DNA of 64,000 nt, from assembly GCA_004298675.1 (NCBI GenBank), contig SCRI01000080.1, forward strand, positions 6,961 through 70,960, in the 5' to 3' direction. How positions within the stretch are numbered: position 1 is the first letter of the stretch; the number at the start of each line of letters is the position of its first letter. Below, in pieces: positions 1 through 64,000 of this stretch. The notes under the pieces are model-generated. The model ran no database searches. It saw only the letters and a list, made by a program, of their open reading frames with translations, and had not been told where the DNA came from. This DNA comes from a bacterium. GTDB lineage: Bacteria; Vulcanimicrobiota; Vulcanimicrobiia; Vulcanimicrobiales; SCRA01. Both the position numbers and the translations under genes were made by a program.

Positions 1-167
1 AACTCGCTCGGAGTCAGCGTCTTGCCGTCGATCAGGCGGTACGCGAGCGACGGAGCGGAGCTGCCGGGGGCGAGGGCCTCCGTTGCGGCGGAGCCCGCCG
101 CCCAAGAAGATGGCAGTGCGAAGGCCAGCGCGAGTGTAACGAAGCCAAGAAACCACGACTGTCTCAT
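1..167 (-). CDS. thioredoxin-fold (TlpA/redoxin-like) secreted protein, N-terminal fragment; the gene runs off the window start
   Basis: Reverse-strand ATG at 167-165 forms an ATGA overlap with the upstream gene's stop at 164-166. My translation is MRQSWFLGFVTLALAFALPSSWAAGSATEALAPGSSAPSLAYRLIDGKTLTPSE: a signal peptide, then the lead-in typical of TlpA/AhpC-TSA redoxins. The catalytic motif lies outside the window. Confidence 0.45.
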   Translation of the reverse strand, partial: MRQSWFLGFVTLALAFALPSSWAAGSAATEALAPGSSAPSLAYRLIDGKTLTPSE

Positions 168-733
168 GTAGGCGAATCCTTCGCAGCCCCAACGGCGCAG
201 GGCGTGGTGAGGTTGTAGGCAGCGAACCACACGGAGAGGAGAACCAAGATCACCGAGCCGGCGATGAACGCGTCCGCGTGGATGGCGAAGAAGGCCTGGA
301 ACTTGCCGCTCGTCCGGAAGATGGCGGGGGCCGAGACACCGATCGCCGCCAGCACGAGCGGAATGACCGGCGTGCAGCACAGACTACTCGGCAGCAGGCT
401 CGCAAAAAGGCCGCCCAGCCCGAGCAATCCGGATCTTCGCGGAGCGCCGGCGTTGCCGGGGCGAGCGTTGATGTTCAGCGTCAGGGTGAGGGCAAAGCCA
501 TAGCCGAGCAGGGCGGCAGACACGGCCAGCGGTGGAGTGAGGAAGTGCAATGCGCCTGGCCTGAGGGCGCCGAAGCTGCCCGCGGGAAGCGCGATCAGGT
601 AGAAGCCAGTCAGTAGGGTTCCCAAGCCCAGCGCGGTGGCGTACGATCGCGCGGCGCCGGGGCCGGTGAAGACCAGCGTGAAGGCAGAAGCAAACCGGCG
701 GGTGTTCCCAGTGCCAACGCTCCTCACGATCAA
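164..733 (-). CDS. polytopic membrane protein with a vicinal-cysteine transmembrane motif (MerT-like CC motif)
   Basis: 189-aa ORF with several hydrophobic segments. SSLCCTPVIPLVLAAIGVS resembles, from memory, the ASACCLGPLVLIALGFS first-helix motif of MerT. TTGA overlap with the HAD gene upstream and ATGA overlap with the redoxin gene downstream. Confidence 0.6.
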   Translation of the reverse strand: MIVRSVGTGNTRRFASAFTLVFTGPGAARSYATALGLGTLLTGFYLIALPAGSFGALRPGALHFLTPPLAVSAALLGYGFALTLTLNINARPGNAGAPRRSGLLGLGGLFASLLPSSLCCTPVIPLVLAAIGVSAPAIFRTSGKFQAFFAIHADAFIAGSVILVLLSVWFAAYNLTTPCAVGAAKDSPT

Positions 734-1428
734 TCTGCACCCGGGGTAGCCACAGCAGCCAATCGCATGAGCGCGTGCGCCGCATCCAGCAGCGTCTCAC
801 CCACCACATCCGGCGCCTGCATGGTGGCTGGATACGGAACGCCGCGGCTCACGAAGGCCGTCGTCAAGCCAGCCCGTCCGGCGCCGTGAATATCCCACGC
901 GTGTGCCGCAACCAGCGCCATGCGCGAGGGCTCGACTTGCGCGCTTGCGGCGGCATGGAGATACACCTCGCGCCGTGGCTTCCAGTGGCGGATCTCCTCC
1001 ACGGAGGTAACCCGCTCCACCAGGCCCAGCAGGCCGGCGCGCTCGAGGAGCCCTCGCGTTGTCTGCGCGTTGCCGTTCGTGAGCGCGACGATCCGAGAGC
1101 CACCCTCGCGCAATACGCGAAAGGCCGCCATGGCATCGGCGTGCGGCGGGAGCTCGGCGAATCCCGCCAGCACGTGGTCGATGTGCCCCTGGCCGGCAGG
1201 GACGCCGTGCCCCACGAGGAGTTGCTCGAGACATCCGGCGGCGACGTCCCGGAAGGGTAGGTAAACCCCAGTGGCGTCGAGGGCGAATGCGTCGCGCAAC
1301 ACCTGTGCGAACCATACGTCGAGAACATCGCCGCGCAAGCCTACCGCTTCAAGCCGCCCTCGTAAGGGTTCGAGCGAGAAGACGGTCTCGATGATGTCGA
1401 AGGCGACGACGGCCGGGCGTGGTTTCAC
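730..1428 (-). CDS. haloacid dehalogenase type II (HAD-superfamily hydrolase)
   Basis: 232 aa. Carries VAFDIIETVFSL (nucleophile Asp motif), ALTNGN, HWKPRREVY and AHAWDIHGA, the pattern I associate with L-2-haloacid dehalogenases. Confidence 0.85.
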   Translation of the reverse strand: MKPRPAVVAFDIIETVFSLEPLRGRLEAVGLRGDVLDVWFAQVLRDAFALDATGVYLPFRDVAAGCLEQLLVGHGVPAGQGHIDHVLAGFAELPPHADAMAAFRVLREGGSRIVALTNGNAQTTRGLLERAGLLGLVERVTSVEEIRHWKPRREVYLHAAASAQVEPSRMALVAAHAWDIHGAGRAGLTTAFVSRGVPYPATMQAPDVVGETLLDAAHALMRLAAVATPGAD

Positions 1429-1440
1429 GGGCAGCTTCCC

Positions 1441-2349
1441 TTACTTCAGATGCACGCTAATGGCCGCCGGTGCCACGTTGGGCGTCGGCATATGGTCGTT
1501 GTTGGCCAGCATCACGAGAATCTTCGCCTGGCCACCACGCCACTGCGAGAGATCGACGGGGATCGTCGTGGTGCAGGGCATGCCCAGCATTCCGGGCATC
1601 GACGTCGTCAGCATCATCTGCATCTCATTCATCGACATGCCGGTGTCGTGCATTAACCCTTTGCCCATCTCCATGCCTGCCGGCGTCTTCATCATCGCGG
1701 CCAGCGGCGCCGCGGGCTTCTGGGTCGTCTCGCCGCTCTGTGTGGCGAAGATGTGAATGTGACCGTAGCCAGCGACGTCGGGCTTACCCTCCAAGTCGCA
1801 GGAGAGGTCGAAGTCGCTGACCGCGACCTTGACGTCGAAGGTCCTGCCGACCGTGGCCCCGTTCTTGGGCGAGATGATGGAGATATGCGGCGTACCGGTC
1901 AGCGGTGCCGGAAGCGCCGCCGGCTGTTGCGAGGGCTCGTAATCGAATGAGACCATCGCAGGGAGGCTGTCCATCACGTGCGCGTCGGTCGCCAACACGA
2001 CCGAGAGTGTATGTTTGCCCGGTTTCAGCCCCTGTCCGGAGATCGTGAAATGATCGGAGCAGTACATGTTCGTCATGTGCTCCATGTCCATGCCGTCGAG
2101 CATCGCATGGATGTGCCCCTGCGCGGGTGCGGTAGCAGTCTTGCCGCTGTTGGCACATTCGACCTTGAAGTTCTTCGTCTCGAGCGTCACGGGGATGGCT
2201 GCGTCGGTCACCGTGGCCCCCGCCGCCGGTGAGACGATCGACACCGACGGTGCCGGCATCATTGGCGCCGCCACGGCGAGCGCAGGCAGGGTGCCCAACG
2301 CAAGCAACGCGGCCGGAACGGCGCGCGCCCACGAATAAGAATGATTCAT
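1441..2349 (-). CDS. secreted two-domain protein with GHIH motifs and a Met-rich insert (putative Cu/metal-binding, DUF4399-like repeats)
   Basis: 302 aa with signal peptide MNHSYSWARAVPAALLALGTLPALAVAAP. Two homologous modules (SIVSPAAGATV...GHIHAMLDG and SIISPKNGATV...GYGHIHIF). The second carries MMKTPAGMEMGKGLMHDTGMSMNEMQMMLTTSMPGMLGMP. Confidence 0.75.
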   Translation of the reverse strand: MNHSYSWARAVPAALLALGTLPALAVAAPMMPAPSVSIVSPAAGATVTDAAIPVTLETKNFKVECANSGKTATAPAQGHIHAMLDGMDMEHMTNMYCSDHFTISGQGLKPGKHTLSVVLATDAHVMDSLPAMVSFDYEPSQQPAALPAPLTGTPHISIISPKNGATVGRTFDVKVAVSDFDLSCDLEGKPDVAGYGHIHIFATQSGETTQKPAAPLAAMMKTPAGMEMGKGLMHDTGMSMNEMQMMLTTSMPGMLGMPCTTTIPVDLSQWRGGQAKILVMLANNDHMPTPNVAPAAISVHLK

Positions 2350-2414
2350 GCAGTAATTACCTCCGGGCCCGAGCGTACGCGATCCGCCGCGGGCGCGCGG
2401 TAAGGCGGCTTACA

Positions 2415-2846
2415 TTACCGTTGCTGGGCGGATGGTGCAGCCGTGCCGATGGTTGGGCTATCGTCGACCGTGGCGGCGAAGAGCGGCGCAAAGTGGCCGC
2501 GTAGCGGCCAGGCTACGATGAACCAGAGGATGAGCGTGAGCAGCGGCATCGGAACGAGCGTCTGCGGCCACATCGTGATGTGGAAGGCCAGGATGTTGGC
2601 GAGCACGGCCGCCAGCGCCACGATCGCCAGCGGGACCCAACGATTCACCAACAACAGAACCCCGCACGCGACTTGCACGCCGAAGACGAAGTAGGAGAAG
2701 TGCGAGCTTGCCATCGCGCCGGCGAACGCCGCGGCGGTGGGCGGGATGAAGGTAGGGTTGGGCATGAACGGCACGAAGCCGTTCATGCCCAACACCCCGA
2801 AGAGGAACCCGAGCACGATGCGTGCGGCGGGCACCACGATTCGCAT
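2415..2846 (-). CDS. small integral membrane protein (DoxX-like, 4 predicted TM helices)
   Basis: 143-aa hydrophobic ORF (MRIVVPAARIVLGFLFGVLGMNGFVPFMPNP...). It ends 2 nt after the stop of the next gene in the same orientation. The family call is tentative. Confidence 0.6.
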   Translation of the reverse strand: MRIVVPAARIVLGFLFGVLGMNGFVPFMPNPTFIPPTAAAFAGAMASSHFSYFVFGVQVACGVLLLVNRWVPLAIVALAAVLANILAFHITMWPQTLVPMPLLTLILWFIVAWPLRGHFAPLFAATVDDSPTIGTAAPSAQQR

Positions 2847-2847
2847 G

Positions 2848-3177
2848 TCAGCGAGTTGTAGCGGGCGCCGGCGCGCTCATGGGTCCATGCCGTTTCATCG
2901 AGGCTTCTTTGAAGCCTTCGGACGTGGCGGCGGAGCGGCACTCGTATTTGCCGTGTCTGGTCTTGCCGTAGTACTTGGTGCCCGGCAGATGGTAGACGCG
3001 GCTCGACGTATTGACCCACACCACGGGGTCGCTGGCCGCGCACGTGGGCATCGTCGCGCTCGATGTTTGACCCATGGATCCGGCGGGCGGGCTGGCGCCC
3101 GCTCGATGGCTCTTCGCGAGAGCCGGGGTGAGGCTTAAGACGACGAGTAGGAGAGCTGCTAAGATTGAGCGGTACAT
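2848..3177 (-). CDS. small secreted protein of unknown function
   Basis: 109 aa with signal peptide MYRSILAALLLVVLSLTPALA. Contains a conserved-looking VWVNTSSRVYHLPGTKYYGKTRHGKYECRSAATSEGFK module seen in many small bacterial secreted proteins (from memory). Confidence 0.6.
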   Translation of the reverse strand: MYRSILAALLLVVLSLTPALAKSHRAGASPPAGSMGQTSSATMPTCAASDPVVWVNTSSRVYHLPGTKYYGKTRHGKYECRSAATSEGFKEASMKRHGPMSAPAPATTR

Positions 3178-3303
3178 GGATCACCTCTCGTTTCGCGTTC
3201 GTGGGGCGGCGCCGAGGGGCGCCGCTCTCCCCATCATTCCCCCCGCGCAGCCGCGGCAACCCGACGTAAGCTCCCTCACAGCAAAGGCGCCGGGCGGCTA
3301 CCT

Positions 3304-4311
3304 ATGCTCGGGATCGTGGAGCTGATTCTCTATACCGCGGAGGGTTGCCCGTTCTCGCCGCTTGCGCTCGAGCGGCTGCGGATCTTCGCCCAGGGCACGC
3401 CAGGGGTCGACGTGGAAGTGCGCGACGTAGCGCAGGCGGCCAGGTATGGTCACCGCGTCGCCGCGACGCCGACGATCATCTTTCCCAACGGCTGGCGCGT
3501 TGTTGGAACACCGGATTACGGAAGGCTACGGTCCATCCTGGCCGCCCTTTCCGGACAAGGACGGAGCATGCCGAACAAAGTCTGGTACCTCGAACAGAGC
3601 CGCTTGTTCAGAGGGGTGCCGCTGGACGAGGTCGAGCGTATGGCGGACCTCTTCCACGAATACGACTACGATCCCAAACGGCTGATCTTCGGCGAGGGTG
3701 ATCTCGGCGACGCCATCTATCTGCTCAAAGTCGGTCACGTCCGCCTCTATCGCCTCACGGAGGACGGCAAGGAGATATCCTTGGCGTTGCTCGGGCCCGG
3801 CGACGTGTTCGGTGAGCTCGCGCTCTTCGAAGAGACGCGGCGCTCGACGTTTGCCGAGACGCTCGACCGCGCCCATGTCTGCGCCGCCTCCATCGAAGAC
3901 TTCACGCAGCTCATGGCGCACCGGCCGCAACTCACGATGATGGTGGCGCGCGAGATCGCCCGCCGCCGCACCGAGGCCGAGACGCGCATCGCCGGCATGA
4001 CCTACGCCAGCGTCCGTGGGCGCTTGGCGGCCGCGCTCCAACACTTGCTCGGAGAGCACGGCGAGGATCTTCCCGGCGGCGGCAAACGCATCACGCTGCG
4101 ACTCTCCCATCAAGAGCTTGCCAACCTCGCCGGAACCTCGCGTGAAACCTGCACGGTGGAGCTGGGGCGGATGCAGCGCGCGGGCTTGCTGGAATTCGAC
4201 CGGGAGCACTGCATCGTCGTGCCGTGCCCCGAGCGCCTCCATCCTGGGACGCTGGAACGCATGCTGCACGCCATCGTCGGCAGTAATCCGCACCAGCCGC
4301 TTGCGCGCTGA
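3304..4311 (+). CDS. thioredoxin/glutaredoxin-fold domain (CPFS) fused to a Crp/Fnr-family transcriptional regulator
   Basis: 335 aa. Residues 1-85, ELILYTAEGCPFSPLA...ATPTIIFPNGWRVVGTP, form a Trx fold with a monothiol CPFS. The rest has a cNMP-binding-like barrel (LFRGVPLDEV...GDAIYLLKVGHVRLYRL) and a C-terminal HTH (LSHQELANLAGTSRETCTVELGRM). An internal ATG at 3568 is preceded by AAGGA. Confidence 0.8.
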   Translation: MLGIVELILYTAEGCPFSPLALERLRIFAQGTPGVDVEVRDVAQAARYGHRVAATPTIIFPNGWRVVGTPDYGRLRSILAALSGQGRSMPNKVWYLEQSRLFRGVPLDEVERMADLFHEYDYDPKRLIFGEGDLGDAIYLLKVGHVRLYRLTEDGKEISLALLGPGDVFGELALFEETRRSTFAETLDRAHVCAASIEDFTQLMAHRPQLTMMVAREIARRRTEAETRIAGMTYASVRGRLAAALQHLLGEHGEDLPGGGKRITLRLSHQELANLAGTSRETCTVELGRMQRAGLLEFDREHCIVVPCPERLHPGTLERMLHAIVGSNPHQPLAR

Positions 4312-4317
4312 GCGTGG

Positions 4318-4329
4318 ATGATATATCAT
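4318..4329. promoter_or_regulatory. perfect 12-bp AT-rich palindrome ATGATATATCAT between the Crp-family gene and the disulfide reductase gene
   Basis: Read directly: 4318-4329 is self-complementary. It lies in the 24-nt gap between the stop at 4311 and the ATG at 4336, in an otherwise GC-rich window. Function (operator or -10 region) is inferred only. Confidence 0.35.
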
Positions 4330-4335
4330 GAAGTT

Positions 4336-5772
4336 ATGAAGTATCAGGAATACGACGTGGCCGTCGTGGGAGCCGGCATGGGCGGCGTGGCCGCGGCCAC
4401 CACGGCCGCCGAGCGCGGCGCGCGGGTGGCGCTGATCGAGCGTGGAGCCATCGGCGGCACCTGAATGAACGTGGGGTGCATCCCCACCAAGGCCCTGGTC
4501 AGGGTCGCCGAGTTGATTCACCTGGCACGCCGTCCGCGCAACGCCGAGCTTGGGTTCACCGTCGCGGGCGTCGACGTCGATTTTCCGCGCGTGATCGCAC
4601 GTAAGGACGAAGTAGTCGCAGACGTCGTCGGCCGCCTCACGCGTTCGCTGGAGAGTACCGAGCAGCTCGAGCTGGTGCGGGGCCAGGCGCGTTTCGTCGA
4701 CCGCCGGACCCTTGCGATCGACGGCGAGTGCCGCCTCACCGCGGGGGCCGTGATCCTCGCCTCGGGCTCGCGGCCGGCGCGGCCCACCATCCCCGGTGCC
4801 GAGGAAACGGGCTACCTCACCAATGCCTCGATCATGGCGTTGGCGCACCTTCCGCGCCGGCTCGTCGTCGTCGGCGCGGGGCCGGTGGGTATGGAGTTCG
4901 CGCAGATGTTCGCGCGCTTCGGCAGCCAGGTGACGGTGCTGTTCCGCAGCGAGTGCGTTCTGCCGCACGGGGATCCCGACATCGGCAAAGCGCTGACCGA
5001 ATATCTCGCCCGCGAGGGCTTGGAGATGGTGCCGCACGCGCGAGTGCTGCGCATGGAGCGTACGGGCGCGCACGACGGCGCTGCGCCGCGTGCCGTCATC
5101 GCCGACGTAAACGGCGAGGAGCGGCGCTTCGCGGCGGACGAAGTACTGCTCGCCATCGGACGGGAGCCCAACGCGCAGGCACTGGATCTCGCACGCGCCG
5201 GCATTACCACCACAGCTGAAGGTTGGATCGAGGCCGACCCCACGCTGCGCACGAGTGTCGAGGGAATCTTCGCCGTTGGCGATGCCATCGGGCATGCGAG
5301 CGGAAGTGAACTCTACACGCACGTCGCGGTGGCCGAAGGCGGTATCGCGGCGCGCAACGCGACCGGAGCGGCCGGCGAGCGCTTCGACCCTACCGTCATC
5401 CCCGGCGCGGTCTTCACCGAGCCCGAGGTGGCCCATATCGGATATACCGAGGCGCAGGCACGTGTGGCGGGGCTCACGCCGGTCGTTGCCACGTATCCCT
5501 TCGCTAAGATCGGCCGCGCGCGCGCCATGGGCGAACGCGAGGGGCTGATCAAAGTGCTCACGGATGCGGACAGCGGACGCGTCCTGGGTGCGCATCTCTT
5601 CGGGCCCAACGCGGGCGAGCTCGTCCACGTGGTGGCGACGGCGATGGCGACGGAGAGCCGCTCGCCACAGCCCATCCTCGATGCCATCTTCATTCACCCG
5701 ACGCTGGCCGAGGGCGTGCAGTCGGCATTCGAAGAGCTGCTGAGCGCCATGCCCGCGCGCATGGCGCACTAG
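4336..5772 (+). CDS. class I flavoprotein (pyridine-nucleotide) disulfide oxidoreductase, Lpd/GR-like, with an in-frame TGA (candidate selenocysteine) at codon 43
   Basis: My translation from ATG 4336 is MKYQEYDVAVVGAGMGGVAAATTAAERGARVALIERGAIGGT-TGA-MNVGCIPTKALV..., in frame with ORF 4465..5772. The FAD GxGxxG motif lies upstream of the TGA. The TGA occupies the first Cys of the GGTC-x-NVGC-x-P-[ST]-K signature. The C-terminal HPTLAEG dyad is present. Confidence 0.7.
4471..4487 (+). promoter_or_regulatory. hairpin GTGGGG-TGCAT-CCCCAC 6 nt downstream of the in-frame TGA (candidate bacterial SECIS core)
   Basis: Six perfect base pairs (4471-4476 with 4482-4487) and a 5-nt loop containing G. 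It is built from GTG-GGG-TGC-ATC-CCC-ACC codons. Whether SelB would bind it cannot be judged by eye. Confidence 0.4.
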
Positions 5773-5779
5773 CGCGGCG

Positions 5780-6646
5780 CTATTCGTCGGCGACGATGGC
5801 GGCGCGCTGACCGCCTTGGTCTTCGTTGACGAGCGCGGTGCTGCAAATCAGCAGCGCCTGTCCGGCGCCCCACTGCTTGACCATGGCGCGATCCGCGAAG
5901 GCGATACGGTAGACCGAGCCGTCCGCGGTGTCGACCGTTGAGCCGTCGGGGGCCACGGCGTAGATCGCGCCCGGCGTGCAGGTGGTGCCGCCGCTCTCCG
6001 GCGGCGCAGCGGCACTCCGCAGCGCACGCGTCCGCATGGCCGCTGGCGGCGCGACCGTTGGCGGTGCGGCCGTGGGCGCGCGCACGGCAGGTACCGCCAC
6101 GGACGGTGCCGGCGCGGCGGCGCTCACGCCCTCAGAGGCCCGGCGCATCCAGGTCACGTTGCTCTGCAGCAGCAGCGGTTTGCCGTGCATGATCCCGTAC
6201 GTCCACGTGCGCGTGCCGCTAGGGCAGCAGAGGCGATCGTCGGCACGGTAGGCGGACGTCGCGATGCTGAGCCGGCCGCCGTCGATGCGCAGGCTGCGCA
6301 CGCCGCCGCTCAGCGTGATGTTGCTCATGAAGGCCGGCTGATCGCCCGCGACGCGAAAGACACCCACGTTCATCGCACCGGCGCGGCCGCCCGCACTCAG
6401 CGGCACCGCGACGACCATGGTGCGCTCCGGGCCGACGAAACCGGCGGCTGCGCGGTCGGCATCGACGCTCAATCCATCCTGCCGTTGCGGCAGGCGGTCT
6501 AGCGCGAGCGCAACCGGTAAGCCCGCCGCCGCCGTGTCGCGGTGCGCGCTGGGCGATGGCGCGGCGTGCTCTGAGGCGCTGCGCGGCGCGGCACAGCCTG
6601 CGGTGGTGAGCGCCAGCGTCAAGAGCAGGACCTCCCAGCCTCTCAT
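5780..6646 (-). CDS. lipoprotein of unknown function
   Basis: 288 aa. Signal peptide with a lipobox-like LTTAGC (MRGWEVLLLTLALTTAGCAAP), an Ala/Pro-rich linker and Cys-containing globular parts (DRLCCPSG). Confidence 0.65.
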   Translation of the reverse strand: MRGWEVLLLTLALTTAGCAAPRSASEHAAPSPSAHRDTAAAGLPVALALDRLPQRQDGLSVDADRAAAGFVGPERTMVVAVPLSAGGRAGAMNVGVFRVAGDQPAFMSNITLSGGVRSLRIDGGRLSIATSAYRADDRLCCPSGTRTWTYGIMHGKPLLLQSNVTWMRRASEGVSAAAPAPSVAVPAVRAPTAAPPTVAPPAAMRTRALRSAAAPPESGGTTCTPGAIYAVAPDGSTVDTADGSVYRIAFADRAMVKQWGAGQALLICSTALVNEDQGGQRAAIVADE

Positions 6647-6721
6647 GCACGAGACTTCGGGGCGGCGTGGCCGTTACTAAGCATGGGTTCGGTCGAGGCT
6701 CCGGCCTGGGCATAATGACCC

Positions 6722-7726
6722 ATGCAACCGCACGGCGTGATGCTGGCGACGCTCGTGGGCGAACCCTTCGATGATCCCGAGTGGATCTTCGAGACCAAGT
6801 GGGACGGCGTACGCGCGCTCTGCCACATCGATGCGCGTGGGGGCATGACGCTGCGCTCGCGCACGGGCGGCGATCTCAAGCCGGCCTTCCCCGAGCTGGC
6901 GCCGCTGCGGCGAGCGTTTTCCGGGTTGCCGCTCACCGTCGACGGTGAGATCGTGGCCCTGGACGAACACGGGCGCTCTTCGTTCCAACGGCTGCAGGCG
7001 CGCATCAACCGCGCTCGCCCCGATGCCGCCGAGGTGGCGGCGGTGCCGGTGCATTTCGTGGTCTTCGATCTGTTGGAGCACGCGGGGCGAGACGTCACCG
7101 CGCTGCCGCTCGAGCGCCGCCGCCAGCTGCTGCAGGCGGCGATCGTCGCGCGCGACGGAGTACTGGCCTTCTCTCGCGACGTGCGCGGCACCGGAAAGGC
7201 TGCGTTCGCGGCGGCGGAGCGGGCCGGCCTGGAGGGCATCGTGGCCAAGCACCTCGGTTCACACTACGTGGGCAAGCGCTCGCGTCAGTGGCTGAAGATC
7301 AAGGTGCAATTGCGTCAGGAGTTCGTGATCGGCGGATGGACGCAGCCACGCGGCAGCCGCGAACACTTCGGCGCGTTGCTGCTGGGAACGTACGACGGCG
7401 CCGGGTTACGCTACGCCGGCAGCGTCGGCACCGGATTCGCGGCGCGTGACTTGCACGAAGTGATGCTGCGCTTGGCGCCACTGAAGCAGCAGCGCAGCCC
7501 GTTTATCGCGTCATCGGCAACTCCGGCCAACGCGCATTTCGTGAAGCCCACGCTGGTGGCGGAGGTGAAGTTCGCCGAGTGGACGCGGGACGGCAGCATC
7601 CGCCAGCCGGTCTTCATCGGCTTGCGCGCCGATAAGCGGGCGCGCGACGTGGTGCGTGAGCGGCCGCAGGACGGCTCTTCCGAGTCTGCGCCAAGCTCTC
7701 GTCGAGCACCTCGCGCAGGTCGATGA
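6722..7726 (+). CDS. ligD: ATP-dependent DNA ligase, stand-alone LigD ligase domain (NHEJ)
   Basis: 334 aa. Adenylation motif I is ETKWDGVRAL (KxDG). Also has GLEGIVAKHL, KRSRQWLKIK and a C-terminal GLRADKRARDVVRE typical of LigD ligase domains. Confidence 0.9.
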   Translation: MQPHGVMLATLVGEPFDDPEWIFETKWDGVRALCHIDARGGMTLRSRTGGDLKPAFPELAPLRRAFSGLPLTVDGEIVALDEHGRSSFQRLQARINRARPDAAEVAAVPVHFVVFDLLEHAGRDVTALPLERRRQLLQAAIVARDGVLAFSRDVRGTGKAAFAAAERAGLEGIVAKHLGSHYVGKRSRQWLKIKVQLRQEFVIGGWTQPRGSREHFGALLLGTYDGAGLRYAGSVGTGFAARDLHEVMLRLAPLKQQRSPFIASSATPANAHFVKPTLVAEVKFAEWTRDGSIRQPVFIGLRADKRARDVVRERPQDGSSESAPSSRRAPRAGR

Positions 7727-8453
7727 CGTTGGTGGCCGGCCGTGGCTTGGCGGTACGAGCCTCCACCGTCTGACCGCGCGCGCGAGCCTCGATCAACGCG
7801 GTCAACTCTTCACGATACGTATCCTTGAAGGCGGCGAAATCGAAGGTGGCGGCCATGGCATCGATCAGCATCGTCGCGGACTTGACCTCGCCGGCACTGG
7901 CTTTCTCCGACTTAGCCGGTAGATCGAGACCCTCTTGACCGACCAGCTCGTCGGCGAAATGCATCAGCTCGAGAATCAGGGCATTGCCGTGCGGCCGCAC
8001 CGCGGCAAGATGCTCGCGCGTGCGGAGGACCACCCGCGCGATCCCCACCTTCGTCCCCTTCGCCAGCACGTCGCGCAGCAGCGCGTAGGCATGGCGCCCT
8101 TTTTTCTCCGGCACCAGGTAGTAGGGGGTATCGAAGAGCATCGGGTCGATCTCCGAGGTCTCGACGAACTCCGTGATGTCGATCGACTGCGTGGCCTCGA
8201 CGTCGACGCGCTTGAAATCCTCGTCGGTCAGGACCACGTGCTTGCCCTTCTCGTATTCGAAACCGCGCACCACGTTCTCCCACGCCACGTTCTTGCCGCA
8301 GATATCGCAGACGCGCACGGTGCTCAGGCGCCCGCCGTCGCGATCGTGTAGAAAGTGGAAGCGCAGCTCGTTCGGCCGTACCGCGGTAAAGAGTTGAATG
8401 GGAATGGTGACCAGACCGAAGTTGACGGTTCCGCTCCAAATCGCGCGTGCCAT
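7614..8453 (-). CDS. ku: Ku protein (NHEJ DNA-end-binding)
   Basis: Starts at the internal Met of ORF 7614..9275: MARAIWSGTVNFGLVTIPIQLFTA...DTPYYLVPEKKG...IDLREVLDESL, 279 aa. It begins 2 nt after the stop of the upstream polymerase-domain gene. The longer ORF extension overlaps that gene and is rejected. Confidence 0.9.
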   Translation of the reverse strand: MARAIWSGTVNFGLVTIPIQLFTAVRPNELRFHFLHDRDGGRLSTVRVCDICGKNVAWENVVRGFEYEKGKHVVLTDEDFKRVDVEATQSIDITEFVETSEIDPMLFDTPYYLVPEKKGRHAYALLRDVLAKGTKVGIARVVLRTREHLAAVRPHGNALILELMHFADELVGQEGLDLPAKSEKASAGEVKSATMLIDAMAATFDFAAFKDTYREELTALIEARARGQTVEARTAKPRPATNVIDLREVLDESLAQTRKSRPAAAHAPRRAPAYRRASR

Positions 8454-8455
8454 GA

Positions 8456-9364
8456 TCAGACATTCCTCCAGCGGCGAGCCGCGCGCTCGAGCGCCGGCTC
8501 CAAACGTTGCGGTGGTCCGTATGAAGCGCGCCAGGGATCGGGGAGCGCGGCGGCGCTCGCGATCGTCCAGCGCGCGAAGGCGAGCGTGGGCTCTAGGCTT
8601 GCGCCGGCGCTCCACGCCTCGACCTCGCTCCAGGCCAGCGGCATCGAGACCGGTGCGCTCCGGCGCGCCCGCACCGTGAACGGCGCCGCGAACGTCTTGC
8701 CGCGTCCGATCTGCAGATAGTCGAGCGAGACTGTGCGTGGCCGGCGGCGTTCCACGGATCGCTCCAACGTGACGTCGTTGGAGCCTTGGGCGATGTGCCT
8801 GCTCACCGTCTCGGCGAAGTCGCGTACTTGCGCATAGCCGGCGCTGGGCGCCAGTGAAACGATCACGTGCAGGCCCTTGCCGCCCGTCGTCTTGACGCGC
8901 GCGCGCAGTCCCAGCGCCGACAGTGTGTCGCGGAACAGCAGCGCAACGCGGGCAAGGCGTGCCAAACCGCATCCCGGCATCGGATCGAGATCGAAGAGCA
9001 GGATATCCGGCTCGTCGAGGTGCCCGACGCGTGACTGCCACGGATGCAACGTTACCGCGGCGAGGTTCGCGAGATAGAGCAGCGTCCTCTCGTCCTCGCA
9101 CAGGACGTAATGGATGGTACGGTCCGCCGACTCGCTGCGCAGCGCGACGGTCTTCAGCCAGGACGGGGCGCCGCGCGGTGCGTCCTTTTCGAAGAAGTGC
9201 TCGCCGTCCAGTCCGTTGGGATAGCGCTCGAGCATCAAGGGGCGCCCCGCCAAGTATGGCAGGATGCGTGCGCACACGCGCTGATAGTACGCGACGAGAT
9301 CGCCTTTGGTGATGCCCTCGCCGGGAAAGAGCACTTTCCCCGGATTGGTCACGAGCGTCGTCAT
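8456..9364 (-). CDS. stand-alone LigD polymerase/primase domain (NHEJ PolDom)
   Basis: 302 aa. MTTLVTNPGKVLFPGEGITKGDLVAYYQRV...LFDLDP...VKTTGGKGLHV is the archaeo-eukaryotic primase-like LigD PolDom signature. ATGA overlap with the upstream phosphoesterase gene. Confidence 0.9.
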   Translation of the reverse strand: MTTLVTNPGKVLFPGEGITKGDLVAYYQRVCARILPYLAGRPLMLERYPNGLDGEHFFEKDAPRGAPSWLKTVALRSESADRTIHYVLCEDERTLLYLANLAAVTLHPWQSRVGHLDEPDILLFDLDPMPGCGLARLARVALLFRDTLSALGLRARVKTTGGKGLHVIVSLAPSAGYAQVRDFAETVSRHIAQGSNDVTLERSVERRRPRTVSLDYLQIGRGKTFAAPFTVRARRSAPVSMPLAWSEVEAWSAGASLEPTLAFARWTIASAAALPDPWRASYGPPQRLEPALERAARRWRNV

Positions 9365-9945
9365 GCGTGCCGGCGCCCTTCGCGCGCGACGTCGTCGAGC
9401 GTGCGCCCCGTCAGCACCGAGGCCGGGTGCTCCGACGCAAGCCAGCGCGGGTCAGCCTGGGCGTCGGACTCCTTGATCAAAAGCCAGGCATCCTCCGTAC
9501 CCTCGCGTGCGCGCATTTTCACCAGCGCAAAACCACCGTGCAGCTTGCGGCCGTGCAGCGCGAACTTCAGCGCGCCGCGCTCGAAGGCGGCGCGTGCCGA
9601 GGTGCCCTCGAGCAACGAGTACGTGCCGGTGTCCCAAACGATCACCTCACCGGCGCCGTAGCTGCCCTCCGGAATGCGCCCTTCGAACGCCGCGTACTCT
9701 AGCGGGTGATCCTCCACGTGCACGGCTAGCCGTTTGAGCGCCGGGTCGAGCGAGGGCCCTTTGGGAACGGCCCAAGACTTCAGCACGCCATCGATTTCAA
9801 GCCGAAAGTCGTAGTGCAGACGTGAGGCGCGGTGGAGCTGCACCACAAAGCGGGCGCCTGCCGCGCGAGCGCGCGCGCCCCGCGGTTCGGGGCTGCGATC
9901 GAAATCGCGACGTTTGCGATATACGGAAAGTGAAGGGCCGGTCAC
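9361..9945 (-). CDS. stand-alone LigD 3'-phosphoesterase domain (NHEJ PE)
   Basis: YRKRRDFDRSPEP...FVVQLHRASRLHYDFRLEIDGVLKSWAVPKGPS...VEDHPLEYAAFEGRIPEGSYGAGEVIVWD matches the LigD PE domain. The start is placed at GTG 9945, 8 codons before the YRKRRDF motif. The longest ORF runs to ATG 10026, so the start is uncertain. Confidence 0.85.
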   Translation of the reverse strand: MTGPSLSVYRKRRDFDRSPEPRGARARAAGARFVVQLHRASRLHYDFRLEIDGVLKSWAVPKGPSLDPALKRLAVHVEDHPLEYAAFEGRIPEGSYGAGEVIVWDTGTYSLLEGTSARAAFERGALKFALHGRKLHGGFALVKMRAREGTEDAWLLIKESDAQADPRWLASEHPASVLTGRTLDDVAREGRRHA

Positions 9946-10102
9946 TGCAAGAGGAGGATACCCATCCCTGCGTGCTCCAATGCGTGGAGCATACGTGCAG
10001 CAAGCGACCACCCGGAGCCGGTGCAAGCGTCAGAAAGGTGGGAAGTACGCTACTGGGTGGGCGCCGGATCAATATCCGATCATTTTTGAAAGGGGCAAGA
10101 TC

Positions 10103-11374
10103 ATGCGTCATGCTTCGATTTCGCGCGAGGCGTTCGTCAAGGGCGCCACTGCTGGTGCCGCCGCCCTCGCTGCGGGATTCCCAGCCTTCGTTCCCAAACG
10201 CGGTGAGGCCGCGGACCAACTACGCATCGGCGTGCTGGAAGAGTACACGGGCACCTACGCCACCGAGGGGCGCAACGAGACGCGCGGCGCGCAGATGGCC
10301 GTCGATGCGTGGAACAAGCGCGGCGGTGTGCTGGGGCGCCAAGTCGCGCTCGTAAAGGAAGACATCCAGGGCGATCCCGGCGTCACCGTGCAGAAGGCAC
10401 GCAAGCTCGTGAATCAGGATAAGGTGGAAGCGCTCTTCGGCTGCGTCTCCAGCGCCGACGCGCTCGCTGCCAGCGGCGCCGCGAATGCGATGGGGATGCT
10501 CTACGTCGACTCGGGCGGGCACACCGACGACGTCACGGGCAAAGCCTGCCATTGGAACACGTTCAGAACCTGCCACAGCACCTGGATGGAGACGCACGCC
10601 ACCGGCTACTCCATCGCCAAGCTGTTTGGGAAGAAGTGGTTCCTCATCACGCCCGACTATGCCTACGGCCACTCGTTGGCGATCGGCTACCAGGACGTGA
10701 TCAAGCGAATCGGCGGTCAGATCATCGCCAACGAGCTCACGCCGCTGGGCACCACGGATTTCAGTTCGTACCTCACCAAAGTCGAGGGGGCCAAGCCCGA
10801 CGTGCTGGTGGCGATGCCGCAGGGTAACGACCTCGTCAATCTGCTCAAACAAGCATCCTCGTTCGGCCTGCTCAAGAAGTTGCCGGTGGCGGGGCCGCAG
10901 GTGGAGCTGGAGACGATGTGGGCGCTGCCCGACGAGGCCCGCGTGGGCTACTGGGGCATCGAGTGGTACTACACGAACGAGCTCGTGCTGGGTAAAGGCA
11001 ACACCCAGGCGGCGAACTTCGTGCAAGCCTACCGCAAGCAGTACACTGAGCCGCCCACAGCTCGCGTCTGCTTCGGTTATACCACCGTCGATCGTCTGCT
11101 CTGGGGGATGAACGAGGCCAAGACGACCGACGCCGCCAAGGTGGCACGCACGTTGGAGAACGCGCATTTCCGCGGTCTCTGGGAAGGTTCACCGTACTAC
11201 CGCGGTGCCGATCACCAGTTGATGTGGCCGATGTGGTTCGCGCAGATTCGCGCCAAGGGAACCGCCACGGACAGCCACGACATCTTCGACGTGAAGGATC
11301 GCCAGGAAGCCGACAAGATCGAGCAGACCGTTGCCGAGAAGGCGGCCGTCTGCCACTTGGGCTATCCGGGCTAG
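10103..11374 (+). CDS. ABC transporter substrate-binding protein, LivK/type-1 PBP family (orphan copy)
   Basis: Start at ATG 10103 with AAAGGGG 8 nt upstream. Tat-like leader MRHASISREAFVKGATAGAAALAAG. Paralogous to the SBP at 29266..30645 (shared ITPDYAYG/VPDYTYG and GTTDFSSYL/GTTDYSSYL). Confidence 0.85.
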   Translation: MRHASISREAFVKGATAGAAALAAGFPAFVPKRGEAADQLRIGVLEEYTGTYATEGRNETRGAQMAVDAWNKRGGVLGRQVALVKEDIQGDPGVTVQKARKLVNQDKVEALFGCVSSADALAASGAANAMGMLYVDSGGHTDDVTGKACHWNTFRTCHSTWMETHATGYSIAKLFGKKWFLITPDYAYGHSLAIGYQDVIKRIGGQIIANELTPLGTTDFSSYLTKVEGAKPDVLVAMPQGNDLVNLLKQASSFGLLKKLPVAGPQVELETMWALPDEARVGYWGIEWYYTNELVLGKGNTQAANFVQAYRKQYTEPPTARVCFGYTTVDRLLWGMNEAKTTDAAKVARTLENAHFRGLWEGSPYYRGADHQLMWPMWFAQIRAKGTATDSHDIFDVKDRQEADKIEQTVAEKAAVCHLGYPG

Positions 11375-11405
11375 CGCCGCGCGCTGAAGGTTGGCGCCGC
11401 GGGCT
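11373..11405. terminator. GC-rich hairpin between convergent genes (possible bidirectional terminator, no U-tract)
   Basis: AGC-G-CCGC-GCGC / loop tgaaggttg / GCGC-C-GCGG-GCT pairs by eye (11 bp, two single bulges). It sits between the stops at 11374 (+) and 11407 (-). Confidence 0.35.
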
Positions 11406-11406
11406 C

Positions 11407-12486
11407 CTACGCCTCCGGCGCCAACTCGCGCGTGAGCGCGCTCGCGATGGCCTGACCCATCTCCTGCGTGGAGGCCGTGCCGCCCAAGTCTGGCGTGCGC
11501 GGTCCGTGCTCGAGCACGTGCTCGATGGCGGACGTTACGGCCCCAGCCGCATCGGCGTGGCCCAGGTGTTCCAGCATCATCGCCCCCGACCAGATCTGTC
11601 CCACGGGATTGGCGATGTTGCGTCCGGCGATGTCCGGCGCCGAGCCGTGCACCGGCTCGAACATGGAGGGGAATTCGCGCTCCGGATTGATGTTGGCCGA
11701 GGGGGCGATCCCGATGGTTCCCGCGACGGCCGGTCCCAAGTCGGAGAGGATGTCGCCGAAGAGATTCGAGCCCACCACTACGTCGAACCAGTCGGGGTGC
11801 TGCACGAAATGCGCGGTGAGGATGTCGACGTGGAACTGATCGGTACGCACGTCGGGGTACTGGCTCTTGAGCGCGGCGAAGCGCTCGTCCCAATACGGCA
11901 TGGAGAAGACGATGCCGTTGGACTTGGTCGCCGAGGTCAGATGGTGCCGCGGACGCGAGCGTGCCAGCTCGAAGGCGTATCGCATGATACGGTCGACGCC
12001 GCGCCGCGTGAAGACCGACTGCTGCACGACCACCTCGTCGTCCGTGCCCGCGTAGAGGCGGCCGCCGATCTCCGAGTACTCACCTTCGTTGTTCTCGCGC
12101 ACGACGTAGAAGTCGACGTCGCCAACCTCGCGTCCACGCAGCGGCGAGGTGACGCCGCGCATCAGCCGTACCGGGCGCAGATTGACGTACTGCCGGAAGA
12201 CGCGCCGGATGGGAATCAGCAGCTGCCACAGGGAGACGTGATCCGGCACGCCGGGAAAGCCCACGGCGCCTAGGAAGATAGCGTCGTGCGAGCGGATGCG
12301 CTCGAGGCCGTCCTCCGGCATCATGCGCCCGTGCTCGGCGTACCACTCGCAGCTCCACGGGTAGGTCTCCCACTCGAAGGCGAGGCCGAAGCGGCGTCCG
12401 GCGGCGTCGAGCACGCGGATGCCCTCCGGTACCACTTCCTTGCCGATGCCGTCACCGGGGATGACGGCGATGCGATAGCTCTTCAA
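11407..12486 (-). CDS. tartrate dehydrogenase/decarboxylase / D-malate dehydrogenase (isopropylmalate-dehydrogenase superfamily)
   Basis: 359 aa. It is near-collinear with my memory of E. coli DmlA/YeaU: IAVIPGDGIGKEV, VNLRPVRL, FYVVRENNEGEYS, LTSATKSNG, SNLFGDILSDLGPA and FEPVHGSAPDIAG. Confidence 0.9.
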   Translation of the reverse strand: MKSYRIAVIPGDGIGKEVVPEGIRVLDAAGRRFGLAFEWETYPWSCEWYAEHGRMMPEDGLERIRSHDAIFLGAVGFPGVPDHVSLWQLLIPIRRVFRQYVNLRPVRLMRGVTSPLRGREVGDVDFYVVRENNEGEYSEIGGRLYAGTDDEVVVQQSVFTRRGVDRIMRYAFELARSRPRHHLTSATKSNGIVFSMPYWDERFAALKSQYPDVRTDQFHVDILTAHFVQHPDWFDVVVGSNLFGDILSDLGPAVAGTIGIAPSANINPEREFPSMFEPVHGSAPDIAGRNIANPVGQIWSGAMMLEHLGHADAAGAVTSAIEHVLEHGPRTPDLGGTASTQEMGQAIASALTRELAPEA

Positions 12487-12600
12487 CGTTCGTGCACCTC
12501 GCGGCGGCGTTCTCGCAGACGCGAGCGCAACCTCCTGCGCGTGATGGAAAAGAACGCCGTGTGACGAGGCGCCGGCCCAGCGGCGCCGAATGGCGGCGCG

Positions 12601-13746
12601 TTGCGTTATCTGTTGCTGTGGCTGGCCGGCGTCGATCTGCGCGTGACGCTGCTAGCGCTTCCGCCGATCCTGCCCATGCTGCGCGCCGATCTGCATTTGA
12701 ACGAGAAGGCCATCGCCGCGCTCACGGGTCTGCCCGTGCTGCTCTTGGCGGCGGCGGCGATTCCCGGCTCTCTGCTGATCGCGCGACTCGGTGCGCGGCG
12801 GGCGCTGATCGCGGGACTCTTGGCCGTGACCGTCAGCTCCGCGCTGCGGGGCGCCGGCCCTTCGTCCGCGATGCTCTTCGCGATGACGTTCGTGATGGGC
12901 GTGGGAATCGCGGTGGTCCAACCGGCGGTGCCCACGCTCATCAATCAATGGCTGGCGCGCAGCGTGGGCCTGGCGACGGCGATCTACACCAACGGCTTGC
13001 TGGTGGGCGAGGCGCTCAGCGCCTCGTTGACGATTCCGCTTCTGCTGCCTCTGCTAGGCGGCAACTGGATGCTGAGCCTAGCGTGGTGGGCGGTGCCGGT
13101 GCTGCTGTCGACGGGGGTCATCGCGCGTTGGGCGCCGCGGTCCCCCGAGCCCAGCGCGGCCGCGCGGGCGCGCGCGTGGATCCCCGACTGGCGCGACTCC
13201 AGCACCTGGGTGCTGGGCATGGTTCAAGGTGGCGGCTCCAGCCTGTACTTTGCGGCGAACGCCTTCATTCCGGGATACCTGCACGCAACGGGTCACGCCG
13301 GGTTGGTGGGCCCATGCCTGAGCGCACTCAACGTGGGCCAACTTCCGGCCACCATCGTGGTGGCCCTGGCAGCGCGCCAACTGGTGGGGCGGCGCCTCCC
13401 GTTGATCGCGGCCGGCGTGCTCTCTGCCGTGGGCTTGGCGCTCTTCCTCAGCGGCACCACGACGGGGCTGGTGGCGGGCGCCGCGCTCTTTGGATTCTGC
13501 GCCGCCGCCGTTTTGATTCTCACGCTTGCGTTGGCGCCCTTGCTGGCGGATGACGCCGACGTGCACCGTCTCTCCGCGGGAATGTTCACGATCGGCTACG
13601 GGTACGCGTTCGCGCTGCCGATGTTGGGGGGTGCCGTTTGGGACGCCAGCGGGATTCCAGCCACCGCCTTCGTGCCCGTGGCTCTGGGCGCGTTGACGGT
13701 GGTGGTCGCGGCCTCCGCGCGGCGTCTGCTGCCGCGGCCGCGCTGA
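12601..13746 (+). CDS. MFS transporter (CynX/NimT-like)
   Basis: 381 aa, about 12 hydrophobic segments, TTG start. N-terminus LLLWLAGVDLRVTLLALPPILPMLRADLHL resembles the cyanate-permease-type MFS family. Confidence 0.8.
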   Translation: MRYLLLWLAGVDLRVTLLALPPILPMLRADLHLNEKAIAALTGLPVLLLAAAAIPGSLLIARLGARRALIAGLLAVTVSSALRGAGPSSAMLFAMTFVMGVGIAVVQPAVPTLINQWLARSVGLATAIYTNGLLVGEALSASLTIPLLLPLLGGNWMLSLAWWAVPVLLSTGVIARWAPRSPEPSAAARARAWIPDWRDSSTWVLGMVQGGGSSLYFAANAFIPGYLHATGHAGLVGPCLSALNVGQLPATIVVALAARQLVGRRLPLIAAGVLSAVGLALFLSGTTTGLVAGAALFGFCAAAVLILTLALAPLLADDADVHRLSAGMFTIGYGYAFALPMLGGAVWDASGIPATAFVPVALGALTVVVAASARRLLPRPR

Positions 13747-13836
13747 GCCGGCGCGCGGGATCCGGCGTGCGAGCATGGTCGCAGCCGTGGATTACGCATC
13801 CATGGTATCCCGTACTAGGGGTGTGCTTACGCACGA

Positions 13837-14040
13837 ATGTCTCATGTAATCGATCCGGAGGCGCTCGTCTCCGTCATTCTCACCAAACGTGAATTGGCCA
13901 CGGTGGTCGCGGCCCTGCGCACGGCGCAAGGGCAGGGATTTCCTGCGCTCTCGTACGAGATGTACTTCAACGACTTTCCGCCGCTGGAGCGCAGGGAGAT
14001 CGACGAGCTGTGCCGCAATCTCGAATACCCCGGCGGCTGA
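13837..14040 (+). CDS. hypothetical small protein (67 aa)
   Basis: ATG ORF in a slightly lower-GC patch with non-repetitive acidic/helical composition. No motif recognised. Confidence 0.4.
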   Translation: MSHVIDPEALVSVILTKRELATVVAALRTAQGQGFPALSYEMYFNDFPPLERREIDELCRNLEYPGG

Positions 14041-14083
14041 GTAGGCATGTCGTAGCGGGCCAGTTCGGCCTGCGTAGCCACTC

Positions 14084-14284
14084 GTGCCGCCTCACGCGGT
14101 AATGGACGCAGCAGACTCAGACGAGCGTAAACGCCTTGAAGAGCACCTCGCGAAGATTCGCGAGGTGCTCGATAATTCTCTGGAAACCTGTGGCGATCTA
14201 CACGAACAGGCCGAGGCGCTCGAACGGCTCGCGGAGATCGAGGCGTTCGTCAAGCGCGCGCTGGGGGAGCATTCCGAGGGCTAG
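14084..14284 (+). CDS. hypothetical small helical protein (66 aa)
   Basis: GTG ORF (alternative ATG 6 codons in) with heptad-like acidic sequence KRLEEHLAKIREVLDNSLE...AEALERLAEIEAFVKRAL. No motif recognised. Confidence 0.35.
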   Translation: MPPHAVMDAADSDERKRLEEHLAKIREVLDNSLETCGDLHEQAEALERLAEIEAFVKRALGEHSEG

Positions 14285-15048
14285 CGCGGCTCGAAGCCCG
14301 TCAACGCGACGGTATAGGTATGGGTCTTGTCGTCGAAAGCGATCGTGTAGCGCGTCGGGAAGCTCTTGCCGGCCGCGTAAGCTTTGGGTTGCGGCAACGC
14401 TTCGTCGACCTGCGCCTTGCTTTGCAGGAAGGCGGTGGTGGCCATCGGCTCGACGAAGGCGAAGTTCCCGTCATAGAATCCGTAGATCAACGTCTGCGTG
14501 AACGGCTGGCCGTTGAACTCGGCACTCTTGGGATTGATCCAGTGCGCGCCCATCTGCGGCACGCCGCCGGGGGTGGGCACGTATCCGGCGGGCACGCTGT
14601 CGGGGTTGGGTTTCTTTTCAACGCGGGCCAGGTCGTCGCCGCTGGCCGTGATGCCCGCGCGTGTCTGCTCGGAAAGCGTGTAGAAGTGGAAATCGAAGTG
14701 CGGCTTCCCGTAGATTTGCTGGGGCTCGTGTCCCTGCGGATTCCAGTCGATGGCGATGTGCGTGAACGGCGTTTGGGTGGTGGCCTGCGCGATGCGCAGG
14801 ACGGTTTCCACCGGCTGCGCCGGCAGCCCGATCAGCATGCTCTCCGGAAAGGTAATGCCGATTGCGATCACGCGGCCTTGGACGTCGGTCTGCGTGAAAC
14901 TCTGCACGGTGGTAGCGCCCAGCGGTTGCGCGTCGGAGACGGCGACGCGCGTCTGAGCCGCGGCCGGCGCAGCGGCGAGAGCGGCAAGAGCGGCAAGTGC
15001 TAGCGTCAAGACGCCGGCACGGGTAAGTGACGGAAACGAATGCGGCAC
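14281..15048 (-). CDS. secreted protein of unknown function
   Basis: 255 aa with signal peptide ...LALAALAALAAAPAAAQ. Globular sequence containing HIAIDWNPQGHEPQQIYGKPHFDFHFY. The family is not confidently recognised. Confidence 0.7.
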   Translation of the reverse strand: MPHSFPSLTRAGVLTLALAALAALAAAPAAAQTRVAVSDAQPLGATTVQSFTQTDVQGRVIAIGITFPESMLIGLPAQPVETVLRIAQATTQTPFTHIAIDWNPQGHEPQQIYGKPHFDFHFYTLSEQTRAGITASGDDLARVEKKPNPDSVPAGYVPTPGGVPQMGAHWINPKSAEFNGQPFTQTLIYGFYDGNFAFVEPMATTAFLQSKAQVDEALPQPKAYAAGKSFPTRYTIAFDDKTHTYTVALTGFEPR

Positions 15049-15128
15049 GAAGATATCCTCCTCATCGGCGCGGATGGCTGATGTTCGATACCCCGGCCGA
15101 CGCTCCGATTAACCCGCTACGCGTGCCG

Positions 15129-15404
15129 TTACTGCCGTCCTACTCTTGCTGCGACGACAGCGTTGTAGACCCAGGCCGCGATGGCTCCGCCCAGCGCCGC
15201 GATGATGACCAGCCAAAGGCCTCCGAGCAGCCCGAAGAGCGCACCCGGATGGTAATACGTTGGGCCATACGGCCCCATCATCGGGCCGCGGCCGTACATC
15301 ATCATGGAGCCGCCCATGGAGAATGCGCTGAGCAGGCCGAGGACGCCGAAGGCGACCGCGAGTCCGGCCGGGCTGAGCGGTTGGTAGCGTGGGGTTTGGT
15401 TCAT
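15129..15404 (-). CDS. small two-TM membrane protein with a Met/Gly/Pro/Tyr-rich loop
   Basis: Start taken at internal ATG 15404 (GGAG 7 nt upstream on the minus strand). MNQTPRYQPLSPAGLAVAFGVLGLLSAF-SMGGSMMMYGRGPMMGPYGPTYYHPG-ALFGLLGGLWLVIIAALGGAIAAWV. Confidence 0.55.
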   Translation of the reverse strand: MNQTPRYQPLSPAGLAVAFGVLGLLSAFSMGGSMMMYGRGPMMGPYGPTYYHPGALFGLLGGLWLVIIAALGGAIAAWVYNAVVAARVGRQ

Positions 15405-15550
15405 GGAGGTGCTCCTTCCGGCATCTGTGGCCAGGTTGAGATTACGACGGCGCGGCGCAGAATGCTGGAAGGAGTAGTGAAGGAGGCGCAACCAAAGGGC
15501 GGAAGCGCGGGTTCTGCAAGAGATCACGAGCCGGCGCCGACAGGGGGAGC

Positions 15551-16801
15551 ATGCAGACTTCGAAGGTATTGGCTATGTTGGCCGTGGCAGCTGTCCTGGC
15601 TGGCTGCGCCGGGGGTGGAAAGGCGCAACAGCACGCGGCGGCCGCACCGCCGCTGGCCGTGGGCGTGGTCCATGCCGAGCGCGGCGAGATCGCCCGTACC
15701 GTCACGCTCGACGGCCAGATCGTGCCGCTGCTCGACTCGACGCTGTCGTTCCAACAGTCGGGGCCGATCACCGCGATCTACGTGAACGTCGGCGATCGCG
15801 TGAGCAAGGGCGAGCTGCTGGCGGCCATCGACGCCTCGACCCTGCGGGCGCAGTTGGCGCAGTTCCAGGCCCAGGCCGATCAGGCCGCGGCGCGCGCGCG
15901 CAGCTCCCAGGTCGGCATCCCCATCACGCAGGCGCAGACCTCCGCCGCCGTGGAGGCCGCCAAAGCCGCTGTCGTGAGCACCGGACTGACCTACCGGCAG
16001 GATCAACAGCTCTACCGGCAAGGCTACGTCTCGCAGAGCGCGCTGCAGGACGCGCAGTCCGCGTACGTGCAGGCGCAGAGCCAGTATCGTGCCGCCGTTG
16101 CCAACGGCGCCAGTAATCAGGCGACGCAGTTGAACGCGCAGGCGGACCTTGCCACCGAGCGGGCGGCGCGCGCGCAAGTGCGCACGCTGCGCACGCAAAT
16201 CGCGCAGACGGAGCTGCGCGCGCCCTTCGACGGCGTGGTCACGGCCCGGCTGATGGATCCCGGCGCCATGGCGGGGCCGGCAACGGCGGTCTTACGCGTC
16301 TCGCAGGTGCAGACGGTCTGGCTGAACCTCAACGTGCCCGATGCCGATCTCGCCTACGCGCGCACCGGTACGACGCTGGCGTTCCGCACGCCCTCGCTGC
16401 CCGGGCGTTCGTTCACGGCACGCATCGGTGCCATCAACGCCGTGCCCTCGCAGGGCACGCTCTCCTACCAAGCGCAGGCGCGCATTCCCAATCCCGGTGG
16501 TGTGCTGCGCGGCGGCATGCTCGTCACCGCGGTCCTGACGCAGGAGCGGCATGCAGGCGTGATCGTCGTGCCGCTGTCGGCGCTCGTACAGTCGCCGCAA
16601 GGGGCGGCCGTCTTCGTGGTCGCGAACGGTAAGGCCGCGCGCGTCGCGGTGCGCGTGGGTCTGGAGACCGATACGCAGGCCGAGGTCGCGGCCCGGGCCA
16701 TCGTGCCCGGCACGCAGATCGTCGCGCGTCCGCCGGAGAGTCTGCAAGATGGTGCCGCGGTAGCCGTGAGCGCCGCGACGGGCTCGGACACGGCGCAATG
16801 A
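15551..16801 (+). CDS. RND efflux periplasmic adaptor (membrane fusion protein, HlyD/AcrA family)
   Basis: 416 aa. Lipoprotein signal LAGCAGG, coiled-coil Gln/Ala-rich hairpin and beta-barrel region. ATGA overlap with the downstream RND pump. Confidence 0.9.
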   Translation: MQTSKVLAMLAVAAVLAGCAGGGKAQQHAAAAPPLAVGVVHAERGEIARTVTLDGQIVPLLDSTLSFQQSGPITAIYVNVGDRVSKGELLAAIDASTLRAQLAQFQAQADQAAARARSSQVGIPITQAQTSAAVEAAKAAVVSTGLTYRQDQQLYRQGYVSQSALQDAQSAYVQAQSQYRAAVANGASNQATQLNAQADLATERAARAQVRTLRTQIAQTELRAPFDGVVTARLMDPGAMAGPATAVLRVSQVQTVWLNLNVPDADLAYARTGTTLAFRTPSLPGRSFTARIGAINAVPSQGTLSYQAQARIPNPGGVLRGGMLVTAVLTQERHAGVIVVPLSALVQSPQGAAVFVVANGKAARVAVRVGLETDTQAEVAARAIVPGTQIVARPPESLQDGAAVAVSAATGSDTAQ

Positions 16802-19800
16802 TCGGCATGTTCCTGCGGCGGCCGGTGCTCACGGCCGTCTGCTCGCTCATCATTTTGATCGCCGGCGCGGTGGTGGTGCCGACCCTGCCGATCGCGCAGT
16901 ATCCACGCATCGCACCGCCCGTGGTCACCGTGAATGCGGCGTACATCGGCGCCGATGCCCAGACGGTGGAGTCGGCCGTCACGACACCGCTGGAGCAGGC
17001 CATCAACGGGGTGGAGGGGCTGCGCTACATCTCCTCCACCAGCTCGAACAACGGCGGTTCGACGATTACCTGCACCTTCCGGTTGGGGACCAATCTCGAG
17101 ACCGCCACGACGGACGTGCAGAACGCGGTGCAGTCGGCCATGGGACGTCTGCCTGACGCCGTGAAGCAGACCGGCGTCACCGTTTCCAAGAACGCCGGCA
17201 CGTTCGTGATGGCGATCGCGCTGGTCTCCGACACCCCCAAGTACGGTCCGCTCTTTCTCAGCAACTACGCCGACTTGAACCTGGTCAACGCGCTCAAGCG
17301 CGTCGCCGGCGTGAGTGACGTGCGCGTCTTCGGCTCGGGCCGTTACGCCATGCGGATCTGGATCGATCCCCGCAAGCTGGCGCAATACGGTTTGGCCGCT
17401 TCCGACGTAATCGGCGCCCTGGAGGAGCAGAACGTCAACGTTGCCGCCGGTGCCATCGGCTCTCAGCCCGCGCCGGCGAACCAGCCGTACACCTATACCG
17501 TGCGCGCCGTGGGGCGGCTGACCTCACCCGATCAATTCCGCCAGATCGTGCTGCGTGCCGCCGGCAATGGCGGCTACGTGCGCTTGGGCGACGTGGCGAA
17601 GATCGACCTGGGCTCCGAGAGCTACGACAACGCGATCCGCTTCGACGGCAATACCAACTCGATCGGCCTGGGAGTCTTGCAGCTGCCCACAGCCAACGCG
17701 CTCAGCGTCAGCCAAGCAGTGCGTGCCCAGATGAACGAGTTGGCCAAGGCGTTCCCGCCGGGCGTGCACTATGAGATCGCCTTCGACACCTCGGTCTTCG
17801 TGCACGAGTCGATCAAGGAAGTGCTCTTCACGCTCCTGTTCTCGATCGTGCTGGTGATCCTGGTGATCTATCTGTTCTTACAGGATCCGCGCGCCACGCT
17901 CATCCCGGCCGTCAGCATTCCGGTGTCGCTGATCGGCACGTTCATGATCATGAAGCTCTTCGGCTTCACGATCAACACGATCACGCTCTTCGGATTGACG
18001 TTGGCCACCGGGCTGGTGGTCGACGACGCCATCGTGGTCATCGAAAATATCGCGCGCTTCATTCAAGAGAAGAAGATGGGCGGCATCAAGGGCGCCGAGG
18101 CCGCGATGCACGAGGTACAGGGCGCCGTGGTGGCATCCTCGCTGGTGCTGATCTCCGTCTTCGTGCCGGTGGCGTTCTTCCCGGGCACGACGGGCCAGCT
18201 CTACAAGCAGTTCGCCTTGACGATCGCCGCCTCGATCTCGATCTCGTTGTTCGTCTCGCTCTCGCTCTCGCCGATGCTCTCCTCACGGCTCTTCCGGGAG
18301 CAGCACGAGTCGCACTTCCCGCCCTTCGTGTGGTTCAATCGCGGTCTCTCGGCCTTCCGCGCGCGTTACCGCCGGCTGCTGCCGGTGTTGCTGCGCGCTC
18401 GCTGGGCGGTCTTCGGCGTCTTCGTGCTGGCGTTGGCGTTGACCGGCTGGCTCTTCAAGACCACACCAACGGCCTTCATCCCCGACGAGGACCAGGGCTA
18501 CTTCATCGTCACGGAGCAGGCGCCTGAAGGTACGTCGCTGGGCAACGAGATGAAGATCGCCGACCGGGTCGAGCGCATCATCCGCCAGCAGCCGGAGGTG
18601 CAGCACATCTTCGACGTGGCCGGCTTCAGCTTCACGGGTAGCGAGCCCAACCGCGGCATCATGTTCGTCAACCTCAAGCCGTGGGCGCAGCGCCAAGGCT
18701 CCGGGCACACGCTCAGCGCCATCTTGGGGCGCCTGCGCGGCCCGCTCTTCGGCCTCGCCGGCGCGCAAGTTTTCGCTTTCAATCCACCTGCCATTCAAGG
18801 TGTGGGGAACTTTGGCGGTTTTCAGTACGAGTTGGAAGACCGCGGCAACGTCGGTCTGCCCGCGCTGACCGGCACGGCCTTTGGTTACATGATGCAGGGT
18901 AACCGTGACCCCGATCTCTCCAGCGTCTTCACGACCTTCCGCATCGACTCGCCGCAGCTGCTGCTCAACGTCGACCGCGACAAAGCCAAGGCGGTTGGGG
19001 TCTCGCTCTCCGATCTCTTCGGTACGCTGCAGGCGGAGCTCGGTTCCGTCTACGTCAACGACTTCAACTACCTCAGCCGCTCGTACCGCGTCTACGTGCA
19101 GGCCGACGAGCCGTATCGCGGCCGTATCGCCTCGCTCGGCGACCTGTACGTGCGCTCGAGCGCGGGCGGCATCGCCCCGGTGACGGAGTTCGTGAGCCCT
19201 GTCATTCAAAAGGGGGCGCCGATCATCAACCACTACAACCTCTATCGTTCGATCGAGATCAACGGGCAGCCGGCGCCGGGTAAGGGCACCGGGCAAGCGA
19301 TCGCGGCGATGGAGCAGTTGGCACAGCGGATCGATCCATCCGGCGTCGCGTACGAATGGTCGGGCCTCTCGCTCGACGAGATCGAGGCAGGCTTCCTGAC
19401 GATGCTGATCTTCGCGCTGGGCATCCTCTTCACGTTCCTGGTGCTCTCGGCGCAGTACGAGAGCTTCGCCGATCCGCTGATCGTACTGCTGGCCGTGCCG
19501 GCGGCGCTCTTGGGCGCGCTCCTGCTGCTCGGATTGCGTCACATTCCGAGCGATGCCTACGCGCAAGTGGGCTACGTGATGTTGATCGGCCTGGCTAGCA
19601 AGAATGCGATTCTGATCGTCGAGTTCGCCAACGAACAACTGCGCGAAGGTGCGGACATCGTCACCGCCGCTTCGCGCGCCGCCCAAACGCGGCTGCGGCC
19701 GATCCTCATGACGTCGATTGCCTTCGTGGTGGCGGTTTTGCCGTTGGTCTTCGCCAGCGGCGCCGGTGCCAACGCGCGCCATTCGCTGGGTACGGTGGTC

Positions 19801-19971
19801 TGCGGCGGCATGCTGCTGGCCACGTTCCTCAACCTCGCGATCACGCCGGTCATCTACGTGATCGTCAAGTCGGCCTCGCGGCGCGGCCGCGAGCTGTTCG
19901 GCCGTGGCCGTAACGGCCAGGCGCGCGCGCTGGAAGAAGAGCCGGTGCCGGTGGGCGAGGGGCACCAGTAG
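16798..19971 (+). CDS. RND efflux transporter permease (AcrB/HAE1-like)
   Basis: 1057 aa. The N-terminus FLRRPVLTAVCSLIILIAGAVVVPTLPIAQYPRIAPPVVTVNAAYIGADAQTVE aligns with AcrB from memory, and the topology is 12 TM helices with two large loops. Confidence 0.95.
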   Translation: MIGMFLRRPVLTAVCSLIILIAGAVVVPTLPIAQYPRIAPPVVTVNAAYIGADAQTVESAVTTPLEQAINGVEGLRYISSTSSNNGGSTITCTFRLGTNLETATTDVQNAVQSAMGRLPDAVKQTGVTVSKNAGTFVMAIALVSDTPKYGPLFLSNYADLNLVNALKRVAGVSDVRVFGSGRYAMRIWIDPRKLAQYGLAASDVIGALEEQNVNVAAGAIGSQPAPANQPYTYTVRAVGRLTSPDQFRQIVLRAAGNGGYVRLGDVAKIDLGSESYDNAIRFDGNTNSIGLGVLQLPTANALSVSQAVRAQMNELAKAFPPGVHYEIAFDTSVFVHESIKEVLFTLLFSIVLVILVIYLFLQDPRATLIPAVSIPVSLIGTFMIMKLFGFTINTITLFGLTLATGLVVDDAIVVIENIARFIQEKKMGGIKGAEAAMHEVQGAVVASSLVLISVFVPVAFFPGTTGQLYKQFALTIAASISISLFVSLSLSPMLSSRLFREQHESHFPPFVWFNRGLSAFRARYRRLLPVLLRARWAVFGVFVLALALTGWLFKTTPTAFIPDEDQGYFIVTEQAPEGTSLGNEMKIADRVERIIRQQPEVQHIFDVAGFSFTGSEPNRGIMFVNLKPWAQRQGSGHTLSAILGRLRGPLFGLAGAQVFAFNPPAIQGVGNFGGFQYELEDRGNVGLPALTGTAFGYMMQGNRDPDLSSVFTTFRIDSPQLLLNVDRDKAKAVGVSLSDLFGTLQAELGSVYVNDFNYLSRSYRVYVQADEPYRGRIASLGDLYVRSSAGGIAPVTEFVSPVIQKGAPIINHYNLYRSIEINGQPAPGKGTGQAIAAMEQLAQRIDPSGVAYEWSGLSLDEIEAGFLTMLIFALGILFTFLVLSAQYESFADPLIVLLAVPAALLGALLLLGLRHIPSDAYAQVGYVMLIGLASKNAILIVEFANEQLREGADIVTAASRAAQTRLRPILMTSIAFVVAVLPLVFASGAGANARHSLGTVVCGGMLLATFLNLAITPVIYVIVKSASRRGRELFGRGRNGQARALEEEPVPVGEGHQ

Positions 19972-19988
19972 CGCGGCGGCGAAGCGGC

Positions 19989-20534
19989 ATGCGTATGACC
20001 GGCACCGACTACGATCTGTTGGAGCAGCAAGTGGCCTCGCTCTTCGAGAGCGAGCGCGATCTCATCGCCAATGCCGCGAACTTCTCCGCGTTCGTCTTCC
20101 ACGAACTGCCGCTGGTGAACTGGGCCGGCTTCTACTTCCCTGACCGCGGGGATCTCTTGCTCGGACCGTTCGGCGGCAAACCCGCGTGCGTGCGCCTAGC
20201 CGCGGGACAGGGCGTGTGCGGTGCGGCGTTCACCTCCGGGACCACCGTCGTCGTCGACGACGTCAACGCCTTCGCGGGTCACATCGCGTGCGACGCCGCC
20301 TCACGTTCGGAGATCGTGCTGCCGCTGCTGGTACGCGGCGGGGTGGCCGGCGTCTTCGACATCGATAGCCCCGTCGCGTCGCGCTTCACGCCGCGCGATC
20401 GCGCGGGGCTCGAGCGTTTGGTGACGCGCTTCGTGGCGCTGACGTGGTTCCCGGATGCGTATCCCTGGCGCCCGCCCGCCGAGCCGGAGTTGGCGCGCGG
20501 GGTTGACGTGGCAGGGAAGCCAGGTGTACCATAG
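19989..20534 (+). CDS. GAF-domain protein, free methionine-(R)-sulfoxide reductase type (YebR/MsrC-like)
   Basis: 181 aa. NWAGFYF...LLLGPFGGKPACVRLAAGQGVCGAA...VVVDDVNAFAGHIACDAASRSEIVLPL...GVFDIDSP matches the fRMsr GAF family as I recall it. Confidence 0.85.
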   Translation: MRMTGTDYDLLEQQVASLFESERDLIANAANFSAFVFHELPLVNWAGFYFPDRGDLLLGPFGGKPACVRLAAGQGVCGAAFTSGTTVVVDDVNAFAGHIACDAASRSEIVLPLLVRGGVAGVFDIDSPVASRFTPRDRAGLERLVTRFVALTWFPDAYPWRPPAEPELARGVDVAGKPGVP

Positions 20535-20540
20535 GCCGGT

Positions 20541-20733
20541 ATCCTCGTTAGGCGAGGCGTCTACACGATGACATGCCGCTGCCCGGAAAGGTCGAGAGAC
20601 CCCAACGGGTGACCAGGCACCGCCGAATCAAGGCGTTACCTAATGCGGCTGAGGCCTTCGGGACTCTATAGCGTGTGGTGCTGAAGCTCGACGTTGAGGA
20701 AGAAGCCGGACCCGAATCCGGTCGATTTCTTGA
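20541..20733 (+). ncRNA. unclassified structured RNA (riboswitch-like leader, 3'UTR element or sRNA) ending at an intrinsic terminator
   Basis: Non-coding stretch with nested helices seen by eye: 20543-47/20553-57, 20561-67/20672-78 (encloses a multi-branch), 20575-79/20645-49, 20621-24/20632-35, 20651-56/20661-66 (UUCG loop) and 20706-10/20717-21. The strand is inferred from the downstream terminator. Confidence 0.35.
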
Positions 20734-20766
20734 CCGTCGGACGCGAGGAGCGCCGACGGTTTTTTG
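20734..20766 (+). terminator. rho-independent terminator
   Basis: CCGTCGG(A)CGC-GAGGA-GCGCCGACGG, a 10-bp stem with one bulge, followed directly by TTTTTTGTT. Confidence 0.75.
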
Positions 20767-20879
20767 TTGCCGTGAGAGAGGGGGTGATGATCCGCCGTGG
20801 ACGGCAGTTCCAGTAGTACCTTGCGCTGCGCGCCCGCGCGGCGCGCAACCTAATGTTTAAATAAGGATGAAGACGTGTC

Positions 20880-21059
20880 ATGTCGTTCTCTGTTTTTGCG
20901 CGCTCGCTGAGCGTGCGGCGCCGTATGCGCGCCATGTTTGCCGAGCCGGAGCGCCAACGAGCCGATCGCTACGATCGCGCCTCGACGTGGGCTGAGCGCC
21001 CCTCATACGAGCCGCCGGCCAAGTCGCGCCTCTACCTCTGGGTTCCGCACATTCGCTAG
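20880..21059 (+). CDS. hypothetical small basic protein (59 aa; below the ORF-track cutoff)
   Basis: My translation is MSFSVFARSLSVRRRMRAMFAEPERQRADRYDRASTWAERPSYEPPAKSRLYLWVPHIR*. AAGGA lies about 10 nt upstream. The ORF ends 9 nt before the GTG of the next gene. Confidence 0.3.
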   Translation: MSFSVFARSLSVRRRMRAMFAEPERQRADRYDRASTWAERPSYEPPAKSRLYLWVPHIR

Positions 21060-21068
21060 AATCCGAAC

Positions 21069-22952
21069 GTGAAGAAGGTTATCGGGCTTCTGGCGCTGCT
21101 CTTCCTCTGCCTCACCGCAGCGGCATTGGCAGCGGATACGGTGGCGCCGGAAGCGCCGCCTTCGCCGCGGCCGGGGACGTTCGTACTGCACCTCGATCAG
21201 CGGATAGTGCTCATCGATCAAACGACGAGCGGCCCGGGCGTCACGCCGCCCGAAGGGTCCGGCTTCATCAACGGCTCACCGGCCTCGCCGCTGACGCCGT
21301 ACGATACGTTCTCGAGCGCGCCGCTGACGCCGGGCGTCGCCGGCGTCGCGCAGCTTCTGCTTGCGCCAACGTACGTGGGGCGCCGTTTCGACGTCGCCGC
21401 GACACTGGGCGCAGGCTACGTGCGCGGCAGCACGACCAACGCCGCCTACTGGAGTGGGGCGCTGCTGCCAGGCCTGAGCCCGCATCTGGGCGCGCAGGCG
21501 CTGCCGTACCGCGTCGTGTTTCCAACGCAGGCCGGGCAGGACGACGGCGCCGCCGCGCGCGCGTCGCTGCTCTCGTTCTCCGTCTCCGCACGCGACGGCA
21601 GTTTGGCGCTGCGCGGCGGCTGGTTCGATCTGCAGCAGACCGAGCGCTTTGTCTTCGCGCCCCCCGCGCTCACGAACGTGACGCCGGCCATCGGCCTCGC
21701 GACGACCGAATCGCTGGGCGGGGGAGCGCCAACGCTGGACTGGTGGACGCCGGATTCGCCGGCGCTTCCGCTGCACGGTGTCGATCTCGTTGCGCGCCAC
21801 GCGCTGGGGACGCTCGAGTTGACGGACGCAGCGCTGCCCGCGCTGCCCGGTACCTCGGCGCGCTTGACTGCGGCGTCACTGGTGATCGATCACGGCGAGG
21901 GAACGCGCTGGTCGGCGCAGATGGCGCACGTGGTGACGGGCGGCGATCTGGTGTCCACCACGGTCCTCTTCGGCGGCGACGCGCAACTGCTGCCGACGCC
22001 GCAGGGCAATCTCCCGTTGAGTCAAATCGGCGGCCAGCGCGAGAGCGTGTTCGGCGTGCGCGCAGCGTTCCACGTGGCGCGCGCTCTGAGCGGTGTGGTG
22101 GAGCTGGCGCGCTCGACCTACGCCGCCGATCACGTCGCACAACCTGGTACTGGGAAACCGGGCGGCTACGCCCATGCGGGCCTTGTGCACACGTTTGGGC
22201 GCGCGAGTCTGGCGCTGGACTGGTACCGGAACGAGCCCTACTATGCCACCGTCATCCTGCCGTACGGCGCGCCGGAGAACGTGTGGAGCGTGGCGTGGTC
22301 GTGGCCGGGGCAGTGGCTGAAGTCGAACTACCAGATGATCGACAACAGCGTGGCCAACGTCAACCGCCAAGGGTATCGCGTGGGGTACGCGCTCTCCGGT
22401 GGGCCGCTCGAGCTGGCGCTCTCGGCCGCGCGCTTCGCGCAGATCGATCCCATCACCACGGCCGCTGCCGCCACTACCGGATTCGTGGATGGCTTCTATC
22501 TGCCGCAGGACCCCGCGGCCGCGACGCTTGGGCGCCAGCAGCAGTTCGCGCTATGGGCGGCCTGGCACGCGCGCTTTGGCGACGTGACGCTCGATTACGT
22601 CGACGACACCATGCATCGCGCGGCAGTAGCGCGTGCCCCCGCGGACGCCGTTTCCTACGACGCGCCCGAGCTTGCGCTGACGCTAGCGCATCACTTCAAC
22701 GCACGCTTCTTGGCTGCGACGAGCCTGGCACGCTATGCCATGCGTGGCAGCTTCGCGCAAGGCGCCGCGACCAACGTGGACTTCGCGCAGCGCGTGGCCG
22801 TGGCGGGGCTGCAGTATCGCGAGGGCGCGCACACCGCCACGCTGGTGGAGTTCCGGCGCAGCGCGTTCGCGGGACTGCCGATCGCTGGCGGCGGGCTCTC
22901 ACCCAACTTCACGGGCAGCCTGCTGATCGTGGAGCAGCGGATCCGATATTAG
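21069..22952 (+). CDS. large secreted protein, probable outer-membrane beta-barrel
   Basis: 627 aa. Signal peptide MKKVIGLLALLFLCLTAAALA, alternating-hydrophobicity Gly/Ala/Tyr-rich sequence and a C-terminal aromatic residue (...LLIVEQRIRY), as in OMP insertion signals. Confidence 0.7.
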   Translation: MKKVIGLLALLFLCLTAAALAADTVAPEAPPSPRPGTFVLHLDQRIVLIDQTTSGPGVTPPEGSGFINGSPASPLTPYDTFSSAPLTPGVAGVAQLLLAPTYVGRRFDVAATLGAGYVRGSTTNAAYWSGALLPGLSPHLGAQALPYRVVFPTQAGQDDGAAARASLLSFSVSARDGSLALRGGWFDLQQTERFVFAPPALTNVTPAIGLATTESLGGGAPTLDWWTPDSPALPLHGVDLVARHALGTLELTDAALPALPGTSARLTAASLVIDHGEGTRWSAQMAHVVTGGDLVSTTVLFGGDAQLLPTPQGNLPLSQIGGQRESVFGVRAAFHVARALSGVVELARSTYAADHVAQPGTGKPGGYAHAGLVHTFGRASLALDWYRNEPYYATVILPYGAPENVWSVAWSWPGQWLKSNYQMIDNSVANVNRQGYRVGYALSGGPLELALSAARFAQIDPITTAAAATTGFVDGFYLPQDPAAATLGRQQQFALWAAWHARFGDVTLDYVDDTMHRAAVARAPADAVSYDAPELALTLAHHFNARFLAATSLARYAMRGSFAQGAATNVDFAQRVAVAGLQYREGAHTATLVEFRRSAFAGLPIAGGGLSPNFTGSLLIVEQRIRY

Positions 22953-22954
22953 CC

Positions 22955-23620
22955 ATGAACGCGCCGCATACCGCACGGTCGCTGCTGCGCCGGGCGGCAA
23001 CCCAGATCGGTCTCCCAGTGCTCGCCGTCTGCCTGTTGACACTGTTTGGCCTCGCCAAGCTGACCGAAGACGTCTTCGAGCAGGAGACGCACCGCTTCGA
23101 CGTGGGCGCGCTTTTGTGGATCCACCACTTTGCGACTGCCGGAGCCGATCACATCGCGCTGGGATTGACATTCCTCGGAAACCCCATCTGGGTCATCGCG
23201 GTCATCGTGGTGAGTTTCGCCCTGTTGTGGCTGGCCGGCTGGCGCTCGGAGGCGCTGATGCTTCTGGTTGCGTGCGCCGGCGCATTCGCGCTCGACGTAG
23301 GGCTCAAACTGTCGTTTAGACGTGAGCGACCGGCGCTGTGGCCGCAGCTCGTCTCCGAGACGTCCTACAGTTACCCCAGCGGTCATGCGTTGTTCTCGCT
23401 CGTACTCTACGGCTTCTTAGCCTATGTGGTGGCGTCGCGCTTTCCGCGCGTGGCTTGGCTCTCGTACGGTGGCGCGGGCGCCCTCGTGATTGGAATTGGA
23501 GCTAGCCGTTTGTACCTCGGCGTCCACTGGCCGAGTGATGTCATGGCTGGACTCGCCGTAGGGCTCCTTTGGCTCGTAACCTGCATCGCGTTGCTGCGGT
23601 CCGCAGGTCGCGCGGCATGA
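22955..23620 (+). CDS. PAP2-family phosphatase (phosphatidic acid / undecaprenyl-diphosphate phosphatase type)
   Basis: ATG at 22955, in frame with the tail of ORF 21743..23620. Motifs are KLSFRRERP (KxxxxxxRP), YPSGH (PSGH) and SRLYLGVHWPSDV (SRxxxxxHxxxD). Confidence 0.85.
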   Translation: MNAPHTARSLLRRAATQIGLPVLAVCLLTLFGLAKLTEDVFEQETHRFDVGALLWIHHFATAGADHIALGLTFLGNPIWVIAVIVVSFALLWLAGWRSEALMLLVACAGAFALDVGLKLSFRRERPALWPQLVSETSYSYPSGHALFSLVLYGFLAYVVASRFPRVAWLSYGGAGALVIGIGASRLYLGVHWPSDVMAGLAVGLLWLVTCIALLRSAGRAA

Positions 23621-23642
23621 CGTCGAGCTAGAACGTGCGCCG

Positions 23643-24794
23643 CTACGTTGCGCGCGTCTTCCCGGGCAGGAGGAACGGGCGCGCGATCTGCACGATCAAG
23701 CCGATCCAGGCGACGAATGCGAACCAGCCCGCGAGCGGCGCGAGCGCCGGCGGCGCGAAGGCATACCAGAGCCCGCCGGCGAGCCAGAACGCGAGAATGG
23801 CGTGCCCCAACTGCGTTTGATTCATCTCGCCCAGCATGGGGATGTTGCGGGTTCCCTCCAGGCGCGAGCGGCGCATCCACCAGATGAACGGGATGATGCG
23901 CTGGATGTAGCCCACCACGGCCGTGCCGACGAAGAGCCAGAGCGCGAACACGGCCGCGGTCTCCATCGCGCCCGCGAGCGCCGTGAAGACCGCGCTGCAG
24001 CCGAACAACCCGGAGGCCAGCGCGTAGAGCAGGGTCTCGCGCTGGTAGGCGGGGTTGCGGTTCTTCGCCACGACCCCGAGATTGAAGGCGAACGCCAACG
24101 CCGCCACCGCCAAGAGCGGCATCCCCACGCGCGGCAGCAGCGCGGCGAGGATGGCCGCGGCGGCGACGGCGATCTCCAGCCACAGCGCACGCGGTTCGAG
24201 GCTGAAGCGCTCGAACATGCGCAGCAGGCGAAAGGTCACGGCTACGATCAGCGTGCCGAAGAAGGCGGCCAGGCCGAAGGTTGCGTGGATGCCGACCAGC
24301 GCGCCGGCGTTGAGGCCGCCCGCGCCCAGTGCGACCGCGATGCCAAGCGCGGCGGTGACGACGAAGCCACCCAGCGCGAGCGCGGCGCCGCGCGCGGTGA
24401 TGGCCGGCGAGCCCTCACGCAACGTCGCCGCGAGAATGCCGCTTTGCAGTAGGACGCCCGCGACGTGCAGCACGCCACCCGCTGTCACGAAGTCGAACTT
24501 GCCGAGCGTGAAGCCCGCGACCAGGAGCACCGTGCCCGCGAGTGCGAGCGGGAGATGGATGAAGCCGAAGGGGACGCCGCGCAGCTGCCGCATGCCCACG
24601 ACCGGCACGAATTGGTAGAGCGCCCCCATGGCGATGGTGGCGAAGGAGCCCACGGCCACCAGATGCAGGATCGCGAGCGGCGTCAGCAGACGCAACGCCA
24701 GCGCAACTGCCGCGCAGCCGAGCGCCAGGATTCCCGCGGCAAAGAACAAGAGCGGGAGATACGGCGTGGGAACGGTCGTGCTCTTGGCGCTCAT
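23643..24794 (-). CDS. polytopic membrane protein of unknown function (about 12 TM)
   Basis: Start at internal ATG 24794 (MSAKSTTVPTPYLPLLFFAAG...), 383 aa. The upstream part of the ORF is Arg-rich and non-membrane, so it is rejected. Confidence 0.7.
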   Translation of the reverse strand: MSAKSTTVPTPYLPLLFFAAGILALGCAAVALALRLLTPLAILHLVAVGSFATIAMGALYQFVPVVGMRQLRGVPFGFIHLPLALAGTVLLVAGFTLGKFDFVTAGGVLHVAGVLLQSGILAATLREGSPAITARGAALALGGFVVTAALGIAVALGAGGLNAGALVGIHATFGLAAFFGTLIVAVTFRLLRMFERFSLEPRALWLEIAVAAAAILAALLPRVGMPLLAVAALAFAFNLGVVAKNRNPAYQRETLLYALASGLFGCSAVFTALAGAMETAAVFALWLFVGTAVVGYIQRIIPFIWWMRRSRLEGTRNIPMLGEMNQTQLGHAILAFWLAGGLWYAFAPPALAPLAGWFAFVAWIGLIVQIARPFLLPGKTRAT

Positions 24795-24898
24795 GCGGGC
24801 ATCACGCGCCGTTCGTTCGCGCCGCGGCCCAGCGCCCCTTCGCCCGGGGGATCGCTGCGCGCGCCGGTGAAGAGGCGTCCAAGAGAGGGACCTCAAGC

Positions 24899-25921
24899 AT
24901 GAACTATCCCAAGTTCAAAGCCGCCGCGGCCCATCTGTCGCCGGTCTTCCTGAACGCGGAGAAGACGGTGGCCAAGGCCTGCGACGCGATTCGCGAGGCC
25001 GCGCGCAACGGCGCGCAGTTGGTGACGCTGCCGGAGTCCTACATTCCCGCGTTCCCGGTCTGGGCCGCGCTCTGGGCACCAATCTACAACCATGCGCACT
25101 TTCGTGCGCTGGTGGACAATTCGTTGCGCGTGCCGGGGCCGGAAGTGCAGCGCATCGCGGACACCGCGCGCGAGGCCGGCGTCTTCGTCTCGGTTGGACT
25201 CAGCGAGCGCAGCTCCGCCAGCATCGGCGGGCTCTGGAACAGCAACCTCTTGATTTCCGACGAGGGCGTGCTGCTCAACCACCATCGCAAGCTCGTGCCG
25301 ACGTTCTTCGAGAAGATGGTCTGGGCCGCTGGCGACGGTGCCGGGCTGCGCGTGGCCGAGACGCGGATCGGACGCATCGGTGCGCTCATCTGCGGCGAGA
25401 ATACCAATCCGTTGGCGCGCTTCTCGTTGATGGCGCAGTCGGAGGAGGTGCACATCTCCACCTGGCCGCCGATCTGGCCGACGCGGCCGCCCAGCGACGG
25501 CCGCCGCTACGATATTGCGGCAGCCGTGCGCATCCGCGCCGGCGCTCACTCCTTTGAGGCCAAAGCCTTCAATATCGTGGTCTCCGGATTCATGGATGCG
25601 GCGATGCGCGACTATCTGGTCGACGTCGATTCCGGCGTGGGCGATCTGCTGGACCAGACGCCGCGCAGCGTCTCGATGTTCGTGGGCCCCGACGGTGCGC
25701 AGTTCGGCGAGAGCATCAGCGACGCCGAGGGCATCATCTACGCCGACATCGACGTCGCGCTGTGCATCGAGCAGAAGCAGTTCCACGACGTTGCCTGCTA
25801 CTACAACCGTTTCGACGTCTTCGATCTCAAGGTGGACCGCAAGCGGCTGGAGCCGATCGAGTTTGCCTCCAGTGCGCCGGGGACGGTGAGCGAGGACGAG
25901 GCCGCTCAAACACCCAGGTAG
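24899..25921 (+). CDS. nitrilase (carbon-nitrogen hydrolase superfamily)
   Basis: 340 aa. The Glu-Lys-Cys triad context is LVTLPESYIP, HHRKLVPT and GALICGENTNP. Overall it is like nitrilase/cyanide hydratase branch 1. Confidence 0.9.
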   Translation: MNYPKFKAAAAHLSPVFLNAEKTVAKACDAIREAARNGAQLVTLPESYIPAFPVWAALWAPIYNHAHFRALVDNSLRVPGPEVQRIADTAREAGVFVSVGLSERSSASIGGLWNSNLLISDEGVLLNHHRKLVPTFFEKMVWAAGDGAGLRVAETRIGRIGALICGENTNPLARFSLMAQSEEVHISTWPPIWPTRPPSDGRRYDIAAAVRIRAGAHSFEAKAFNIVVSGFMDAAMRDYLVDVDSGVGDLLDQTPRSVSMFVGPDGAQFGESISDAEGIIYADIDVALCIEQKQFHDVACYYNRFDVFDLKVDRKRLEPIEFASSAPGTVSEDEAAQTPR

Positions 25922-26604
25922 CGATGCATCAGCTCCGGCTCGCGCTGGAGCGCCTGCGGAGTGCCGTCGTAGATGACGTGCCCTTTGCTCAGAATGTAGC
26001 AGCGGTGGGCTAACGCAAGTGCGGCGCGGACGTTCTGCTCCACGATCACGATCGTGCGTCCCTGCTCGGCGAGCAGTTTCGTGGTGGCGATGAGGTTCTG
26101 CACGATGATCGGAGCCAGACCCTCGAAGGGTTCGTCCAGGAGGATCAAGCGCGCGTCCCGGATCAGCGCACGGGCGATTGCCAGCATCTGCTGCTCTCCG
26201 CCGGAGAGCGCGCGCCCCATGTTGCGGCGCCGCTGCTCCAAGCGCGGGAAGAGCTCGTAGATGCGGCCGAGCGTCCACGCCTGCGGCGCCGTCAGTGCCG
26301 CCAGCTTGAGGTTCTCCTCCACGGTGATCGAAGGCACGATGCGCCGCTCGTCGGGCACGAGCTGGACGCCGCGCCGCGCAACTTCGTAAGCCGGGAGTCC
26401 GGCGATCGGCTTGCCGGCGAAGCGGATCGTTCCCGCACGCGGTTTGAGCACGCCCATCAGCGTCTTCATCGTGGTGGTCTTGCCCGAACCGTTGCGCCCC
26501 AGCAGCGCCACCAGTTCACCCTCCTCGACGTGCAGCGAGACGTCGAACAGGATGTGCGAGTCGCCGTAGTACGTGTGAATCTTCTCGACTTCCAGCAGGC
26601 TCAC
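25906..26604 (-). CDS. livF: branched-chain-amino-acid-type ABC transporter ATP-binding protein (LivF-like)
   Basis: 232 aa with Walker A GRNGSGKTT, signature LSGGEQQML and Walker B LILLDEP. GTGA overlap with the upstream livG-like gene. Confidence 0.9.
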   Translation of the reverse strand: MSLLEVEKIHTYYGDSHILFDVSLHVEEGELVALLGRNGSGKTTTMKTLMGVLKPRAGTIRFAGKPIAGLPAYEVARRGVQLVPDERRIVPSITVEENLKLAALTAPQAWTLGRIYELFPRLEQRRRNMGRALSGGEQQMLAIARALIRDARLILLDEPFEGLAPIIVQNLIATTKLLAEQGRTIVIVEQNVRAALALAHRCYILSKGHVIYDGTPQALQREPELMHRYLGV

Positions 26605-27344
26605 AGCGCGCCTCCGAGATAGGCTTCCTGGACCGCGGGATGGGCGCGGATCTCCTCCGGCGGCCCCTCCGCGATCTTGCGGCCCTCGTGCATGACCGTG
26701 ATGCGGTCGGCGAGCTCGAACACCACGTCCATGTCGTGCTCGACGACGATGATCGTCACGCTCTTGCGCAGTTCCTTGACCAGTTGGACGGTGCCCTTCG
26801 ACTCCTCGGGGCTCATGCCGGCAGTCGGCTCATCCAGTAGCAAGAGATCTGGCTGCGTCGCCAAAGCTAAGCCGATCTCCAGACGCCGCTTCTCGCCGTA
26901 GGCGAGATCGGCGGCGCGCGTCTGGGCGCGCTCCTCTAGATTCATCGCGCGCAGCACCCCGGCTAGCACGTCCGCGAGGCCGCGCACACCGCGTAGGCGG
27001 CGGAAGGGATCGAAGCGGAACGGGCCACGCAATTTCGCCAGCGCGGGAATGACGATGTTCTCGGAGACGGTGAGGTTGGGGAAAATCTGCGTGGTCTGGT
27101 AGCTCTTGCTGATGCCGCGGCGGCAGATCTCCGTGGCATTCAGGCCCGTGATGGGCGCGTCTTTGAAATGGATATGGCCCGAGGTCGGCCGCAGCTCGCC
27201 GCTGAGCATCTTGAAGAGCGTGCTCTTGCCGGCGCCATTTGGGCCGATCAGGGCGTTCACCGTGCCCTGGCGCACCTCGAGCGAGAGCTCGTTGACGGCG
27301 GTCAAGCCGCCGAAGCGTTTGGTAATGCTGCGAGCCTCGAGCAT
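26601..27344 (-). CDS. livG: branched-chain-amino-acid-type ABC transporter ATP-binding protein (LivG-like)
   Basis: Start at internal ATG 27344 of ORF 26601..28547: MLEARSITKRFGGLTAVNELSLEV...GPNGAGKST...YGEKRRLEIG...LLLDEPTAGM, 247 aa. Confidence 0.9.
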   Translation of the reverse strand: MLEARSITKRFGGLTAVNELSLEVRQGTVNALIGPNGAGKSTLFKMLSGELRPTSGHIHFKDAPITGLNATEICRRGISKSYQTTQIFPNLTVSENIVIPALAKLRGPFRFDPFRRLRGVRGLADVLAGVLRAMNLEERAQTRAADLAYGEKRRLEIGLALATQPDLLLLDEPTAGMSPEESKGTVQLVKELRKSVTIIVVEHDMDVVFELADRITVMHEGRKIAEGPPEEIRAHPAVQEAYLGGAL

Positions 27345-27352
27345 CGCCGCCA

Positions 27353-28378
27353 CTATGCCGTGCCCTCGTCGGTGCGCGGCGCGGGCGCGCGCCGCAAGCG
27401 GAAGAGCCCGATGCCGTCGCTGATACCGCCCGCGATGCCGCGCCGGAAGAGCGTTACCAGAACGATAAAGGTCAGCCCCAAGATGATTTTCCAGAACGCG
27501 CCCACGCCGTGCAGGTTCTGCAGCGCCTCGCGCAGGTAACTCCAAAGTCCCGCGCCCACGAGCGGGCCGATCAGCGTGCCCGCTCCACCGATGATCGTCA
27601 TGATGATGATCTCGCCGGATTGGTCGATCGAGAAGGCGTCCGGCGGCATGTAGCCTTGGAAGATGCCCAGCAGACCGCCGGCCATGCCGGCATAGGCGGC
27701 GGCGATCGTGAAGATCGCGAGCTTGTATTTGGGGACGTTGTGCCCTACCGCCGCGGCGCGGGCGGGGTTTTCGAGAATCGCGCGCAGCACCGCGCCCATG
27801 GGCGAGCGCACGATGCGCCGCGCGATCCAGTAGCCGGCGAAGAAGCACACCGCGACAAAGTAGTAGAGCGCGAGGTTCGAGTGCACGTGCAGCGTGGTGA
27901 AGCCTAGCGGGATCTCGGGTTTGGGTAGTCCCGGCAGGCCGTTCTCGCCGCCGGTCCACTTTGCCAGCGGTGAGTTTTCGAGGAAGTAGAAGACCTCGCC
28001 GAACGCCAGCGTCAGCATCGCGAAGTAGACGCCGGCCTGGCGCAGGCAAAGATAGCCGATCAGCGTGCCGCACAGGGCCGCCACGATCGTGCCGGCGGCC
28101 AATGCCCAGAGCGTATTGTGGAGCAGGCCCGTGCTCAGCAGGTAGGCGGTGACAAAGCCGCCGGTGCCATAGAAGGCGGCCTGCCCGAACGAGAGCATGC
28201 CGGTGTAGCCGAAGATGAGATCCATCCCGATCCCGAAGAGCCCGAGGATCAAGATGCGCGTCGCGAGGTTGGCGTAGCCGCCGATGGCCGGAAAGATCCA
28301 CGGGAAGGCGATCAGGAAGAGCGCGACGGCGAGCTCGGCGCGCCAGGTGGAGCGGTCTCCGACGGCACGCAAGATCAC
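27353..28378 (-). CDS. livM: branched-chain-amino-acid-type ABC transporter permease (LivM-like)
   Basis: GTG at 28378 forms a GTGA overlap with the livH-like stop. 341 aa: ...GLFGIGMDLIFGYTGMLSFGQAAFYGTGGF...ENPARAAAVGHNVPKYKL. The rest of ORF 27353..29539 is an out-of-gene extension. Confidence 0.85.
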   Translation of the reverse strand: MILRAVGDRSTWRAELAVALFLIAFPWIFPAIGGYANLATRILILGLFGIGMDLIFGYTGMLSFGQAAFYGTGGFVTAYLLSTGLLHNTLWALAAGTIVAALCGTLIGYLCLRQAGVYFAMLTLAFGEVFYFLENSPLAKWTGGENGLPGLPKPEIPLGFTTLHVHSNLALYYFVAVCFFAGYWIARRIVRSPMGAVLRAILENPARAAAVGHNVPKYKLAIFTIAAAYAGMAGGLLGIFQGYMPPDAFSIDQSGEIIIMTIIGGAGTLIGPLVGAGLWSYLREALQNLHGVGAFWKIILGLTFIVLVTLFRRGIAGGISDGIGLFRLRRAPAPRTDEGTA

Positions 28379-29247
28379 AGCCGGCCCTCCGTGCCGAAGA
28401 GGCCCTGCGGGCGCAGGATGAGCACGAGCGCCATGGCGAGGTAGAGCATGACTTGCGCGTAGTCGGGCGCCCAGATCGTGGTGATGCTGATGATTTCGCC
28501 GGCGATGATGCCTCCCGCGATCGATCCGGTAAACGAGCCCAAGCCACCGATCACGACCACCACGAACGACTCGACCAAAACCGATGCCCCCATGTCGGGA
28601 TCGACCGCGACGATCGGGGCGTCGATCACGCCGGAGAATCCCGCCACCATGGCTCCGATGACGAAGACCGCCAACAGCGTCTTGGTGACGTCGATGCCGA
28701 GGATGTTGACGATGAGACTGTCGTCGATGCCGGCGCGGACGATCAGGCCCAAACGCGTCTTGTAGAGCACGAGGTAGATGGCCGTCAGCGTGATCGCGGC
28801 AATCACGATCACCTGCAGACGATAGTTCGGATAGACCAGGAACCCCAGATTGGTGGCGCCCATGCCCCATGGCGGCATGGGAAAGAGTTGCGTCTTTCCG
28901 CCGAAGATCGCGCGCACGATCTCCACGATGACGATCGCCAACCCGAAGGTGACGAGGATCTGATCTTCGGGCGGCCTTCGGTAGAAGAGCCGGATCAGCA
29001 CGCGCTCGACGACGATGCCCAATGCGAGCACAACCAGCGCGCCCGCCAACAGCGCCAGCGCGAACGAGTTGGTGCGCTCGAAGGTCACGAGCCCCGCGTA
29101 GGCGCCTACCATGAAGAAGACGCCGTGCGCGAAGTTCACGAGTCCCAAGAGCCCAAAGGTGATCGTCAGGCCCAACGCCACCAGCGCCAGGATAGACCCC
29201 AGCGCCAATCCGTTCAGTAACTGAGCGATCAGGAGATGCCAGTTCAC
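28375..29247 (-). CDS. livH: branched-chain-amino-acid-type ABC transporter permease (LivH-like)
   Basis: 290 aa. MNWHLLIAQLLNGLALGSILALVALGLTITFGLLGLVNFAHG is the canonical LivH N-terminus. Confidence 0.9.
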   Translation of the reverse strand: MNWHLLIAQLLNGLALGSILALVALGLTITFGLLGLVNFAHGVFFMVGAYAGLVTFERTNSFALALLAGALVVLALGIVVERVLIRLFYRRPPEDQILVTFGLAIVIVEIVRAIFGGKTQLFPMPPWGMGATNLGFLVYPNYRLQVIVIAAITLTAIYLVLYKTRLGLIVRAGIDDSLIVNILGIDVTKTLLAVFVIGAMVAGFSGVIDAPIVAVDPDMGASVLVESFVVVVIGGLGSFTGSIAGGIIAGEIISITTIWAPDYAQVMLYLAMALVLILRPQGLFGTEGRL

Positions 29248-29265
29248 GCCTGAGCGCGCCCTTCT

Positions 29266-30645
29266 CTAGGTGTAGCCGGGCAGGTGGCAGCCGAACAGGC
29301 CGAGCGGCGGAACCGCCTCCGCTCCCGGCACCATGCCCACGATCTCGAAGTAGTCGTCCTTGTTCGCCATCGCGGAGGGCTTCTTGCCTTTGAGCACCGG
29401 CACCGGGCGGATCTGCTGGTGATCTCCGGCACGGTAGGCCACCGGGCCGAGACAGAGATCGATCTTGTGGCCGCTCTCCAGAGTCTTGATGACCTCGGGC
29501 GGATAGAACGTGCCCGCGCGTTCGACGGCGTCGGCCCACGTCAAGGTTTGATCGTAGGCGATGTGCGCGGTCCAGCGCGGATAGATGCCGTGGTACTCCT
29601 TGAGGAAGGCATCGAGGAAGATCTTCGAGTTCGCGGCGGCCTCCGGGTAGGCTTTATTGCCGGCCAAACCCCAATACCAGTCCTGCGTTCCGTACACGCC
29701 CGCCATGATCTCCGCGCCCACACCGTCCGGCATGTACGAGGAGATGTTGGGCACGATCATCTGCATTGTCTTGAAGATACCGAACTGCGCGGCTTGCTTC
29801 GTGGACGCCACGGCGTCGTTGCCGAACTCGATGTTGACGAAGACGTCGGCACCGGAGTTGGCGATGTTGAGGAGATACGAGCTGTAGTCGGTCGTGCCCA
29901 CCGGTGCGAGGTAGTGGTTGACGGTGGTCCAGCCGATCTTCTCCGTGAACTCCTTCATCGAATCGTAGAGCGTGGTGCCGTAGGTGTAGTCCGGCACCAG
30001 GTAGACCGCACGGCGCTTGGTTCCAAGTTCCTTCTTCAGGACAGGAGCCAGCGCTTTGGCGTCCATGTATGCCGACGGCTGCGAGCGGAAGCCGTAGCGT
30101 TGACAGTCCTTACCGGTGGTGTCGTTGGAGCCGCTCGCGCCGGAGAGAAAGACGACCTTCTCGCGCTGAGCCAGCTTCGCCAGCGCGATGACAACGGCGC
30201 TGCTGGTGTCACCGCAGATCATGATCGCCTTGTCCCGCTCGATGAACTCGGTTGCCGCTTGCACGGCTGGATTGGCCTTGGTCTCCGAGTCGCCGATCTT
30301 GTAGACGAGCCGTTTGCCCAGTACGCCCTTACCCGAGAGCGTCGGTACTTTGCTTACCAGCCCGCCGCCGCCGTTGAGATGCTTGATGGCGAGCTTGTAA
30401 CCCTTGACCAGATCCTCGCCGTCGGCTGAGTACGAGCCGGTGAGGTCGGAGATGATGCCGATCATCGCGGTGTCGCCGCTCACGCCCGCCGGGAACGTTC
30501 CGAGGGCGGGGTACGATTTCGCTGACTTCGCGGCGCGCACGATCGCTGGAAAGCCGACTGTCGCGGTGGCGGCGGCCGCCGCCGTGCCTTTCAGGAAAAG
30601 GTTGCGGCTGAGCGCCGACTCTTTCGTTCCGTTTCGCGTATCCAT
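29266..30645 (-). CDS. ABC transporter substrate-binding protein, LivK/type-1 PBP family
   Basis: 459 aa. Tat-like leader LSRNLFLKGTAAAAATATVGFPAIVRA. First gene of the SBP-livHMGF-like operon and a paralogue of 10103..11374. Confidence 0.85.
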   Translation of the reverse strand: MDTRNGTKESALSRNLFLKGTAAAAATATVGFPAIVRAAKSAKSYPALGTFPAGVSGDTAMIGIISDLTGSYSADGEDLVKGYKLAIKHLNGGGGLVSKVPTLSGKGVLGKRLVYKIGDSETKANPAVQAATEFIERDKAIMICGDTSSAVVIALAKLAQREKVVFLSGASGSNDTTGKDCQRYGFRSQPSAYMDAKALAPVLKKELGTKRRAVYLVPDYTYGTTLYDSMKEFTEKIGWTTVNHYLAPVGTTDYSSYLLNIANSGADVFVNIEFGNDAVASTKQAAQFGIFKTMQMIVPNISSYMPDGVGAEIMAGVYGTQDWYWGLAGNKAYPEAAANSKIFLDAFLKEYHGIYPRWTAHIAYDQTLTWADAVERAGTFYPPEVIKTLESGHKIDLCLGPVAYRAGDHQQIRPVPVLKGKKPSAMANKDDYFEIVGMVPGAEAVPPLGLFGCHLPGYT

Positions 30646-30743
30646 GGTCCCGACGTCCTTTCATCATTACGGATCTCACAGGAGAAGAACCGACGAGGTT
30701 GACGCTGCCAGGCCACTACATGACGGACATAGCGGTACCTAAT

Positions 30744-30766
30744 TTCCTGTATCATGAAATCAGGAA
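30744..30766. promoter_or_regulatory. inverted repeat TTCCTG-N11-CAGGAA in the AT-richer leader of the ABC operon
   Basis: Read directly at 30744-30749 and 30761-30766, about 100 nt upstream (minus-strand sense) of the SBP start at 30645. An operator role is a guess. Confidence 0.25.
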
Positions 30767-30845
30767 CGCATGAGATCGCCGCTCTATTCGCGAGGCTAAG
30801 ACGAGATCATTCTCCGCGCGATCAGATCGCGAAGAAGTGCGTTGA

Positions 30846-32348
30846 CTAACGGAGCGCGGGTGCCGGGCTCGCTGCTGCCGCAGCCTGCGTGCGCGATGCG
30901 GGGCGTCTGCGCTCGATCTCCGCGAGCATCAGCGGCGTGACGTCGCCGGTGATGTAGACGCCGTCGAAACAAGACGTTTCGAAATGCTTGATGGCGGGAT
31001 TGCCTTCGCTGGCAGCGGCGACCAAGTCGGAGAGATCTTGGTAGATCAGCGCATCGGCACCGATCGCCGCGCAGATCTCTTCCTCGGTGCGCCCGTGCGC
31101 GATCAGCTCTTGGCGGCTGGGCATGTCGATACCGTAGACGTTGGGAAAGCGCACGGGCGGAGCCGCGGAGGCGAAGTAGACGTTGCGCGCGCCGGCGTCG
31201 CGCGCGGTCTGCACGATCTGGCGCGAGGTGGTTCCGCGCACGATCGAGTCGTCCACCAGCAGCACGTTCTTGCCCGCGAACTCTTGCGGAATGATGTTGA
31301 GCTTCTGGCGCACCGAAGCCCGGCGCAACGTCTGATCGGGCATGATGAACGTGCGCCCGATGTAACGGTTCTTCACGAAGCCTTCGCGGTAGTTGAGTTT
31401 GAGGCGGTTGGCCAGCTCCATCGCGGCGGGGCGGCTCGTATCCGGAATGGGAATCACGACGTCGATGGCGAGGTGCGCGTAGAAACGGCGGATCTTCTCC
31501 GCCAGACGCTCGCCCAGCCGCAACCGCGTCTGATAGACGGAGACGCCGTCGAGCACCGAGTCCGGCCGCGCTAGATAGACGTACTCGAAGATGCACGGAT
31601 AACCGTCGACGTCGCCGGCGCAGCGCCGTGACGAGAAACTCCCGTCGACGCCGATGAAGACCGCCTCGCCCGGCGCCACGTCGCGCAGCAACGTGAATCC
31701 GAGTACGTCGAGCGCCACCGATTCGGAGGCGATCAAGTACTCGTCGTGGCCGTTGGCGCGGCTATGCCCGATGACGAGCGGACGGATGCCGAAGGCGTCG
31801 CGGAAGGCCAGTAGCCCATAGCCCGCGATCAAGGCTACGACCGCGTAGGCGCCGCGACAGCGCCGATGGACCGCGGAGACGGCGTCGAAGACGACGTCGG
31901 GGCTCAGCTTACGATGCTCGGAGGCGCGCCCGATTTCGTGGGCCAGAACGTTCAGCAGCACCTCCGAGTCCGAGCCGGTGTTGACGTGCCGCAGATCGTC
32001 TTGGAAGAGCTCGTGCTTGAGTTGTTCGGCGTTGGTGAGGTTGCCGTTGTGCCCGAGGATGATGCCGTAGGGCGAGTTGACGTAGAGCGGCTGAGCCTCG
32101 GTGAACGCCGAGGAACCCGCGGTGGGATAGCGCGCGTGCCCGATCCCGATGTTGCCCTGCAGATTGCGCATGTCGCGCGTGCGGAAGACGTCTCGGACCA
32201 GGCCGTTGCCTTTGTGCACGTAGAAGCGATGACCGCTGGACGTAGCGATGCCTGCCGCATCCTGACCGCGATGCTGGAGGACCAACAGCCCGTCGTAGAT
32301 CAGTTGACCGACTGGGCTAGTCGAGACGACGCCGATGATTCCGCACAT
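30846..32348 (-). CDS. purF: amidophosphoribosyltransferase
   Basis: 500 aa. N-terminal MCGIIGV (Cys nucleophile), [11 protein letters not shown] and the PRPP-binding [13 protein letters not shown]. Confidence 0.95.
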
Positions 32349-32415
32349 GATGCCCGCAAAGCCAAGGACACGCGGCCCAAGAGATTGGTTGCGCGACTCC
32401 GCGTTTCTACCGGAA

Positions 32416-32441
32416 GGAGCCTGCCCTCTCGAGCAGGCTCC
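32416..32441 (-). terminator. hairpin immediately 3' of the initiator tRNA
   Basis: GGAGCCTGC-cctctcga-GCAGGCTCC, a perfect 9-bp stem that begins 9 nt after the tRNA 3' end on the minus strand. It has no clear U-tract. Confidence 0.4.
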
Positions 32442-32448
32442 TCGTCAG

Positions 32449-32526
<78 letters not shown>

Positions 32527-32540
32527 ACGGAACGCAACAC

Positions 32541-32570
32541 ATTCTACTTGAAGTCGATGTGTGCGGTCAA
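32541..32570 (-). promoter_or_regulatory. sigma-70-type promoter for the initiator tRNA
   Basis: On the minus strand: TTGACC (32570-32565), 18-nt spacer, TAGAAT (32546-32541). The -10 element ends 14 nt upstream of the tRNA 5' end. Confidence 0.6.
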
Positions 32571-32585
32571 CCCCCTGCATGCGCG

Positions 32586-33179
32586 CTAGATGCGGAAGCC
32601 GACGCCGAGATACGGATAGGTCAGCACGCTGCGCGAGTCGGGTGCGGCACAGCGGCCGGACGTGTCGCAGACTTGACCCGAGGGCGTGCTGAAGAGCGCC
32701 ATCACGCCGGCCTGTAGATGGGCGCTGCCGCCGAGTGGTACGCGTGCGCCGAGCTCAAGCGTGGGTCCATTGGCGATCGTTCCACCCTGTGCGGCGGTTC
32801 CGAAACCGGCGAAGTTGGCGCTGCTGAAGCCGCCGTGCTCCCAGGCGTAACCGCCGCCGGCGTAGAGGGAAAAGTGTCCGAAGTAGGTGCGCGCGAACGT
32901 CACGCCGACTTGGAAGAAGTGAAAGCTCGTGTCCAGCAGCGTAGCGGGGCGCGCGGGCGTGCTCAGACTGAAGCTGTCCGTCAGCGCAGCGGCGACGCGC
33001 GCGAAGACCCGGACGTCGTATCCGCCCAAGCCTGGAAGGTCGGCGTCCGCCTCCGCCGCGCTCGCGAAGGGTTGCCGATCGCTGACCGGAGGCAGGACCA
33101 AGAACGTGAGGTCTGCGGCGGATGCGGGCACGCCTCCCGCTAGGAACGCGCAGGCGATGACCGGTGCGAGAGCACGCAT
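32586..33179 (-). CDS. small secreted protein, possible 8-stranded outer-membrane beta-barrel
   Basis: 197 aa. Signal peptide MRALAPVIACAFLAGGVPASA, Gly/aromatic-rich alternating segments and a C-terminal ...YPYLGVGFRI resembling OMP_b-brl termini. Confidence 0.5.
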   Translation of the reverse strand: MRALAPVIACAFLAGGVPASAADLTFLVLPPVSDRQPFASAAEADADLPGLGGYDVRVFARVAAALTDSFSLSTPARPATLLDTSFHFFQVGVTFARTYFGHFSLYAGGGYAWEHGGFSSANFAGFGTAAQGGTIANGPTLELGARVPLGGSAHLQAGVMALFSTPSGQVCDTSGRCAAPDSRSVLTYPYLGVGFRI

Positions 33180-33234
33180 GCGCCCCTGCTACGCCGCAGG
33201 CGGCCGGGCGCCTGCAGCGAAGCCGAATTCCACC

Positions 33235-34272
33235 ATGCTCGAGAGCCTGCGTACCCTGCCCAAGGTCCAGCTGCACGTTCACCTGGAGGGAACGATCTCT
33301 CCCGAACTGCTCCTGGCGCTTGCTCGCCGTCACGGGATCGATCTGAAGGAGCGCGCAGGGCTCGCACCGGCCGATCTGTACCGTTTCAAAGATTTCCAGG
33401 AGTTCCTCTACCTCTTCCGTGACGTCTGCCAGGCTCTCAAGGAGCCCGACGACTACGGGGTGCTGGCGGCGAGCTACGCTCGCGCGGCAGCAGCGCAGGG
33501 CGTCTGCTACGCGGAGGTCTTCATCTCGCCCAGCGTCTGGACGTGGTTTCATCGTCAGATCGACGTGCGCGCCGTGGTCGAAGCGATTCATGATGCCTTC
33601 GAGTCGGAGCGCCGGCGCAGCGGCTTTGAGGCACGTCTCATCGCTGACGTCACCCGCAACTTCGGACCGGCGCGTGCGCTCAAGACCATCACTTTGGTGG
33701 AAGGGCTCATGGACCTCGGCATCATCGGCATCGGTTTGGGTGGCGACGAGCGCAACTATCCCGCGCGTGATTTCGGTGATGCCTTTGCGAAGGCCCGGTC
33801 GGTGGGACTGCACACGGTGGCTCACGCCGGCGAGGCTCAGGCGGCCTGGAGCATCCGTGAGGCGTTGGAGATCGGTGCGGAGCGCATCGGGCACGGCTGC
33901 GCCGCCGCGGACGATGCGGAAGTGACGGCGCTGCTGGCGGAACGAAACGTCTGCGTCGAAGCTTGTCCAACATCGAATGCGCTGACGGGTGCGTGGCGCG
34001 CGGGCGAGCCGCATCCGCTGCTCTCACTCGACCGGGCCGGAGTGCCGATCGCGATCGACTCCGACGATCCGGCGCTCTTTAGCACCACCTTGCTGACCGA
34101 GTATGCCCGCGTCGCGGAGATGGCTGGACTCGATAGCGTGCGGCGTTTCGCTCGTAACGCCGTCGTGCACAGTTTCGCCGCCGGCGAGACCAAGCGCGAG
34201 CTGCTCGCGCGCATCGACCGGCACGCAGCTAGCAAGGGCGCGGGGGAGCGCGGGCGCGTGGAGAACCAGTAG
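33235..34272 (+). CDS. add: adenosine deaminase
   Basis: Start at internal ATG 33235: MLESLRTLPKVQLHVHLEGTI..., 345 aa. Contains HVHLEG, HAGE and SDDPALF metal/catalytic motifs. The upstream ORF extension overlaps the divergent gene and is rejected. Confidence 0.9.
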   Translation: MLESLRTLPKVQLHVHLEGTISPELLLALARRHGIDLKERAGLAPADLYRFKDFQEFLYLFRDVCQALKEPDDYGVLAASYARAAAAQGVCYAEVFISPSVWTWFHRQIDVRAVVEAIHDAFESERRRSGFEARLIADVTRNFGPARALKTITLVEGLMDLGIIGIGLGGDERNYPARDFGDAFAKARSVGLHTVAHAGEAQAAWSIREALEIGAERIGHGCAAADDAEVTALLAERNVCVEACPTSNALTGAWRAGEPHPLLSLDRAGVPIAIDSDDPALFSTTLLTEYARVAEMAGLDSVRRFARNAVVHSFAAGETKRELLARIDRHAASKGAGERGRVENQ

Positions 34273-34275
34273 CAT

Positions 34276-34956
34276 ATGCCGTCGGGACATTCGCACTTCA
34301 CCGAGAGCATCGAGGAGTACCTCGAAGCGATCTATCGCCTCGAGCGCGAGGGCCCTGGTGTGACGACTTCCGGGCTCGCGACCGAGTTGGGGATCTCCCC
34401 CGCCAGCGTCAGCGGCATGTTGAAGAAGTTGGCCAGCGAAGGCTATCTCGATCACGAGCCGCGTGGCGTGGCGAGCCTCACGCAGAAGGGCTTGGAGGTC
34501 GGAGCGCGGACGCTGCGCCGCCACCGTCTGGCGGAGCGGCTGCTTACCGACGTCCTGGGCATGAGCTGGGACGAGGTGCACGAGGAGGCCTGTAAGCTCG
34601 AACACGCGATCTCCGAGCGCGTCGAGGAGCGCCTGATCGTCTTCTTGGGACAACCCAAGACCTGCCCGCACGGCCATGCGATTCCGGAGGCGGACGGCAG
34701 CGAGGCTACGCTCGACTTGGCCCCGTTGGCGCAGGCGCAGCCCGGGCAGAACGTGCGCGTCGCCGGCGTCACCGATGAGGTGCCGGAGATGCTGCGCTAC
34801 CTCGGCGAGATCGGCATGATTCCCGGCGTCAACGTGCAGATCGTAGAGAAGGCTCCCTTGGGTGGCCCGGTGACGATCGCGATCGATGGCACGCGCCATG
34901 CCATCAGCTTGGAGTTGGCGCGCACGGTGCTGGTGGAGACGCCGCCCTGCGACTGA
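34276..34956 (+). CDS. DtxR/IdeR/MntR-family metal-dependent transcriptional regulator with a C-terminal FeoA/SH3-like domain
   Basis: 226 aa. SIEEYLEAIYRLEREG...TSGLATELGISPASVSGMLKKL...RRHRLAERLL...EEACKLEHAIS...CPHGHAIP. Confidence 0.9.
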   Translation: MPSGHSHFTESIEEYLEAIYRLEREGPGVTTSGLATELGISPASVSGMLKKLASEGYLDHEPRGVASLTQKGLEVGARTLRRHRLAERLLTDVLGMSWDEVHEEACKLEHAISERVEERLIVFLGQPKTCPHGHAIPEADGSEATLDLAPLAQAQPGQNVRVAGVTDEVPEMLRYLGEIGMIPGVNVQIVEKAPLGGPVTIAIDGTRHAISLELARTVLVETPPCD

Positions 34957-35603
34957 CGCCGGTCACAAAAACACTGATCGCCGTCAACGTCCTGGTTTTC
35001 GTCGCCGAGCTGCTCAGCGGAGGCACGCAGCAGGGTGCTGTCGTGCAGCTCGGGGTCGAGTACGGTCCGGCCATCGCCACAGGCGAGTGGTGGCGCATCG
35101 TCACCGCGGCCTTCCTGCACGCCGGCATCTTGCATATTCTCTTCAACATGATCGCGCTGGCGCAGGTGGGCATGGTCATCGAGCTGACCTTCGGCGCCGC
35201 GCGCATGCTGTTGCTCTACGCGGTCTCGCTGCTGGCGGCGGGATTCTCGGTGCTGCTCTTCAACTATGCGACTCCCACTCTGGGGGCGAGCGGCGCGGTG
35301 TTCGGACTCTTCGGTGCGCTGCTCGCGCTGGGGCTGCGGCGCGGAGCGGCGGGGCGGGCCCTGGTGCGGCAGTGCCTGGGTATCATCGTCCTCAATCTCG
35401 TCTACGGGTTTGCCGTCGCGGGCATCTCCAATGCGGCCCACCTCGGGGGCTTGGTGGCGGGATTTCTGCTGGGTTTGCCACTCGTGCCCGGGGCGCCGGC
35501 CCGGCGCGTCTACGCCATCGATGCGCGGGAGTCGCGTGACTATACCGGTCAGACGATCGAGCAGGAGACGGGCGAGCCACCGTACCAGGATGGCCCGCGT
35601 TAG
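34947..35603 (+). CDS. rhomboid-family intramembrane serine protease (start codon non-canonical or uncertain)
   Basis: ORF track gives 35043..35603 (GEWWRIVTAAFLHAGILHILFNM, GASGAVFG, AHLGG). The same frame is open from 34779 and encodes a typical rhomboid TM1 (LTPVTKTLIAVNVLVFVAELL) with no ATG/GTG/TTG. CTG at 34947 lies 8 nt after GGAG. Confidence 0.75.
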   Translation: MRLTPVTKTLIAVNVLVFVAELLSGGTQQGAVVQLGVEYGPAIATGEWWRIVTAAFLHAGILHILFNMIALAQVGMVIELTFGAARMLLLYAVSLLAAGFSVLLFNYATPTLGASGAVFGLFGALLALGLRRGAAGRALVRQCLGIIVLNLVYGFAVAGISNAAHLGGLVAGFLLGLPLVPGAPARRVYAIDARESRDYTGQTIEQETGEPPYQDGPR

Positions 35604-35623
35604 AAGCGAACAGACGTTCGACG

Positions 35624-37522
35624 ATGTATCTGGATGAGATCTTCGCCGCCGGCGGCCCGCTGGCGGGCGTGCTCCCCGGCTATGTTCCCCGCGCGGGGCA
35701 ACTGCAAATGGCGCGGCTGGTCGAACGTGGTTTGCTCGAAGGGATACACACCGTGGTGGAGGCGGGGACCGGCGTCGGCAAGTCTCTGGCCTACCTCGTT
35801 CCCGCGCTGCGTTCGGGCAAGAAGGTCGTCATCTCCACGGGGACGATCGCGTTGCAGGAGCAGCTGCTCACCAAGGACGTCCCGCTGGTGCAGCGCGCCC
35901 TAGGGACCGATCTGCGCGTAGCGTTGCTCAAGGGCCGCAACAACTACCTCTGCCGTGAGAAGCTGGCACGGCTGCAGCGCGACACCTTCGTTGCCTCTAG
36001 CGGCGCCATGGAGCAGATCTGGGACTGGGCGCGTTGGACGACCACCGGTGACCGCTCTGAGCTGGCGGTGCAGCCCGGTCCCGGCGAGTGGGAACAGGTG
36101 GACGCCGACGCGGACGACTGCCTGGGCGAGTTGTGTCCGTTCTACGACACGTGCTTCTATTTCCAGGCACGCGAGCGCGCTCGTTTCGCGGATCTGGTGG
36201 TGGTCAATCACGCGCTCTTCTTTCTCGATCTCGCGATGGGTGGAGCGCTGCTCCCGCCCTACGACTTCGCCGTGCTGGACGAGGCGCATCAATGCGAGTC
36301 CTGGGCTACCTCTGCACTGACCTCCACGATCTCCCAGCGCACAGTGGGGCGGATGCTGCGGCGTCTGAATCGCTACTACACGCTTGACACGGCGGTCGAG
36401 GACGAGTTGGGTGAAGGCATGCGGCGCCTGGGCAGCCGGCTCGCGGCCGTCGACCAAGACCGCTATCCACTCTCCGCCAACGCGCCGGCGCGCGAGTTGC
36501 TGCTGGAGTTGGCGCCCGCCTTCGAGCGCGCCGAGCTTTGGCTGGATGCTTCGTGGCAGAGCGCCTACCGCGGTGCGTTCGATCAGCAGGTTGCGGAGCG
36601 CCGCCGCGAGCTCTGCATGCGCGGGATCGTTGCCCATCGCCAGGCGCTGCAGCAACTGCAGAGCGCAGGCGACGAAACGATCGCCTGGGTGGAGCGCGGC
36701 GAGCCCGGGGAACGCCACCGGATCTGCGCTGCGCCGTGCGAGGTCGCCAGCTTTTTGCAGCGGGCGCTCTTCGAACGCTGCGAGAGCGTGGTGCTGACAT
36801 CGGCGACGCTGGCCGCCGATGGTTCCTTCGACTACTTGCGGCGCACGCTGGGCTACGAGCAGGCGCAGGAGTGTGTGGCGCCTTCGCCTTTCGACTACGA
36901 ACGCCAAGCGGGGCTCTACCTGGCGCCGCCGTCACTCAATCCGAAGTCGCACGATTTCGCCCGGCGCGCGGCGGCGCTGGTGGAGGAGGCCCTCGATCGC
37001 ACGCGCGGCCGCGCCTTCGTGCTCTTCACCTCATACGCGCGTATGCGCGAAGTCCACCGGCTGGTGGCGGCGCGCGTCGCCTTCCCATGCCGGATTCAAG
37101 GCGAGCTTGCGCGCTCGCAGCTCCTGTCGTGGTTCCGCCGGACGCCCTCAGCCGTGCTCTTTGCCACCGGAACGTTCTGGGAGGGCGTGGACGTCGTGGG
37201 CGAGCAGCTCTCGTGCGTGATCATCGACCGGTTGCCGTTTCCGTCGCCGGGTGATCCGCTGGTAGCGGCGCGCCTGCGCGCCATCGACAGCGCGGGTGGC
37301 TCGTCGTTCGAGGAGTATATGATTCCCGCGGCGATCACGCGCCTCAAGCAGGGTTTTGGGCGACTGATCCGCAGCGTCGAGGATCGCGGGATCGTGGTGC
37401 TGTTGGACGGACGCATTCAAAGCGAACGCTATGGTGAGGCGATCTTGCGCGCGTTACCACCCGCACGGCGCATCACCGATCTGGGCGAGATCTCCGCGTT
37501 CTTGGGCGACTCGACGGGGTAA
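35624..37522 (+). CDS. dinG: ATP-dependent DNA helicase, DinG/XPD family with an Fe-S cluster domain
   Basis: 632 aa. Walker A EAGTGVGKSLAYL, a four-Cys cluster (YLCREKL...DDCLGELCPFYDTCFY), DEAHQ and C-terminal helicase motifs. Confidence 0.9.
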   Translation: MYLDEIFAAGGPLAGVLPGYVPRAGQLQMARLVERGLLEGIHTVVEAGTGVGKSLAYLVPALRSGKKVVISTGTIALQEQLLTKDVPLVQRALGTDLRVALLKGRNNYLCREKLARLQRDTFVASSGAMEQIWDWARWTTTGDRSELAVQPGPGEWEQVDADADDCLGELCPFYDTCFYFQARERARFADLVVVNHALFFLDLAMGGALLPPYDFAVLDEAHQCESWATSALTSTISQRTVGRMLRRLNRYYTLDTAVEDELGEGMRRLGSRLAAVDQDRYPLSANAPARELLLELAPAFERAELWLDASWQSAYRGAFDQQVAERRRELCMRGIVAHRQALQQLQSAGDETIAWVERGEPGERHRICAAPCEVASFLQRALFERCESVVLTSATLAADGSFDYLRRTLGYEQAQECVAPSPFDYERQAGLYLAPPSLNPKSHDFARRAAALVEEALDRTRGRAFVLFTSYARMREVHRLVAARVAFPCRIQGELARSQLLSWFRRTPSAVLFATGTFWEGVDVVGEQLSCVIIDRLPFPSPGDPLVAARLRAIDSAGGSSFEEYMIPAAITRLKQGFGRLIRSVEDRGIVVLLDGRIQSERYGEAILRALPPARRITDLGEISAFLGDSTG

Positions 37523-37568
37523 CAGGCGTCACTACGGCGGCGCGCCGGAGGTGCTAAGGTAAACGCAA

Positions 37569-37787
37569 ATGGATCGCGTGCGCTTCGTTCCACTCGGCGA
37601 GAAGACGCAGCCGCAGTGCTGGAACTGCAAGCGCGTGGTGGTAGGCGTCCCCGATGCGCGCTATTTGTATCGCGTCGACGGCCGTGCCGTAACCGAAGCG
37701 TGGTACCGCTGCGATGGCTGCGGTGCGTATGTGAACGTGCGGCGCGAAGGCGTTTTACACGTCGAGCGCGCCGCACGTAGCACCTGA
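37569..37787 (+). CDS. small zinc-ribbon protein (hypothetical)
   Basis: 72 aa with two CxxC pairs (CWNCKR ... CDGCGAY). AAGG lies about 9 nt upstream of the ATG. Confidence 0.5.
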   Translation: MDRVRFVPLGEKTQPQCWNCKRVVVGVPDARYLYRVDGRAVTEAWYRCDGCGAYVNVRREGVLHVERAARST

Positions 37788-37789
37788 AC

Positions 37790-38347
37790 TCAGGCGATGC
37801 TGTTGTGTACCGTCTTGTACGACGCGTACCACGCCAGCAGCGCGGTCACGATGCCGAGCCAGCCGCCGGCTACCGTGAGCCCAGCCGCGGAGAACCACGC
37901 ACCGAGCCAGAGCAGGACAAAGGTGATGAACAGGGCGACGAAGACCCACATCACCGGCGGATTGTTGATGCGGAACGACTCCAGCATCATGTAGCCGGTG
38001 AAGATGGTCCAGGCGCCCAAGAGCCACGTCAGATCGAGTCCGACGTTACCAGACTTCCCAGCCCAGAACCACACATAGAAAGCGGTGCCCAACCAGAAGG
38101 CGCCGTACGAGGAGAAGGCTGTGGCGCCGAAGGTATTGCCGGCTGCGAATTCCCACATGCCGGCGAAGAGCTGTGCGAGTCCTCCATAGAAGAGCGCGAA
38201 GCCGATCCAGGCGTCGGAGTGTGGGATGAGACCGGCGTTGGCGCCCGAGAGCAGAAATGTGGTGAGGGCGAATCCGGCTAGGCCGAGGCCCGCCGGATTC
38301 CCCAGCTTGGGGGCTGGAGCGGAACTACCCATTCGGTAAACCTCCAA
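37790..38347 (-). CDS. satP: acetate uptake transporter, GPR1/FUN34/YaaH (SatP) family
   Basis: 185 aa. NPAGLGLAGFALTTF...FYGGLAQLFAGMWEFAAGNTFGATAFSSYGAFW is the family signature. It is divergent from acs. Confidence 0.9.
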   Translation of the reverse strand: MEVYRMGSSAPAPKLGNPAGLGLAGFALTTFLLSGANAGLIPHSDAWIGFALFYGGLAQLFAGMWEFAAGNTFGATAFSSYGAFWLGTAFYVWFWAGKSGNVGLDLTWLLGAWTIFTGYMMLESFRINNPPVMWVFVALFITFVLLWLGAWFSAAGLTVAGGWLGIVTALLAWYASYKTVHNSIA

Positions 38348-38552
38348 TCAAGCGTGGTGTCTAGTGTGTTGCGAACGAACCACTGGGCTGGAGTACCGGT
38401 TTTCCTGGAATGCTAGGTTCTCGCTCGCTTGACTCCCACCCCCTGGTGGCGGCCTGCTCCTTGCTTGCGCGAGGGGGGACCCCGGTGCGCCCGGGTATAA
38501 GGTACGTTCCGGACATAGCGCATCTTCAACACCACGGCATTCGGAGGCTCAT

Positions 38553-40532
38553 ATGCTCGAACAGCATCAGCAGGCCATCGAGGCGCTCTTCGCGGAAAAC
38601 CGCACCTTCCCGCCATCCGAGGATTTCAAGAAGCACGCGCAGTGGAACGATCCCAAAATCTACGAGATCGCGGCCAAGGATCCTGACGCGTTTTGGGCCT
38701 CGCAGGCGGAGCGGCTCGACTGGTATCGCAAGTGGGATACCGTTCTAAAATGGGATGACCAGACCAAGGTCGCCCGCTGGTTCGACGGCGGCAAGCTCAA
38801 TGCCAGTTACAACTGCCTGGACCGCCACGTCAAGAGCGGCCACGGTAAGCAAGTCGCCTATTTCTGGGAAGGCGAGCCGGGCGATGCCCGCACGCTGACT
38901 TACGCTGATCTTCTCAACGAGACGTGCCGCCTCGCCAACGGGCTGAAGTCCTTAGGCGTGAAGAAGGGCGATCGCGTCGCCATTTATATGGGCATGGTTC
39001 CCGAGCTTCCCGTGGCCTTGTTGGCGTGCGCGCGCATCGGTGCCATCCACTCGGTGGTGTTCGGCGGCTTCTCGTCCGACAGCCTGCGCGACCGCATCAT
39101 CGACGGCGAGTGCAAGGTGCTGATCACGCAGGACCAGGGCTGGCGTCGCGGCGGAAAGATCCTGCTCAAGCAGATCGCCGACGAGGCGGTCAAGGACACC
39201 CCCAGCATCGAGAAGGTGGTCGTGCTCAAGCGCGTGGGCGACCCCATCGACATGAAGGGCGGGCGCGACGTCTGGTACCACGAGCTGGTTGCCAAGCAGA
39301 GCCAAGAGTGCGCACCGGAGCAGATGGATGCCGAGGATCCGCTCTACATCCTGTATTCGAGCGGTACCACCGCGAAACCCAAGGGCATCGTCCATACGAC
39401 CGGCGGCTACATGACCGGCGTGGCCTCGACGCACAAGTACGTCTTCGATTTGCGCGAGGACGAGGACGTCTTCTGGTGCACGGCCGACATCGGCTGGGTC
39501 ACCGGGCACTCGTACATCGTGTACGGGCCTCTTGCCAATAGATCGACCGGCGTCATCTATGAAGGCACGCCCGACTTCCCGGACAAGGACCGCTTCTGGG
39601 CCCTGATCGAGAAGTACAAGATCTCCATTCTCTACACCGCGCCGACGGCGATCCGCACCTTCATGAAGTGGGGCACCGAGTATCCCGACAAGCACAACAT
39701 GAAGTCGCTGCGGCTGATCGGCTCCGTGGGCGAGCCCATCAATCCCGAAGCGTGGATCTGGTACAACCAGCACATCGGCGGAGAGCGCTGCCCCGTGGTC
39801 GACACGTGGTGGCAGACCGAGACGGGGATGATCATGGTCACCCCGCTGCCGGGTCTCACGGCCACCAAGCCCGGGTCGGCCACCCAGCCCTTCCCCGGCG
39901 TCTTTGCCGACGTCGTGAACGAGAAGGGTGAGTCGGTTCCTTTGGGCGGCGGCGGCTATATCGTCATCACCCGGCCCTGGCCGGCGATGCTGCGCACGCT
40001 CTGGCGGGACCACGACCGCTACCTCAAGACGTACTGGAGCAAGTTCCCCAAGCAGGGTTACTACTTCCCGGCCGACGGTTGCAAGCGCGACGAGGACGGG
40101 TACTACTGGCTGCTCGGCCGCGTGGACGACGTGATGAACGTCAGCGGCCACCGCATCTCCACCACCGAGGTGGAGAGCGCCTTCGTCGACCATCCCGAAG
40201 TCGCCGAGACGGCCGTGGTCTCCAAGCACGATCCCATCACGGGCGAGGCGATCGCGGCGTTCGTCACCCTCAAGGGCGGCGGCAACGGTTCGCCGGAGAA
40301 GGCCGACGAGCTGCGCAAGCACGTGGCCTCGAAGATCGGCGCGTTCGCGCGGCCGAAGTACATCACGTTCACGCCGGACCTCCCCAAGACGCGTAGCGGC
40401 AAGATCATGCGCCGCCTGTTGCGCGACGTCATGGAGGAGCGGCCGCTGGGCGACACCACGACGCTGGCCGACGCTGGCGTGGTGAAACACATCGCGGAGA
40501 TGGCGCAGACGGCGGCTAAAGCCGACGAGTAG
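38553..40532 (+). CDS. acs: acetyl-CoA synthetase
   Basis: 659 aa. YSSGTTAKPKG AMP-binding motif, WWQTETG and C-terminal PKTRSGKIMRR. GGAGG lies 5 nt upstream of the ATG. Confidence 0.95.
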   Translation: MLEQHQQAIEALFAENRTFPPSEDFKKHAQWNDPKIYEIAAKDPDAFWASQAERLDWYRKWDTVLKWDDQTKVARWFDGGKLNASYNCLDRHVKSGHGKQVAYFWEGEPGDARTLTYADLLNETCRLANGLKSLGVKKGDRVAIYMGMVPELPVALLACARIGAIHSVVFGGFSSDSLRDRIIDGECKVLITQDQGWRRGGKILLKQIADEAVKDTPSIEKVVVLKRVGDPIDMKGGRDVWYHELVAKQSQECAPEQMDAEDPLYILYSSGTTAKPKGIVHTTGGYMTGVASTHKYVFDLREDEDVFWCTADIGWVTGHSYIVYGPLANRSTGVIYEGTPDFPDKDRFWALIEKYKISILYTAPTAIRTFMKWGTEYPDKHNMKSLRLIGSVGEPINPEAWIWYNQHIGGERCPVVDTWWQTETGMIMVTPLPGLTATKPGSATQPFPGVFADVVNEKGESVPLGGGGYIVITRPWPAMLRTLWRDHDRYLKTYWSKFPKQGYYFPADGCKRDEDGYYWLLGRVDDVMNVSGHRISTTEVESAFVDHPEVAETAVVSKHDPITGEAIAAFVTLKGGGNGSPEKADELRKHVASKIGAFARPKYITFTPDLPKTRSGKIMRRLLRDVMEERPLGDTTTLADAGVVKHIAEMAQTAAKADE

Positions 40533-40561
40533 CCGCCTGCGGGGACCAGGCGCGAGGCAGG

Positions 40562-40583
40562 GGCCGCCCGTTCGGGCGGCCCT
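40562..40583 (+). terminator. hairpin 3' of acs
   Basis: GGGCCGCCC-gttc-GGGCGGCCC, a perfect 9-bp stem 30 nt after the acs stop, followed by a weak T content (TCGGCGTT). Confidence 0.45.
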
Positions 40584-40600
40584 CGGCGTTACCGCGTTCT

Positions 40601-40628
40601 TGACGCGCGCACGCCGGCGTGGTAGCCT
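40601..40628 (+). promoter_or_regulatory. candidate sigma-70 promoter of the hrcA operon
   Basis: TTGACG (40601-06), 16-nt spacer, TAGCCT (40623-28), immediately upstream of the CIRCE repeat. Confidence 0.45.
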
Positions 40629-40632
40629 CTCG

Positions 40633-40659
40633 CTAGCAGTCTCGAAAAGTGAGTGCCAA
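40633..40659 (+). promoter_or_regulatory. CIRCE operator (HrcA binding site)
   Basis: CTAGCAGTC-N9-GAGTGCCAA versus consensus TTAGCACTC-N9-GAGTGCTAA, 15 of 18 positions. It lies directly upstream of, and overlapping, the first possible hrcA start. Confidence 0.7.
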
Positions 40660-41737
40660 TAGTAACGTGCCGGAGTCTCTGCCGCGTGTGCCCGAGCTGG
40701 ATAAGCGCAAGGCGTACATCCTAACGACCGTCGTCTACGAATATATCGCGACGGCGGAGCCGGTAGGTTCGGCGACCCTGACCCAAAAGTACAATTTGGG
40801 TGTGAGCTCCGCGACGATACGCAATGAGATGGCCGAGCTGGAGGCCCGCGGCTACCTCGTGCAACCGCACACCTCCGCCGGCCGCGTTCCCTCGGATACC
40901 GGTTATCGTACCTACGTCGATCGCCTCATGCCGGCCGAGACCTTAGGGAGCGAAGAGAGCGGGCGGCTGCGGGCCGAGTTCATGCGTGCCGGGCGGGCGC
41001 TCGACGAGATCGTCGAGCAAGCCACGCGTCTACTGGCCCAATATTCACAGAGCCTGGCGGTGGTCGTCGCGCCCAGCAAGGACAGCCAGACCTTCCGCCA
41101 CCTCCAGCTCATCTGGCTGGCCGAGCGTTCGGTTTTAATGGTCGTGGTTACGACCGCGGGCGTCACCGAGCAGCACGTGATCGAGCCGGCGGTCAACGTC
41201 GATCCCGACGATTTGACGCGCGCCTCCAACGCGCTCAACCGGCGCCTCTCGGGCAAGCTGCTGGCCGAGCTCGACCGCACCGCGGTGAGCGACGTGCTTG
41301 CGGCCATGAGCCCTCCGCTGCATGCCTCGCTGGTCGACGGCGTCGTGGCCGGGTTCGCTCGCGTCCGCCGCCCGGAGGAGCGGCGCATCCTCTTCGGCGG
41401 GGCCCAGCATCTGCTCGATCAGCCGGAGTTCCGCGACTTCAAGAAGCTGCGCTCGATCCTCGACTTGGTCGAGGAGCAGCGCACGTTGTACCACGTCGTC
41501 CTGGAGTCGATCGAGCGCGGCGAATCGACGCCGTCCGTGCGCATCGGCGGCGAGCTCGAGTTGGACGACATCAACGAGTGCAGCCTGGTGACGATCCCCT
41601 ATCGTATGGGTGACCGTTCGTTGGGCGTGCTGGCGATCTTGGGGGCGCGACGGATGCCGTACGGGCGCATGATGGCGCTCATCGCGGCCACGGCCGACCA
41701 CCTCAGTCAACACCTCACCGACGTCGAATTGCCGTAG
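40649..41737 (+). CDS. hrcA: heat-inducible transcription repressor HrcA
   Basis: 362 aa as the longest ORF. ...[21 protein letters not shown]... winged helix, then the HrcA C-terminal domain. The GTG at 40649 lies inside CIRCE. In-frame GTGs at 40667 and 40688 are alternative starts, and 40688 fits homologue length best. Confidence 0.9.
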
Positions 41738-41754
41738 AATCGAGTCTCTTGCGC

Positions 41755-42894
41755 ATGCCTACCCGCGACTACTATGAAGTTCTCGGCGTCTCACGTGGTG
41801 CCACCGAAAGTGATATCAAGCGTGCCTATCGTCAGTTGGCGCGTAAGTACCACCCCGACGTAGCCGAGGACAAGGCCAGCGCGGGCGAGCGCTTCAAAGA
41901 GATCAACGAGGCCTACGAAGTGCTCTCGGACGTTCACAAGCGCGAGCAGTACGACCGCTTCGGAACGGTAGGCAACGGTGCCGGCGGCTCGGGTTTCGGC
42001 GGCTTCGGAGATTTTGGTCCCTTCGCGGGCGAGGGTTTTGGCGAGATCTTCGACATGTTCTTCGGCGGCGGACGCTCGCAAGGACGCGGGCGCGGCGGCG
42101 TGCAGCGCGGCAGCGACCTGCGCTACGATCTCGAGATCACGCTCGAGGAGGCCTATAGCGGGGTCGATCGCGAGATCTCCTACAGCCATCTCGGCCAGTG
42201 CTCAACCTGCGAGGGCAGCGGCTGCGCGCCGGGTACGAAGCCGCAGCCGTGCGTGCAGTGCGGCGGCAGCGGGCAACTCCGTCAAGTGCGCTCGACGCCG
42301 CTGGGACAGTTCGTCACCACCGCGCCGTGCACGCGCTGCGGCGGCGAGGGGCGCATCATTCCCTCACCCTGCGCGGTCTGCCATGGCCGCGGCCGCATGG
42401 AGATCGAGCGCCGCATCACGGTGCACATTCCGGCCGGGGTAGACGACGGTTCGCGCATCCGCGTCGCGGGTAGCGGTGAAGCCGGCGTGCACGGCGGCCA
42501 ACCCGGCGATCTGTACGTTTACCTCAGCGTCAGCGAGCACGAATTGTTCCGGCGCGACGGTTTGGATCTCGCGCTCCCGGTGCCGGTGACCTTCCCGCAG
42601 GCCGCGCTCGGCGGCGACGTAACGATCCCAACGCTGAGCGGTGAGCCGGCGGTGCTGCACGTGCCGGCGGGCACGCAGACGGCGACGATCTTTCGCGTGC
42701 GCGGGAAAGGCATGCCCAGCGTACGTGGCGGCGGCTTCGGCGATCTGCTCGTGCATGTCAATGTCGTCGTGCCGCGCAGACTCACCAAACGCCAGCGTGA
42801 GATCTTGGAAGAGTTCGCGCGCGCCGGCGGCGATCAGGTGGAGGAAGATAAGACCTTCTTCGATCGCGTGAAGGACGCGTTCGGCGTCGAATGA
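41755..42894 (+). CDS. dnaJ: molecular chaperone DnaJ
   Basis: [12 protein letters not shown]...HPD J-domain, a G/F-rich region and four CxxCxGxG zinc-finger repeats. The ORF track starts 2 codons earlier at a TTG. Confidence 0.95.
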
Positions 42895-43739
42895 GCCGCT
42901 GGATCGAGGTCGCCGTCGGCGTGGAGACGTCCGGTGAGCTCGCGATCGTTGAGGCCGCGGCGAGCGCGTACGCGCTACGCGGAACGGCCATCCAGAGTGA
43001 CCCGCCCATGCTGCGCGCATGGTTCTCCGAAGACGAGCGGGCGGGCGTGGAGGCCATGAGCGCCGCTATCGTCGCCGCGCTTCCGCAGGCGCGGACCACG
43101 GCCACGTCGATCGAGGACGCCGGCTGGAGTGAGGCCTGGCGCGAGCATTTTCACGCGCAGCATATCGGCGGGATCGCCATCGTACCGTCGTGGGAGCGCG
43201 AGACGTTCGCAGATGCGGTGCGTGCGATCGTCGAGATCGATCCCGGTCAAGCCTTCGGCACCGGACTGCACCCCACGACGCGCGGCGTGCTGCTCGCACT
43301 TCAGGAACTCGACTTGGATGGGTGTACCGTCACCGACGTCGGCACGGGCTCGGGTATCTTGGCGCTCGCCGTGGCCAGACTTGGGGCGCGGCGGGTCCAC
43401 GCCTGTGACATCGATCCCGTGGCGGTGCGCGCGGCGCGTGAGAACGTGCGGCGCAACGGCTTGGAGTCGCGTGTGCACGTAGCGCGCTGCTCAGCCGATC
43501 TCTCCGGCGTGCCGAGCGCGCGGATCGTGACGGCCAATCTCACGGCCGGCATCGCTCTCGCGCTGGCGCGGGCGCTGCGGGCCCTGGTCGAGCCTGCGGG
43601 GACGCTCCTGCTTGCGGGCATCGTCGGAGCGCGCGAGCGCGAGGTGCTGCAGGCATTCGAGCCGCTGGGGTTTACGGTGAGAGCGCGCCGGGCCGAGGGT
43701 GAGTGGGTGGGCCTCGCGCTGGGCGTCCCCGCCGCGTGA
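42891..43739 (+). CDS. prmA: ribosomal protein L11 methyltransferase
   Basis: 282 aa with SAM motif [20 protein letters not shown]...ACDIDP. ATGA overlap with dnaJ. The dnaJ-prmA-rsmE order matches Bacillus. Confidence 0.9.
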
Positions 43740-44470
43740 GCCGCTTCTTCGTCGAGGGCACCTTTGACGTCGGCGATCGTGTGGAGCTGGAGGGCGGCGA
43801 CGCGCGCAAGCTGGCCGGAGTTTTGCGCGCGGTGCCGGGCGATCGCGTGGATATCCTCGACGGGCACAGCCGGCGTTTCGCGGGTCTGGTGCGCGAAGTC
43901 GGACGCGATCGCGTCAGCGTGGAGCTAGCCGCCGCGCTGACGGAGCCGCCGCGCGAGGCCGGCCTCGCGATCACGCTCGCGCAGGGCATTCCCAAGGGCC
44001 AGAAGATGGACTTCGTCGTCGAGAAGGCGGTGGAGCTTGGCGTGCGGACGATCGTGCCGCTGGTGAGCGAGCGCACGATCGCGCGCCCGCAGGGCGCGGA
44101 CGGCAAAGTGGAGCGCTGGCGGCGGCTGGCCAAGAGTGCGGCGCTGCAATGCGGCCGCGAGCGCGTGCCCGAGGTCAGGACCCCGCTGGATCTCGCCGGG
44201 GTACTTCAGTTGGGTGCCGCCCACGATGCCGTGGTGATGCCGTGGGAGTTGGCCGAGCAGCGCCCGCTGCGCGAGCGGCTAGCCGATTTCGGCGCCGCAG
44301 GCAGTATCCTGGTCATCGTGGGCCCGGAGGGCGGTCTCTCGCAGCACGAAGCCGAACGGGCGCGCCTCGCTGGGGCGCACCTGATCTCCCTTGGCCCGCG
44401 TATCCTGCGCACCGAGACGGTCGCGCTCGTGCTGATCGCGGCGCTGTACGCGTTGCGCGGCGAGCTCTAG
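43736..44470 (+). CDS. rsmE: 16S rRNA (uracil1498-N3)-methyltransferase
   Basis: GTG at 43736 forms a GTGA overlap with the prmA stop. (M)SRFFVEG... N-terminus and C-terminal IVGPEGGLS...LGPRILRTET SPOUT motif. Confidence 0.9.
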   Translation: MSRFFVEGTFDVGDRVELEGGDARKLAGVLRAVPGDRVDILDGHSRRFAGLVREVGRDRVSVELAAALTEPPREAGLAITLAQGIPKGQKMDFVVEKAVELGVRTIVPLVSERTIARPQGADGKVERWRRLAKSAALQCGRERVPEVRTPLDLAGVLQLGAAHDAVVMPWELAEQRPLRERLADFGAAGSILVIVGPEGGLSQHEAERARLAGAHLISLGPRILRTETVALVLIAALYALRGEL

Positions 44471-44548
44471 ACGGCGCGCGCGCACGGGGATTCCACCCTG
44501 TGCACGACGTATCTACGGGGAATACCCGAATTTCCCGAGGCAGGCTGT

Positions 44549-45250
44549 TTGAAGTTTTCGATCGTCGTCCCCACGTATAACGAGTCCGCAGGCATCGAGA
44601 AACTGGTGCGGCGGCTCACGGAAGTCTTCCAAGGGGCGAACCTCGACGGCGAGATCGTCGTCGTCGACGATAACTCGCCCGACGGAACCGGGGGCATCGT
44701 CGACCGTCTCGAGCACGAGGGACTCCCGGTACGTTGTCTGCATCGTCCCGGCAAGTTGGGACTCTCCAGCGGCGTGATCGACGGCTGGCACTTCGCACGG
44801 CCGGACTCCGAGATCGTCGGCGCCATGGATGCCGACTTCAGCCACGACGAGACGATCCTGCCGCACATGGTGCGGGCTATCGAGTCTGGTGGATTTGATT
44901 TGGCGATCGGCAGCCGCTACGTGCGCGGGGGCGGCATCAGCAACTGGCCCTGGCGCAGGAAGATCACGAGTCTGGTGGCTTGCTGGATGGCGCGGCCGCT
45001 GACGCGCGTGAAGGACATCACCAGCGGCTTCTTTCTCGTGCGCCGCAGCGCGCTCGAAGGCGTGGCGCTCGATCCCATCGGCTTCAAGATCGGTCTCGAG
45101 GTGGTGGTGAAGGCGAAGTACCGGCGCTTCATCGAGATTCCGTACGTATTCACCGATCGCGTCGCGGGCGAGTCGAAGCTCAATTCCAAAGAGATCGTCA
45201 ACTATCTCAAGCAGTTGGGCAAGATGTACCGTGCGAGGTTTGCGCGCTGA
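44549..45250 (+). CDS. GT2 polyprenol-phosphate mannosyl/glycosyltransferase (Dpm1/Ppm1-like)
   Basis: 233 aa with a TTG start. IVVPTYNES...VVDDNSPDGTG...MDADFSHD motifs. Confidence 0.85.
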   Translation: MKFSIVVPTYNESAGIEKLVRRLTEVFQGANLDGEIVVVDDNSPDGTGGIVDRLEHEGLPVRCLHRPGKLGLSSGVIDGWHFARPDSEIVGAMDADFSHDETILPHMVRAIESGGFDLAIGSRYVRGGGISNWPWRRKITSLVACWMARPLTRVKDITSGFFLVRRSALEGVALDPIGFKIGLEVVVKAKYRRFIEIPYVFTDRVAGESKLNSKEIVNYLKQLGKMYRARFAR

Positions 45251-46107
45251 TGCCGTCCGTCGCCGATTGGCTGCGTGGACGCAAGCGTCAGATCGAACGG
45301 CGGGAGCCGGGGCTATGGGTCAAGTGCCCCGGTTGCTCGGAGACGCTCTACCGCAAGGACCTCGAGCTCAACCTGCTGGTCTGCGGGCGCTGCGGTCACC
45401 ACTTCCGCATGCCTGCCGCCGACCGCATCGTCTCGCTGATCGACGGAGAGTTCCACGAGATCGCGGCAGACCTCGAGCCGCGCGATCCGCTGCAGTGGAC
45501 CGACGTGAAGACCTACCCGCAGAAGCTGGCGGCGGACCGCGAGAAGTCCGGCGCGGTCGAGGCGGTCATCGCCGGTTTCGGCTCCATGGGCGGCATCGAG
45601 ATCGGCTTGGCCGTCATGGATTTCTTCTTCCGCGGCGGCACGATGGGAGCCGTGGTGGGGGAGAAGATCGCGCTGCTCTTCGAGGAGTCCGCGCGGCGGC
45701 GCGTGCCCGCCATCGTCTGCACCGCCTCCGGGGGGGCGCGGATGGAAGAGGGGCTGGTGGCGCTGATGCAAATGGCCAAGACGTCCGCGGCGCTCACGCG
45801 TCTGCAGGACGCGCGCCTGCCGTACATCTGCGTGCTGACCGATCCTACGACCGGCGGCGTCTCGGCCAGCTTCGCCTTCGATGCGGACGTCATCGTCGCC
45901 GAGCCCAAAGCGGTGGTGGGCTTTGCCGGACGCCGCGTGATCGAGCAGACGATCCGCCAGCGTCTCCCGGACGATTTCCAGACCGCAGAGTTTCTCATCG
46001 AGCATGGCCACGTCGATCTCATCGTCGACCGGCACCAGCTCAAGGCGCAGCTCGTCCAGGTGCTGAGCATGCTCTTACCGGGCACCGGCGCGGGAGTGCC
46101 CGCGTGA
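45250..46107 (+). CDS. accD: acetyl-CoA carboxylase carboxyltransferase subunit beta
   Basis: ATG at 45250 overlaps the upstream stop by 1 nt. N-terminal zinc ribbon WVKCPGCSETLY...CGRCGHHFR, then the carboxyltransferase fold. 285 aa. Confidence 0.9.
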   Translation: MPSVADWLRGRKRQIERREPGLWVKCPGCSETLYRKDLELNLLVCGRCGHHFRMPAADRIVSLIDGEFHEIAADLEPRDPLQWTDVKTYPQKLAADREKSGAVEAVIAGFGSMGGIEIGLAVMDFFFRGGTMGAVVGEKIALLFEESARRRVPAIVCTASGGARMEEGLVALMQMAKTSAALTRLQDARLPYICVLTDPTTGGVSASFAFDADVIVAEPKAVVGFAGRRVIEQTIRQRLPDDFQTAEFLIEHGHVDLIVDRHQLKAQLVQVLSMLLPGTGAGVPA

Positions 46108-47087
46108 ACGTCATCGTCGAGCGCGAGAAGGGGCTGCTGGAGTTAGAGCAGCGCATCGGCGATCTCAAGGCGCTGAGCGAGCAGCACCCGGAGGCCAGCT
46201 TCGCCGCCGAAATCCGTGCGCTGGAAGAGAAGTACGCCTCGCTGCAGCGCGAGATCTTCGGCAATCTCACGGCCTGGCAGAAGGTACACATGGCGCGCCA
46301 TCCCATGCGCCCGCGTGCTACCGCCTTCATCGCAGCGCTGGATGAGTTCGTGGAGTTGCACGGCGATCGCGCCTTTCGTGACGATCCGGCGGTAATCGGT
46401 GGCATCGGGCGCCTGGAGGGCCGGCGCATCTTAGTGTTGGCGCAACAGAAGGGACGCGACACCAAGGAGAACGTGCGGCGTAACTTCGGCATGGTGCATC
46501 CCGAAGGGTATCGAAAAGGGCTACGGCTGATGCGCTTGGCAGAGAAGTTTTCCTTGCCGATCGTCACGTACATCGACACCTCGGGGGCCGATCCCGGCAT
46601 CGGCGCGGAAGAGCGCGGACAGTCCGAGGCGATCGCACAGTGCATTCTGCAGTTGACGCGCGTGCGCGTGCCGGTGCTGGCGGCGGTGATCGGAGAGGGC
46701 GGATCCGGCGGCGCGTTGGCTTTCGGCGTCGCGGACCGCATCATCATGTTGGAGCACTCGATCTTCTCGATCGCCAGCCCCGAGGGCTGCGCCGCCATTC
46801 TTTGGAAGGACGCCGGGAAGGCGGAGGAGGCCGCCACGCGCCTCAAGCTCACCGGAAGCGACCTCAAGGGCTTGGGAATCGTCGACCACATCGTGGCCGA
46901 GCCGCTGGGGGGCGCCCATCGCGACGTCGATGCGACGGTAACCTCACTCCTGCGCGAGCAGGCAAGCAGCCTCGACGCTTTGGCGATGCTGCCGCTCGAG
47001 CGGCTACTGCAAGAGCGCTATGCGAAGTACCGGCGTATCGGCTCCTGGCAGAGCCAGAGCGATCGGATGGTGCGGGGCGCAACGTGA
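46104..47087 (+). CDS. accA: acetyl-CoA carboxylase carboxyltransferase subunit alpha
   Basis: GTG at 46104 (GTGA overlap). ...VHMARHPMRPRATAFI...GRDTKENVRRNFGMVHPEGYRKGLRLMRLAEKFSLPIVTYIDTSGA... Confidence 0.9.
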   Translation: MNVIVEREKGLLELEQRIGDLKALSEQHPEASFAAEIRALEEKYASLQREIFGNLTAWQKVHMARHPMRPRATAFIAALDEFVELHGDRAFRDDPAVIGGIGRLEGRRILVLAQQKGRDTKENVRRNFGMVHPEGYRKGLRLMRLAEKFSLPIVTYIDTSGADPGIGAEERGQSEAIAQCILQLTRVRVPVLAAVIGEGGSGGALAFGVADRIIMLEHSIFSIASPEGCAAILWKDAGKAEEAATRLKLTGSDLKGLGIVDHIVAEPLGGAHRDVDATVTSLLREQASSLDALAMLPLERLLQERYAKYRRIGSWQSQSDRMVRGAT

Positions 47088-47395
47088 AGACGGCGCGCCG
47101 ATGGGGGCGATTGACGGCGCGCGTGGCCTCGCTGGCCGCGGGGTTGGCCGTGCTCGTCTTGATTGGAGCGCAGTTCGCTCATGCGGTGTCCCTGAACCTC
47201 GATCTGGCGCACCGCGTCGCGGCGGCGCACGCCGAACGCGCGCAACTGGTGGCCGATAGCGCGCGCCTGCGCGAGCGCATCCGCCTGCTGCAGACGCCGC
47301 AAGGCGTGGTCCCTGCCATTCACGATGAACTACGCCTGGTGAGGCCGCACGAGGAGATCATCTACTTGCAGGGAGACTCCGCTGACAAGCAGTGA
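47084..47395 (+). CDS. septum formation initiator family protein (FtsB/DivIC-like)
   Basis: GTG at 47084 (GTGA overlap), 103 aa. One TM helix, a coiled coil, then ...IHDELRLVRPHEEIIYL, typical of DivIC/FtsB. Confidence 0.65.
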   Translation: MKTARRWGRLTARVASLAAGLAVLVLIGAQFAHAVSLNLDLAHRVAAAHAERAQLVADSARLRERIRLLQTPQGVVPAIHDELRLVRPHEEIIYLQGDSADKQ

Positions 47396-47402
47396 CGCTC
47401 CC

Positions 47403-47780
47403 TTGGTGGGCGCGGTCATCAACCTCAATGCCTTCGGCGCCACCGTGCGCTTGCGGGACGGTAGGCTAGCTGCGGCGCTGGCACCGGACGTGCGTCAGCG
47501 CGAAGGGGCCTACCGGCGTGCGTTGTTGGACCGGCGCCCGCGGCATTTCACGCGCGTGGGGGAGGGGGCGCGCGTGGCGCTGACGCTCGTGGAGGACGAG
47601 GAGTCACTGCAACCCGCGCGTGAGGGCGTCCCGGTACTCGTGAACCCTGACCTCGAGCGCAAGATCGCCGAGTACCTCAAACAGACGCAGGAGTGGGAGC
47701 GGCCCGACCAGGCCCCCGCCTTCGAGCGCCATTTACGCCGCAAGTCCAAGCGAGCCGAACGCTTCCCGGAGCGGGCCTAG
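47403..47780 (+). CDS. YabR-like protein with a degenerate S1 RNA-binding domain
   Basis: 125 aa with a TTG start. NAFGATVRLRDG resembles the S1 core. The basic C-terminal tail (LERKIAEYLKQTQEW...RRKSKRAERF) resembles B. subtilis YabR from memory, and the position after the divIC-like gene matches Bacillus. Confidence 0.55.
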   Translation: MVGAVINLNAFGATVRLRDGRLAAALAPDVRQREGAYRRALLDRRPRHFTRVGEGARVALTLVEDEESLQPAREGVPVLVNPDLERKIAEYLKQTQEWERPDQAPAFERHLRRKSKRAERFPERA

Positions 47781-47839
47781 AGCGTGCGCTCAGCCTGCGC
47801 TACCAGGCGCGCGGGCTTTGCAAACCGAATCTCACGACC

Positions 47840-48718
47840 ATGAAGGTGGTGGATAAGCCCGTCGAGGCCGTCAACGTTCCCGGATGCTTCGTTCGTATCG
47901 AGGGCACCTACTCGTCGCTGCGCACCGCCGAGCAGCGCGTGGCCGACTTCATTCTCAAGCATGCCGAGGAGCTCATCCACCTCACCGTCACCGAGCTGGC
48001 CGAGCGTACCCAGACCAGCGAGTCGACGGTCGTGCGCCTGTGCCAGAAGATCGGCTACAAGGGCTACCAGGAGTTCAAGATCATGCTGGCCCGCGATCTC
48101 GTGGGTCCTGTCAGCTCGATCTATGAGGAGATCGCCCCCACCGACTCTCTGCGCACGATCAAGACCAAGGTTTTCCAGGCTAACGCACAGGCGTTGCGCG
48201 ATACGATCGAGGTGCTATCGGACGAGGAACTGGAGCGGGCCGTTAGCGCCATCGCCGGCGCGCGGCGGGCCGAGTGCTACGGTATCGGCGGCAGCGGACC
48301 GCTGGCCTACGACGCCTATCACAAGTTCATGAAACTCGGCATCTCAGCGGTGGCGCTGGTCGACTCGGACTTGATGGCGATGTCCTCCTCGCTGCTGCAA
48401 CCCGGCGACGTCGCCTTCGGCATCAGCCACACCGGCGCGTCGCGTGACGTCGTGGAGGCGCTGCGCCACGCCAAGGACAACGGGGCCACGACCATCTGCC
48501 TGACCCACCGCGCCACCTCTCCCATCACGAAGGTGGCCGACATCCGGCTCTTCACGGCCGCCAAGGAGACCGCGTTTCGCAGCGATGCGATGACTAGCCG
48601 GCTCGCCCAGCTCTCGATTATCGACACGCTCTATCTCGGCATTGCGCTGCGCGATTACGAGCGCTCGCTGAAGATGATCCAGCGTACGCGTGAGGCTGCG
48701 GCCGCCAAGCGCTATTGA
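47840..48718 (+). CDS. RpiR/MurR-family transcriptional regulator (HTH + SIS domain)
   Basis: Start at internal ATG 47840. AEQRVADFILKH...LTVTELAERTQTSESTVVRLCQKIGYKGYQEFK, then a SIS domain (CYGIGGSG...). Confidence 0.85.
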   Translation: MKVVDKPVEAVNVPGCFVRIEGTYSSLRTAEQRVADFILKHAEELIHLTVTELAERTQTSESTVVRLCQKIGYKGYQEFKIMLARDLVGPVSSIYEEIAPTDSLRTIKTKVFQANAQALRDTIEVLSDEELERAVSAIAGARRAECYGIGGSGPLAYDAYHKFMKLGISAVALVDSDLMAMSSSLLQPGDVAFGISHTGASRDVVEALRHAKDNGATTICLTHRATSPITKVADIRLFTAAKETAFRSDAMTSRLAQLSIIDTLYLGIALRDYERSLKMIQRTREAAAAKRY

Positions 48719-49653
48719 GAGCGCCAGCCGCCGGCAGCCTGCGGGCTCTGCTCTCCATCGGCACCAACTCCACCCGCTTGCTGCTGGCTAAGCGTTCCAA
48801 TGCAGCGTGGATCACCGTCAGCCAGGCCCGCCGCGGCACGCGCTTGGGGCAAGGGCTGGGGCCGCGCGGAATGTTGCGCGACGATGCCATCGCTCGTACC
48901 CTCGCCGCCGCCGTTGAGTTCGTGGCGCGTGCCCGGGAGAACACGCCGCAGATTCGTGCCATTGCCACCAGCGCCATGCGCCGCGCGCGCAATGCGCGCG
49001 CGCTGAGCGCGGCGTTGGAGGCGCGCACCGGTCTGCAGCTCGAGATCATCCCGGGTGAGGAGGAGGCGCGCTATTCGTTCGTCGGTGCGCTAGCTGGGCA
49101 CGGCGAGGGGCTCAGCGCTGGCGCGCGCGTGGGGGTGCTCGACGCCGGCGGCGGGAGTACCGAGTTCGCGGTTGGCGCAGGTGCGCGTTTGGAGCGCTCG
49201 CGCTCGTTTGAGATCGGAGCGGTGCGCCTCACGGAGGAGACGCCGCTGCGCGCGGATCCGCCGCCGCCGCACGCCCTGCCGGCGGCGCGCGAGCGCGCGC
49301 GGGCGGCGCTGGCCGGGATTGCGGGGTTGGGCGCCGGGGTCGTGCGGCTGATCTGCGTCGGCGGTACGGCCACGACGTGCGCCGCGATGCTCAGCCTCGG
49401 AGCGCGCGAGGCGGAGCGCGTCGATGGCATGACGCTGGCGCGCGCGGAGCTCACGGCGCTGGCGGAGCGGCTCGCTCCGCTGCGGGTCTCCGAACGCTGC
49501 GCTGTTCCGGGGCTACCGGCACAGCGCGCCGACATCATCGTGGGCGGATTGATCGTGCTGGAGCAGGCTCTGGAGGCGCTCTCCATCGAGCGTGCGATCG
49601 TCTCGGTGCACGATCTGCTGCTTGGTTACGTCATCGACGGCTGGAAGGCGTGA
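48715..49653 (+). CDS. Ppx/GppA-family phosphatase (exopolyphosphatase-like)
   Basis: 312 aa, TTGA overlap with the upstream stop. LLSIGTNSTRLLLA...IATSAMRRARN...LDAGGGSTEF motifs of the ASKHA Ppx/GppA fold. Confidence 0.85.
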   Translation: MRAPAAGSLRALLSIGTNSTRLLLAKRSNAAWITVSQARRGTRLGQGLGPRGMLRDDAIARTLAAAVEFVARARENTPQIRAIATSAMRRARNARALSAALEARTGLQLEIIPGEEEARYSFVGALAGHGEGLSAGARVGVLDAGGGSTEFAVGAGARLERSRSFEIGAVRLTEETPLRADPPPPHALPAARERARAALAGIAGLGAGVVRLICVGGTATTCAAMLSLGAREAERVDGMTLARAELTALAERLAPLRVSERCAVPGLPAQRADIIVGGLIVLEQALEALSIERAIVSVHDLLLGYVIDGWKA

Positions 49654-50018
49654 GCGTTGAGCAGCTGCTCTTCGTCTACGGCACGTTGCGCCGGGGGCGG
49701 GAGCATGCGCCGCGGCTGGAGCGTGCGCGCTTCGTGGCGCGAGCCACGGCGCGCGGACGTCTCTACCTCTGCCACTGGCCGGCGTTCGTGGACGGCGCAG
49801 GCTTCGTGGTGGGCGAGCTCTACGCCGTAGACGAGGACCTCTTGGCGCTGCTCGACGCCTTTGAGGGCGAAGGGTGCCTCTACGCACGCGAGCGGCGCGA
49901 GGTGCGCGACGAGTACGGCGGACGCCGCGACGCCTGGCTCTACCGCTGGCTTGGCTCCGTCGACGGGTGTCGCCCTATTCCTAGCGGCGACGTCAGCCGC
50001 GTCCGCTCGGTTCCGTGA
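49650..50018 (+). CDS. gamma-glutamylcyclotransferase (AIG2/GGCT-like)
   Basis: GTG at 49650 (GTGA overlap), 122 aa. LFVYGTLRRG...GELYAV...LDAFEG family pattern. Confidence 0.75.
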   Translation: MSVEQLLFVYGTLRRGREHAPRLERARFVARATARGRLYLCHWPAFVDGAGFVVGELYAVDEDLLALLDAFEGEGCLYARERREVRDEYGGRRDAWLYRWLGSVDGCRPIPSGDVSRVRSVP

Positions 50019-50019
50019 T

Positions 50020-50197
50020 TTGTCGCGGGCAGACGCTGAAGCGAGCAGCGCGCGTAAAGCCACGCCGTACCAAGCCGCGATGTCGATGCTCAACTTCTAC
50101 GTCAACCGCGCGGGGAGGCAGCTCTGCAAAGAGCGCCGCGACGTGCTCGAGCGCGCGAAGACTCGAATTGCGCAAGGTCTTCGAGCGCACGCCGTAG
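50020..50197 (+). pseudogene. remnant of a DUF3175-like gene (5'-truncated, frameshifted near 50161-50164)
   Basis: One frame reads ...ARKATPYQAAMSMLNFYVNRAGRQLCKERRDVLERAK. The next frame continues ELRKVFERTP*. Together they resemble the DUF3175 C-terminus as I remember it. Four nt (ACTC) sit where one codon is expected. Confidence 0.35.
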
Positions 50198-50246
50198 CCG
50201 CGTCAACGCGGCAGGGCGGCGGCGAGGCCTCGCCAAAGCAGGCTGC

Positions 50247-51047
50247 GTGGACGCAGGCACGCAGCGGCTGACCGTCGATGGCCGCGAACTCGAATTGCTC
50301 TGGATTCCCGGCGCGCGGGAAGACGCGCCGGCGCTAGTCTTTCTTCACGAAGGCCTGGGGTCGGTGCAACTCTGGAAGGATCTGCCGCAGCAGTTGGTAG
50401 AGGCCACCGGTGCCGGGGCGCTCGTGTATTCCCGTTATGGGAACGGCTTCTCAGCCGTGCTGCAGGAGCCACGCGATCCGCGCTACATGCACCACGAGGC
50501 GTTGGTGGTGCTGCCGGAGTTGCTCGAGCGCGTGGGATTGCGGGAGCCGGTGCTGATCGGTCATAGCGACGGCGCCTCGATCGCCGTCGTGCACGGCGCG
50601 GAGCACCCGGTGAGCGGGCTGGCGCTGGAGGCGCCGCACGTCTTCGCGGAAGAGCTTTCGCTGCGCAGCATCGCGGCCATTCGCGAGCCGTATGCGAACG
50701 GCGGGTTACGCGAGCGCATGGCACGCTATCACACCGACGTCGACAAGACGTTCTACGGCTGGAACGACGTCTGGCTCTCCCCGGCGTTCCGAGATTGGAA
50801 CATCGAGCGTTACGCCGCGCGTATCATTGCGCCGATGCTGCTAGTACAAGGCGCCAGCGACGAGTACGGCACCCGCGCACAGTTGGAGGCCATTCGCCGC
50901 GCGAGCCTAGGCGCCGTCGACGAGCTGCTCCTGTCAAACTGCGGCCATGCTCCCCATCGCGATCGTCCCGAGCTCGCACTGCCGGCGCTGGCCGCCTTCG
51001 TGCGCGCGTGTCTCTCTCGACGCTCGCTCAGCGCCGCAGGACGCTAG
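50247..51047 (+). CDS. alpha/beta-fold hydrolase
   Basis: 266 aa. LVFLHEGLGS oxyanion region, nucleophile elbow GHSDGAS and a C-terminal GHAPH. Confidence 0.85.
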   Translation: MDAGTQRLTVDGRELELLWIPGAREDAPALVFLHEGLGSVQLWKDLPQQLVEATGAGALVYSRYGNGFSAVLQEPRDPRYMHHEALVVLPELLERVGLREPVLIGHSDGASIAVVHGAEHPVSGLALEAPHVFAEELSLRSIAAIREPYANGGLRERMARYHTDVDKTFYGWNDVWLSPAFRDWNIERYAARIIAPMLLVQGASDEYGTRAQLEAIRRASLGAVDELLLSNCGHAPHRDRPELALPALAAFVRACLSRRSLSAAGR

Positions 51048-51084
51048 TCCCCTCTCGTAGCCGGACCGCTCCGGGCCAGGCCTC

Positions 51085-51158
51085 TACCCCCGGTGGGATT
51101 CGAACCCACACTACGACGATTTTAAGTCGCCTCTCTCTACCGGTTGGAGTACGGGGGC
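51085..51158 (-). tRNA. atypical tRNA: anticodon UAA (Leu by anticodon), Leu-type D-arm, 5-nt variable loop, no encoded CCA
   Basis: The reverse complement is GCCCCCG-TA-CTC-CAACCGGTAGA-GAG-A-GGCGA-CTTAAAA-TCGTC-GTAGT-GTGGG-TTCGAAT-CCCAC-CGGGGGT-A, 74 nt. The T-arm is canonical, with U8, G18G19 and A73. G1 pairs with U72, and G28 with U42. Confidence 0.75.
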
Positions 51159-51180
51159 GCGAGTGCGGAACTGCGCGGGG

Positions 51181-51459
51181 TTAGTCTACTCCGATGTCCC
51201 AGAGCAGCCCCAAGTCGCGCTTCGAGAAGGAGCGGAAGGCGATCAGCGTCTCGGTGGCCATGATACCCTCGAGTCCGGCCATCTTCTCGGTCACGAGTTC
51301 GTTGAGCGCTTCGTGTTCCTTCACGCGCGCGATTACCACCAGGTCGTAGGGGCCGGCCACGCTGTAGACTTCAGCGATCCCGTCGATCTCGAGCATCTCG
51401 TCGGCCAGCGGTTTTACGCGTCCGCGCTCGACGTTCATCAGAATGATTGCGGTCACCAT
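51181..51459 (-). CDS. stand-alone Lrp/AsnC ligand-binding (RAM) domain protein
   Basis: 92 aa. MVTAIILMNVERGRV...IAEVYSVAGPYDLVVIARVKEHEALNELV is the AsnC_trans_reg fold, and no HTH is present. Confidence 0.8.
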   Translation of the reverse strand: MVTAIILMNVERGRVKPLADEMLEIDGIAEVYSVAGPYDLVVIARVKEHEALNELVTEKMAGLEGIMATETLIAFRSFSKRDLGLLWDIGVD

Positions 51460-51638
51460 CGCGGCGGGCTCTTCCCTTTGCGCGCGGGGCCAACCTCCGT
51501 CTTCGCAGCGAGGCAGCGCGCCTGCGCCGCGGCTGCTTCTAGAGAAGGGGTGCCTTTAGGGGTGGCGAATCGCAGGCCGGTTCGCCCATTGCTGGGCGAC
51601 ATCCAACAGTCGTCTACTATTCTGGAGGCAGTGGATCC

Positions 51639-52427
51639 GTGAAGATCGTGGTCACGGTCAAGCTCGTGCCCGACCCTAACGCCGAAAAGAAGATCGACGC
51701 TGGGTCCAAGCGGCTCGTGCGCACCGGCATTGAAACCGTGCTCAATCCCTATGACGAGTATGCCATCGAAGGGGCGCTGAAGATCAAGGAATCGCTCGGC
51801 GGCGATACGACCGTGACGATCTTCTCCATGGCCCCCGCGGCATCAAAGGAAGTTCTGCGCAAGGCGCTGGCGATGGGTGCCGACGATGCCGTGTTGCTGA
51901 CGGATCCTGCACTTGAAGGCAGCGATGTCCGGGGCACCGCCTATGCGATGGCGCAGGGGATCAAGCAGACCGGCTTCGATCTCGTGATCTGCGGCGGCTT
52001 GGCCGACGACGGTAGCACCGGCGGCGTGCCGGGCGCGCTCGCGGAGTATCTCGGCGTGCCCGGGTTCACGAATTGCCGTCAGGTCGAGGTCGCGGGCGGC
52101 ACATTGAAGGTGCAGCGTGAGACCGACTCGGGCTACCAGGTGGTCAGCGGGCCGCTGCCGGCATTGGTCAGCGTGACGATGGCCATCGGCGAGCCGCGCT
52201 ACGCCTCGCTCAAAGGCATCATGGGGGCGAAGAAAAAGAGCATCGCCACGCTGGCATTGGCCGCACTGAGCGTCGACGGCGCCGTCGGCGGTGACGGCGC
52301 GAAGACCGAAGTGCGAGCCGTGGCCGCGCCGCCCGTCCGCGAAAAGGCGCGTGTGGTCGAGGCCCCCGACGGCGCGGCCGGCGCGCGTGCCATCTTCGAT
52401 TTGCTGAAAGAGAAGAAGCTCGTCTGA
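51639..52427 (+). CDS. etfB: electron transfer flavoprotein subunit beta
   Basis: 262 aa, GTG start. MKIVVTVKLVPD...LNPYDEYAIEGAL...DLVICG family pattern. Confidence 0.9.
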   Translation: MKIVVTVKLVPDPNAEKKIDAGSKRLVRTGIETVLNPYDEYAIEGALKIKESLGGDTTVTIFSMAPAASKEVLRKALAMGADDAVLLTDPALEGSDVRGTAYAMAQGIKQTGFDLVICGGLADDGSTGGVPGALAEYLGVPGFTNCRQVEVAGGTLKVQRETDSGYQVVSGPLPALVSVTMAIGEPRYASLKGIMGAKKKSIATLALAALSVDGAVGGDGAKTEVRAVAAPPVREKARVVEAPDGAAGARAIFDLLKEKKLV

Positions 52428-53407
52428 TGCGTAACGTCATGATCTTTGCGGAGCACAAAGCCGGTCAGACCCGTAAAGTTACTTTTGAGCTCGCCACGGA
52501 GGCGCGCGCCCTTGCCGACGCCCTGGGCGGAACGGCGCAGGCCGTGGTCCTGGGCAAAGGGGCAGGCGAACTCGCACAGCGGCTCAAGGCCTATCCCCTC
52601 GATACCGTCCTGGTAGCCGAGGATCCCGATGTGGACGCCTACCTGCTCGACCCGGTGGTCGACTACCTGGAGGCTGCGGCCAAAGCCGCCGGTCCCTCGC
52701 TGATCCTCGTTCCCAACACGCTCTACGGGCGCGACGTGGCGGGGCGCCTCACGGCGCGCTTGAACGCGGGCCTCGCTGCAGACGTCACGCAGTTCAACGT
52801 CGAGGGCGGCACGGTTGGCTGTGTGGCCCCCAAGCTGGGTGGCGCGGCGATTACCACCTGCGTCTTCAAGAATACCGATTACGGCGTCGTAACCGTGCGC
52901 CCCAGCGCCTTCAGCGCGCAGCCTGGGGGGGCGGGCGCGGCGATCGCACCGCTCGAGAAGCCGGCTGGGAAGACCTACGCCATGAAAATCGAGCAGGAGG
53001 TCGAGGAGGCTTCCGGCGAGATGGGCCTGGAGGAGGCTCCCGTCATCGTGAGCGGCGGACGCGGCCTGGGCGGCCCGGAGCCGTTCGAGACCCTGCTCAA
53101 GCCGCTGGCCGATGCCTTGGGCGGCGCCGTCGGCGCCACTCGCGCCGCCTCCGACGCAGGCTGGGTTCCGTATAGCCTACAGATCGGGCAAACCGGCAAG
53201 ACGGTCTCGCCGCAGCTCTACATCGCCTGCGGCATCTCCGGCGCGATTCAGCACAAGGTAGGCATGCGTACGGCTGGAACCATCGTAGCGATCAACAAAG
53301 ATGCTGCGGCCCCGATCGGCGAGTTCTCGGACCTGCTGATCGTCGGCGATCTTTTCCAGGTCGTCCCCGAGTTGACGAAGCTCGTCAAAGAGAATGCCTC
53401 GGCCTGA
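52427..53407 (+). CDS. etfA: electron transfer flavoprotein subunit alpha
   Basis: 326 aa with a 1-nt overlap with the etfB stop. C-terminal FAD-binding motif QIGQTGKTVSPQLYIACGISGAIQH. Confidence 0.9.
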   Translation: MRNVMIFAEHKAGQTRKVTFELATEARALADALGGTAQAVVLGKGAGELAQRLKAYPLDTVLVAEDPDVDAYLLDPVVDYLEAAAKAAGPSLILVPNTLYGRDVAGRLTARLNAGLAADVTQFNVEGGTVGCVAPKLGGAAITTCVFKNTDYGVVTVRPSAFSAQPGGAGAAIAPLEKPAGKTYAMKIEQEVEEASGEMGLEEAPVIVSGGRGLGGPEPFETLLKPLADALGGAVGATRAASDAGWVPYSLQIGQTGKTVSPQLYIACGISGAIQHKVGMRTAGTIVAINKDAAAPIGEFSDLLIVGDLFQVVPELTKLVKENASA

Positions 53408-53460
53408 AGAGATTGAACGAGGCCGCGCTTTAGCCCCGCACACGCGTTAGGAGTCACAGA

Positions 53461-54954
53461 GTGTCACGAGTCTCCGCCCTTCGCTGGCCGCTCATCGCGG
53501 TGGCGTTCGCATTGGTACCGCTTGCCGCATCCGCCAAGGGAGCGGCACCGGCCCCGGCGCCGTCCGCCAGCGTATCCGCGGTGCCGGTGCCCGTGGCTAC
53601 TCCCGAGCCCCCCGACGTCGCGATACCGAAGCTACAGGCGGCTCTCAAGAAGGATCCCAACGATCGCGACGCCCTGCTGAAGTGGGCGCAGTACATGTAC
53701 ATCGTCAAGCGCCCCGACCAGACCGTCGCCGCCACGCAGAAGCTCGAGCAGTTGGGCGTGAAGACGGCGGAGGTGTATTACTACCAGGGCGTCGCCTATA
53801 GCGATCTCGGCGACGAGAAGGACGCCGCCGCTGCGCTGCAGCATGCGGCCGATCTGGCGCCGACCAATGCCGGCGTCTTGGTGCGGCTGGCGGATCTCCT
53901 GCTCAAGGAGAATCGCGGCGCCGACGCCGAGCGCGTGGCTCAGCGCGCGATCACCTTCAACAAGAACGACGCCTCGGCGTATGATACGCTGGGCATGGTG
54001 TACGCCGCCGAGAAAAAGTACGACGACGCGCGTAAGCAGTTCGAGATCGCCGGCAAGATGGATCCCAAGGATCCCTCGTCGCTGATGCTCGAGGCGCAGA
54101 CCTACCTCGATCAGAAGACGCCGCAGTACGCGATCGACATCTACAACCGCATCCTGGCCGGCAACAAGGACAGCCGCGATGCGATCTACGGTAAGGCACA
54201 CGCGTACGCGCAGGCGGGGCAAGTCTCCGACGCGGTGAAGCAGTACGACGAGTTGCTCAAGCTCGATCCGAAGAACGTGCAGATCGAGCTCGAGGTGGCG
54301 AGCCTCTACGCGTCGCACCAGCAGGACGCCGATGCGCAGCGGGCTTTCCAGCGGACGGTCGACGACCATCAAGGCCAGAGCCTGCCGCTCATCACCTACG
54401 GTCAATATTGGTATGGGAAGAAGCAGCCCGACAAGGCCGTTGCGCTCTGGAAGCAGGCTCTGGGCGCCAAGGGTAACGATCCCGATGCGCTCAACGTGCT
54501 GGCGCAGTATTCGATGTCGGCCGGGAAGTACGCCGACGCCTCCAGCTACCTCAGCAAGTTGATCGCGGCGCTCGGGCCGCAGGGCGCGACGCCCGACCTC
54601 TACCTGGGCTTGGGCCAGGCCTACATGGCTCAGAACCAGGCGCAGCAGGCGCACGACGCGTTCCGCAAGGCTTACGATATGCACGCCGATCCGGTCACCG
54701 CCATGTCGCTGGCACAAGCCGATTTGCGCGTGAAGAACTACAAGGAGGCGGCCGATCTCGCGGAGACCGTGAAGAAGAAGGCCGCGGGGTTCGCCAAGCA
54801 GCAGCCGCTGGTGTATCTCGTCGCGGCACAGGCGTATGAGGGTCTGCACCAGACGGCGGCGGCGAAGGAGAACTACCAGAAGCTGCTCTCGTATGCTCCC
54901 AAGAATAGTGAACTGGCCAAACAGGCGACGGACGCGATCAAGCGCCTGCATTAG
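53461..54954 (+). CDS. secreted tetratricopeptide-repeat (TPR) protein
   Basis: 497 aa with a signal peptide (…LVPLAASAKG). Many 34-residue A/Y/L-patterned repeats (…YYQGVAYSDLGDEKDAAAALQHAADLAPTN…). Confidence 0.85.
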   Translation: MSRVSALRWPLIAVAFALVPLAASAKGAAPAPAPSASVSAVPVPVATPEPPDVAIPKLQAALKKDPNDRDALLKWAQYMYIVKRPDQTVAATQKLEQLGVKTAEVYYYQGVAYSDLGDEKDAAAALQHAADLAPTNAGVLVRLADLLLKENRGADAERVAQRAITFNKNDASAYDTLGMVYAAEKKYDDARKQFEIAGKMDPKDPSSLMLEAQTYLDQKTPQYAIDIYNRILAGNKDSRDAIYGKAHAYAQAGQVSDAVKQYDELLKLDPKNVQIELEVASLYASHQQDADAQRAFQRTVDDHQGQSLPLITYGQYWYGKKQPDKAVALWKQALGAKGNDPDALNVLAQYSMSAGKYADASSYLSKLIAALGPQGATPDLYLGLGQAYMAQNQAQQAHDAFRKAYDMHADPVTAMSLAQADLRVKNYKEAADLAETVKKKAAGFAKQQPLVYLVAAQAYEGLHQTAAAKENYQKLLSYAPKNSELAKQATDAIKRLH

Positions 54955-54978
54955 CAGACGGCTGACGCTGCGTCCGGC

Positions 54979-55983
54979 GTGAAGATCGTCTACGATCCGC
55001 TGTACGAGGAGCATCTGCGCGGTGTGGGTCACCCTGAGGGACCCGACCGCGTCGAGGCTGTGGTGGCGCATCTGCGCGAGCGCGGGCTCTTCGACGCCAT
55101 GGCACCCCACGACGCCAGCGAGGCCTCGATCCTGCGCGTGCATACGCGCGGCTATCTCGAACGCGCCAAGCGCGAAGTGGCCGCCGTCGTGCCGGGTACG
55201 GTGCGGGAGCTCTCAACGGGTGACACGATGGTGGACGAGCGTTCGTACGCCGCGGCGCTGCGCGCCGCCGGCGGGGCGTTGGCCGCCGTCGAACACGCCG
55301 CGGCCGGCCATGGCGCCGCATTTGCCTTGGTGCGTCCACCCGGCCACCACGCCGAGCCCGCGCGCGGCATGGGATTCTGCATGTTCAACAACGCCGCGGT
55401 CGCGGCGCGCGCCTTCGTGGAAGAGACGGGCCAGCGCGTGCTGATCGTCGACTTCGACTACCACCACGGTAACGGAACGCAGGCGGTGGTGGGTGACCGT
55501 CTCTCCTACGTCAGCACGCACGCGCATCCGGCCTATCCCGATACCGGCGACGCCGGCCTCTTCCGCACCTTCGGCGGCGATCTGGACGCAAGCGTTCCGA
55601 TCCATCCCAGCGGCATCTCGACGGAGGCGTTCATCGCTATCTGGCGCGCGCTGCTGAACCAGGCGGTGCGCATCGTCAAGCCGTATGCCATCGTCGTCAG
55701 CGCCGGTTACGACTACTTGCAAGGCGATCCCATCGGCGATCTCGGCGTCTCGATCGAGAGTGCCGATGCGCTGGGGGCGCTCTTACGTGAGGCGGCCGAG
55801 CGTTGCGGTGCTTCGGTCGCGTTCTGTTTGGAGGGCGGTTACCATCTGGAAAACTTGGCGCACGGCGTGGCGCGGACGGTAACCGCTTTCGATGCCGCCG
55901 CCGCGCCTCCGGATACCGATCTCGGTGCGGCGCCGCCGCCGATCCGGCGGCAGTTGGAGGAGTTGGCGGCATGGGCCGGCTGA
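54979..55983 (+). CDS. histone-deacetylase-family amidohydrolase (AcuC/Hda-like)
   Basis: 334 aa. RPPGHHA, DFDYHHGNGTQ and GYDYLQGDP zinc/catalytic motifs. Confidence 0.9.
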   Translation: MKIVYDPLYEEHLRGVGHPEGPDRVEAVVAHLRERGLFDAMAPHDASEASILRVHTRGYLERAKREVAAVVPGTVRELSTGDTMVDERSYAAALRAAGGALAAVEHAAAGHGAAFALVRPPGHHAEPARGMGFCMFNNAAVAARAFVEETGQRVLIVDFDYHHGNGTQAVVGDRLSYVSTHAHPAYPDTGDAGLFRTFGGDLDASVPIHPSGISTEAFIAIWRALLNQAVRIVKPYAIVVSAGYDYLQGDPIGDLGVSIESADALGALLREAAERCGASVAFCLEGGYHLENLAHGVARTVTAFDAAAAPPDTDLGAAPPPIRRQLEELAAWAG

Positions 55984-56420
55984 GAGCACGCTATGCCGTC
56001 TTCGTGCTGCGTGTAGCCATTGGGCTGGTGCTCGTCGTTGCCGGAGCGCTGAAGGCCCCCAACCCCAATGCCTTCGCCTCGACCATTGCCGGCTTCGACC
56101 TCGTGCCGGCGGCGGTGGCGGGGCCGCTGGCCGTCTTCGTGCCGTGGTTTGAGATCTTGCTGGGCGGATATCTCGTCGCCGGCTATCTCACGCGCGCCGC
56201 GGCGTGGGTGGCGTGCGCCGAGTTCGTGCTTTTTGCGGGGGCGATCGCCTCCGTGGTCGTGCGAGGAATCCACATCTCGTGTGGCTGTTTCGGTCAAGCC
56301 GATGCCGCCCCCGCGTCGTGGGTGGATGTTGCGCGAGACGCGGCCTTGGCCGCGGCCGCGCTGTTCGTAGCGTTGCGCGCGCCAGGCGCGCTAGCCGTGG
56401 ACGGAAGGGAGACGGGATGA
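55971..56420 (+). CDS. MauE/DoxX-family membrane protein
   Basis: Start at internal ATG 55971, 149 aa, 4 TM helices, SCGCFG motif typical of MauE. ATGA overlap with the downstream redoxin. Confidence 0.75.
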   Translation: MGRLRARYAVFVLRVAIGLVLVVAGALKAPNPNAFASTIAGFDLVPAAVAGPLAVFVPWFEILLGGYLVAGYLTRAAAWVACAEFVLFAGAIASVVVRGIHISCGCFGQADAAPASWVDVARDAALAAAALFVALRAPGALAVDGRETG

Positions 56421-57007
56421 GTCCGAAGCGCCAGGCACCGCGCCGGGGGAACGGTCCGCTTGTGACCTTCGTGATCTTGGCGATCTTGGCGGTGGTCGCC
56501 GTCGCCTATTGGCGATTGCACGGATCGCAGGCGGCCGTGACGCCCGTGAAGGCGCCCACCAAGTTGCTCGCGGTAGGTGACGCAGCGCCGCCGTTTGATA
56601 TTCGCACGGCTACGGGCGAGGTACGCTCCAGCCAGTTCGCCGGCAAGACGTGGCTGGTCGAAGTCTTCGCCGTCTGGTGTCCGCACTGTCAGAATGAGGC
56701 TGCCACGCTCACCGCGCTGGACAAGAAGTACGGCGCTAAACTGGCGGTGATCGGCATCGTCGGCAGCCCGTATGGATTCGACGAATCGACGCCCATCAGC
56801 GCGGGCGACGTGACGAAGTTCGCCTCTGATTTTGGTGCCGGGTATCCGCTGGGCTTCGATCTGACGGGCGCCAACCCTAATCCCTATCTGCGGGAAGGGT
56901 ATCCCAGCCTCACGCTCGTTGCCCCCGACGGTAAGGTGGCGTGGGTGGGGTCGGGAGAGGTTGAGGCGGGGGCACTCGAGACGCGCATCAACGCCGTGGT
57001 GAAGTAG
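56417..57007 (+). CDS. membrane-anchored TlpA-like thiol-disulfide oxidoreductase
   Basis: ATG at 56417, 196 aa. N-terminal TM anchor, then AAPPFDIRTATGEVRSSQFAGKTWLVEVFAVWCPHCQNE (WCPHC active site). Confidence 0.85.
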   Translation: MSPKRQAPRRGNGPLVTFVILAILAVVAVAYWRLHGSQAAVTPVKAPTKLLAVGDAAPPFDIRTATGEVRSSQFAGKTWLVEVFAVWCPHCQNEAATLTALDKKYGAKLAVIGIVGSPYGFDESTPISAGDVTKFASDFGAGYPLGFDLTGANPNPYLREGYPSLTLVAPDGKVAWVGSGEVEAGALETRINAVVK

Positions 57008-57431
57008 AGCCGGCGACGCGCTTGGCGCACGCGGAGCAGCGGCCGTAGAGCTCGATGGCGTGGTCTTCGAGCTCGAAGCCTTGTCCTGCGCGCAGATCGC
57101 GTGCGAAACGCTCCAGCGGTCCGCAGCCCACCTCCTCCACTCGCCCGCAACTGCGGCAGACGGCGTGGTGGTGATGTTGCAGCGTGCAGAAGACGTACGA
57201 GAGCTCGCCGCTCTCGGCGCCCCGCGTGGCCGCTACTCCCAAGCCTACCAGCAGCTCCAGCGTGCGATAGACCGTTGAGAGCGAGATCGAAACGCCGTCC
57301 GCGACCAGCAGCTCGTGGATCTCGTGCGCGGTGAGATAGCGGCGTTCCTCGCGCAGCACCTGCACCACACGCTCGCGCGTGCGCGTGGCGTAGCGGCCCT
57401 TGCCATGAAGCCGCTCCGTGATCTCACTCAT
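56988..57431 (-). CDS. Fur-family metalloregulator (probably Zur, by operon context)
   Basis: 147 aa. RVVQVLREERRYLTAHEIHELL...SLSTVYRTLELL winged helix, HHHHAVCRSCG and CSAC metal sites. ATGA overlap with the upstream znuB-like gene. Confidence 0.85.
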   Translation of the reverse strand: MSEITERLHGKGRYATRTRERVVQVLREERRYLTAHEIHELLVADGVSISLSTVYRTLELLVGLGVAATRGAESGELSYVFCTLQHHHHAVCRSCGRVEEVGCGPLERFARDLRAGQGFELEDHAIELYGRCSACAKRVAGSTSPRR

Positions 57432-58258
57432 GCGGCGCGCCTCATGCGCGCCCCGGCCCCGAGCGCGGCGAAGAAGCAGAACGTGGCCAGCAGCACGATG
57501 GTGGCGCCGGAGGCGGCGTTGACGTAGTAGGAGAGATAGAGCCCGCCCACGGCACAGAAGGTTCCGATGCCCGCGGAGACTACCATCATGGTGGGGAGGC
57601 GGCGCGTGATTTGCGCGGCGGCTGCCGCCGGGGTTACCAGCAGCGCCGCTACGAGGATGATGCCCACCGATTCGAGCGAGACGATGATCGTCAGCGCCAA
57701 CAGCACCAGCAGGATATAATCGATCATGGCAGTCGGAATGCCGGATGTCTGCGCGACGACCGGATCGAATGAAGTGTAGAGTAAGTCGCGCCAGAGCACG
57801 ATCAACGCCACCGCCACCACGGCTGCCAGCGCTACGGTCAGCGTGAGATCGAGCTGCGAGACTCCCAAGATATTGCCGAAGAGATAGTCCTGCAGATCGA
57901 CGGCGTAATTCTTCAACTGTGACATCAGAAAGACGCCCAGAGCGAACGCGCCCGTGAAGAGCACGCCGATCGCCGTGTCGAGCGAGACGTTGCCGCGGCG
58001 GACCACGAAGCCGATACCCAGCGCCGTGGCCACCGCCATGATGGCTGCTCCGACGTAGTAATCCATGTGGCGCAGATAGGCGACGACGATGCCCGCGAAC
58101 GAGGCGTGCGCGATGCCGTCGCCGATGAACGATAGCTTACGCACGACGACGTAACAGCCGACCACGCTGCACAGCAAGCCCACCGTGAGCGCGGCGATGA
58201 AGGCGCGCACCATGAAGTCGTAGGCGAAGGGCGCGATCAGCGCGTCGATCAGCCTCAT
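57428..58258 (-). CDS. znuB: metal (Zn/Mn) ABC transporter permease, ZnuB/TroC family
   Basis: Start at internal ATG 58258 (ATGA overlap with the ATPase stop), 276 aa. MRLIDALIAPFAYDFMVRAF...SFIGDGIAHASFAG family pattern. Confidence 0.85.
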   Translation of the reverse strand: MRLIDALIAPFAYDFMVRAFIAALTVGLLCSVVGCYVVVRKLSFIGDGIAHASFAGIVVAYLRHMDYYVGAAIMAVATALGIGFVVRRGNVSLDTAIGVLFTGAFALGVFLMSQLKNYAVDLQDYLFGNILGVSQLDLTLTVALAAVVAVALIVLWRDLLYTSFDPVVAQTSGIPTAMIDYILLVLLALTIIVSLESVGIILVAALLVTPAAAAAQITRRLPTMMVVSAGIGTFCAVGGLYLSYYVNAASGATIVLLATFCFFAALGAGARMRRAA

Positions 58259-59013
58259 GGCTTGGGGTGTCCGTGCGCGTGCGAGTGCGCCAGCCCCGGA
58301 TGTGTGGCCAGCACGTCGCTGGTGGTTCCCTCGAGCACTTGGTGGGTGTCGAGCACCAGCAGACGATCGAACCAATCGCGCGCGCGCTCGAGGTCGTGCG
58401 TGGACATCATGACGGGTTTGCCGTTGCCGGCCAAGGTGCGAACGAGGTGCAGCAGATTCTCCTCCGTGGCGGCATCGACGCCGGTGGTGGGCTCGTCGAG
58501 TAGATAGATAGCCGGTTCCTGCGCCAGCGCGCGCGCCAGGAAGGCACGCTGTTGCTGACCGCCGGAGAGCAAGCCGATCGTGCGGTCGGCCAGATTCAGC
58601 AGTTCAACGGCCTCCAGGGCTTGATCCACCAAGGCCCGGTCCCGCGCGGAGAAACGGCGCAGGCGGCCGATCTTCGGGAAGCGTCCCATCGACACGATGT
58701 CGCGCACCGTCGCGGGGAAATGCCAGTCGACCGCTTCGATCTGCGGCACGTAGGCGACGGAGCCCGGCGCGAGATCCGCCGGCTCGCGGCCGAACACCAG
58801 CAGCGTGCCGGAACTCACGCGCAACAACCCCGCGGTTGCCTTCAAGAGCGTGGACTTGCCCGAGCCGTTGGGTCCGATGACACCGAGCACTTGCCCTGGC
58901 GCGAGGGCGAAGTTCACCTGCGTGAGTCCAACGCGCCCGTCGTCGTACGCGACTTCAAGGTCGCAAGCCGCCACCGCCGCCTCCACCGCCGAGGTCACCA
59001 CCGGAATACTCAT
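58255..59013 (-). CDS. znuC: metal (Zn/Mn) ABC transporter ATP-binding protein
   Basis: 252 aa with Walker A GPNGSGKST, signature LSGGQQQR and Walker B YLLDEPTTGVD. Confidence 0.9.
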   Translation of the reverse strand: MSIPVVTSAVEAAVAACDLEVAYDDGRVGLTQVNFALAPGQVLGVIGPNGSGKSTLLKATAGLLRVSSGTLLVFGREPADLAPGSVAYVPQIEAVDWHFPATVRDIVSMGRFPKIGRLRRFSARDRALVDQALEAVELLNLADRTIGLLSGGQQQRAFLARALAQEPAIYLLDEPTTGVDAATEENLLHLVRTLAGNGKPVMMSTHDLERARDWFDRLLVLDTHQVLEGTTSDVLATHPGLAHSHAHGHPKP

Positions 59014-59894
59014 GCGTGCGAGCCGTCGCCGCCGCCGAGCGCTTTGACGATCGTCACGGTATCGTAGCGCATCATCGATACGTAGTCGGCTACCTCCGGC
59101 CGCTCGCCCACGGAGTCGTCATACAGGTTCTCAACGGTGCGGATGCCGGCCGAGCGCGCCAACTGCTGCACGAGCTTCGGCGAGAACTGTGGTTCGGCGA
59201 AGACGGCGCGTACGTGGTGGCGTTTGGCCAGGTCCACCAAATTCGCCAGTTCGTAGGCGCTGGGCTCTTGCCCGGGATTGCGCTCCACGACGCCGACGAG
59301 CTGGATGCCGTAACGCTTCGCGTAGTAGTACCACGCGTTGTGAAAGACGATCATCGTGCGCCGGTCCGGCGGGATCGTGGCGATCTGCATGCGGATCCAG
59401 CGATCCAGCTGGTCGAGGCGGCGGCCGTAGCGCTGCGACGCCTCGGCATAGTCGCGCGCGTCGGCGGGATCGGCCAGAGCCGCAGCGGCCGCGATCTTCT
59501 CCACGTAGATCTTGGCATACGCGGGGTCCATCCAAAGATGGGGGTTCTGCTGCTCCACGGGCAGACCGGCAGTGCAGACGATGACGCGCAGTTCGGGGTT
59601 CTTGGCCCCGTCGATCGTGTCGCGTAGCCACGTCTCCAGGCCCGCGCCGTTCTCTACCAGCAGCCGCGCGCCGTGCAGCGTCGCGACGTCACGCGGGCGC
59701 GGCTGGAACTCCTCGACGGAGGCGCCGACCGGTACGAGGCTGGTCACCGCGAGGTGCGGGGAGACCACCGCGGAGGTAAGCGAGGCAAGCGTCGACATCG
59801 TCGCCACGGCACCGCCCGTGGCGGGGGCGCCTCCGCTCGTACAAGCCGGGAGAGCCAACGAGAGCAGTGCGGCGGAGAAGAGGAAACGGCGCAT
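59010..59894 (-). CDS. znuA: metal (Zn/Mn) ABC transporter substrate-binding lipoprotein, ZnuA/TroA cluster-9 family
   Basis: Start at internal ATG 59894. MRRFLFSAALLSLALPACTSG lipoprotein signal, then ...NPHLWMDP...FHNAWYYYAKRYG...EPQFSPKL family motifs. The Arg-rich upstream ORF extension is rejected. Confidence 0.85.
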   Translation of the reverse strand: MRRFLFSAALLSLALPACTSGGAPATGGAVATMSTLASLTSAVVSPHLAVTSLVPVGASVEEFQPRPRDVATLHGARLLVENGAGLETWLRDTIDGAKNPELRVIVCTAGLPVEQQNPHLWMDPAYAKIYVEKIAAAAALADPADARDYAEASQRYGRRLDQLDRWIRMQIATIPPDRRTMIVFHNAWYYYAKRYGIQLVGVVERNPGQEPSAYELANLVDLAKRHHVRAVFAEPQFSPKLVQQLARSAGIRTVENLYDDSVGERPEVADYVSMMRYDTVTIVKALGGGDGSHA

Positions 59895-59895
59895 G

Positions 59896-59918
59896 AAATT
59901 GCGATTCTTCGTCAAATT
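59896..59918 (-). promoter_or_regulatory. AT-rich imperfect inverted repeat abutting the znuA start (candidate Zur/Fur box)
   Basis: The plus strand reads AAATTGCGATTCTTCGTCAAATT. The arms AAATTG-CGA and TCGTCAAATT are near-complementary. It is unusually AT-rich for this window and sits 2 nt upstream of the start codon. Confidence 0.35.
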
Positions 59919-59938
59919 CGTGCGACCTGCTCCAGATC

Positions 59939-60763
59939 CTAAAGGCCGCCGCCGGACTCCTCCTCGTTCTCGATCTCGGGCGCGGCGGGTCCGGCCATGC
60001 GCTGGAGCTCGTCGACGGTCACAAAACGGTAGCCTTGCGCCTGCAGCGCCGGCACGATGAGCTTCACGGCCTCGACCGATTGGCTGCGGTCGCAGGCCGC
60101 GTGCGTCATGCGGGGGAGCACGCCGCAGGCACCCTTGTTGCCGTCGTGCAGTACCATGATGGCGCCGGGTTTGATCTTCTTGAGGATGCGCGCGGCGATG
60201 ATTCGCGCTGGCGGGCGATTCCAATCACCCGCGAGCGGAACGCTCCAGAGCACGGTTCGCATCCCGAGCGCGCCGGCGAGCGAGACGATCTCGGGGTCGC
60301 GCCCGCCGAAGGGCGGCCGGAAGAGCGTCGGTGCCGCCCCGGTGGCGGCGCGGATGGCCAGGGAGGTACGGCGCAGTTCCAGACGCTGATGGGAGGGACG
60401 CTCGAGCAGCAGGTGCGCGTGGTCCCAGGTGTGGTTGCCGATCTGGTCACCGGCCTGGGCCGCCTCTTGCACGACCTCGGGATAGCGTGCGGCGGCGCGC
60501 CCCACCACGAAGAAGGTTGCGACGGCGTCGTGCGCTTTGAGCCAGCGCACGATCTCCGTCGTATACGGTGGGTTGGGCCCGTCATCGAAGGTGAGGGCCA
60601 CCACGCGCTGTGTCGCCGGCTCACTGGTCAGCGTGCGCCCGAAGATGCCGAACTTGGGGTTCTCCGACGCCAGCCAGAAGCCGTAGAGGAAGATGGTCAG
60701 GACTATCGCCACCAGCACGGCTTGCAGAGCGGCGTAGCGGCGTTGCGTGCGCACGACAGGCAT
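59939..60763 (-). CDS. polysaccharide deacetylase (NodB-homology, PgdA/CDA1-like), membrane-anchored
   Basis: 274 aa. N-terminal TM helix, VALTFDDGPNPPYT, GNHTWDH, TLFRPPFG and ILVLHD-type motif (IMVLHDGN). Confidence 0.9.
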   Translation of the reverse strand: MPVVRTQRRYAALQAVLVAIVLTIFLYGFWLASENPKFGIFGRTLTSEPATQRVVALTFDDGPNPPYTTEIVRWLKAHDAVATFFVVGRAAARYPEVVQEAAQAGDQIGNHTWDHAHLLLERPSHQRLELRRTSLAIRAATGAAPTLFRPPFGGRDPEIVSLAGALGMRTVLWSVPLAGDWNRPPARIIAARILKKIKPGAIMVLHDGNKGACGVLPRMTHAACDRSQSVEAVKLIVPALQAQGYRFVTVDELQRMAGPAAPEIENEEESGGGL

Positions 60764-60796
60764 TGGTACGCCTTCGTGCGGCGCACCCCTTGTTCG

Positions 60797-61852
60797 CTAC
60801 GGTGCCACCGAGGTGGCGATGCGCTCGAGCTCGCGCAACGGCAGATCGCCCACGAGGGTGAAGTTGAGCGACTGCTCGCGCCAGGCTAAGAGCAGGTTGG
60901 GCTCATCCTCGACGTAGGTTGCGTCGTGACCCCCCACGCGCGCCTCGTGTGTCTGCATGCCGCTGAAGTTGGCACCGCCGTTGCGGGCGACGTTTTCGAA
61001 GAGCGAGAGGCTGCGCAGGCCGTCGGTGTAGAGCAGATGCAGGCTGCGCACGCCGCGGATCGTCGTGACGTCGCCGCTGACCAGGGCGAAGCCCTCGGGA
61101 AGATAGCGCGGGCCGGTGGCGGAGAAATCGGCTTGGCTCAGTACGCGCTCCAAGTCGTGTGATGGCGTGCCGAAGTCCCTACCCTGCTTGACGGTAAAAC
61201 CCTCCGGCGTCGCCGTGGAGAAGAGCGCCTGCGGCACGTCGCGGTAGGTGATCTCCTGGTACCGGGAGGTGTAGGCCACCGATCCGTTAGCGTGGTAGCG
61301 TTCTTTGGCCAGTAGGAGCGACGTCTGCGCGTCGATCCAGATGCGCTGCAGACGCACGCCGCTGTAGCGGTTGATCAACGAGAGCGTGTGCGCCTTGCGC
61401 CCCGCGATCTCGTCGTCGGCCCCGGGGACGGCACGGTAGTTCGTGGTGAGCAGGCCGAAGTTGGCATCCTCGGTGAGGTCGTCTTCGTCGGCGCTGGGGT
61501 AGTGGGAGATCGTGACGCTCTGTGCGCGCAGGTCGTAGACATACGAGGTCGTGCCGTGCTCGATGACATAGTTGCCGTAGACGCTCGACGGTGCGATGTA
61601 CCATTTACGGGTTGCGTTGGGCGCGCGGTGGTCGATCTCGATTTCGACGGCTTGCGTTCCGCTGGAGCCCCAGGCGATCGTCGAGAGGCGTCCCATGTAG
61701 GAGACTTTGCGCGGCGCCTGCATGGCTTGAACGAGCGTTCGCGCCGCGGCCGGATCGCTTGCCGGCTCGACGAATGGGACGGCGCGTGGGGGGGCCGTGG
61801 CTGCCGCCGCCAGCGCCAACGTCAGGAGCGCCAGCGCGCGCGCGATCGCCAC
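60797..61852 (-). CDS. MucB/RseB-like (LolA-fold) regulator of the adjacent sigma/anti-sigma pair
   Basis: GTG at 61852, 5 nt after the anti-sigma stop, 351 aa. Signal-like VAIARALALLTLALAAAA. The size, position and two-domain pattern are consistent with RseB/MucB. The upstream part of ORF 60797..62212 overlaps the anti-sigma gene. Confidence 0.65.
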   Translation of the reverse strand: MAIARALALLTLALAAAATAPPRAVPFVEPASDPAAARTLVQAMQAPRKVSYMGRLSTIAWGSSGTQAVEIEIDHRAPNATRKWYIAPSSVYGNYVIEHGTTSYVYDLRAQSVTISHYPSADEDDLTEDANFGLLTTNYRAVPGADDEIAGRKAHTLSLINRYSGVRLQRIWIDAQTSLLLAKERYHANGSVAYTSRYQEITYRDVPQALFSTATPEGFTVKQGRDFGTPSHDLERVLSQADFSATGPRYLPEGFALVSGDVTTIRGVRSLHLLYTDGLRSLSLFENVARNGGANFSGMQTHEARVGGHDATYVEDEPNLLLAWREQSLNFTLVGDLPLRELERIATSVAP

Positions 61853-61856
61853 GCCG

Positions 61857-62405
61857 CTAATTCGTCGCCGGGCCGGCGCCTGGGGCCATGAGTCCCAGGT
61901 AGGCTTCGGTGGGCGCGGTCCAAGCGGCGTCGAGGTGTTGATGCCGGTCCGCGGGTGCAAACGCCAGCGGTGCGTTGCGCTCACCGTCCGGAATGCTGAG
62001 CATCTGGGCGTCGTGGGCTTCGAAGTAGTAGGCAGCATCGATCGCCGGGGCACCGGAGGTGATGCCGCGCAGATCGTTGCCGCCGAACCACAACGCCAAG
62101 GCCACGGCGGCCGCCGCCGGCAGCGCCCACACCAGGCGGGCTGAGGAAAACCACGCACGCAGACTCCCCGCCGTACCCTCCCGGGCGGCGGCTTGGCGGA
62201 TGCGCGCCACAACGCTGCCTGGCAAGTTCAACTGCTCGCTGCGGGCCGCCGCGCGCAGAGCCTCGCCCAGCTCGACCTCGGCCTGGTAGGCTGCGCGGCA
62301 ATCCGCGCAGGAGGAGAGGTGCGAGAAGATTGCGGCATCCGCGGAGGCGTCGAGGGCCCCGTGCAGGTAGTCGACCAGTGTTTCGGTATCGTAGTGGCTG
62401 TCCAT
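61857..62405 (-). CDS. anti-sigma factor (zf-HC2 type, single TM)
   Basis: 182 aa. N-terminal HLSSCADCRAAY (H-x3-C-x2-C), a central TM helix (LVWALPAAAAVALALWF) and an extracytoplasmic domain. Confidence 0.8.
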   Translation of the reverse strand: MDSHYDTETLVDYLHGALDASADAAIFSHLSSCADCRAAYQAEVELGEALRAAARSEQLNLPGSVVARIRQAAAREGTAGSLRAWFSSARLVWALPAAAAVALALWFGGNDLRGITSGAPAIDAAYYFEAHDAQMLSIPDGERNAPLAFAPADRHQHLDAAWTAPTEAYLGLMAPGAGPATN

Positions 62406-62419
62406 GTCGGTCTTTCCGG

Positions 62420-62995
62420 TTATCGGTTCTCGCTGTGCCGGGCTTTCAGCATCAGCCGTTTCAATTGGTTACGGGCGCGGTGCAGACGCGAGCGCACGGT
62501 GCCGATCGAGCAACCCACGATCTGGGCGATCTCCTGATAGCTCAACTCCTCGATGTCGGCCAGGATCAGTACGTGGCGCTGGTCGGGCGAAAGTTGCGCC
62601 AGTGCCACCGAGAGCGGTTCGCCCAGCTGCGTCTCCATGTAGCTCTCGATCGGATCGATCGCCAGAGGCTTGGCGCCGCCGTACTCCTGCGGAGCGTTGT
62701 CCTCCGGCAGCTCTTGATGGAAGACGCCCTTGCGCCGGCGCAGTTCGTCGCGGTAGAGGTTGGTGATAATGCGATAGATCCACGAGAGAAACGACGTTCC
62801 GGGTTGAAACGACCTCCAGGCGCGGAAGACGCGAATGAAGGCGTCCTGCGTAAGATCGCTGGCGTCGGGCTCGTTTCCCGTGAGGCGATAGGCAAAGCTG
62901 TAGGCGGCACGCCCGTAGTCGGTCATCGCCTTTTCGAGAAACTCCCGCTGCTCTGGCGTGGCCGGCTCGAGCGGCTTACGCGGTCGAGTCGCCAC
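62420..62995 (-). CDS. ECF-type RNA polymerase sigma-70 factor
   Basis: 191 aa, GTG start. Region 2 ASDLTQDAFIRVFRAWRSF...SWIYRIITNLYRDELRRR and region 4 LSYQEIAQIVGCSIGTVRSRLHRAR. Confidence 0.9.
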   Translation of the reverse strand: MATRPRKPLEPATPEQREFLEKAMTDYGRAAYSFAYRLTGNEPDASDLTQDAFIRVFRAWRSFQPGTSFLSWIYRIITNLYRDELRRRKGVFHQELPEDNAPQEYGGAKPLAIDPIESYMETQLGEPLSVALAQLSPDQRHVLILADIEELSYQEIAQIVGCSIGTVRSRLHRARNQLKRLMLKARHSENR

Positions 62996-63037
62996 TAGCG
63001 CGGCGGTGCCTCCGTCTGCGTTCCTCCGTCATCTGTG

Positions 63038-63066
63038 TATACGAATCTTCGCATGGCAATGGTTCC
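63038..63066 (-). promoter_or_regulatory. candidate ECF-type promoter upstream of the sigma factor gene
   Basis: On the minus strand, GGAACC (63066-63061) is followed 17 nt later by CGTATA (63043-63038). AAC to CGT is 18 nt, slightly longer than the 16-17 nt I expect for ECF promoters. Confidence 0.3.
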
Positions 63067-63240
63067 CCTTGTGCCCGCGAAGGCAGCGGCTTCCCTGGCA
63101 GGAGCCTCCTTCCGTACCGCCCATCGAACGCCTCTAGCGCATCCACGAGGCGGCGCAGAGAGTCTGTGGGGGAGGCCGGAGGACCGGCGCCTGGCCCCGC
63201 GAAGGGGGTCCGGCCCGAACCCCAGACAAGGAGTACCACC

Positions 63241-63792
63241 GTGATCGCCCAGCGCATGCCGACGGAGACGAATGACGCCGTCAACCTGATCGTCTCGTTG
63301 CTCGTGCGCTATCCGGAGATCACGAGCGTGCGCTCCAATCCCGCCGACGAGACCATTCGCCTCACCTTCGCCTTCACGACGGCATTCACCGCGCCGCAGG
63401 CACGCCGGATCGCCGCCGAGATCGTGGAGTACCTCGAGGCCTACCACGACGTCTCGCGTTTGGCTCCCGCCGTTCTCGGCGCGCACTGCGAGGTGGATCA
63501 AGGGGCGAGTTTCCTGCACGTGGATCGCGATCTCAAGACCATCGCGAAGGACGAGATCTCGATGATCGTCACGCTGCTGACGGAGCGTTTCGGCTCTGCG
63601 CTGGTGACCAATCCGGTGCCGGAGGAGTCGAGTGACGACGAGGTCTCCGAGCAGGAAGAGATGGTCAACGTCGCCATCGACTCGCTGCGCGATGGCGGCA
63701 GCCAAAAGAGCCTGGTGGGGTTCCGTGAAGAGCGCCGCGTGCTGATTTACTTCACGAAGGCCGCCAAGAAGAAGAAGACGGCCAAGAAGTAG
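63241..63792 (+). CDS. hypothetical protein with a Lys-rich C-terminal tail
   Basis: GTG at 63241 with AAGGAG 7 nt upstream, 183 aa. It has an acidic stretch (EESSDDEVSEQEE) and ends KAAKKKKTAKK. No family recognised. Confidence 0.6.
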   Translation: MIAQRMPTETNDAVNLIVSLLVRYPEITSVRSNPADETIRLTFAFTTAFTAPQARRIAAEIVEYLEAYHDVSRLAPAVLGAHCEVDQGASFLHVDRDLKTIAKDEISMIVTLLTERFGSALVTNPVPEESSDDEVSEQEEMVNVAIDSLRDGGSQKSLVGFREERRVLIYFTKAAKKKKTAKK

Positions 63793-63864
63793 GACACCAG
63801 CGGGCGCTAGGCCGAAGGTCTCCATCGTACGTCCGCGCACGGCGTATTTAGGAAGAAGGACCCC

Positions 63865-64000
63865 ATCCGTTCGTTCAATCTTCTGCTCGTCGGCGACGTC
63901 GTCGGCTCCCCCGGGCGTGAGGCCGTCAAGCGTTGCCTCCCCGAGTTGCGCGAACGCTTCGAGATTCACGTTTGCATCGCCAACGGCGAAAATATCGCCG
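63865..64000 (+). CDS. YmdB-like metallophosphoesterase (TIGR00282 type), 5' part; runs off the window end; start codon non-canonical or uncertain
   Basis: My translation is (I)RSFNLLLVGDVVGSPGREAVKRCLPELRERFEIHVCIANGENIA, which matches the YmdB N-terminus (ILFIGDIVG.PGR...NGEN). The frame opens at 63811. No ATG/GTG/TTG occurs before the GD motif. ATC at 63865 follows AGGAAGAAGGA. Confidence 0.65.
   Translation, partial: MRSFNLLLVGDVVGSPGREAVKRCLPELRERFEIHVCIANGENIA

Follow-up and report, generated by a model that had tools for sequence, protein, structure and literature searches.

A putative selenocysteine in the flavin-proximal redox pair of a bacterial class I disulfide reductase encoded across an in-frame UGA codon

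Animal high-molecular-weight TrxR and TGR are class I flavoprotein selenoenzymes in which a C-terminal extension reaches the active site of the partner subunit. RclA and HOSCN reductase are short MerA-like reductases and, to our knowledge, all of their known members use Cys. Among bacteria, the catalogued pyridine-nucleotide-disulfide oxidoreductase with selenocysteine (Sec) for its catalytic Cys is of the CoA-disulfide reductase/NADH oxidase type (TIGR03385), with the motif UGxP, and the catalogue's only other FAD-oxidoreductase entry is the type III sulfide:quinone reductase, with the motif HxxU. As for the RNA signal, the bacterial SECIS (bSECIS) consensus places the loop 16-37 nt from the UGA, according to the legend of Fig. 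2 in PMC13188914.

Here, we analyzed a 64 kb stretch of bacterial DNA (the window, 64,000 nucleotides, to which all coordinates refer), in which a first-pass annotation had proposed that an in-frame TGA replaces the first redox-active Cys of a flavoprotein disulfide reductase. Our analyses suggested that the supposed truncated 'dihydrolipoamide dehydrogenase' of the public annotation is, with high probability, a single complete flavin enzyme gene with Sec at the substrate-facing position of the active site, and that the group to which it belongs is frequently located in clusters of mercury- or metal-resistance genes.

An in-frame TGA at the first redox cysteine position and its conservation

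The frame comprises 478 codons, running from ATG 4336 through 42 codons (MKYQEYDVAVVGAGMGGVAAATTAAERGARVALIERGAIGGT) to TGA 4462-4464, and then from ATG 4465 through 434 further codons to TAG 5770-5772. Translation revealed zero other disruptions, so that the TGA is the only interruption of a single frame, and public annotation calls just 4465-5772 (435 aa). Retranslation and alignment agreed with the first-pass annotation in coordinates, in sequence and in the placement of the TGA, which falls on the first Cys position of the GGT-C-xNxGC-IPTK redox motif of class I flavoprotein disulfide reductases; in Cys homologues, as well as in the MerA and Lpd structures of the PDB, the residue aligned to U43 is the leading Cys of GGTCxNxGC. 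The ORF starting at ATG 4465 had been considered incomplete by itself, and Pfam bore this out, since Pyr_redox_2 spanned residues 6-335 only with both halves joined. Pyr_redox_2 (212 bits), Pyr_redox (78.5 bits) and Pyr_redox_dim (101 bits) were each over their cut-off, and the N-terminal GxGxxG was present.

The redox pair, located on the helix after GGT, reads U43-MNVG-C48 and would chemically be a selenenylsulfide, not a disulfide. By homology to GR, Lpd, and MerA, Sec43 is predicted to hold the substrate-facing 'interchange' position. The acid-base dyad HPxxxE of class I reductases is present as H454-PTLA-E459. NADPH is the likely electron donor, because the second Rossmann beta-2 strand ends in R204 (...VTVLF-R204-S) and contains no acidic residue there. 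In addition, UGA works as an ordinary stop in the same setting, as the upstream gene ends with UGA at 4309-4311 and the homologues' own genes end with it too. Features of the locus are collected in Table 1.

Table 1. Coordinates of the reductase gene, its candidate recoding elements and neighboring genes in the window.
Feature	Coordinates	Strand	Evidence
Class I flavoprotein disulfide-reductase-fold enzyme, 478 residues, putative Sec (U43) at TGA 4462	4336..5772	+	Translation, Pfam, alignment
FAD-binding GxGxxG (G12-A-G14-M-G-G17), 5' of the TGA	4369..4386	+	Pfam; purifying selection on the segment
In-frame TGA, putative Sec43, first Cys of CxxxxC	4462..4464	+	Alignment; TGA at the same codon of L001-L004 and of at least 118 genome loci
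Hairpin 1, GUGGGG / UGCAU / CCCCAC, 6 bp, starting 6 nt after the TGA	4471..4487	+	Fold, covariation
Cys48 (TGC), predicted flavin-proximal partner of Sec43, inside the loop of hairpin 1	4477..4479	+	Translation
Hairpin 2, GGCCCU / GGUC / AGGGUC, 6 bp, candidate SelB-binding SECIS apex	4491..4506	+	Fold, covariation
Second Rossmann GxGxxG (G180-G185), NAD(P)H site	4873..4890	+	PF00070 over residues 175-244
HPTLAE, His454/Glu459 dyad typical of disulfide reductases	5695..5712	+	Alignment to MerA 5x1y and Lpd 1dxl
C-terminal tail FEELLSAMPARMAH, ending ...SAMPARMAH, without Cys	5728..5769	+	Conserved in all D-type members
Thioredoxin-like N-terminal domain (GCPFS) fused to a Crp/Fnr regulator	3304..4311	+	cNMP_binding, HTH_Crp_2; weak MJ0307 thioredoxin match
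Multi-pass membrane protein, about 190 aa, invariant LCCT motif, C-terminal Cys	164..733	-	No Pfam or NCBIfam family

The first-pass annotation suggested inspecting this column in homologues, and it was found to be Cys in full-length homologues and TGA in all close relatives (42-79% identity, the loci L001-L004 included). Orthologues containing the TGA are in fact numerous. The DNA pattern GGN ACN TGA NTN AAY NNN GGN TGY NTN CCN WSN AAR matched at least 119 stretches, representing at least 118 distinct loci, in species-representative genomes, which exceeds chance because the rough expectation lies below 1; every listed match has an in-frame GxGxxG FAD motif upstream and reductase sequence downstream. 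The carriers belong to Chloroflexota, Gemmatimonadota, Actinomycetota, Armatimonadota, Neomarinimicrobiota, and other phyla, some eight in all, and the gene was also observed in several independent metagenomes. Decay of the locus among relatives, which had been named as the mark of a pseudogene, was not what we found: of the at least 118 listed loci, 77 keep a complete ORF 3' of the TGA, 28 run into the end of a contig or locus, and 13 contain extra stops, while the 38 codons 5' of the TGA displayed dN/dS values of 0.07-0.59, indicating purifying selection. The 13 loci with further stops are mostly from long-read MAGs. Codon entropy averaged 0.99 over the gene and reached its minimum, 0.54-0.58, directly 3' of the TGA.

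Similar results were obtained at the protein level. When 1.84 billion proteins clustered at 50% were searched, the three best clusters were all called from the residue after Sec, and the best Sec-type clusters scored 298-616 bits compared with at most 271 bits for the first Cys forms. In an NJ tree, the Sec forms grouped into clades that were both deep and pure; the tree is crude, has no support values and was used only for the depth and purity of these clades. No close Cys form was found for the window's own subfamily (D-type), whose marks, U-M-N-x-G-C and a C-terminal P-[AP]-[RK]-[ML]-[AST]-H (...P-A-R-M-A-H), occur in all D-type members. Judged by sequence, the window protein belongs to an all-Sec subfamily, which is part of a larger multi-phylum set of Sec class I reductases. 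Neither NCBIfam nor a 2026 catalogue that lists 119 families of prokaryotic selenoproteins contains this family.

RNA structure downstream of the UGA

A perfect 6-bp hairpin six nucleotides after the TGA had been read in the first-pass annotation as consistent with a bacterial SECIS. This hairpin (hairpin 1) is real, folds at -10.1 kcal/mol (z = -2.6) and is kept across subfamilies with compensatory changes at synonymous third positions (GC:73/CG:14 at pair 12-24; GC:84/GU:5/AU:3/CG:3 at pair 15-21). Its proposed role as the SECIS held up only in part, since the loop begins 12 nt after the UGA, outside the 16-37 nt of the bSECIS model. A second hairpin (hairpin 2) lies further downstream and had been overlooked. 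It fits the bacterial SECIS model better than hairpin 1 and is the likelier SelB site, because its GGUC loop and the spacing of 32 nt meet the model; its energy of -7.4 kcal/mol when folded alone just misses the model threshold of -7.5. The whole segment 4462-4510 folds at -20 kcal/mol.

The arms of both hairpins are built on the rare codons AGG and GGG. The use of GGG and CCC in hairpin 1 had already been noticed, and counts over 48 window genes put GGG at 18.6% of all Gly codons and CCC at 33% of all Pro codons; in the same genes, the Arg codon AGG used in the 3' arm of hairpin 2 accounts for 2.4% of Arg codons. The stem of hairpin 2 is maintained in other subfamilies by UA/CG and UA/AU swaps, and the loop has 3 nt in types A and C but 4 nt in types B and D; no one pairing register suits all subfamilies, and both registers are given. 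Hairpin 2 is missing in 3 Cys homologues, and 33 sequences of the largest subfamily are without it.

Overall, 77% of cells in the alignment were compatible with pairing, against 73.5% in shuffles (0 of 500 reached 77%) and 35-60% in slid controls. Compensatory changes were identified at pairs 12-24, 15-21, 34-40, and 35-39, and RNAalifold recovered both hairpins independently in five subgroups. A fold of 4455-4520, which had been recommended as a check, lent the SECIS no support: with z = -0.96, the region as a whole is no more stable than is usual for its G+C content, and the evidence for RNA structure is comparative, not energetic. Neither the window at gathering thresholds nor the segment 4430-4560 at E <= 10 had an Rfam match.

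Decoding of the UGA and possible functions of the enzyme

The conserved TGA, the purifying selection upstream of it and the conserved hairpins support the candidate selenoprotein first proposed for this locus. It is nearly certain that 4336-5772 is a real gene read through UGA 4462, and there is a high probability that this UGA means Sec. As a whole, one functional selenoprotein gene is the best explanation, and we consider it probable. ARAGORN detected no tRNA-Sec in the 64 kb window or in the fetched loci of relatives, and Pfam no SelA, SelB, or SelD among 20 large window ORFs; tblastn with E. coli SelD and SelA, a weak test, returned nothing in the window or loci. These results weigh little, because the window and the fetched loci are only part of the genomes. 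A search for other TGA-split ORFs with coding-like flanks yielded no convincing case in the window. The scan of all loci for TGA-split ORFs with Cys/Sec motif filters was very noisy, and only recognizable, checked cases were used, such as L012 and L014, in which an HMA protein with GMT-TGA-PTC is encoded in the same operon as the reductase. The D-type carrier L138 has, 600 nt from the reductase, an AhpD/CMD-like gene with ...NGCAR-TGA-ARAH (CxxU, a selenoprotein of known type).

These cases bear on the possibility that Cys, Trp, or Gly is inserted at UGA 4462, either through near-cognate decoding or by an unusual tRNA or a suppressor, with the hairpins promoting read-through and no selenium involved. 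Such decoding would agree with the Sec machinery not being found in the 64 kb window or fetched loci and with a hairpin 1 nearer to the UGA than the SECIS model permits, but we regard it as improbable, because UGA is the normal stop of the neighboring genes and at the homologues' ends, the position is that of a catalytic Cys and so a typical Sec site, hairpin 2 has a bSECIS-like G-[G/U] apical loop and spacing, and the hosts of related genes carry TGA at CxxU/UxxC sites of known selenoprotein families. Even less can be said for a split gene, in which the overlapping UGA-AUG would couple the separate synthesis of an FAD-binding peptide of 42 residues and a protein of 435 residues, the two assembling into an enzyme with one redox Cys. 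The codon after the TGA is ATG in the D-type and gene callers do annotate two ORFs; however, in other subfamilies the TGA and hairpins are the same and the next codon is GTC, ATC, ATA, ATT, or CTC, none of which can serve as a start, the sole Shine-Dalgarno-like sequence (GGAG) lies 17 nt before ATG 4465, Met suits the hydrophobic position of C-[VLI]-N-x-G-C, and the split would delete exactly the catalytic residue, so that this arrangement is very improbable. One base change is enough to turn TGC or TGT into TGA, the sequence comes from a MAG, and 13 of the at least 118 listed related loci have extra stops, all of which would suit a pseudogene or assembly error inactivating an Lpd- or MerA-like gene. 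This last account is effectively refuted by conservation: at least 118 genomes at the species level share this TGA, as do several independent metagenomes, purifying selection acts on both flanks, the RNA structure is conserved, and the window gene has no other disruption.

With UGA 4462 read as Sec, SelB carrying Sec-tRNA(Sec) would be recruited by the structure just downstream, most likely hairpin 2 with its GGUC loop (4491-4506), and hairpin 1 (4471-4487) may be an accessory or spacer element that is melted by the ribosome. The product has the class I disulfide-reductase fold and is expected to be a homodimeric FAD enzyme. Electrons would pass from NAD(P)H, probably NADPH, to FAD and then to the Cys48-Sec43 selenenylsulfide, in which Cys48 would be flavin-proximal and the Sec43 selenolate the substrate-facing nucleophile, presumably assisted by the His454'/Glu459' dyad of the partner subunit. 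Gene neighborhoods, and these only, suggest thiophilic metal species as substrate, with Hg(II) or its thiol adducts as the lead candidate, and a stress or detoxification reductase expressed under metalloregulator control as its role.

In the largest sister subfamily, the reductase takes the place of merA in MerR-MerT-HMA operons. MerB, ArsR and a DF-family thioredoxin-like protein adjoin the reductase in L004; an ArsR and a weak MerE-like protein lie upstream in L136, with HMA and MerR downstream; the neighbors in L001 are CsoR-like, HMA and HMA; and ArsR/SmtB regulators are found in 6 of 19 D-type loci. The window has no adjoining MerR, MerT, MerP, or MerB gene and instead contains a Crp-type regulator and an uncharacterized Cys-Cys membrane protein. 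The Crp/Fnr-fusion gene, located 24 nt upstream of the reductase on the same strand, recurs beside it in L063, L132, and L128; its thioredoxin-like N-terminal domain showed no significant similarity to the DF-family protein of L004 by BLASTP, and hence no homology is claimed. The LCCT membrane protein, for which Pfam and NCBIfam gave no match, is likewise a recurrent neighbor of the D-type reductase, adjoining it in L002, L003, L063, and L091. We do not call it MerT, because hhalign profile comparison with the MerT-like neighbor gave a probability of 20%. Other neighbors, such as the ResA-like secreted redoxin and CcdA/DsbD-like proteins, suit a role in a thiol relay equally well.

The metal (Hg-type) reductase, drawn from gene neighborhoods only, is a tentative assignment to which we give somewhat less than even chances. 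Comparably speculative is the wider proposal that the uncatalogued multi-phylum Sec class I reductases are mercury or soft-metal reductases in mer-type operons, with the window gene in an obligately Sec-dependent branch, probably of Eremiobacterota-like bacteria. The operon types meant are MerR-MerT-HMA(Sec)-...-reductase and MerB-ArsR-...-reductase, and both the Met/His tail and the accessory membrane protein are particular to the window's branch. With Hg as substrate, the Sec-Cys centre plus the His-Glu dyad might replace the four cysteines and two tyrosines of canonical MerA, an equally speculative suggestion.

The same selenoprotein could alternatively be the NADPH-driven cytoplasmic electron donor of a dedicated thiol-disulfide relay, passing electrons to a thioredoxin-like partner, a Cys-containing membrane protein and a secreted ResA/TlpA-like redoxin, switched on by metal or redox regulators and resembling the logic of TrxR-Trx-CcdA/DsbD-ResA or of the Scs copper-stress system. 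The enzyme keeps the His-Glu dyad that marks true disulfide reductases, and D-type neighbors include a secreted ResA-like WCPSC redoxin and the LCCT membrane protein (5 loci each), in the operon order membrane protein - redoxin - reductase in L063 and L091. CcdA/DsbD-like membrane proteins occur near the A, C, and B2 subfamilies, copper genes are near some members, and thioredoxin-fold proteins (DF/DUF2703-like) or the Crp-fused thioredoxin-like domain lie directly upstream. Yet loci with MerT or MerB, through which Hg(II) is imported or generated, would normally need a reductase, and this enzyme is the sole candidate there; nor could any relation of the membrane protein to CcdA/DsbD be detected. 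We consider a relay rather unlikely.

Should the selenoprotein reading hold, a widespread family present in at least 118 species-level genomes of some eight phyla would be added to the bacterial selenoproteome. Gene callers and NCBI models now split its members into a 40-residue fragment and a "truncated" dehydrogenase, as a result of which selenium dependence would be underestimated in soil and groundwater lineages, including Chloroflexota, Gemmatimonadota, Gaiellales, Armatimonadota, and Eremiobacterota-like bacteria. If the link to mer operons is a functional one, many uncultured bacteria would need selenium to detoxify mercury, and surveys of Hg reduction based on merA would miss these genes. 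Furthermore, the conserved pair of hairpins provides a compact SECIS candidate, backed by covariation and taken from phyla without model organisms, that could be used for training selenoprotein predictors.

Comparison with known reductases and SECIS elements

The best solved homologue in the PDB is MerA 5x1y (297 bits). With MerA (TIGR02053) the window protein shares the fold, the position of the redox pair next to FAD and the length of the tail, it is probably of the NADPH type, and its relatives sit in mer-type clusters with MerB, MerR, MerT, and HMA proteins. Nevertheless, a plain MerA identity was rejected. The score of 401.8 is below the cut-off of 454.45, His454 is kept where MerA has Tyr in the alignment to 5x1y, and the second Tyr (the Tyr194 equivalent, ~55 residues after the redox pair) is Arg102. 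The C-terminal Cys-Cys of MerA is replaced by a tail without Cys that carries Met and His, the NmerA domain is absent, and the first Cys is putatively Sec. Dihydrolipoyl dehydrogenase (TIGR01350) is alike in fold, in the CxxxxC position and in the HPTxxE dyad, and plain Lpd was rejected as well: the protein scored 393.1 against a cut-off of 408.8, no 2-oxoacid dehydrogenase genes are found near the window gene, Arg and not Glu follows the second Rossmann strand, and the putative Sec and the tail are distinct.

RclA (NF040477) and HOSCN reductase (NF041853) resemble the window protein in their length of ~440-480 aa, in having no NmerA and in a CxxxxC with the His retained, and their family descriptions give stress-induced detoxifying roles (Cu(II), reactive chlorine, HOSCN). 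The scores of 275 and 249, respectively, are far under the cut-offs of 740 and 650. The Sec-containing TIGR03385 type is likewise a bacterial Pyr_redox_2 flavoenzyme with Sec for a catalytic Cys; it has, in contrast, a single redox Cys in UGxP and no CxxxxC, compared with GGT-U-MNVGC here, and the window protein reached 79.5 against a cut-off of 578.8.

Compared with the E. coli fdhF-type SECIS and the bSECIS consensus, as far as the latter is set out in the Fig. 2 legend of PMC13188914, the element found here is likewise a stem-loop in the coding region after the UGA, with a small apical loop starting G-G-U, a 6-bp stem and a spacing of 32 nt that are all alike. It differs in that an extra conserved hairpin separates the UGA from the candidate SECIS apex, a long lower stem is lacking and the energy of -7.4 kcal/mol is borderline.

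Judging from the catalogues and papers that were searched, no class I disulfide reductase with Sec within its flavin-proximal CxxxxC has been described before, and the window protein would be the first. In TrxR (TIGR01438; the window protein scored 182.7, far under the cut-off of 475.85), Sec lies in the C-terminal GCUG tail, the flavin-proximal CVNVGC is all-Cys and the SECIS is in the 3' UTR, whereas the window gene has its putative Sec in the flavin-proximal pair, a tail without Cys or Sec and a candidate SECIS in the coding region. The arrangement would thus be the mirror image of the animal enzyme, and could offer a natural test of a selenenylsulfide beside FAD.

Conservation and decoding of the in-frame TGA

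The frame opening at ATG 4336 encodes MKYQEYDVAVVGAGMGGVAAATTAAERGARVALIERGAIGGT, then the TGA at 4462-4464, then MNVGCIPTKALV..., and closes at TAG 5770-5772. The ORF listing reports 4465-5772 alone, without the upstream part, and this 435-residue piece (protein entry P0001) is publicly annotated as "dihydrolipoamide dehydrogenase". With Cys put at the TGA, the joined protein matched Pfam Pyr_redox_2 across residues 6-335, plus Pyr_redox and Pyr_redox_dim, and alignment to solved MerA and Lpd placed the TGA on the first Cys of the GGT-C-x-N-x-G-C redox motif. Both the frame and the replaced redox Cys had been proposed in the first-pass annotation, and sequence and alignment agree with them.

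That annotation had proposed checking homologues for Cys or TGA in this column, and TGA was found in the relatives. The six closest database proteins (68-100% identity), and likewise those of a second tier (about 44-47%), are without exception "truncated" calls starting MN[VTSA]GCIPTK; every database entry for this reductase is a truncated call. Each truncated call whose DNA was fetched (loci L001-L004) is abutted by a 40-44-codon ORF with FAD-binding hits, TGA being the separating codon. Scanning one genome per species for DNA coding GT-TGA-[hydrophobic]-N-x-G-C-x-P-[ST]-K, a pattern expected by chance less than once on a rough estimate, we found at least 119 stretches, representing at least 118 distinct loci, and every match listed had an in-frame GxGxxG upstream and reductase sequence downstream.

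A pseudogene, an assembly error or a reassigned code would be the alternatives to translation through the UGA. Among the matches listed, extra stops occurred in 13 of 118 loci, mostly long-read MAGs, and a further 28 ran off the contig or locus end; the downstream ORF was complete in 77, so the general decay that, according to the first-pass annotation, would refute a selenoprotein was not seen. In the window's subfamily, differences in the 38 codons upstream of the TGA were mostly synonymous (dN/dS 0.07-0.59 at dS ~0.3-2). Furthermore, UGA is an ordinary stop nearby, terminating the upstream gene at 4309-4311, and ends the reading frames of several homologues themselves. The shared TGA, the upstream selection and the normal use of UGA make all three alternatives very unlikely. 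The gene is almost certainly real and translated through the UGA, which is very probably decoded as Sec; conserved TGA, selection and covarying hairpins support the selenoprotein interpretation made at first reading.

In the window, tRNA-Met and tRNA-Leu were the only tRNAs, the 20 large ORFs checked included no sel genes, and no further TGA-split gene was found in the 64 kb. Indirect support for Sec use comes from relatives' contigs. Locus L138 carries both a Sec reductase of the window's group (P0121) and, 600 nt away, an AhpD/CMD-like gene split by gene callers into 79- and 56-residue ORFs; its AhpD core domain scored 44.8 against a cut-off of 27.8, it also matched the "YciW-related (seleno)protein" model, and its CxxU site is that of a known selenoprotein family. 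Similarly, the HMA proteins of loci L012 and L014 would have Sec in place of the first GMTCxxC Cys. L014 would have two selenoprotein genes, HMA and reductase, in a single mer-like operon. Several more loci, judged by eye, showed N-x-C-H-Y-TGA (AhpD-like) or W-TGA-x-x-C (Prx-like) contexts.

Features in the window and in loci of relatives
Feature	Source	Position	Strand	Remarks
Membrane protein, ~190 aa	window	164-733	-	invariant LCCT motif
Secreted Met/His-rich protein, 302 aa	window	1441-2349	-	weak DUF4399 and Big_7 hits
DoxX-sized membrane ORF	window			upstream of Crp/Fnr regulator
HAD hydrolase	window			upstream of Crp/Fnr regulator
Crp/Fnr regulator	window	3304-4311	+	N-terminal thioredoxin-like GCPFS domain; reductase starts 24 nt later
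Hairpin 1	window	4471-4487	+	GUGGGG/UGCAU/CCCCAC; Cys48 codon within loop
Hairpin 2	window	4491-4506	+	GGCCCU/GGUC/AGGGUC
Ligase	window	6722-7726	+	end-joining cluster
Ku	window	7614-8447	-	end-joining cluster
Primase-polymerase	window	8456-9364	-	end-joining cluster
Phosphoesterase	window	9361-10026	-	end-joining cluster
RND efflux pump and CusB/HlyD-type membrane-fusion protein	window	15551-19971	+	ACR_tran, 1115 bits
M-box (Mg) riboswitch	window	20537-20705	+	125.5 bits; precedes ORF 21069-22952
ORF, 627 aa	window	21069-22952	+	no Pfam match at E <= 1e-5; not a recognisable Mg transporter
AhpD/CMD-like gene	L138	2981-3505	-	TGA 3264-3266; ...SLLNGCAR-TGA-ARAHAAQ... (CxxU)
Membrane-anchored HMA (MerP-like) protein	L014	3183-3590	+	TGA 3351; GMT-TGA-PTC
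HMA protein	L012	near 6183	-	GMT-TGA-PTC; same operon as L012 reductase
DUF2703-like thioredoxin-fold protein	L004	7434-7808	+	NF049942 'DF family (seleno)protein', 79.4 vs cut-off 70 bits

The RNA element after the TGA

Alignment A1, covering the 60 nt from the TGA onward without gaps (118 distinct sequences among the matches listed), conserved two neighbouring hairpins. Hairpin 1, which the first-pass annotation had described and called consistent with a bacterial SECIS, is present as described. Its arms are built on third positions of Val, Gly, Ile and Pro codons; pair 12-24 was G-C in 73 sequences and C-G in 14, and pair 15-21 G-C in 84, G-U in five, A-U in three and C-G in three. Hairpin 2 has a 3-nt loop, G[G/U]U, in subfamilies A and C and the 4-nt GGUC in B and D, D being the window's own; pair 34-40 swapped between U-A (39) and C-G (12), and pair 35-39 was U-A (46), U-G (13) or A-U (3). 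Overall, 77% of cells were paired, against 73.5% in shuffles (0/500 as high) and 35-60% with partners slid, and in each of five subgroups RNAalifold recovered the two hairpins independently. Gly GGG (18.6% of Gly codons in 48 window genes) occurs in hairpin 1, and the 3' arm of hairpin 2 contains Arg AGG, 2.4% of Arg codons in the same genes. In subfamily D, codon entropy was lowest over the 15 codons that follow the TGA, at 0.54-0.58 versus a gene mean of 0.99. Three Cys homologues, a small control, used GGC and had neither hairpin. Rfam gave no match in the region of the element, and folding of 4455-4520, proposed at first reading as a check, gave an unremarkable whole-region stability (z = -0.96).

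Published bSECIS rules ask for a loop of 3-9 nt with G within its first two positions, usually followed by G or U, and a stem of 4-16 bp at 16-37 nt from the UGA with an MFE of -7.5 kcal/mol or lower (PMC13188914). Hairpin 2 fits, with GGUC as loop, 6 bp and a spacing of 32 nt; its energy is -7.4 kcal/mol alone, against the -7.5 of the rule, and -20 kcal/mol with context. Hairpin 1 lies outside the rules because its spacing is 12 nt. Hairpin 1 of the first-pass claim is thus real and under constraint, yet on this comparison hairpin 2 is the likelier candidate for the SelB-binding apex. The E. coli fdhF SECIS has GGUC as its apical loop too.

Hairpin 2 is absent from 33 A-type sequences, where another small covarying hairpin occurs ~65 nt downstream instead. 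In such loci (e.g., L049, L028, L123) it reads GCCCGGCGGGC or GCUCGGAGAGC, about +62 to +76 nt from the TGA on Ala-Arg-Arg-Ala codons, with a compensatory C-G to U-A change using the rare AGA codon; this position exceeds the usual SECIS distance.

Subfamilies and enzyme type

The Sec forms divide into several groups, each of them deep and internally pure: A (U-VNEGC, ~415 aa, no tail; Anaerolineae and other Chloroflexota, Gemmatimonadota, Neomarinimicrobiota, Calditrichota, Acidobacteriota, Myxococcales), B and B2 (U-INVGC; Gaiellales and other Actinomycetota), C (acidic tail; Armatimonadota, Acidimicrobiia) and D (U-MNxGC with a PARMAH-type tail). In an exhaustive search against 1.84 billion cluster representatives, the top three matches to the window protein were all Sec-type calls (616, 334 and 298 bits) and the first Cys forms reached at most 271 bits, so group D has no close Cys counterpart. 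As isolated cases outside these groups, two canonical Lpd genes, in a Hyphomicrobiaceae MAG (L010; 551 bits vs a 408.8 cut-off) and a Pseudomonadota MAG (L037), have TGA at the first redox Cys (GGT-TGA-LN[VI]GCIPSK) without the two hairpins; they may represent Sec-Lpd using another SECIS, or else be errors. Another isolated case is a MerA-type gene in an Armatimonadetes MAG (L052:3795, +; 452.3 vs the MerA cut-off of 454.45), in which TGA takes the place of the first redox Cys; it has the Tyr motif VYPTFAEG, the C-terminal tail ...SKLSCCGE and the sequence of hairpin 2, with MerR encoded upstream.

MerA (5x1y) is the best solved homologue of the window protein (297 bits), followed by Lpd and mycothione reductase. 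No curated NCBIfam cut-off was reached (MerA 401.8 vs 454.45; Lpd 393.1 vs 408.8; PRK06370-type 370.6 vs 629). At the position of one MerA Tyr, the window protein retains the His-Glu dyad (HPTLAE) known from disulfide reductases; it has Arg for MerA's second active-site Tyr and, unlike MerA, neither NmerA nor a C-terminal Cys-Cys. With 14 residues, its tail (FEELLSAMPARMAH) is close to MerA's in length, and by positional comparison the subfamily-invariant ...[RK]-[ML]-x-His-COOH would lie roughly at MerA's Cys-Cys. With three MerA-defining features missing, identity as MerA was rejected and the protein should not be filed under that name; it may nonetheless work like MerA.

In GR, Lpd and MerA, the redox pair consists of a substrate-facing interchange thiol, supplied by the first Cys, and a flavin charge-transfer thiol, supplied by the second. 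By homology with these enzymes, Sec43 would be the nucleophile meeting the substrate, and Cys48 would communicate with FAD. The second Rossmann strand ends in Phe-Arg instead of an acidic residue, which suggests NADPH as cofactor.

Gene neighbourhoods, possible role and known selenoproteins

In the window, the secreted Met/His-rich protein resembles a periplasmic copper-binding protein, having GHIH repeats and, at its C-terminus, an MxM-type stretch. The LCCT membrane protein may be a metal or thiol transporter; it has no Pfam or NCBIfam model, and its ~79 database homologues, all 'hypothetical', share an invariant LPxSLCCT...P and a C-terminal Cys. Taxon names given to these homologues, Candidatus Velthaea and Vulcanimicrobiaceae, point to an Eremiobacterota-like host. 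The RND pump possibly exports metal or drug. Downstream of the reductase lies an unrelated Ku/LigD cluster; this non-homologous end-joining cluster (6722-10026) has LigD split into separate genes.

We tentatively propose that the enzyme is a detoxifying reductase under metalloregulator control that acts on a thiophilic metal, Hg(II) being the first candidate. ArsR/SmtB (CmtR-like) regulators occurred near D-type reductases at 6/19 loci, and single D-type cases showed MerB with ArsR and a DF-family thioredoxin-like protein (L004), ArsR and a weak MerE-like protein followed by HMA and MerR (L136), CsoR-HMA-HMA (L001) or a multicopper oxidase. Group A loci among the matches listed had a MerR-family regulator in 34/68 and MerT in 9/68, and the order MerR-MerT-HMA(Sec)-DUF2703-DUF302-unknown-reductase in L014 is mer operon architecture, the Sec reductase occupying the merA slot. 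In a close rival, slightly less probable, the enzyme would be the dedicated NADPH-driven donor of a relay made up of thioredoxin-like, membrane and secreted-redoxin proteins. Near D-type reductases, the LCCT membrane protein and a secreted ResA-like WCPSC redoxin were each found at five loci and the Trx-Crp regulator at three; CcdA/DsbD-like genes accompanied 16/68 of the group A loci listed. The L004 DF-family protein, directly upstream of the Sec reductase, is a Cys form (FEGCANHE), and DUF2703-like genes are similarly placed in B2, A and C loci. Group B has a context unlike the metal-type clusters seen in the other subfamilies: in 9/20 Gaiellales/Actinomycetes B-type loci listed (e.g., L026, L053, L057, L098), the gene directly before the reductase encodes a cysteine-dioxygenase-type-I-like cupin (PF05995, 50.8 bits). 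Additionally, L137:131-2733, close to a D-type Sec reductase, contains a TauE-family exporter gene and two genes for DUF3179, itself catalogued as a (seleno)protein family.

Within the open-access literature this is an undescribed selenoprotein family. A 2026 review, by its own description the most comprehensive inventory, lists 119 prokaryotic selenoprotein families, none of which is a class I reductase whose CxxxxC centre contains Sec (PMC13188914); an earlier review, the deep-Sep paper and a full-text search of open-access literature likewise yielded none, and none of the subfamilies has a selenoprotein-specific model in NCBIfam release 20. Related inventory entries are the CoA-disulfide-reductase/NADH-oxidase type (UGxP), type III sulfide:quinone reductase (HxxU), an HMA-like "putative mercuric reductase" metal-binding protein (UxxU), and MerT-like and MerB-like selenoproteins (PMC13188914). 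The principle, Sec for a catalytic Cys with a coding-region SECIS, is known; its place is new.

Follow-up and report, generated by a model that had tools for sequence, protein, structure and literature searches.

What kind of gene is a tRNA-like sequence that combines a leucine anticodon with a variable loop of only five nucleotides? The question is raised by a short sequence (GCCCCCGTACTCCAACCGGTAGAGAGAGGCGACTTAAAATCGTCGTAGTGTGGGTTCGAATCCCACCGGGGGTA, read on the minus strand) within a 64-kb stretch of bacterial DNA that is referred to below as the window. The original prediction, which took every bacterial tRNA-Leu to be class II, offered two readings of this sequence: a pseudo-tRNA whose variable arm had been deleted, or a genuinely unusual (or reassigned) tRNA-Leu. 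The premise itself is out of date, since a type I tRNA-Leu(CAA) of Streptomyces coelicolor was studied biochemically in 2019 (PMC6614811).

ARAGORN identified a tRNA-Leu with anticodon taa at exactly positions 51085–51158, and the same sequence matched the Rfam tRNA model RF00005 over its full length (model positions 1–71 of 71), scoring 54.0 bits where the gathering score is 29 (E = 8e-9). Both results bear out the predicted 74-nt minus-strand cloverleaf (Table 1). The minimum free energy structure is also the cloverleaf (−28 kcal/mol, z = −1.75); 11 of 200 shuffled sequences fold equally well or better, and folding energy by itself is a modest to weak signal for this gene. The case beyond chance rests on the covariance-model score and the comparative data.

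Table 1. Positions of the tRNA-Leu(UAA) gene, its parts and its flanks in the window, and of class-I tRNA-Leu(UAA) genes occupying the leuZ slot in other genomes
Feature	Position	Strand	Evidence or source
Type I (short variable loop) tRNA-Leu(UAA) gene, 74 nt	51085..51158	-	ARAGORN, Rfam RF00005, orthologues L007-L010
Leu-type D-arm: 3-bp stem, unpaired C13·A22, loop with A14, A15, G18G19, A20a	51133..51149	-	D-stem covariation; GGNAGA register
Anticodon UAA (tRNA positions 34-36), loop CUUAAAA	51122..51124	-	ARAGORN and Rfam; loop identical in all orthologues
Variable loop GUAGU, 5 nt (positions 44-48)	51110..51114	-	Alignment with E. coli leuZ
Small Lrp/AsnC ligand-binding-domain gene, 92 aa	51181..51459	-	Pfam PF01037; stop codon 22 nt upstream of tRNA
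3' flank of tRNA, gene content variable between relatives	51048..51084		Comparison with L007, L008, L010
leuZ-slot loci	L047 384-670; L122 1262-1936; L067 1499-1655; L261 516-818		Rokubacteria/Methylomirabilia and deltaproteobacterial MAG

The structural details that had been predicted were all correct. The acceptor stem (GCCCCCG/CGGGGGU) includes a G1·U72 pair and is followed by discriminator base A73; a D-stem of 3 bp (CUC/GAG, comprising C10-G25, U11-A24 and C12-G23) closes an 11-nt D-loop (CAACCGGUAGA); the anticodon loop is CUUAAAA; and the T-arm (GUGGG-UUCGAAU-CCCAC) is canonical. The unpaired C13·A22 is the sole non-standard pair flagged in the RF00005 match. An A36-A37-A38 anticodon context, as found here, is typical of tRNAs that read U-starting codons. 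Only five nucleotides lie between the anticodon and T stems, as stated originally, corresponding to a 10-nt gap relative to the E. coli tRNA-Leu gene leuZ, and U48 within them makes an A15-U48 Levitt pair possible.

No CCA is encoded, the bases after the gene being GAGG, and this was correctly contrasted with the other tRNA of the window, an initiator tRNA-fMet (CAU; 32450–32526, minus strand). That tRNA displays a C1·A72 mismatch, its anticodon stem is closed by three G-C pairs, and its gene includes the CCA; the genome thus has tRNA genes both with and without CCA. ARAGORN finds only these two tRNAs in the 64 kb, and the tRNA-Leu(UAA) is therefore solitary. Elsewhere the window contains an M-box (Mg2+) riboswitch aptamer (20537–20705, plus strand; Rfam RF00380, 125.5 bits), with a 627-aa ORF downstream of it (21069–22952) that presumably encodes an Mg2+ transporter.

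The neighbours of the tRNA-Leu are ordinary chromosomal genes. The lrp gene lies upstream, together with a divergent etfB/etfA pair, and genes for an alpha/beta-hydrolase, a Ppx/GppA protein, an RpiR-type regulator and a TPR protein lie downstream. GC content around the tRNA is uniform (63–70%), there are no phage genes nearby, and the gene is found neither inside a prophage or mobile element nor in a phage-linked tRNA array. Homologues of the window Lrp protein bear Candidatus Eremiobacterota names (Baltobacteraceae, Vulcanimicrobiaceae), and one entry at 100% identity derives from an NCBI MAG.

Orthologous loci were retrieved by means of this Lrp protein. Four of them (L007–L010, from related Candidatus Eremiobacterota, with Lrp identities of 82–91%) keep the order etfBA-lrp-tRNA, with a spacing of 2–12 nt between lrp and the tRNA. 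In their alignment the tRNA is invariant save for three changes, each of which preserves pairing: U72 is replaced by C, turning G1·U72 into G1-C72, and UC is replaced by CU at positions 42/43, swapping a G·U and a G-C pair within the anticodon stem. Both flanks, in turn, diverge right at the borders of the tRNA gene. One of the four tRNAs (that of L009) encodes CCA. We observed no broken pairs, no decay and no absence of the gene at these loci, and none of them has a long arm, which argues against the recent arm deletion that a full-length relative would have revealed. The gene is nevertheless not universal at the lrp locus: no tRNA was found near the lrp genes of more distant Eremiobacterota (L011–L020, 73–77% identity and different synteny). 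A consensus scan at the window tRNA found neither a promoter nor a terminator; lrp and the tRNA-Leu would probably form one co-transcription unit.

The gene has many counterparts outside this clade. A blastn comparison with phage genomes returned full-length matches, at 74–79% identity, to 73–75-nt genes annotated as tRNA-Leu in phages of Synechococcus, Myxococcus, Pseudomonas and Lactobacillus (Synechococcus phage S-CREM1, Myxococcus phage Mx1, Pseudomonas phage vB_PseuGesM_254 and Lactobacillus phage Bacchae); matches were also found in large actinobacterial replicons. We then scanned a collection of 185,579 species genomes, as well as IMG/VR, with a pattern describing the family and its UAA anticodon (GGYAGAG N8 YTTAAAA N9 TG NN GGTTCGANTCC). 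It matched at least 120 bacterial species in the first collection and at least 120 viral contigs in the second, and the uniqueness that had been presumed for the window gene does not hold. The bacterial matches listed belong mostly to Actinomycetota (Nocardia, Mycobacterium, Arthrobacter, Gordonia, Rhodococcus, Nonomuraea, Corynebacterium and others), and also include Planctomycetota, Rokubacteria/Methylomirabilia, Acidobacteria, Chthonomonadales (Armatimonadota-like), Verrucomicrobiales (Verrucomicrobiota), Myxococcales (Myxococcota) and cyanobacteria. ARAGORN calls a tRNA-Leu(UAA) of 73–77 nt for 119 of the 120 bacterial matches listed, and 108 of the 120 are the only tRNA in their own 8-kb block. 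The 120 viral loci listed usually hold sets of tRNAs (a mean of 4.4 per locus, with 31 of the 120 solitary), and these sets also include short Leu tRNAs whose anticodon is CAA, UAG or GAG.

The matches yielded 104 distinct family sequences, in which all four stems are 95–100% paired and several pair types occur per position. Four positions that the pattern does not fix (U8, C13, A14 and A15) are invariant, and A73, which is likewise not fixed by the pattern, is present in 102 of the 104. The C13·A22 mismatch is found in every member (104/104), A22 itself being fixed by the pattern. The short tRNA-Leu genes form a coherent family that is abundant in phages and, to judge from these scans, far more widespread than the literature states; our search for a broad description of class-I tRNA-Leu in bacteria or phages found only the Streptomyces paper (PMC6614811).

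In one respect the window tRNA is atypical for this family. Position 10-25 is G10-C25 in 90 of the 104 distinct sequences and C-G in 1, and the window tRNA and its Eremiobacterota orthologues have a C10-G25 pair in the D-stem, with G10 lost and pairing kept. G10 is normally a site of modification and tertiary contacts in tRNA.

Class-I-length Leu tRNAs also occur as sets or arrays in some bacterial assemblies (L024 3550–3912, L091 and L119). Tandem genes with CAG, UAA and GAG anticodons are found in a Planctomycetota MAG and in a short contig binned as Parvularcula, and a 12-tRNA array in Moorena bouillonii includes short Leu(UAA) and Leu(UAG) genes; the arrays in these three assemblies may be phage-derived. 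In IMG/VR loci, ARAGORN additionally reported three ‘tRNA-Pyl’ with anticodon CUA (for example in L145), which are of amber-suppressor type and lie beside short tRNA-Leu genes on phage contigs.

Does this tRNA have the features by which a leucyl-tRNA synthetase (LeuRS) recognizes its substrates? We drew the list of recognition elements from two studies (PMC9976931 and PMC6614811). The E. coli enzyme needs A73, the A15-U48 Levitt pair, G18G19, A20a and tertiary contacts that join the D loop to the T loop, while the long variable arm is uncorrelated with leucylation, and armless variants stay active (PMC9976931). A73, U8-A14, A15-U48, G18G19, A20a and the D/T elbow are all present in the window tRNA, and all are invariant or nearly so in the 104 family members. 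The earlier expectation that A73 and the D-loop elements used by LeuRS had been kept is thereby extended to all known E. coli LeuRS determinants.

An attempt to assign the isotype by whole-body identity was dropped, as it did not discriminate between isotypes: across about 450 non-family tRNAs, identity to the window tRNA was 0.72 for Lys, Arg and Met tRNAs and 0.69 for leuZ, and Leu was not singled out. It was replaced by a test of D-arm register, defined as the position of the GGNAGA motif relative to the anticodon, on about 700 tRNAs from all fetched loci. A 17-nt register was found in 10 of 14 class II Leu tRNAs and, among the short Leu tRNAs, in 239 of 246; about 360 tRNAs for amino acids other than Leu contained no case of it. 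The UAA members had been chosen by a pattern that fixes this register, which does not apply to the class II Leu tRNAs, to short Leu tRNAs bearing another anticodon or to the remaining isotypes. Class-I members align collinearly with leuZ except for the clean 10-nt gap at the variable arm; a blastn search of the window tRNA against E. coli genomes gave no match. The window contains no LeuRS gene, and its 1057-aa ORF encodes an AcrB-type pump. Based on these features we infer that the tRNA carries leucine identity and would be charged by the LeuRS of its host.

The codon that this tRNA would read is rare, as had been expected, and it is used. UUA accounts for 15 of 16,174 codons (0.93 per 1000) in the 47 high-GC3 ORFs of the window, and it occurs in housekeeping-type ORFs, including those for the AcrB-type pump, an acetyl-CoA synthetase and an ABC ATPase. 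In the alpha/beta-hydrolase gene, the UUA at residue 154 corresponds to CUG in the orthologue from L007, where the surrounding peptide is the same. The UUA in the pump gene falls on a conserved Leu of the YLFLQ motif that is common to MexB, AcrB and CmeB. Of the other two, the codon in the ABC ATPase aligns with Val (a hydrophobic residue) in homologues, and that in the acetyl-CoA synthetase is at a variable site, occupied by Gln in the fungal homologues shown. Judged by these alignments, UUA is shown to stand for Leu in this lineage, and nothing suggests a reassignment.

Gene order in other phyla bears on whether such a tRNA can act as a principal decoder. The E. coli glyW-cysT-leuZ cluster has the order Gly(GCC)-Cys(GCA)-Leu(UAA), in which leuZ is an 87-nt class II gene. 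Rokubacteria/Methylomirabilia MAGs have a Gly(GCC)-Cys(GCA)-Leu(UAA) cluster whose third member is a class-I tRNA-Leu(UAA), and in a deltaproteobacterial MAG such a gene follows Cys(GCA). This position suggests an in-situ replacement of the class II gene and shows that a class-I tRNA-Leu(UAA) can serve as the resident housekeeping decoder of UUA. Because UUA needs a tRNA with U34 and the window gene is under clear constraint, we incline to the view that UUA is decoded in its genome mainly or solely by this tRNA.

We consider it quite probable that the locus encodes a functional, chromosomal type I tRNA-Leu(UAA) of a Candidatus Eremiobacterota member, which is charged by LeuRS and decodes UUA. 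This reading draws on the gene call and its fold, conservation under structural constraint in the orthologues, a covarying family, the presence of the LeuRS determinants and the meaning of UUA as Leu, and it agrees with the genuine tRNA-Leu with a class-I variable loop that was one of the original suggestions. The gene is presumably expressed. Its transcription would probably accompany that of the upstream lrp-like gene or follow shortly on it, processing would come next, and CCA would be added enzymatically because none is encoded. LeuRS would then attach leucine by way of A73, U8-A14, A15-U48, G18G19 and A20a in the Leu-type D-arm, a set of elements for which bacterial LeuRS would not require the long variable arm, and the charged tRNA would decode the rare UUA codon, plus UUG by wobble.

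Several points weigh against this explanation. The Streptomyces type I tRNA-Leu is not charged by LeuRS from E. coli or from S. purpurogeneiscleroticus (PMC6614811), and charging would therefore depend on the host enzyme. A canonical class II tRNA-Leu(UAA) may coexist elsewhere in the genome and do most of the decoding. The atypical C10-G25 pair, the failure of whole-body identity to single out Leu and the lack of a tRNA at L011–L020 also count on this side.

The alternative that survives best is that the gene is a functional accessory copy, acquired horizontally and ultimately from a phage or integrative element, that supplements a class II tRNA-Leu(UAA) located elsewhere; we regard this as unlikely, while giving it real weight. 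The abundance of the family in phages and the absence of the gene from the lrp loci of more distant Eremiobacterota are consistent with such an origin, as is the fact that, among the matches listed, the sequences closest to the window tRNA (85–89% identity) are from Actinomycetota and Chthonomonadales and not from a broad Eremiobacterota set. The window subtype is also rare in metagenomes, where a scan returned three contigs and no new Eremiobacterota context.

The only one of these metagenome matches outside an Eremiobacterota context (L263 6805–6879; JAANMX010000017.1, a 164-kb contig) has a TPR/AAA-ATPase gene on one side and trpE/trpG on the other; its genome is of lower GC content and is probably related to the Chthonomonadales match L113.

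The region on the 3' side of the tRNA is in addition probably an integration hotspot, with att-type use of the tRNA, given that the content downstream of it differs in every relative, a pattern usual for tRNA genes that act as integration sites. An intact 316-aa phage-type integrase is found directly 3' of the tRNA in L010 (4417–5367), a 49-aa remnant of an L010-type integrase (57% identity) is found in the same place in L008 (4460–4606), and L007 has a two-gene insertion (DUF1326 and PpoB2; 4503–5956) before the alpha/beta-hydrolase gene, which in the window abuts the tRNA. A tblastn search with the L010 integrase against 140 loci matched only L010 itself and the remnant in L008, and adjacency to an integrase of this type is therefore not a general trait of the family. 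The tRNA gene, however, belongs to the conserved etfBA-lrp-tRNA side of the locus and is outside the variable segment. It is solitary, its GC content is normal and phage genes are not nearby; its strict conservation with pair-preserving changes, and the class-I form in the housekeeping leuZ position of other phyla, also speak against an accessory copy.

It is very improbable that the main role of the tRNA is non-translational, whether as an attachment site for integrative elements or as a bldA-like regulatory tRNA that gates a few UUA-containing genes. The integrase and its remnant, the variable downstream content and the great rarity of UUA would be compatible with such a role, and the bldA tRNA of Streptomyces is a precedent for regulation via tRNA-Leu(UAA) (PMC6614811). 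Attachment-site use, however, exploits functional tRNAs and does not replace translation; no att-type repeat of the tRNA 3' end was found within the 64-kb window, and UUA is present in ordinary housekeeping genes, not in a restricted regulon.

We give hardly any credence to a recoding or mischarged tRNA, in which a class-I body would carry another amino acid (such as Phe or Lys) and UUA/UUG would be reassigned or ambiguous. Its class-I length and a similarity of its body to Lys, Arg, Met and Phe tRNAs (0.69–0.72) that is as high as that to leuZ could be read in this way, and A35, A36 and A73 are common to tRNA-Phe, where they are recognized by PheRS. Against it, the D-arm register is exclusive to Leu tRNAs among the roughly 700 tested, none of the LeuRS determinants is missing, leucine is accepted by the related type I tRNA of Streptomyces, and the equivalence of UUA with CUG-Leu in the orthologue and with the conserved Leu in AcrB homologues leaves the reassignment that had been suggested without support. 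No more credible, and largely refuted, is a class II tRNA-Leu that recently lost its variable arm and with it its function: the clean 10-nt gap that is its main difference from leuZ, the unencoded CCA and the lack of a promoter consensus might fit, but all four orthologous loci have the short form, every substitution keeps its base pair, the Rfam score is well above threshold, and at least 240 independent members in bacteria and phages show strong covariation.

For annotation, the consequence is that the window gene is almost certainly a working tRNA-Leu, and neither a pseudogene flag nor one for codon reassignment is warranted. The spread of type I tRNA-Leu is, more generally, understated both by textbooks, in which bacterial tRNA-Leu is class II without exception, and by the 2019 view of it as a rarity of some Streptomyces. 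The findings bear on the way LeuRS recognizes its tRNAs in different bacteria, on automated isotype checks in which a long arm is expected, and on efforts to design orthogonal Leu tRNA/LeuRS pairs. A bolder proposal, which we rate as rather doubtful, is that type I tRNA-Leu constitutes one phage-circulating lineage that has repeatedly replaced the chromosomal class II gene, in some phyla in situ within glyW-cysT-leuZ, and is the sole UUA decoder in this Eremiobacterota clade. The invariant core of such a lineage would be C13·A22, A14, A15-U48, GGYAGAG and, in the T-arm, G49 with GGUUCGA after it; our search pattern itself fixed several of these positions. If the proposal were true, a LeuRS adapted to an arm-less tRNA-Leu would be implied for this clade. 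Speculatively, loss of the arm might protect phages, and hosts that capture the gene, from nucleases whose target is the class II variable arm; for Septu, cleavage of the tRNA-Tyr variable loop is reported (PMC13096335).

Among known systems, E. coli leuZ resembles the window tRNA in its anticodon, A-rich loop, G1·U72 pair, A73 and GCCC acceptor start, and in a 3-bp D-stem with an 11-nt loop (xAAYYGGUAGA) that aligns collinearly. The two differ in that the window tRNA is missing the long arm, has C13·A22 in place of G13·A22 and has the T-loop UUCGAAU in place of UUCAAGU. Canonical class II tRNAs have a variable arm of 13–17 nt, and the window tRNA has no variable stem-loop of more than 10 nt. 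The short tRNA-Leu of the phages named above share its D-arm, T-arm and 5-nt variable loop; the phage copies usually occur in tRNA sets, also with CAA, UAG and GAG anticodons, whereas the window copy is solitary, chromosomal and syntenic in relatives. Animal mitochondrial tRNA-Leu(UUR) is also type I with anticodon UAA, and is recognized through A73 and A14 without a long arm (PMC9976931). It is, however, organellar and structurally relaxed and has its own LeuRS (it is not charged by the S. coelicolor enzyme, ScoLeuRS; PMC6614811).

The closest precedent is the type I tRNA-Leu(CAA) of S. coelicolor, a single tRNA with a 5-nt variable loop that exists beside four type II isoacceptors (Fan, Huang, Ji & Wang, NAR 2019, PMC6614811). 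In that work, the single ScoLeuRS, which serves this tRNA, was found to leucylate both types in vitro, with a kcat/Km of 6.25 s-1 uM-1 for type I against 14.2 s-1 uM-1 for type II, or about half. The type I tRNA was no substrate for E. coli LeuRS, and the leucine-specific domain proved important at its C-terminus (the region around L732/G733 in ScoLeuRS); deletion of two or more nucleotides from its variable loop abolished charging; and C74, not A73, was critical for ScoLeuRS. Type I tRNA-Leu was viewed there as exceptional among bacteria, and phages were unmentioned (PMC6614811). Like the window tRNA, the S. coelicolor tRNA has a Leu anticodon, a 5-nt loop, A73, U8-A14 and G18G19. A CAA member from Nonomuraea (L005) aligns within the window tRNA family, and it is through this sequence that the S. 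coelicolor tRNA would also be placed in it. The two differ in anticodon (UAA against CAA, the UAA isoacceptor of S. coelicolor, bldA, being class II), at position 48 (U48 against the C48 reported for S. coelicolor) and in phylum (Eremiobacterota against Actinomycetota). With its Leu anticodon, 5-nt loop, LeuRS elements and Leu-type D-arm, the window tRNA belongs to the known type I kind, and what is new relative to the Streptomyces example is its anticodon (UAA, for the bldA-type codon) and its phylum.
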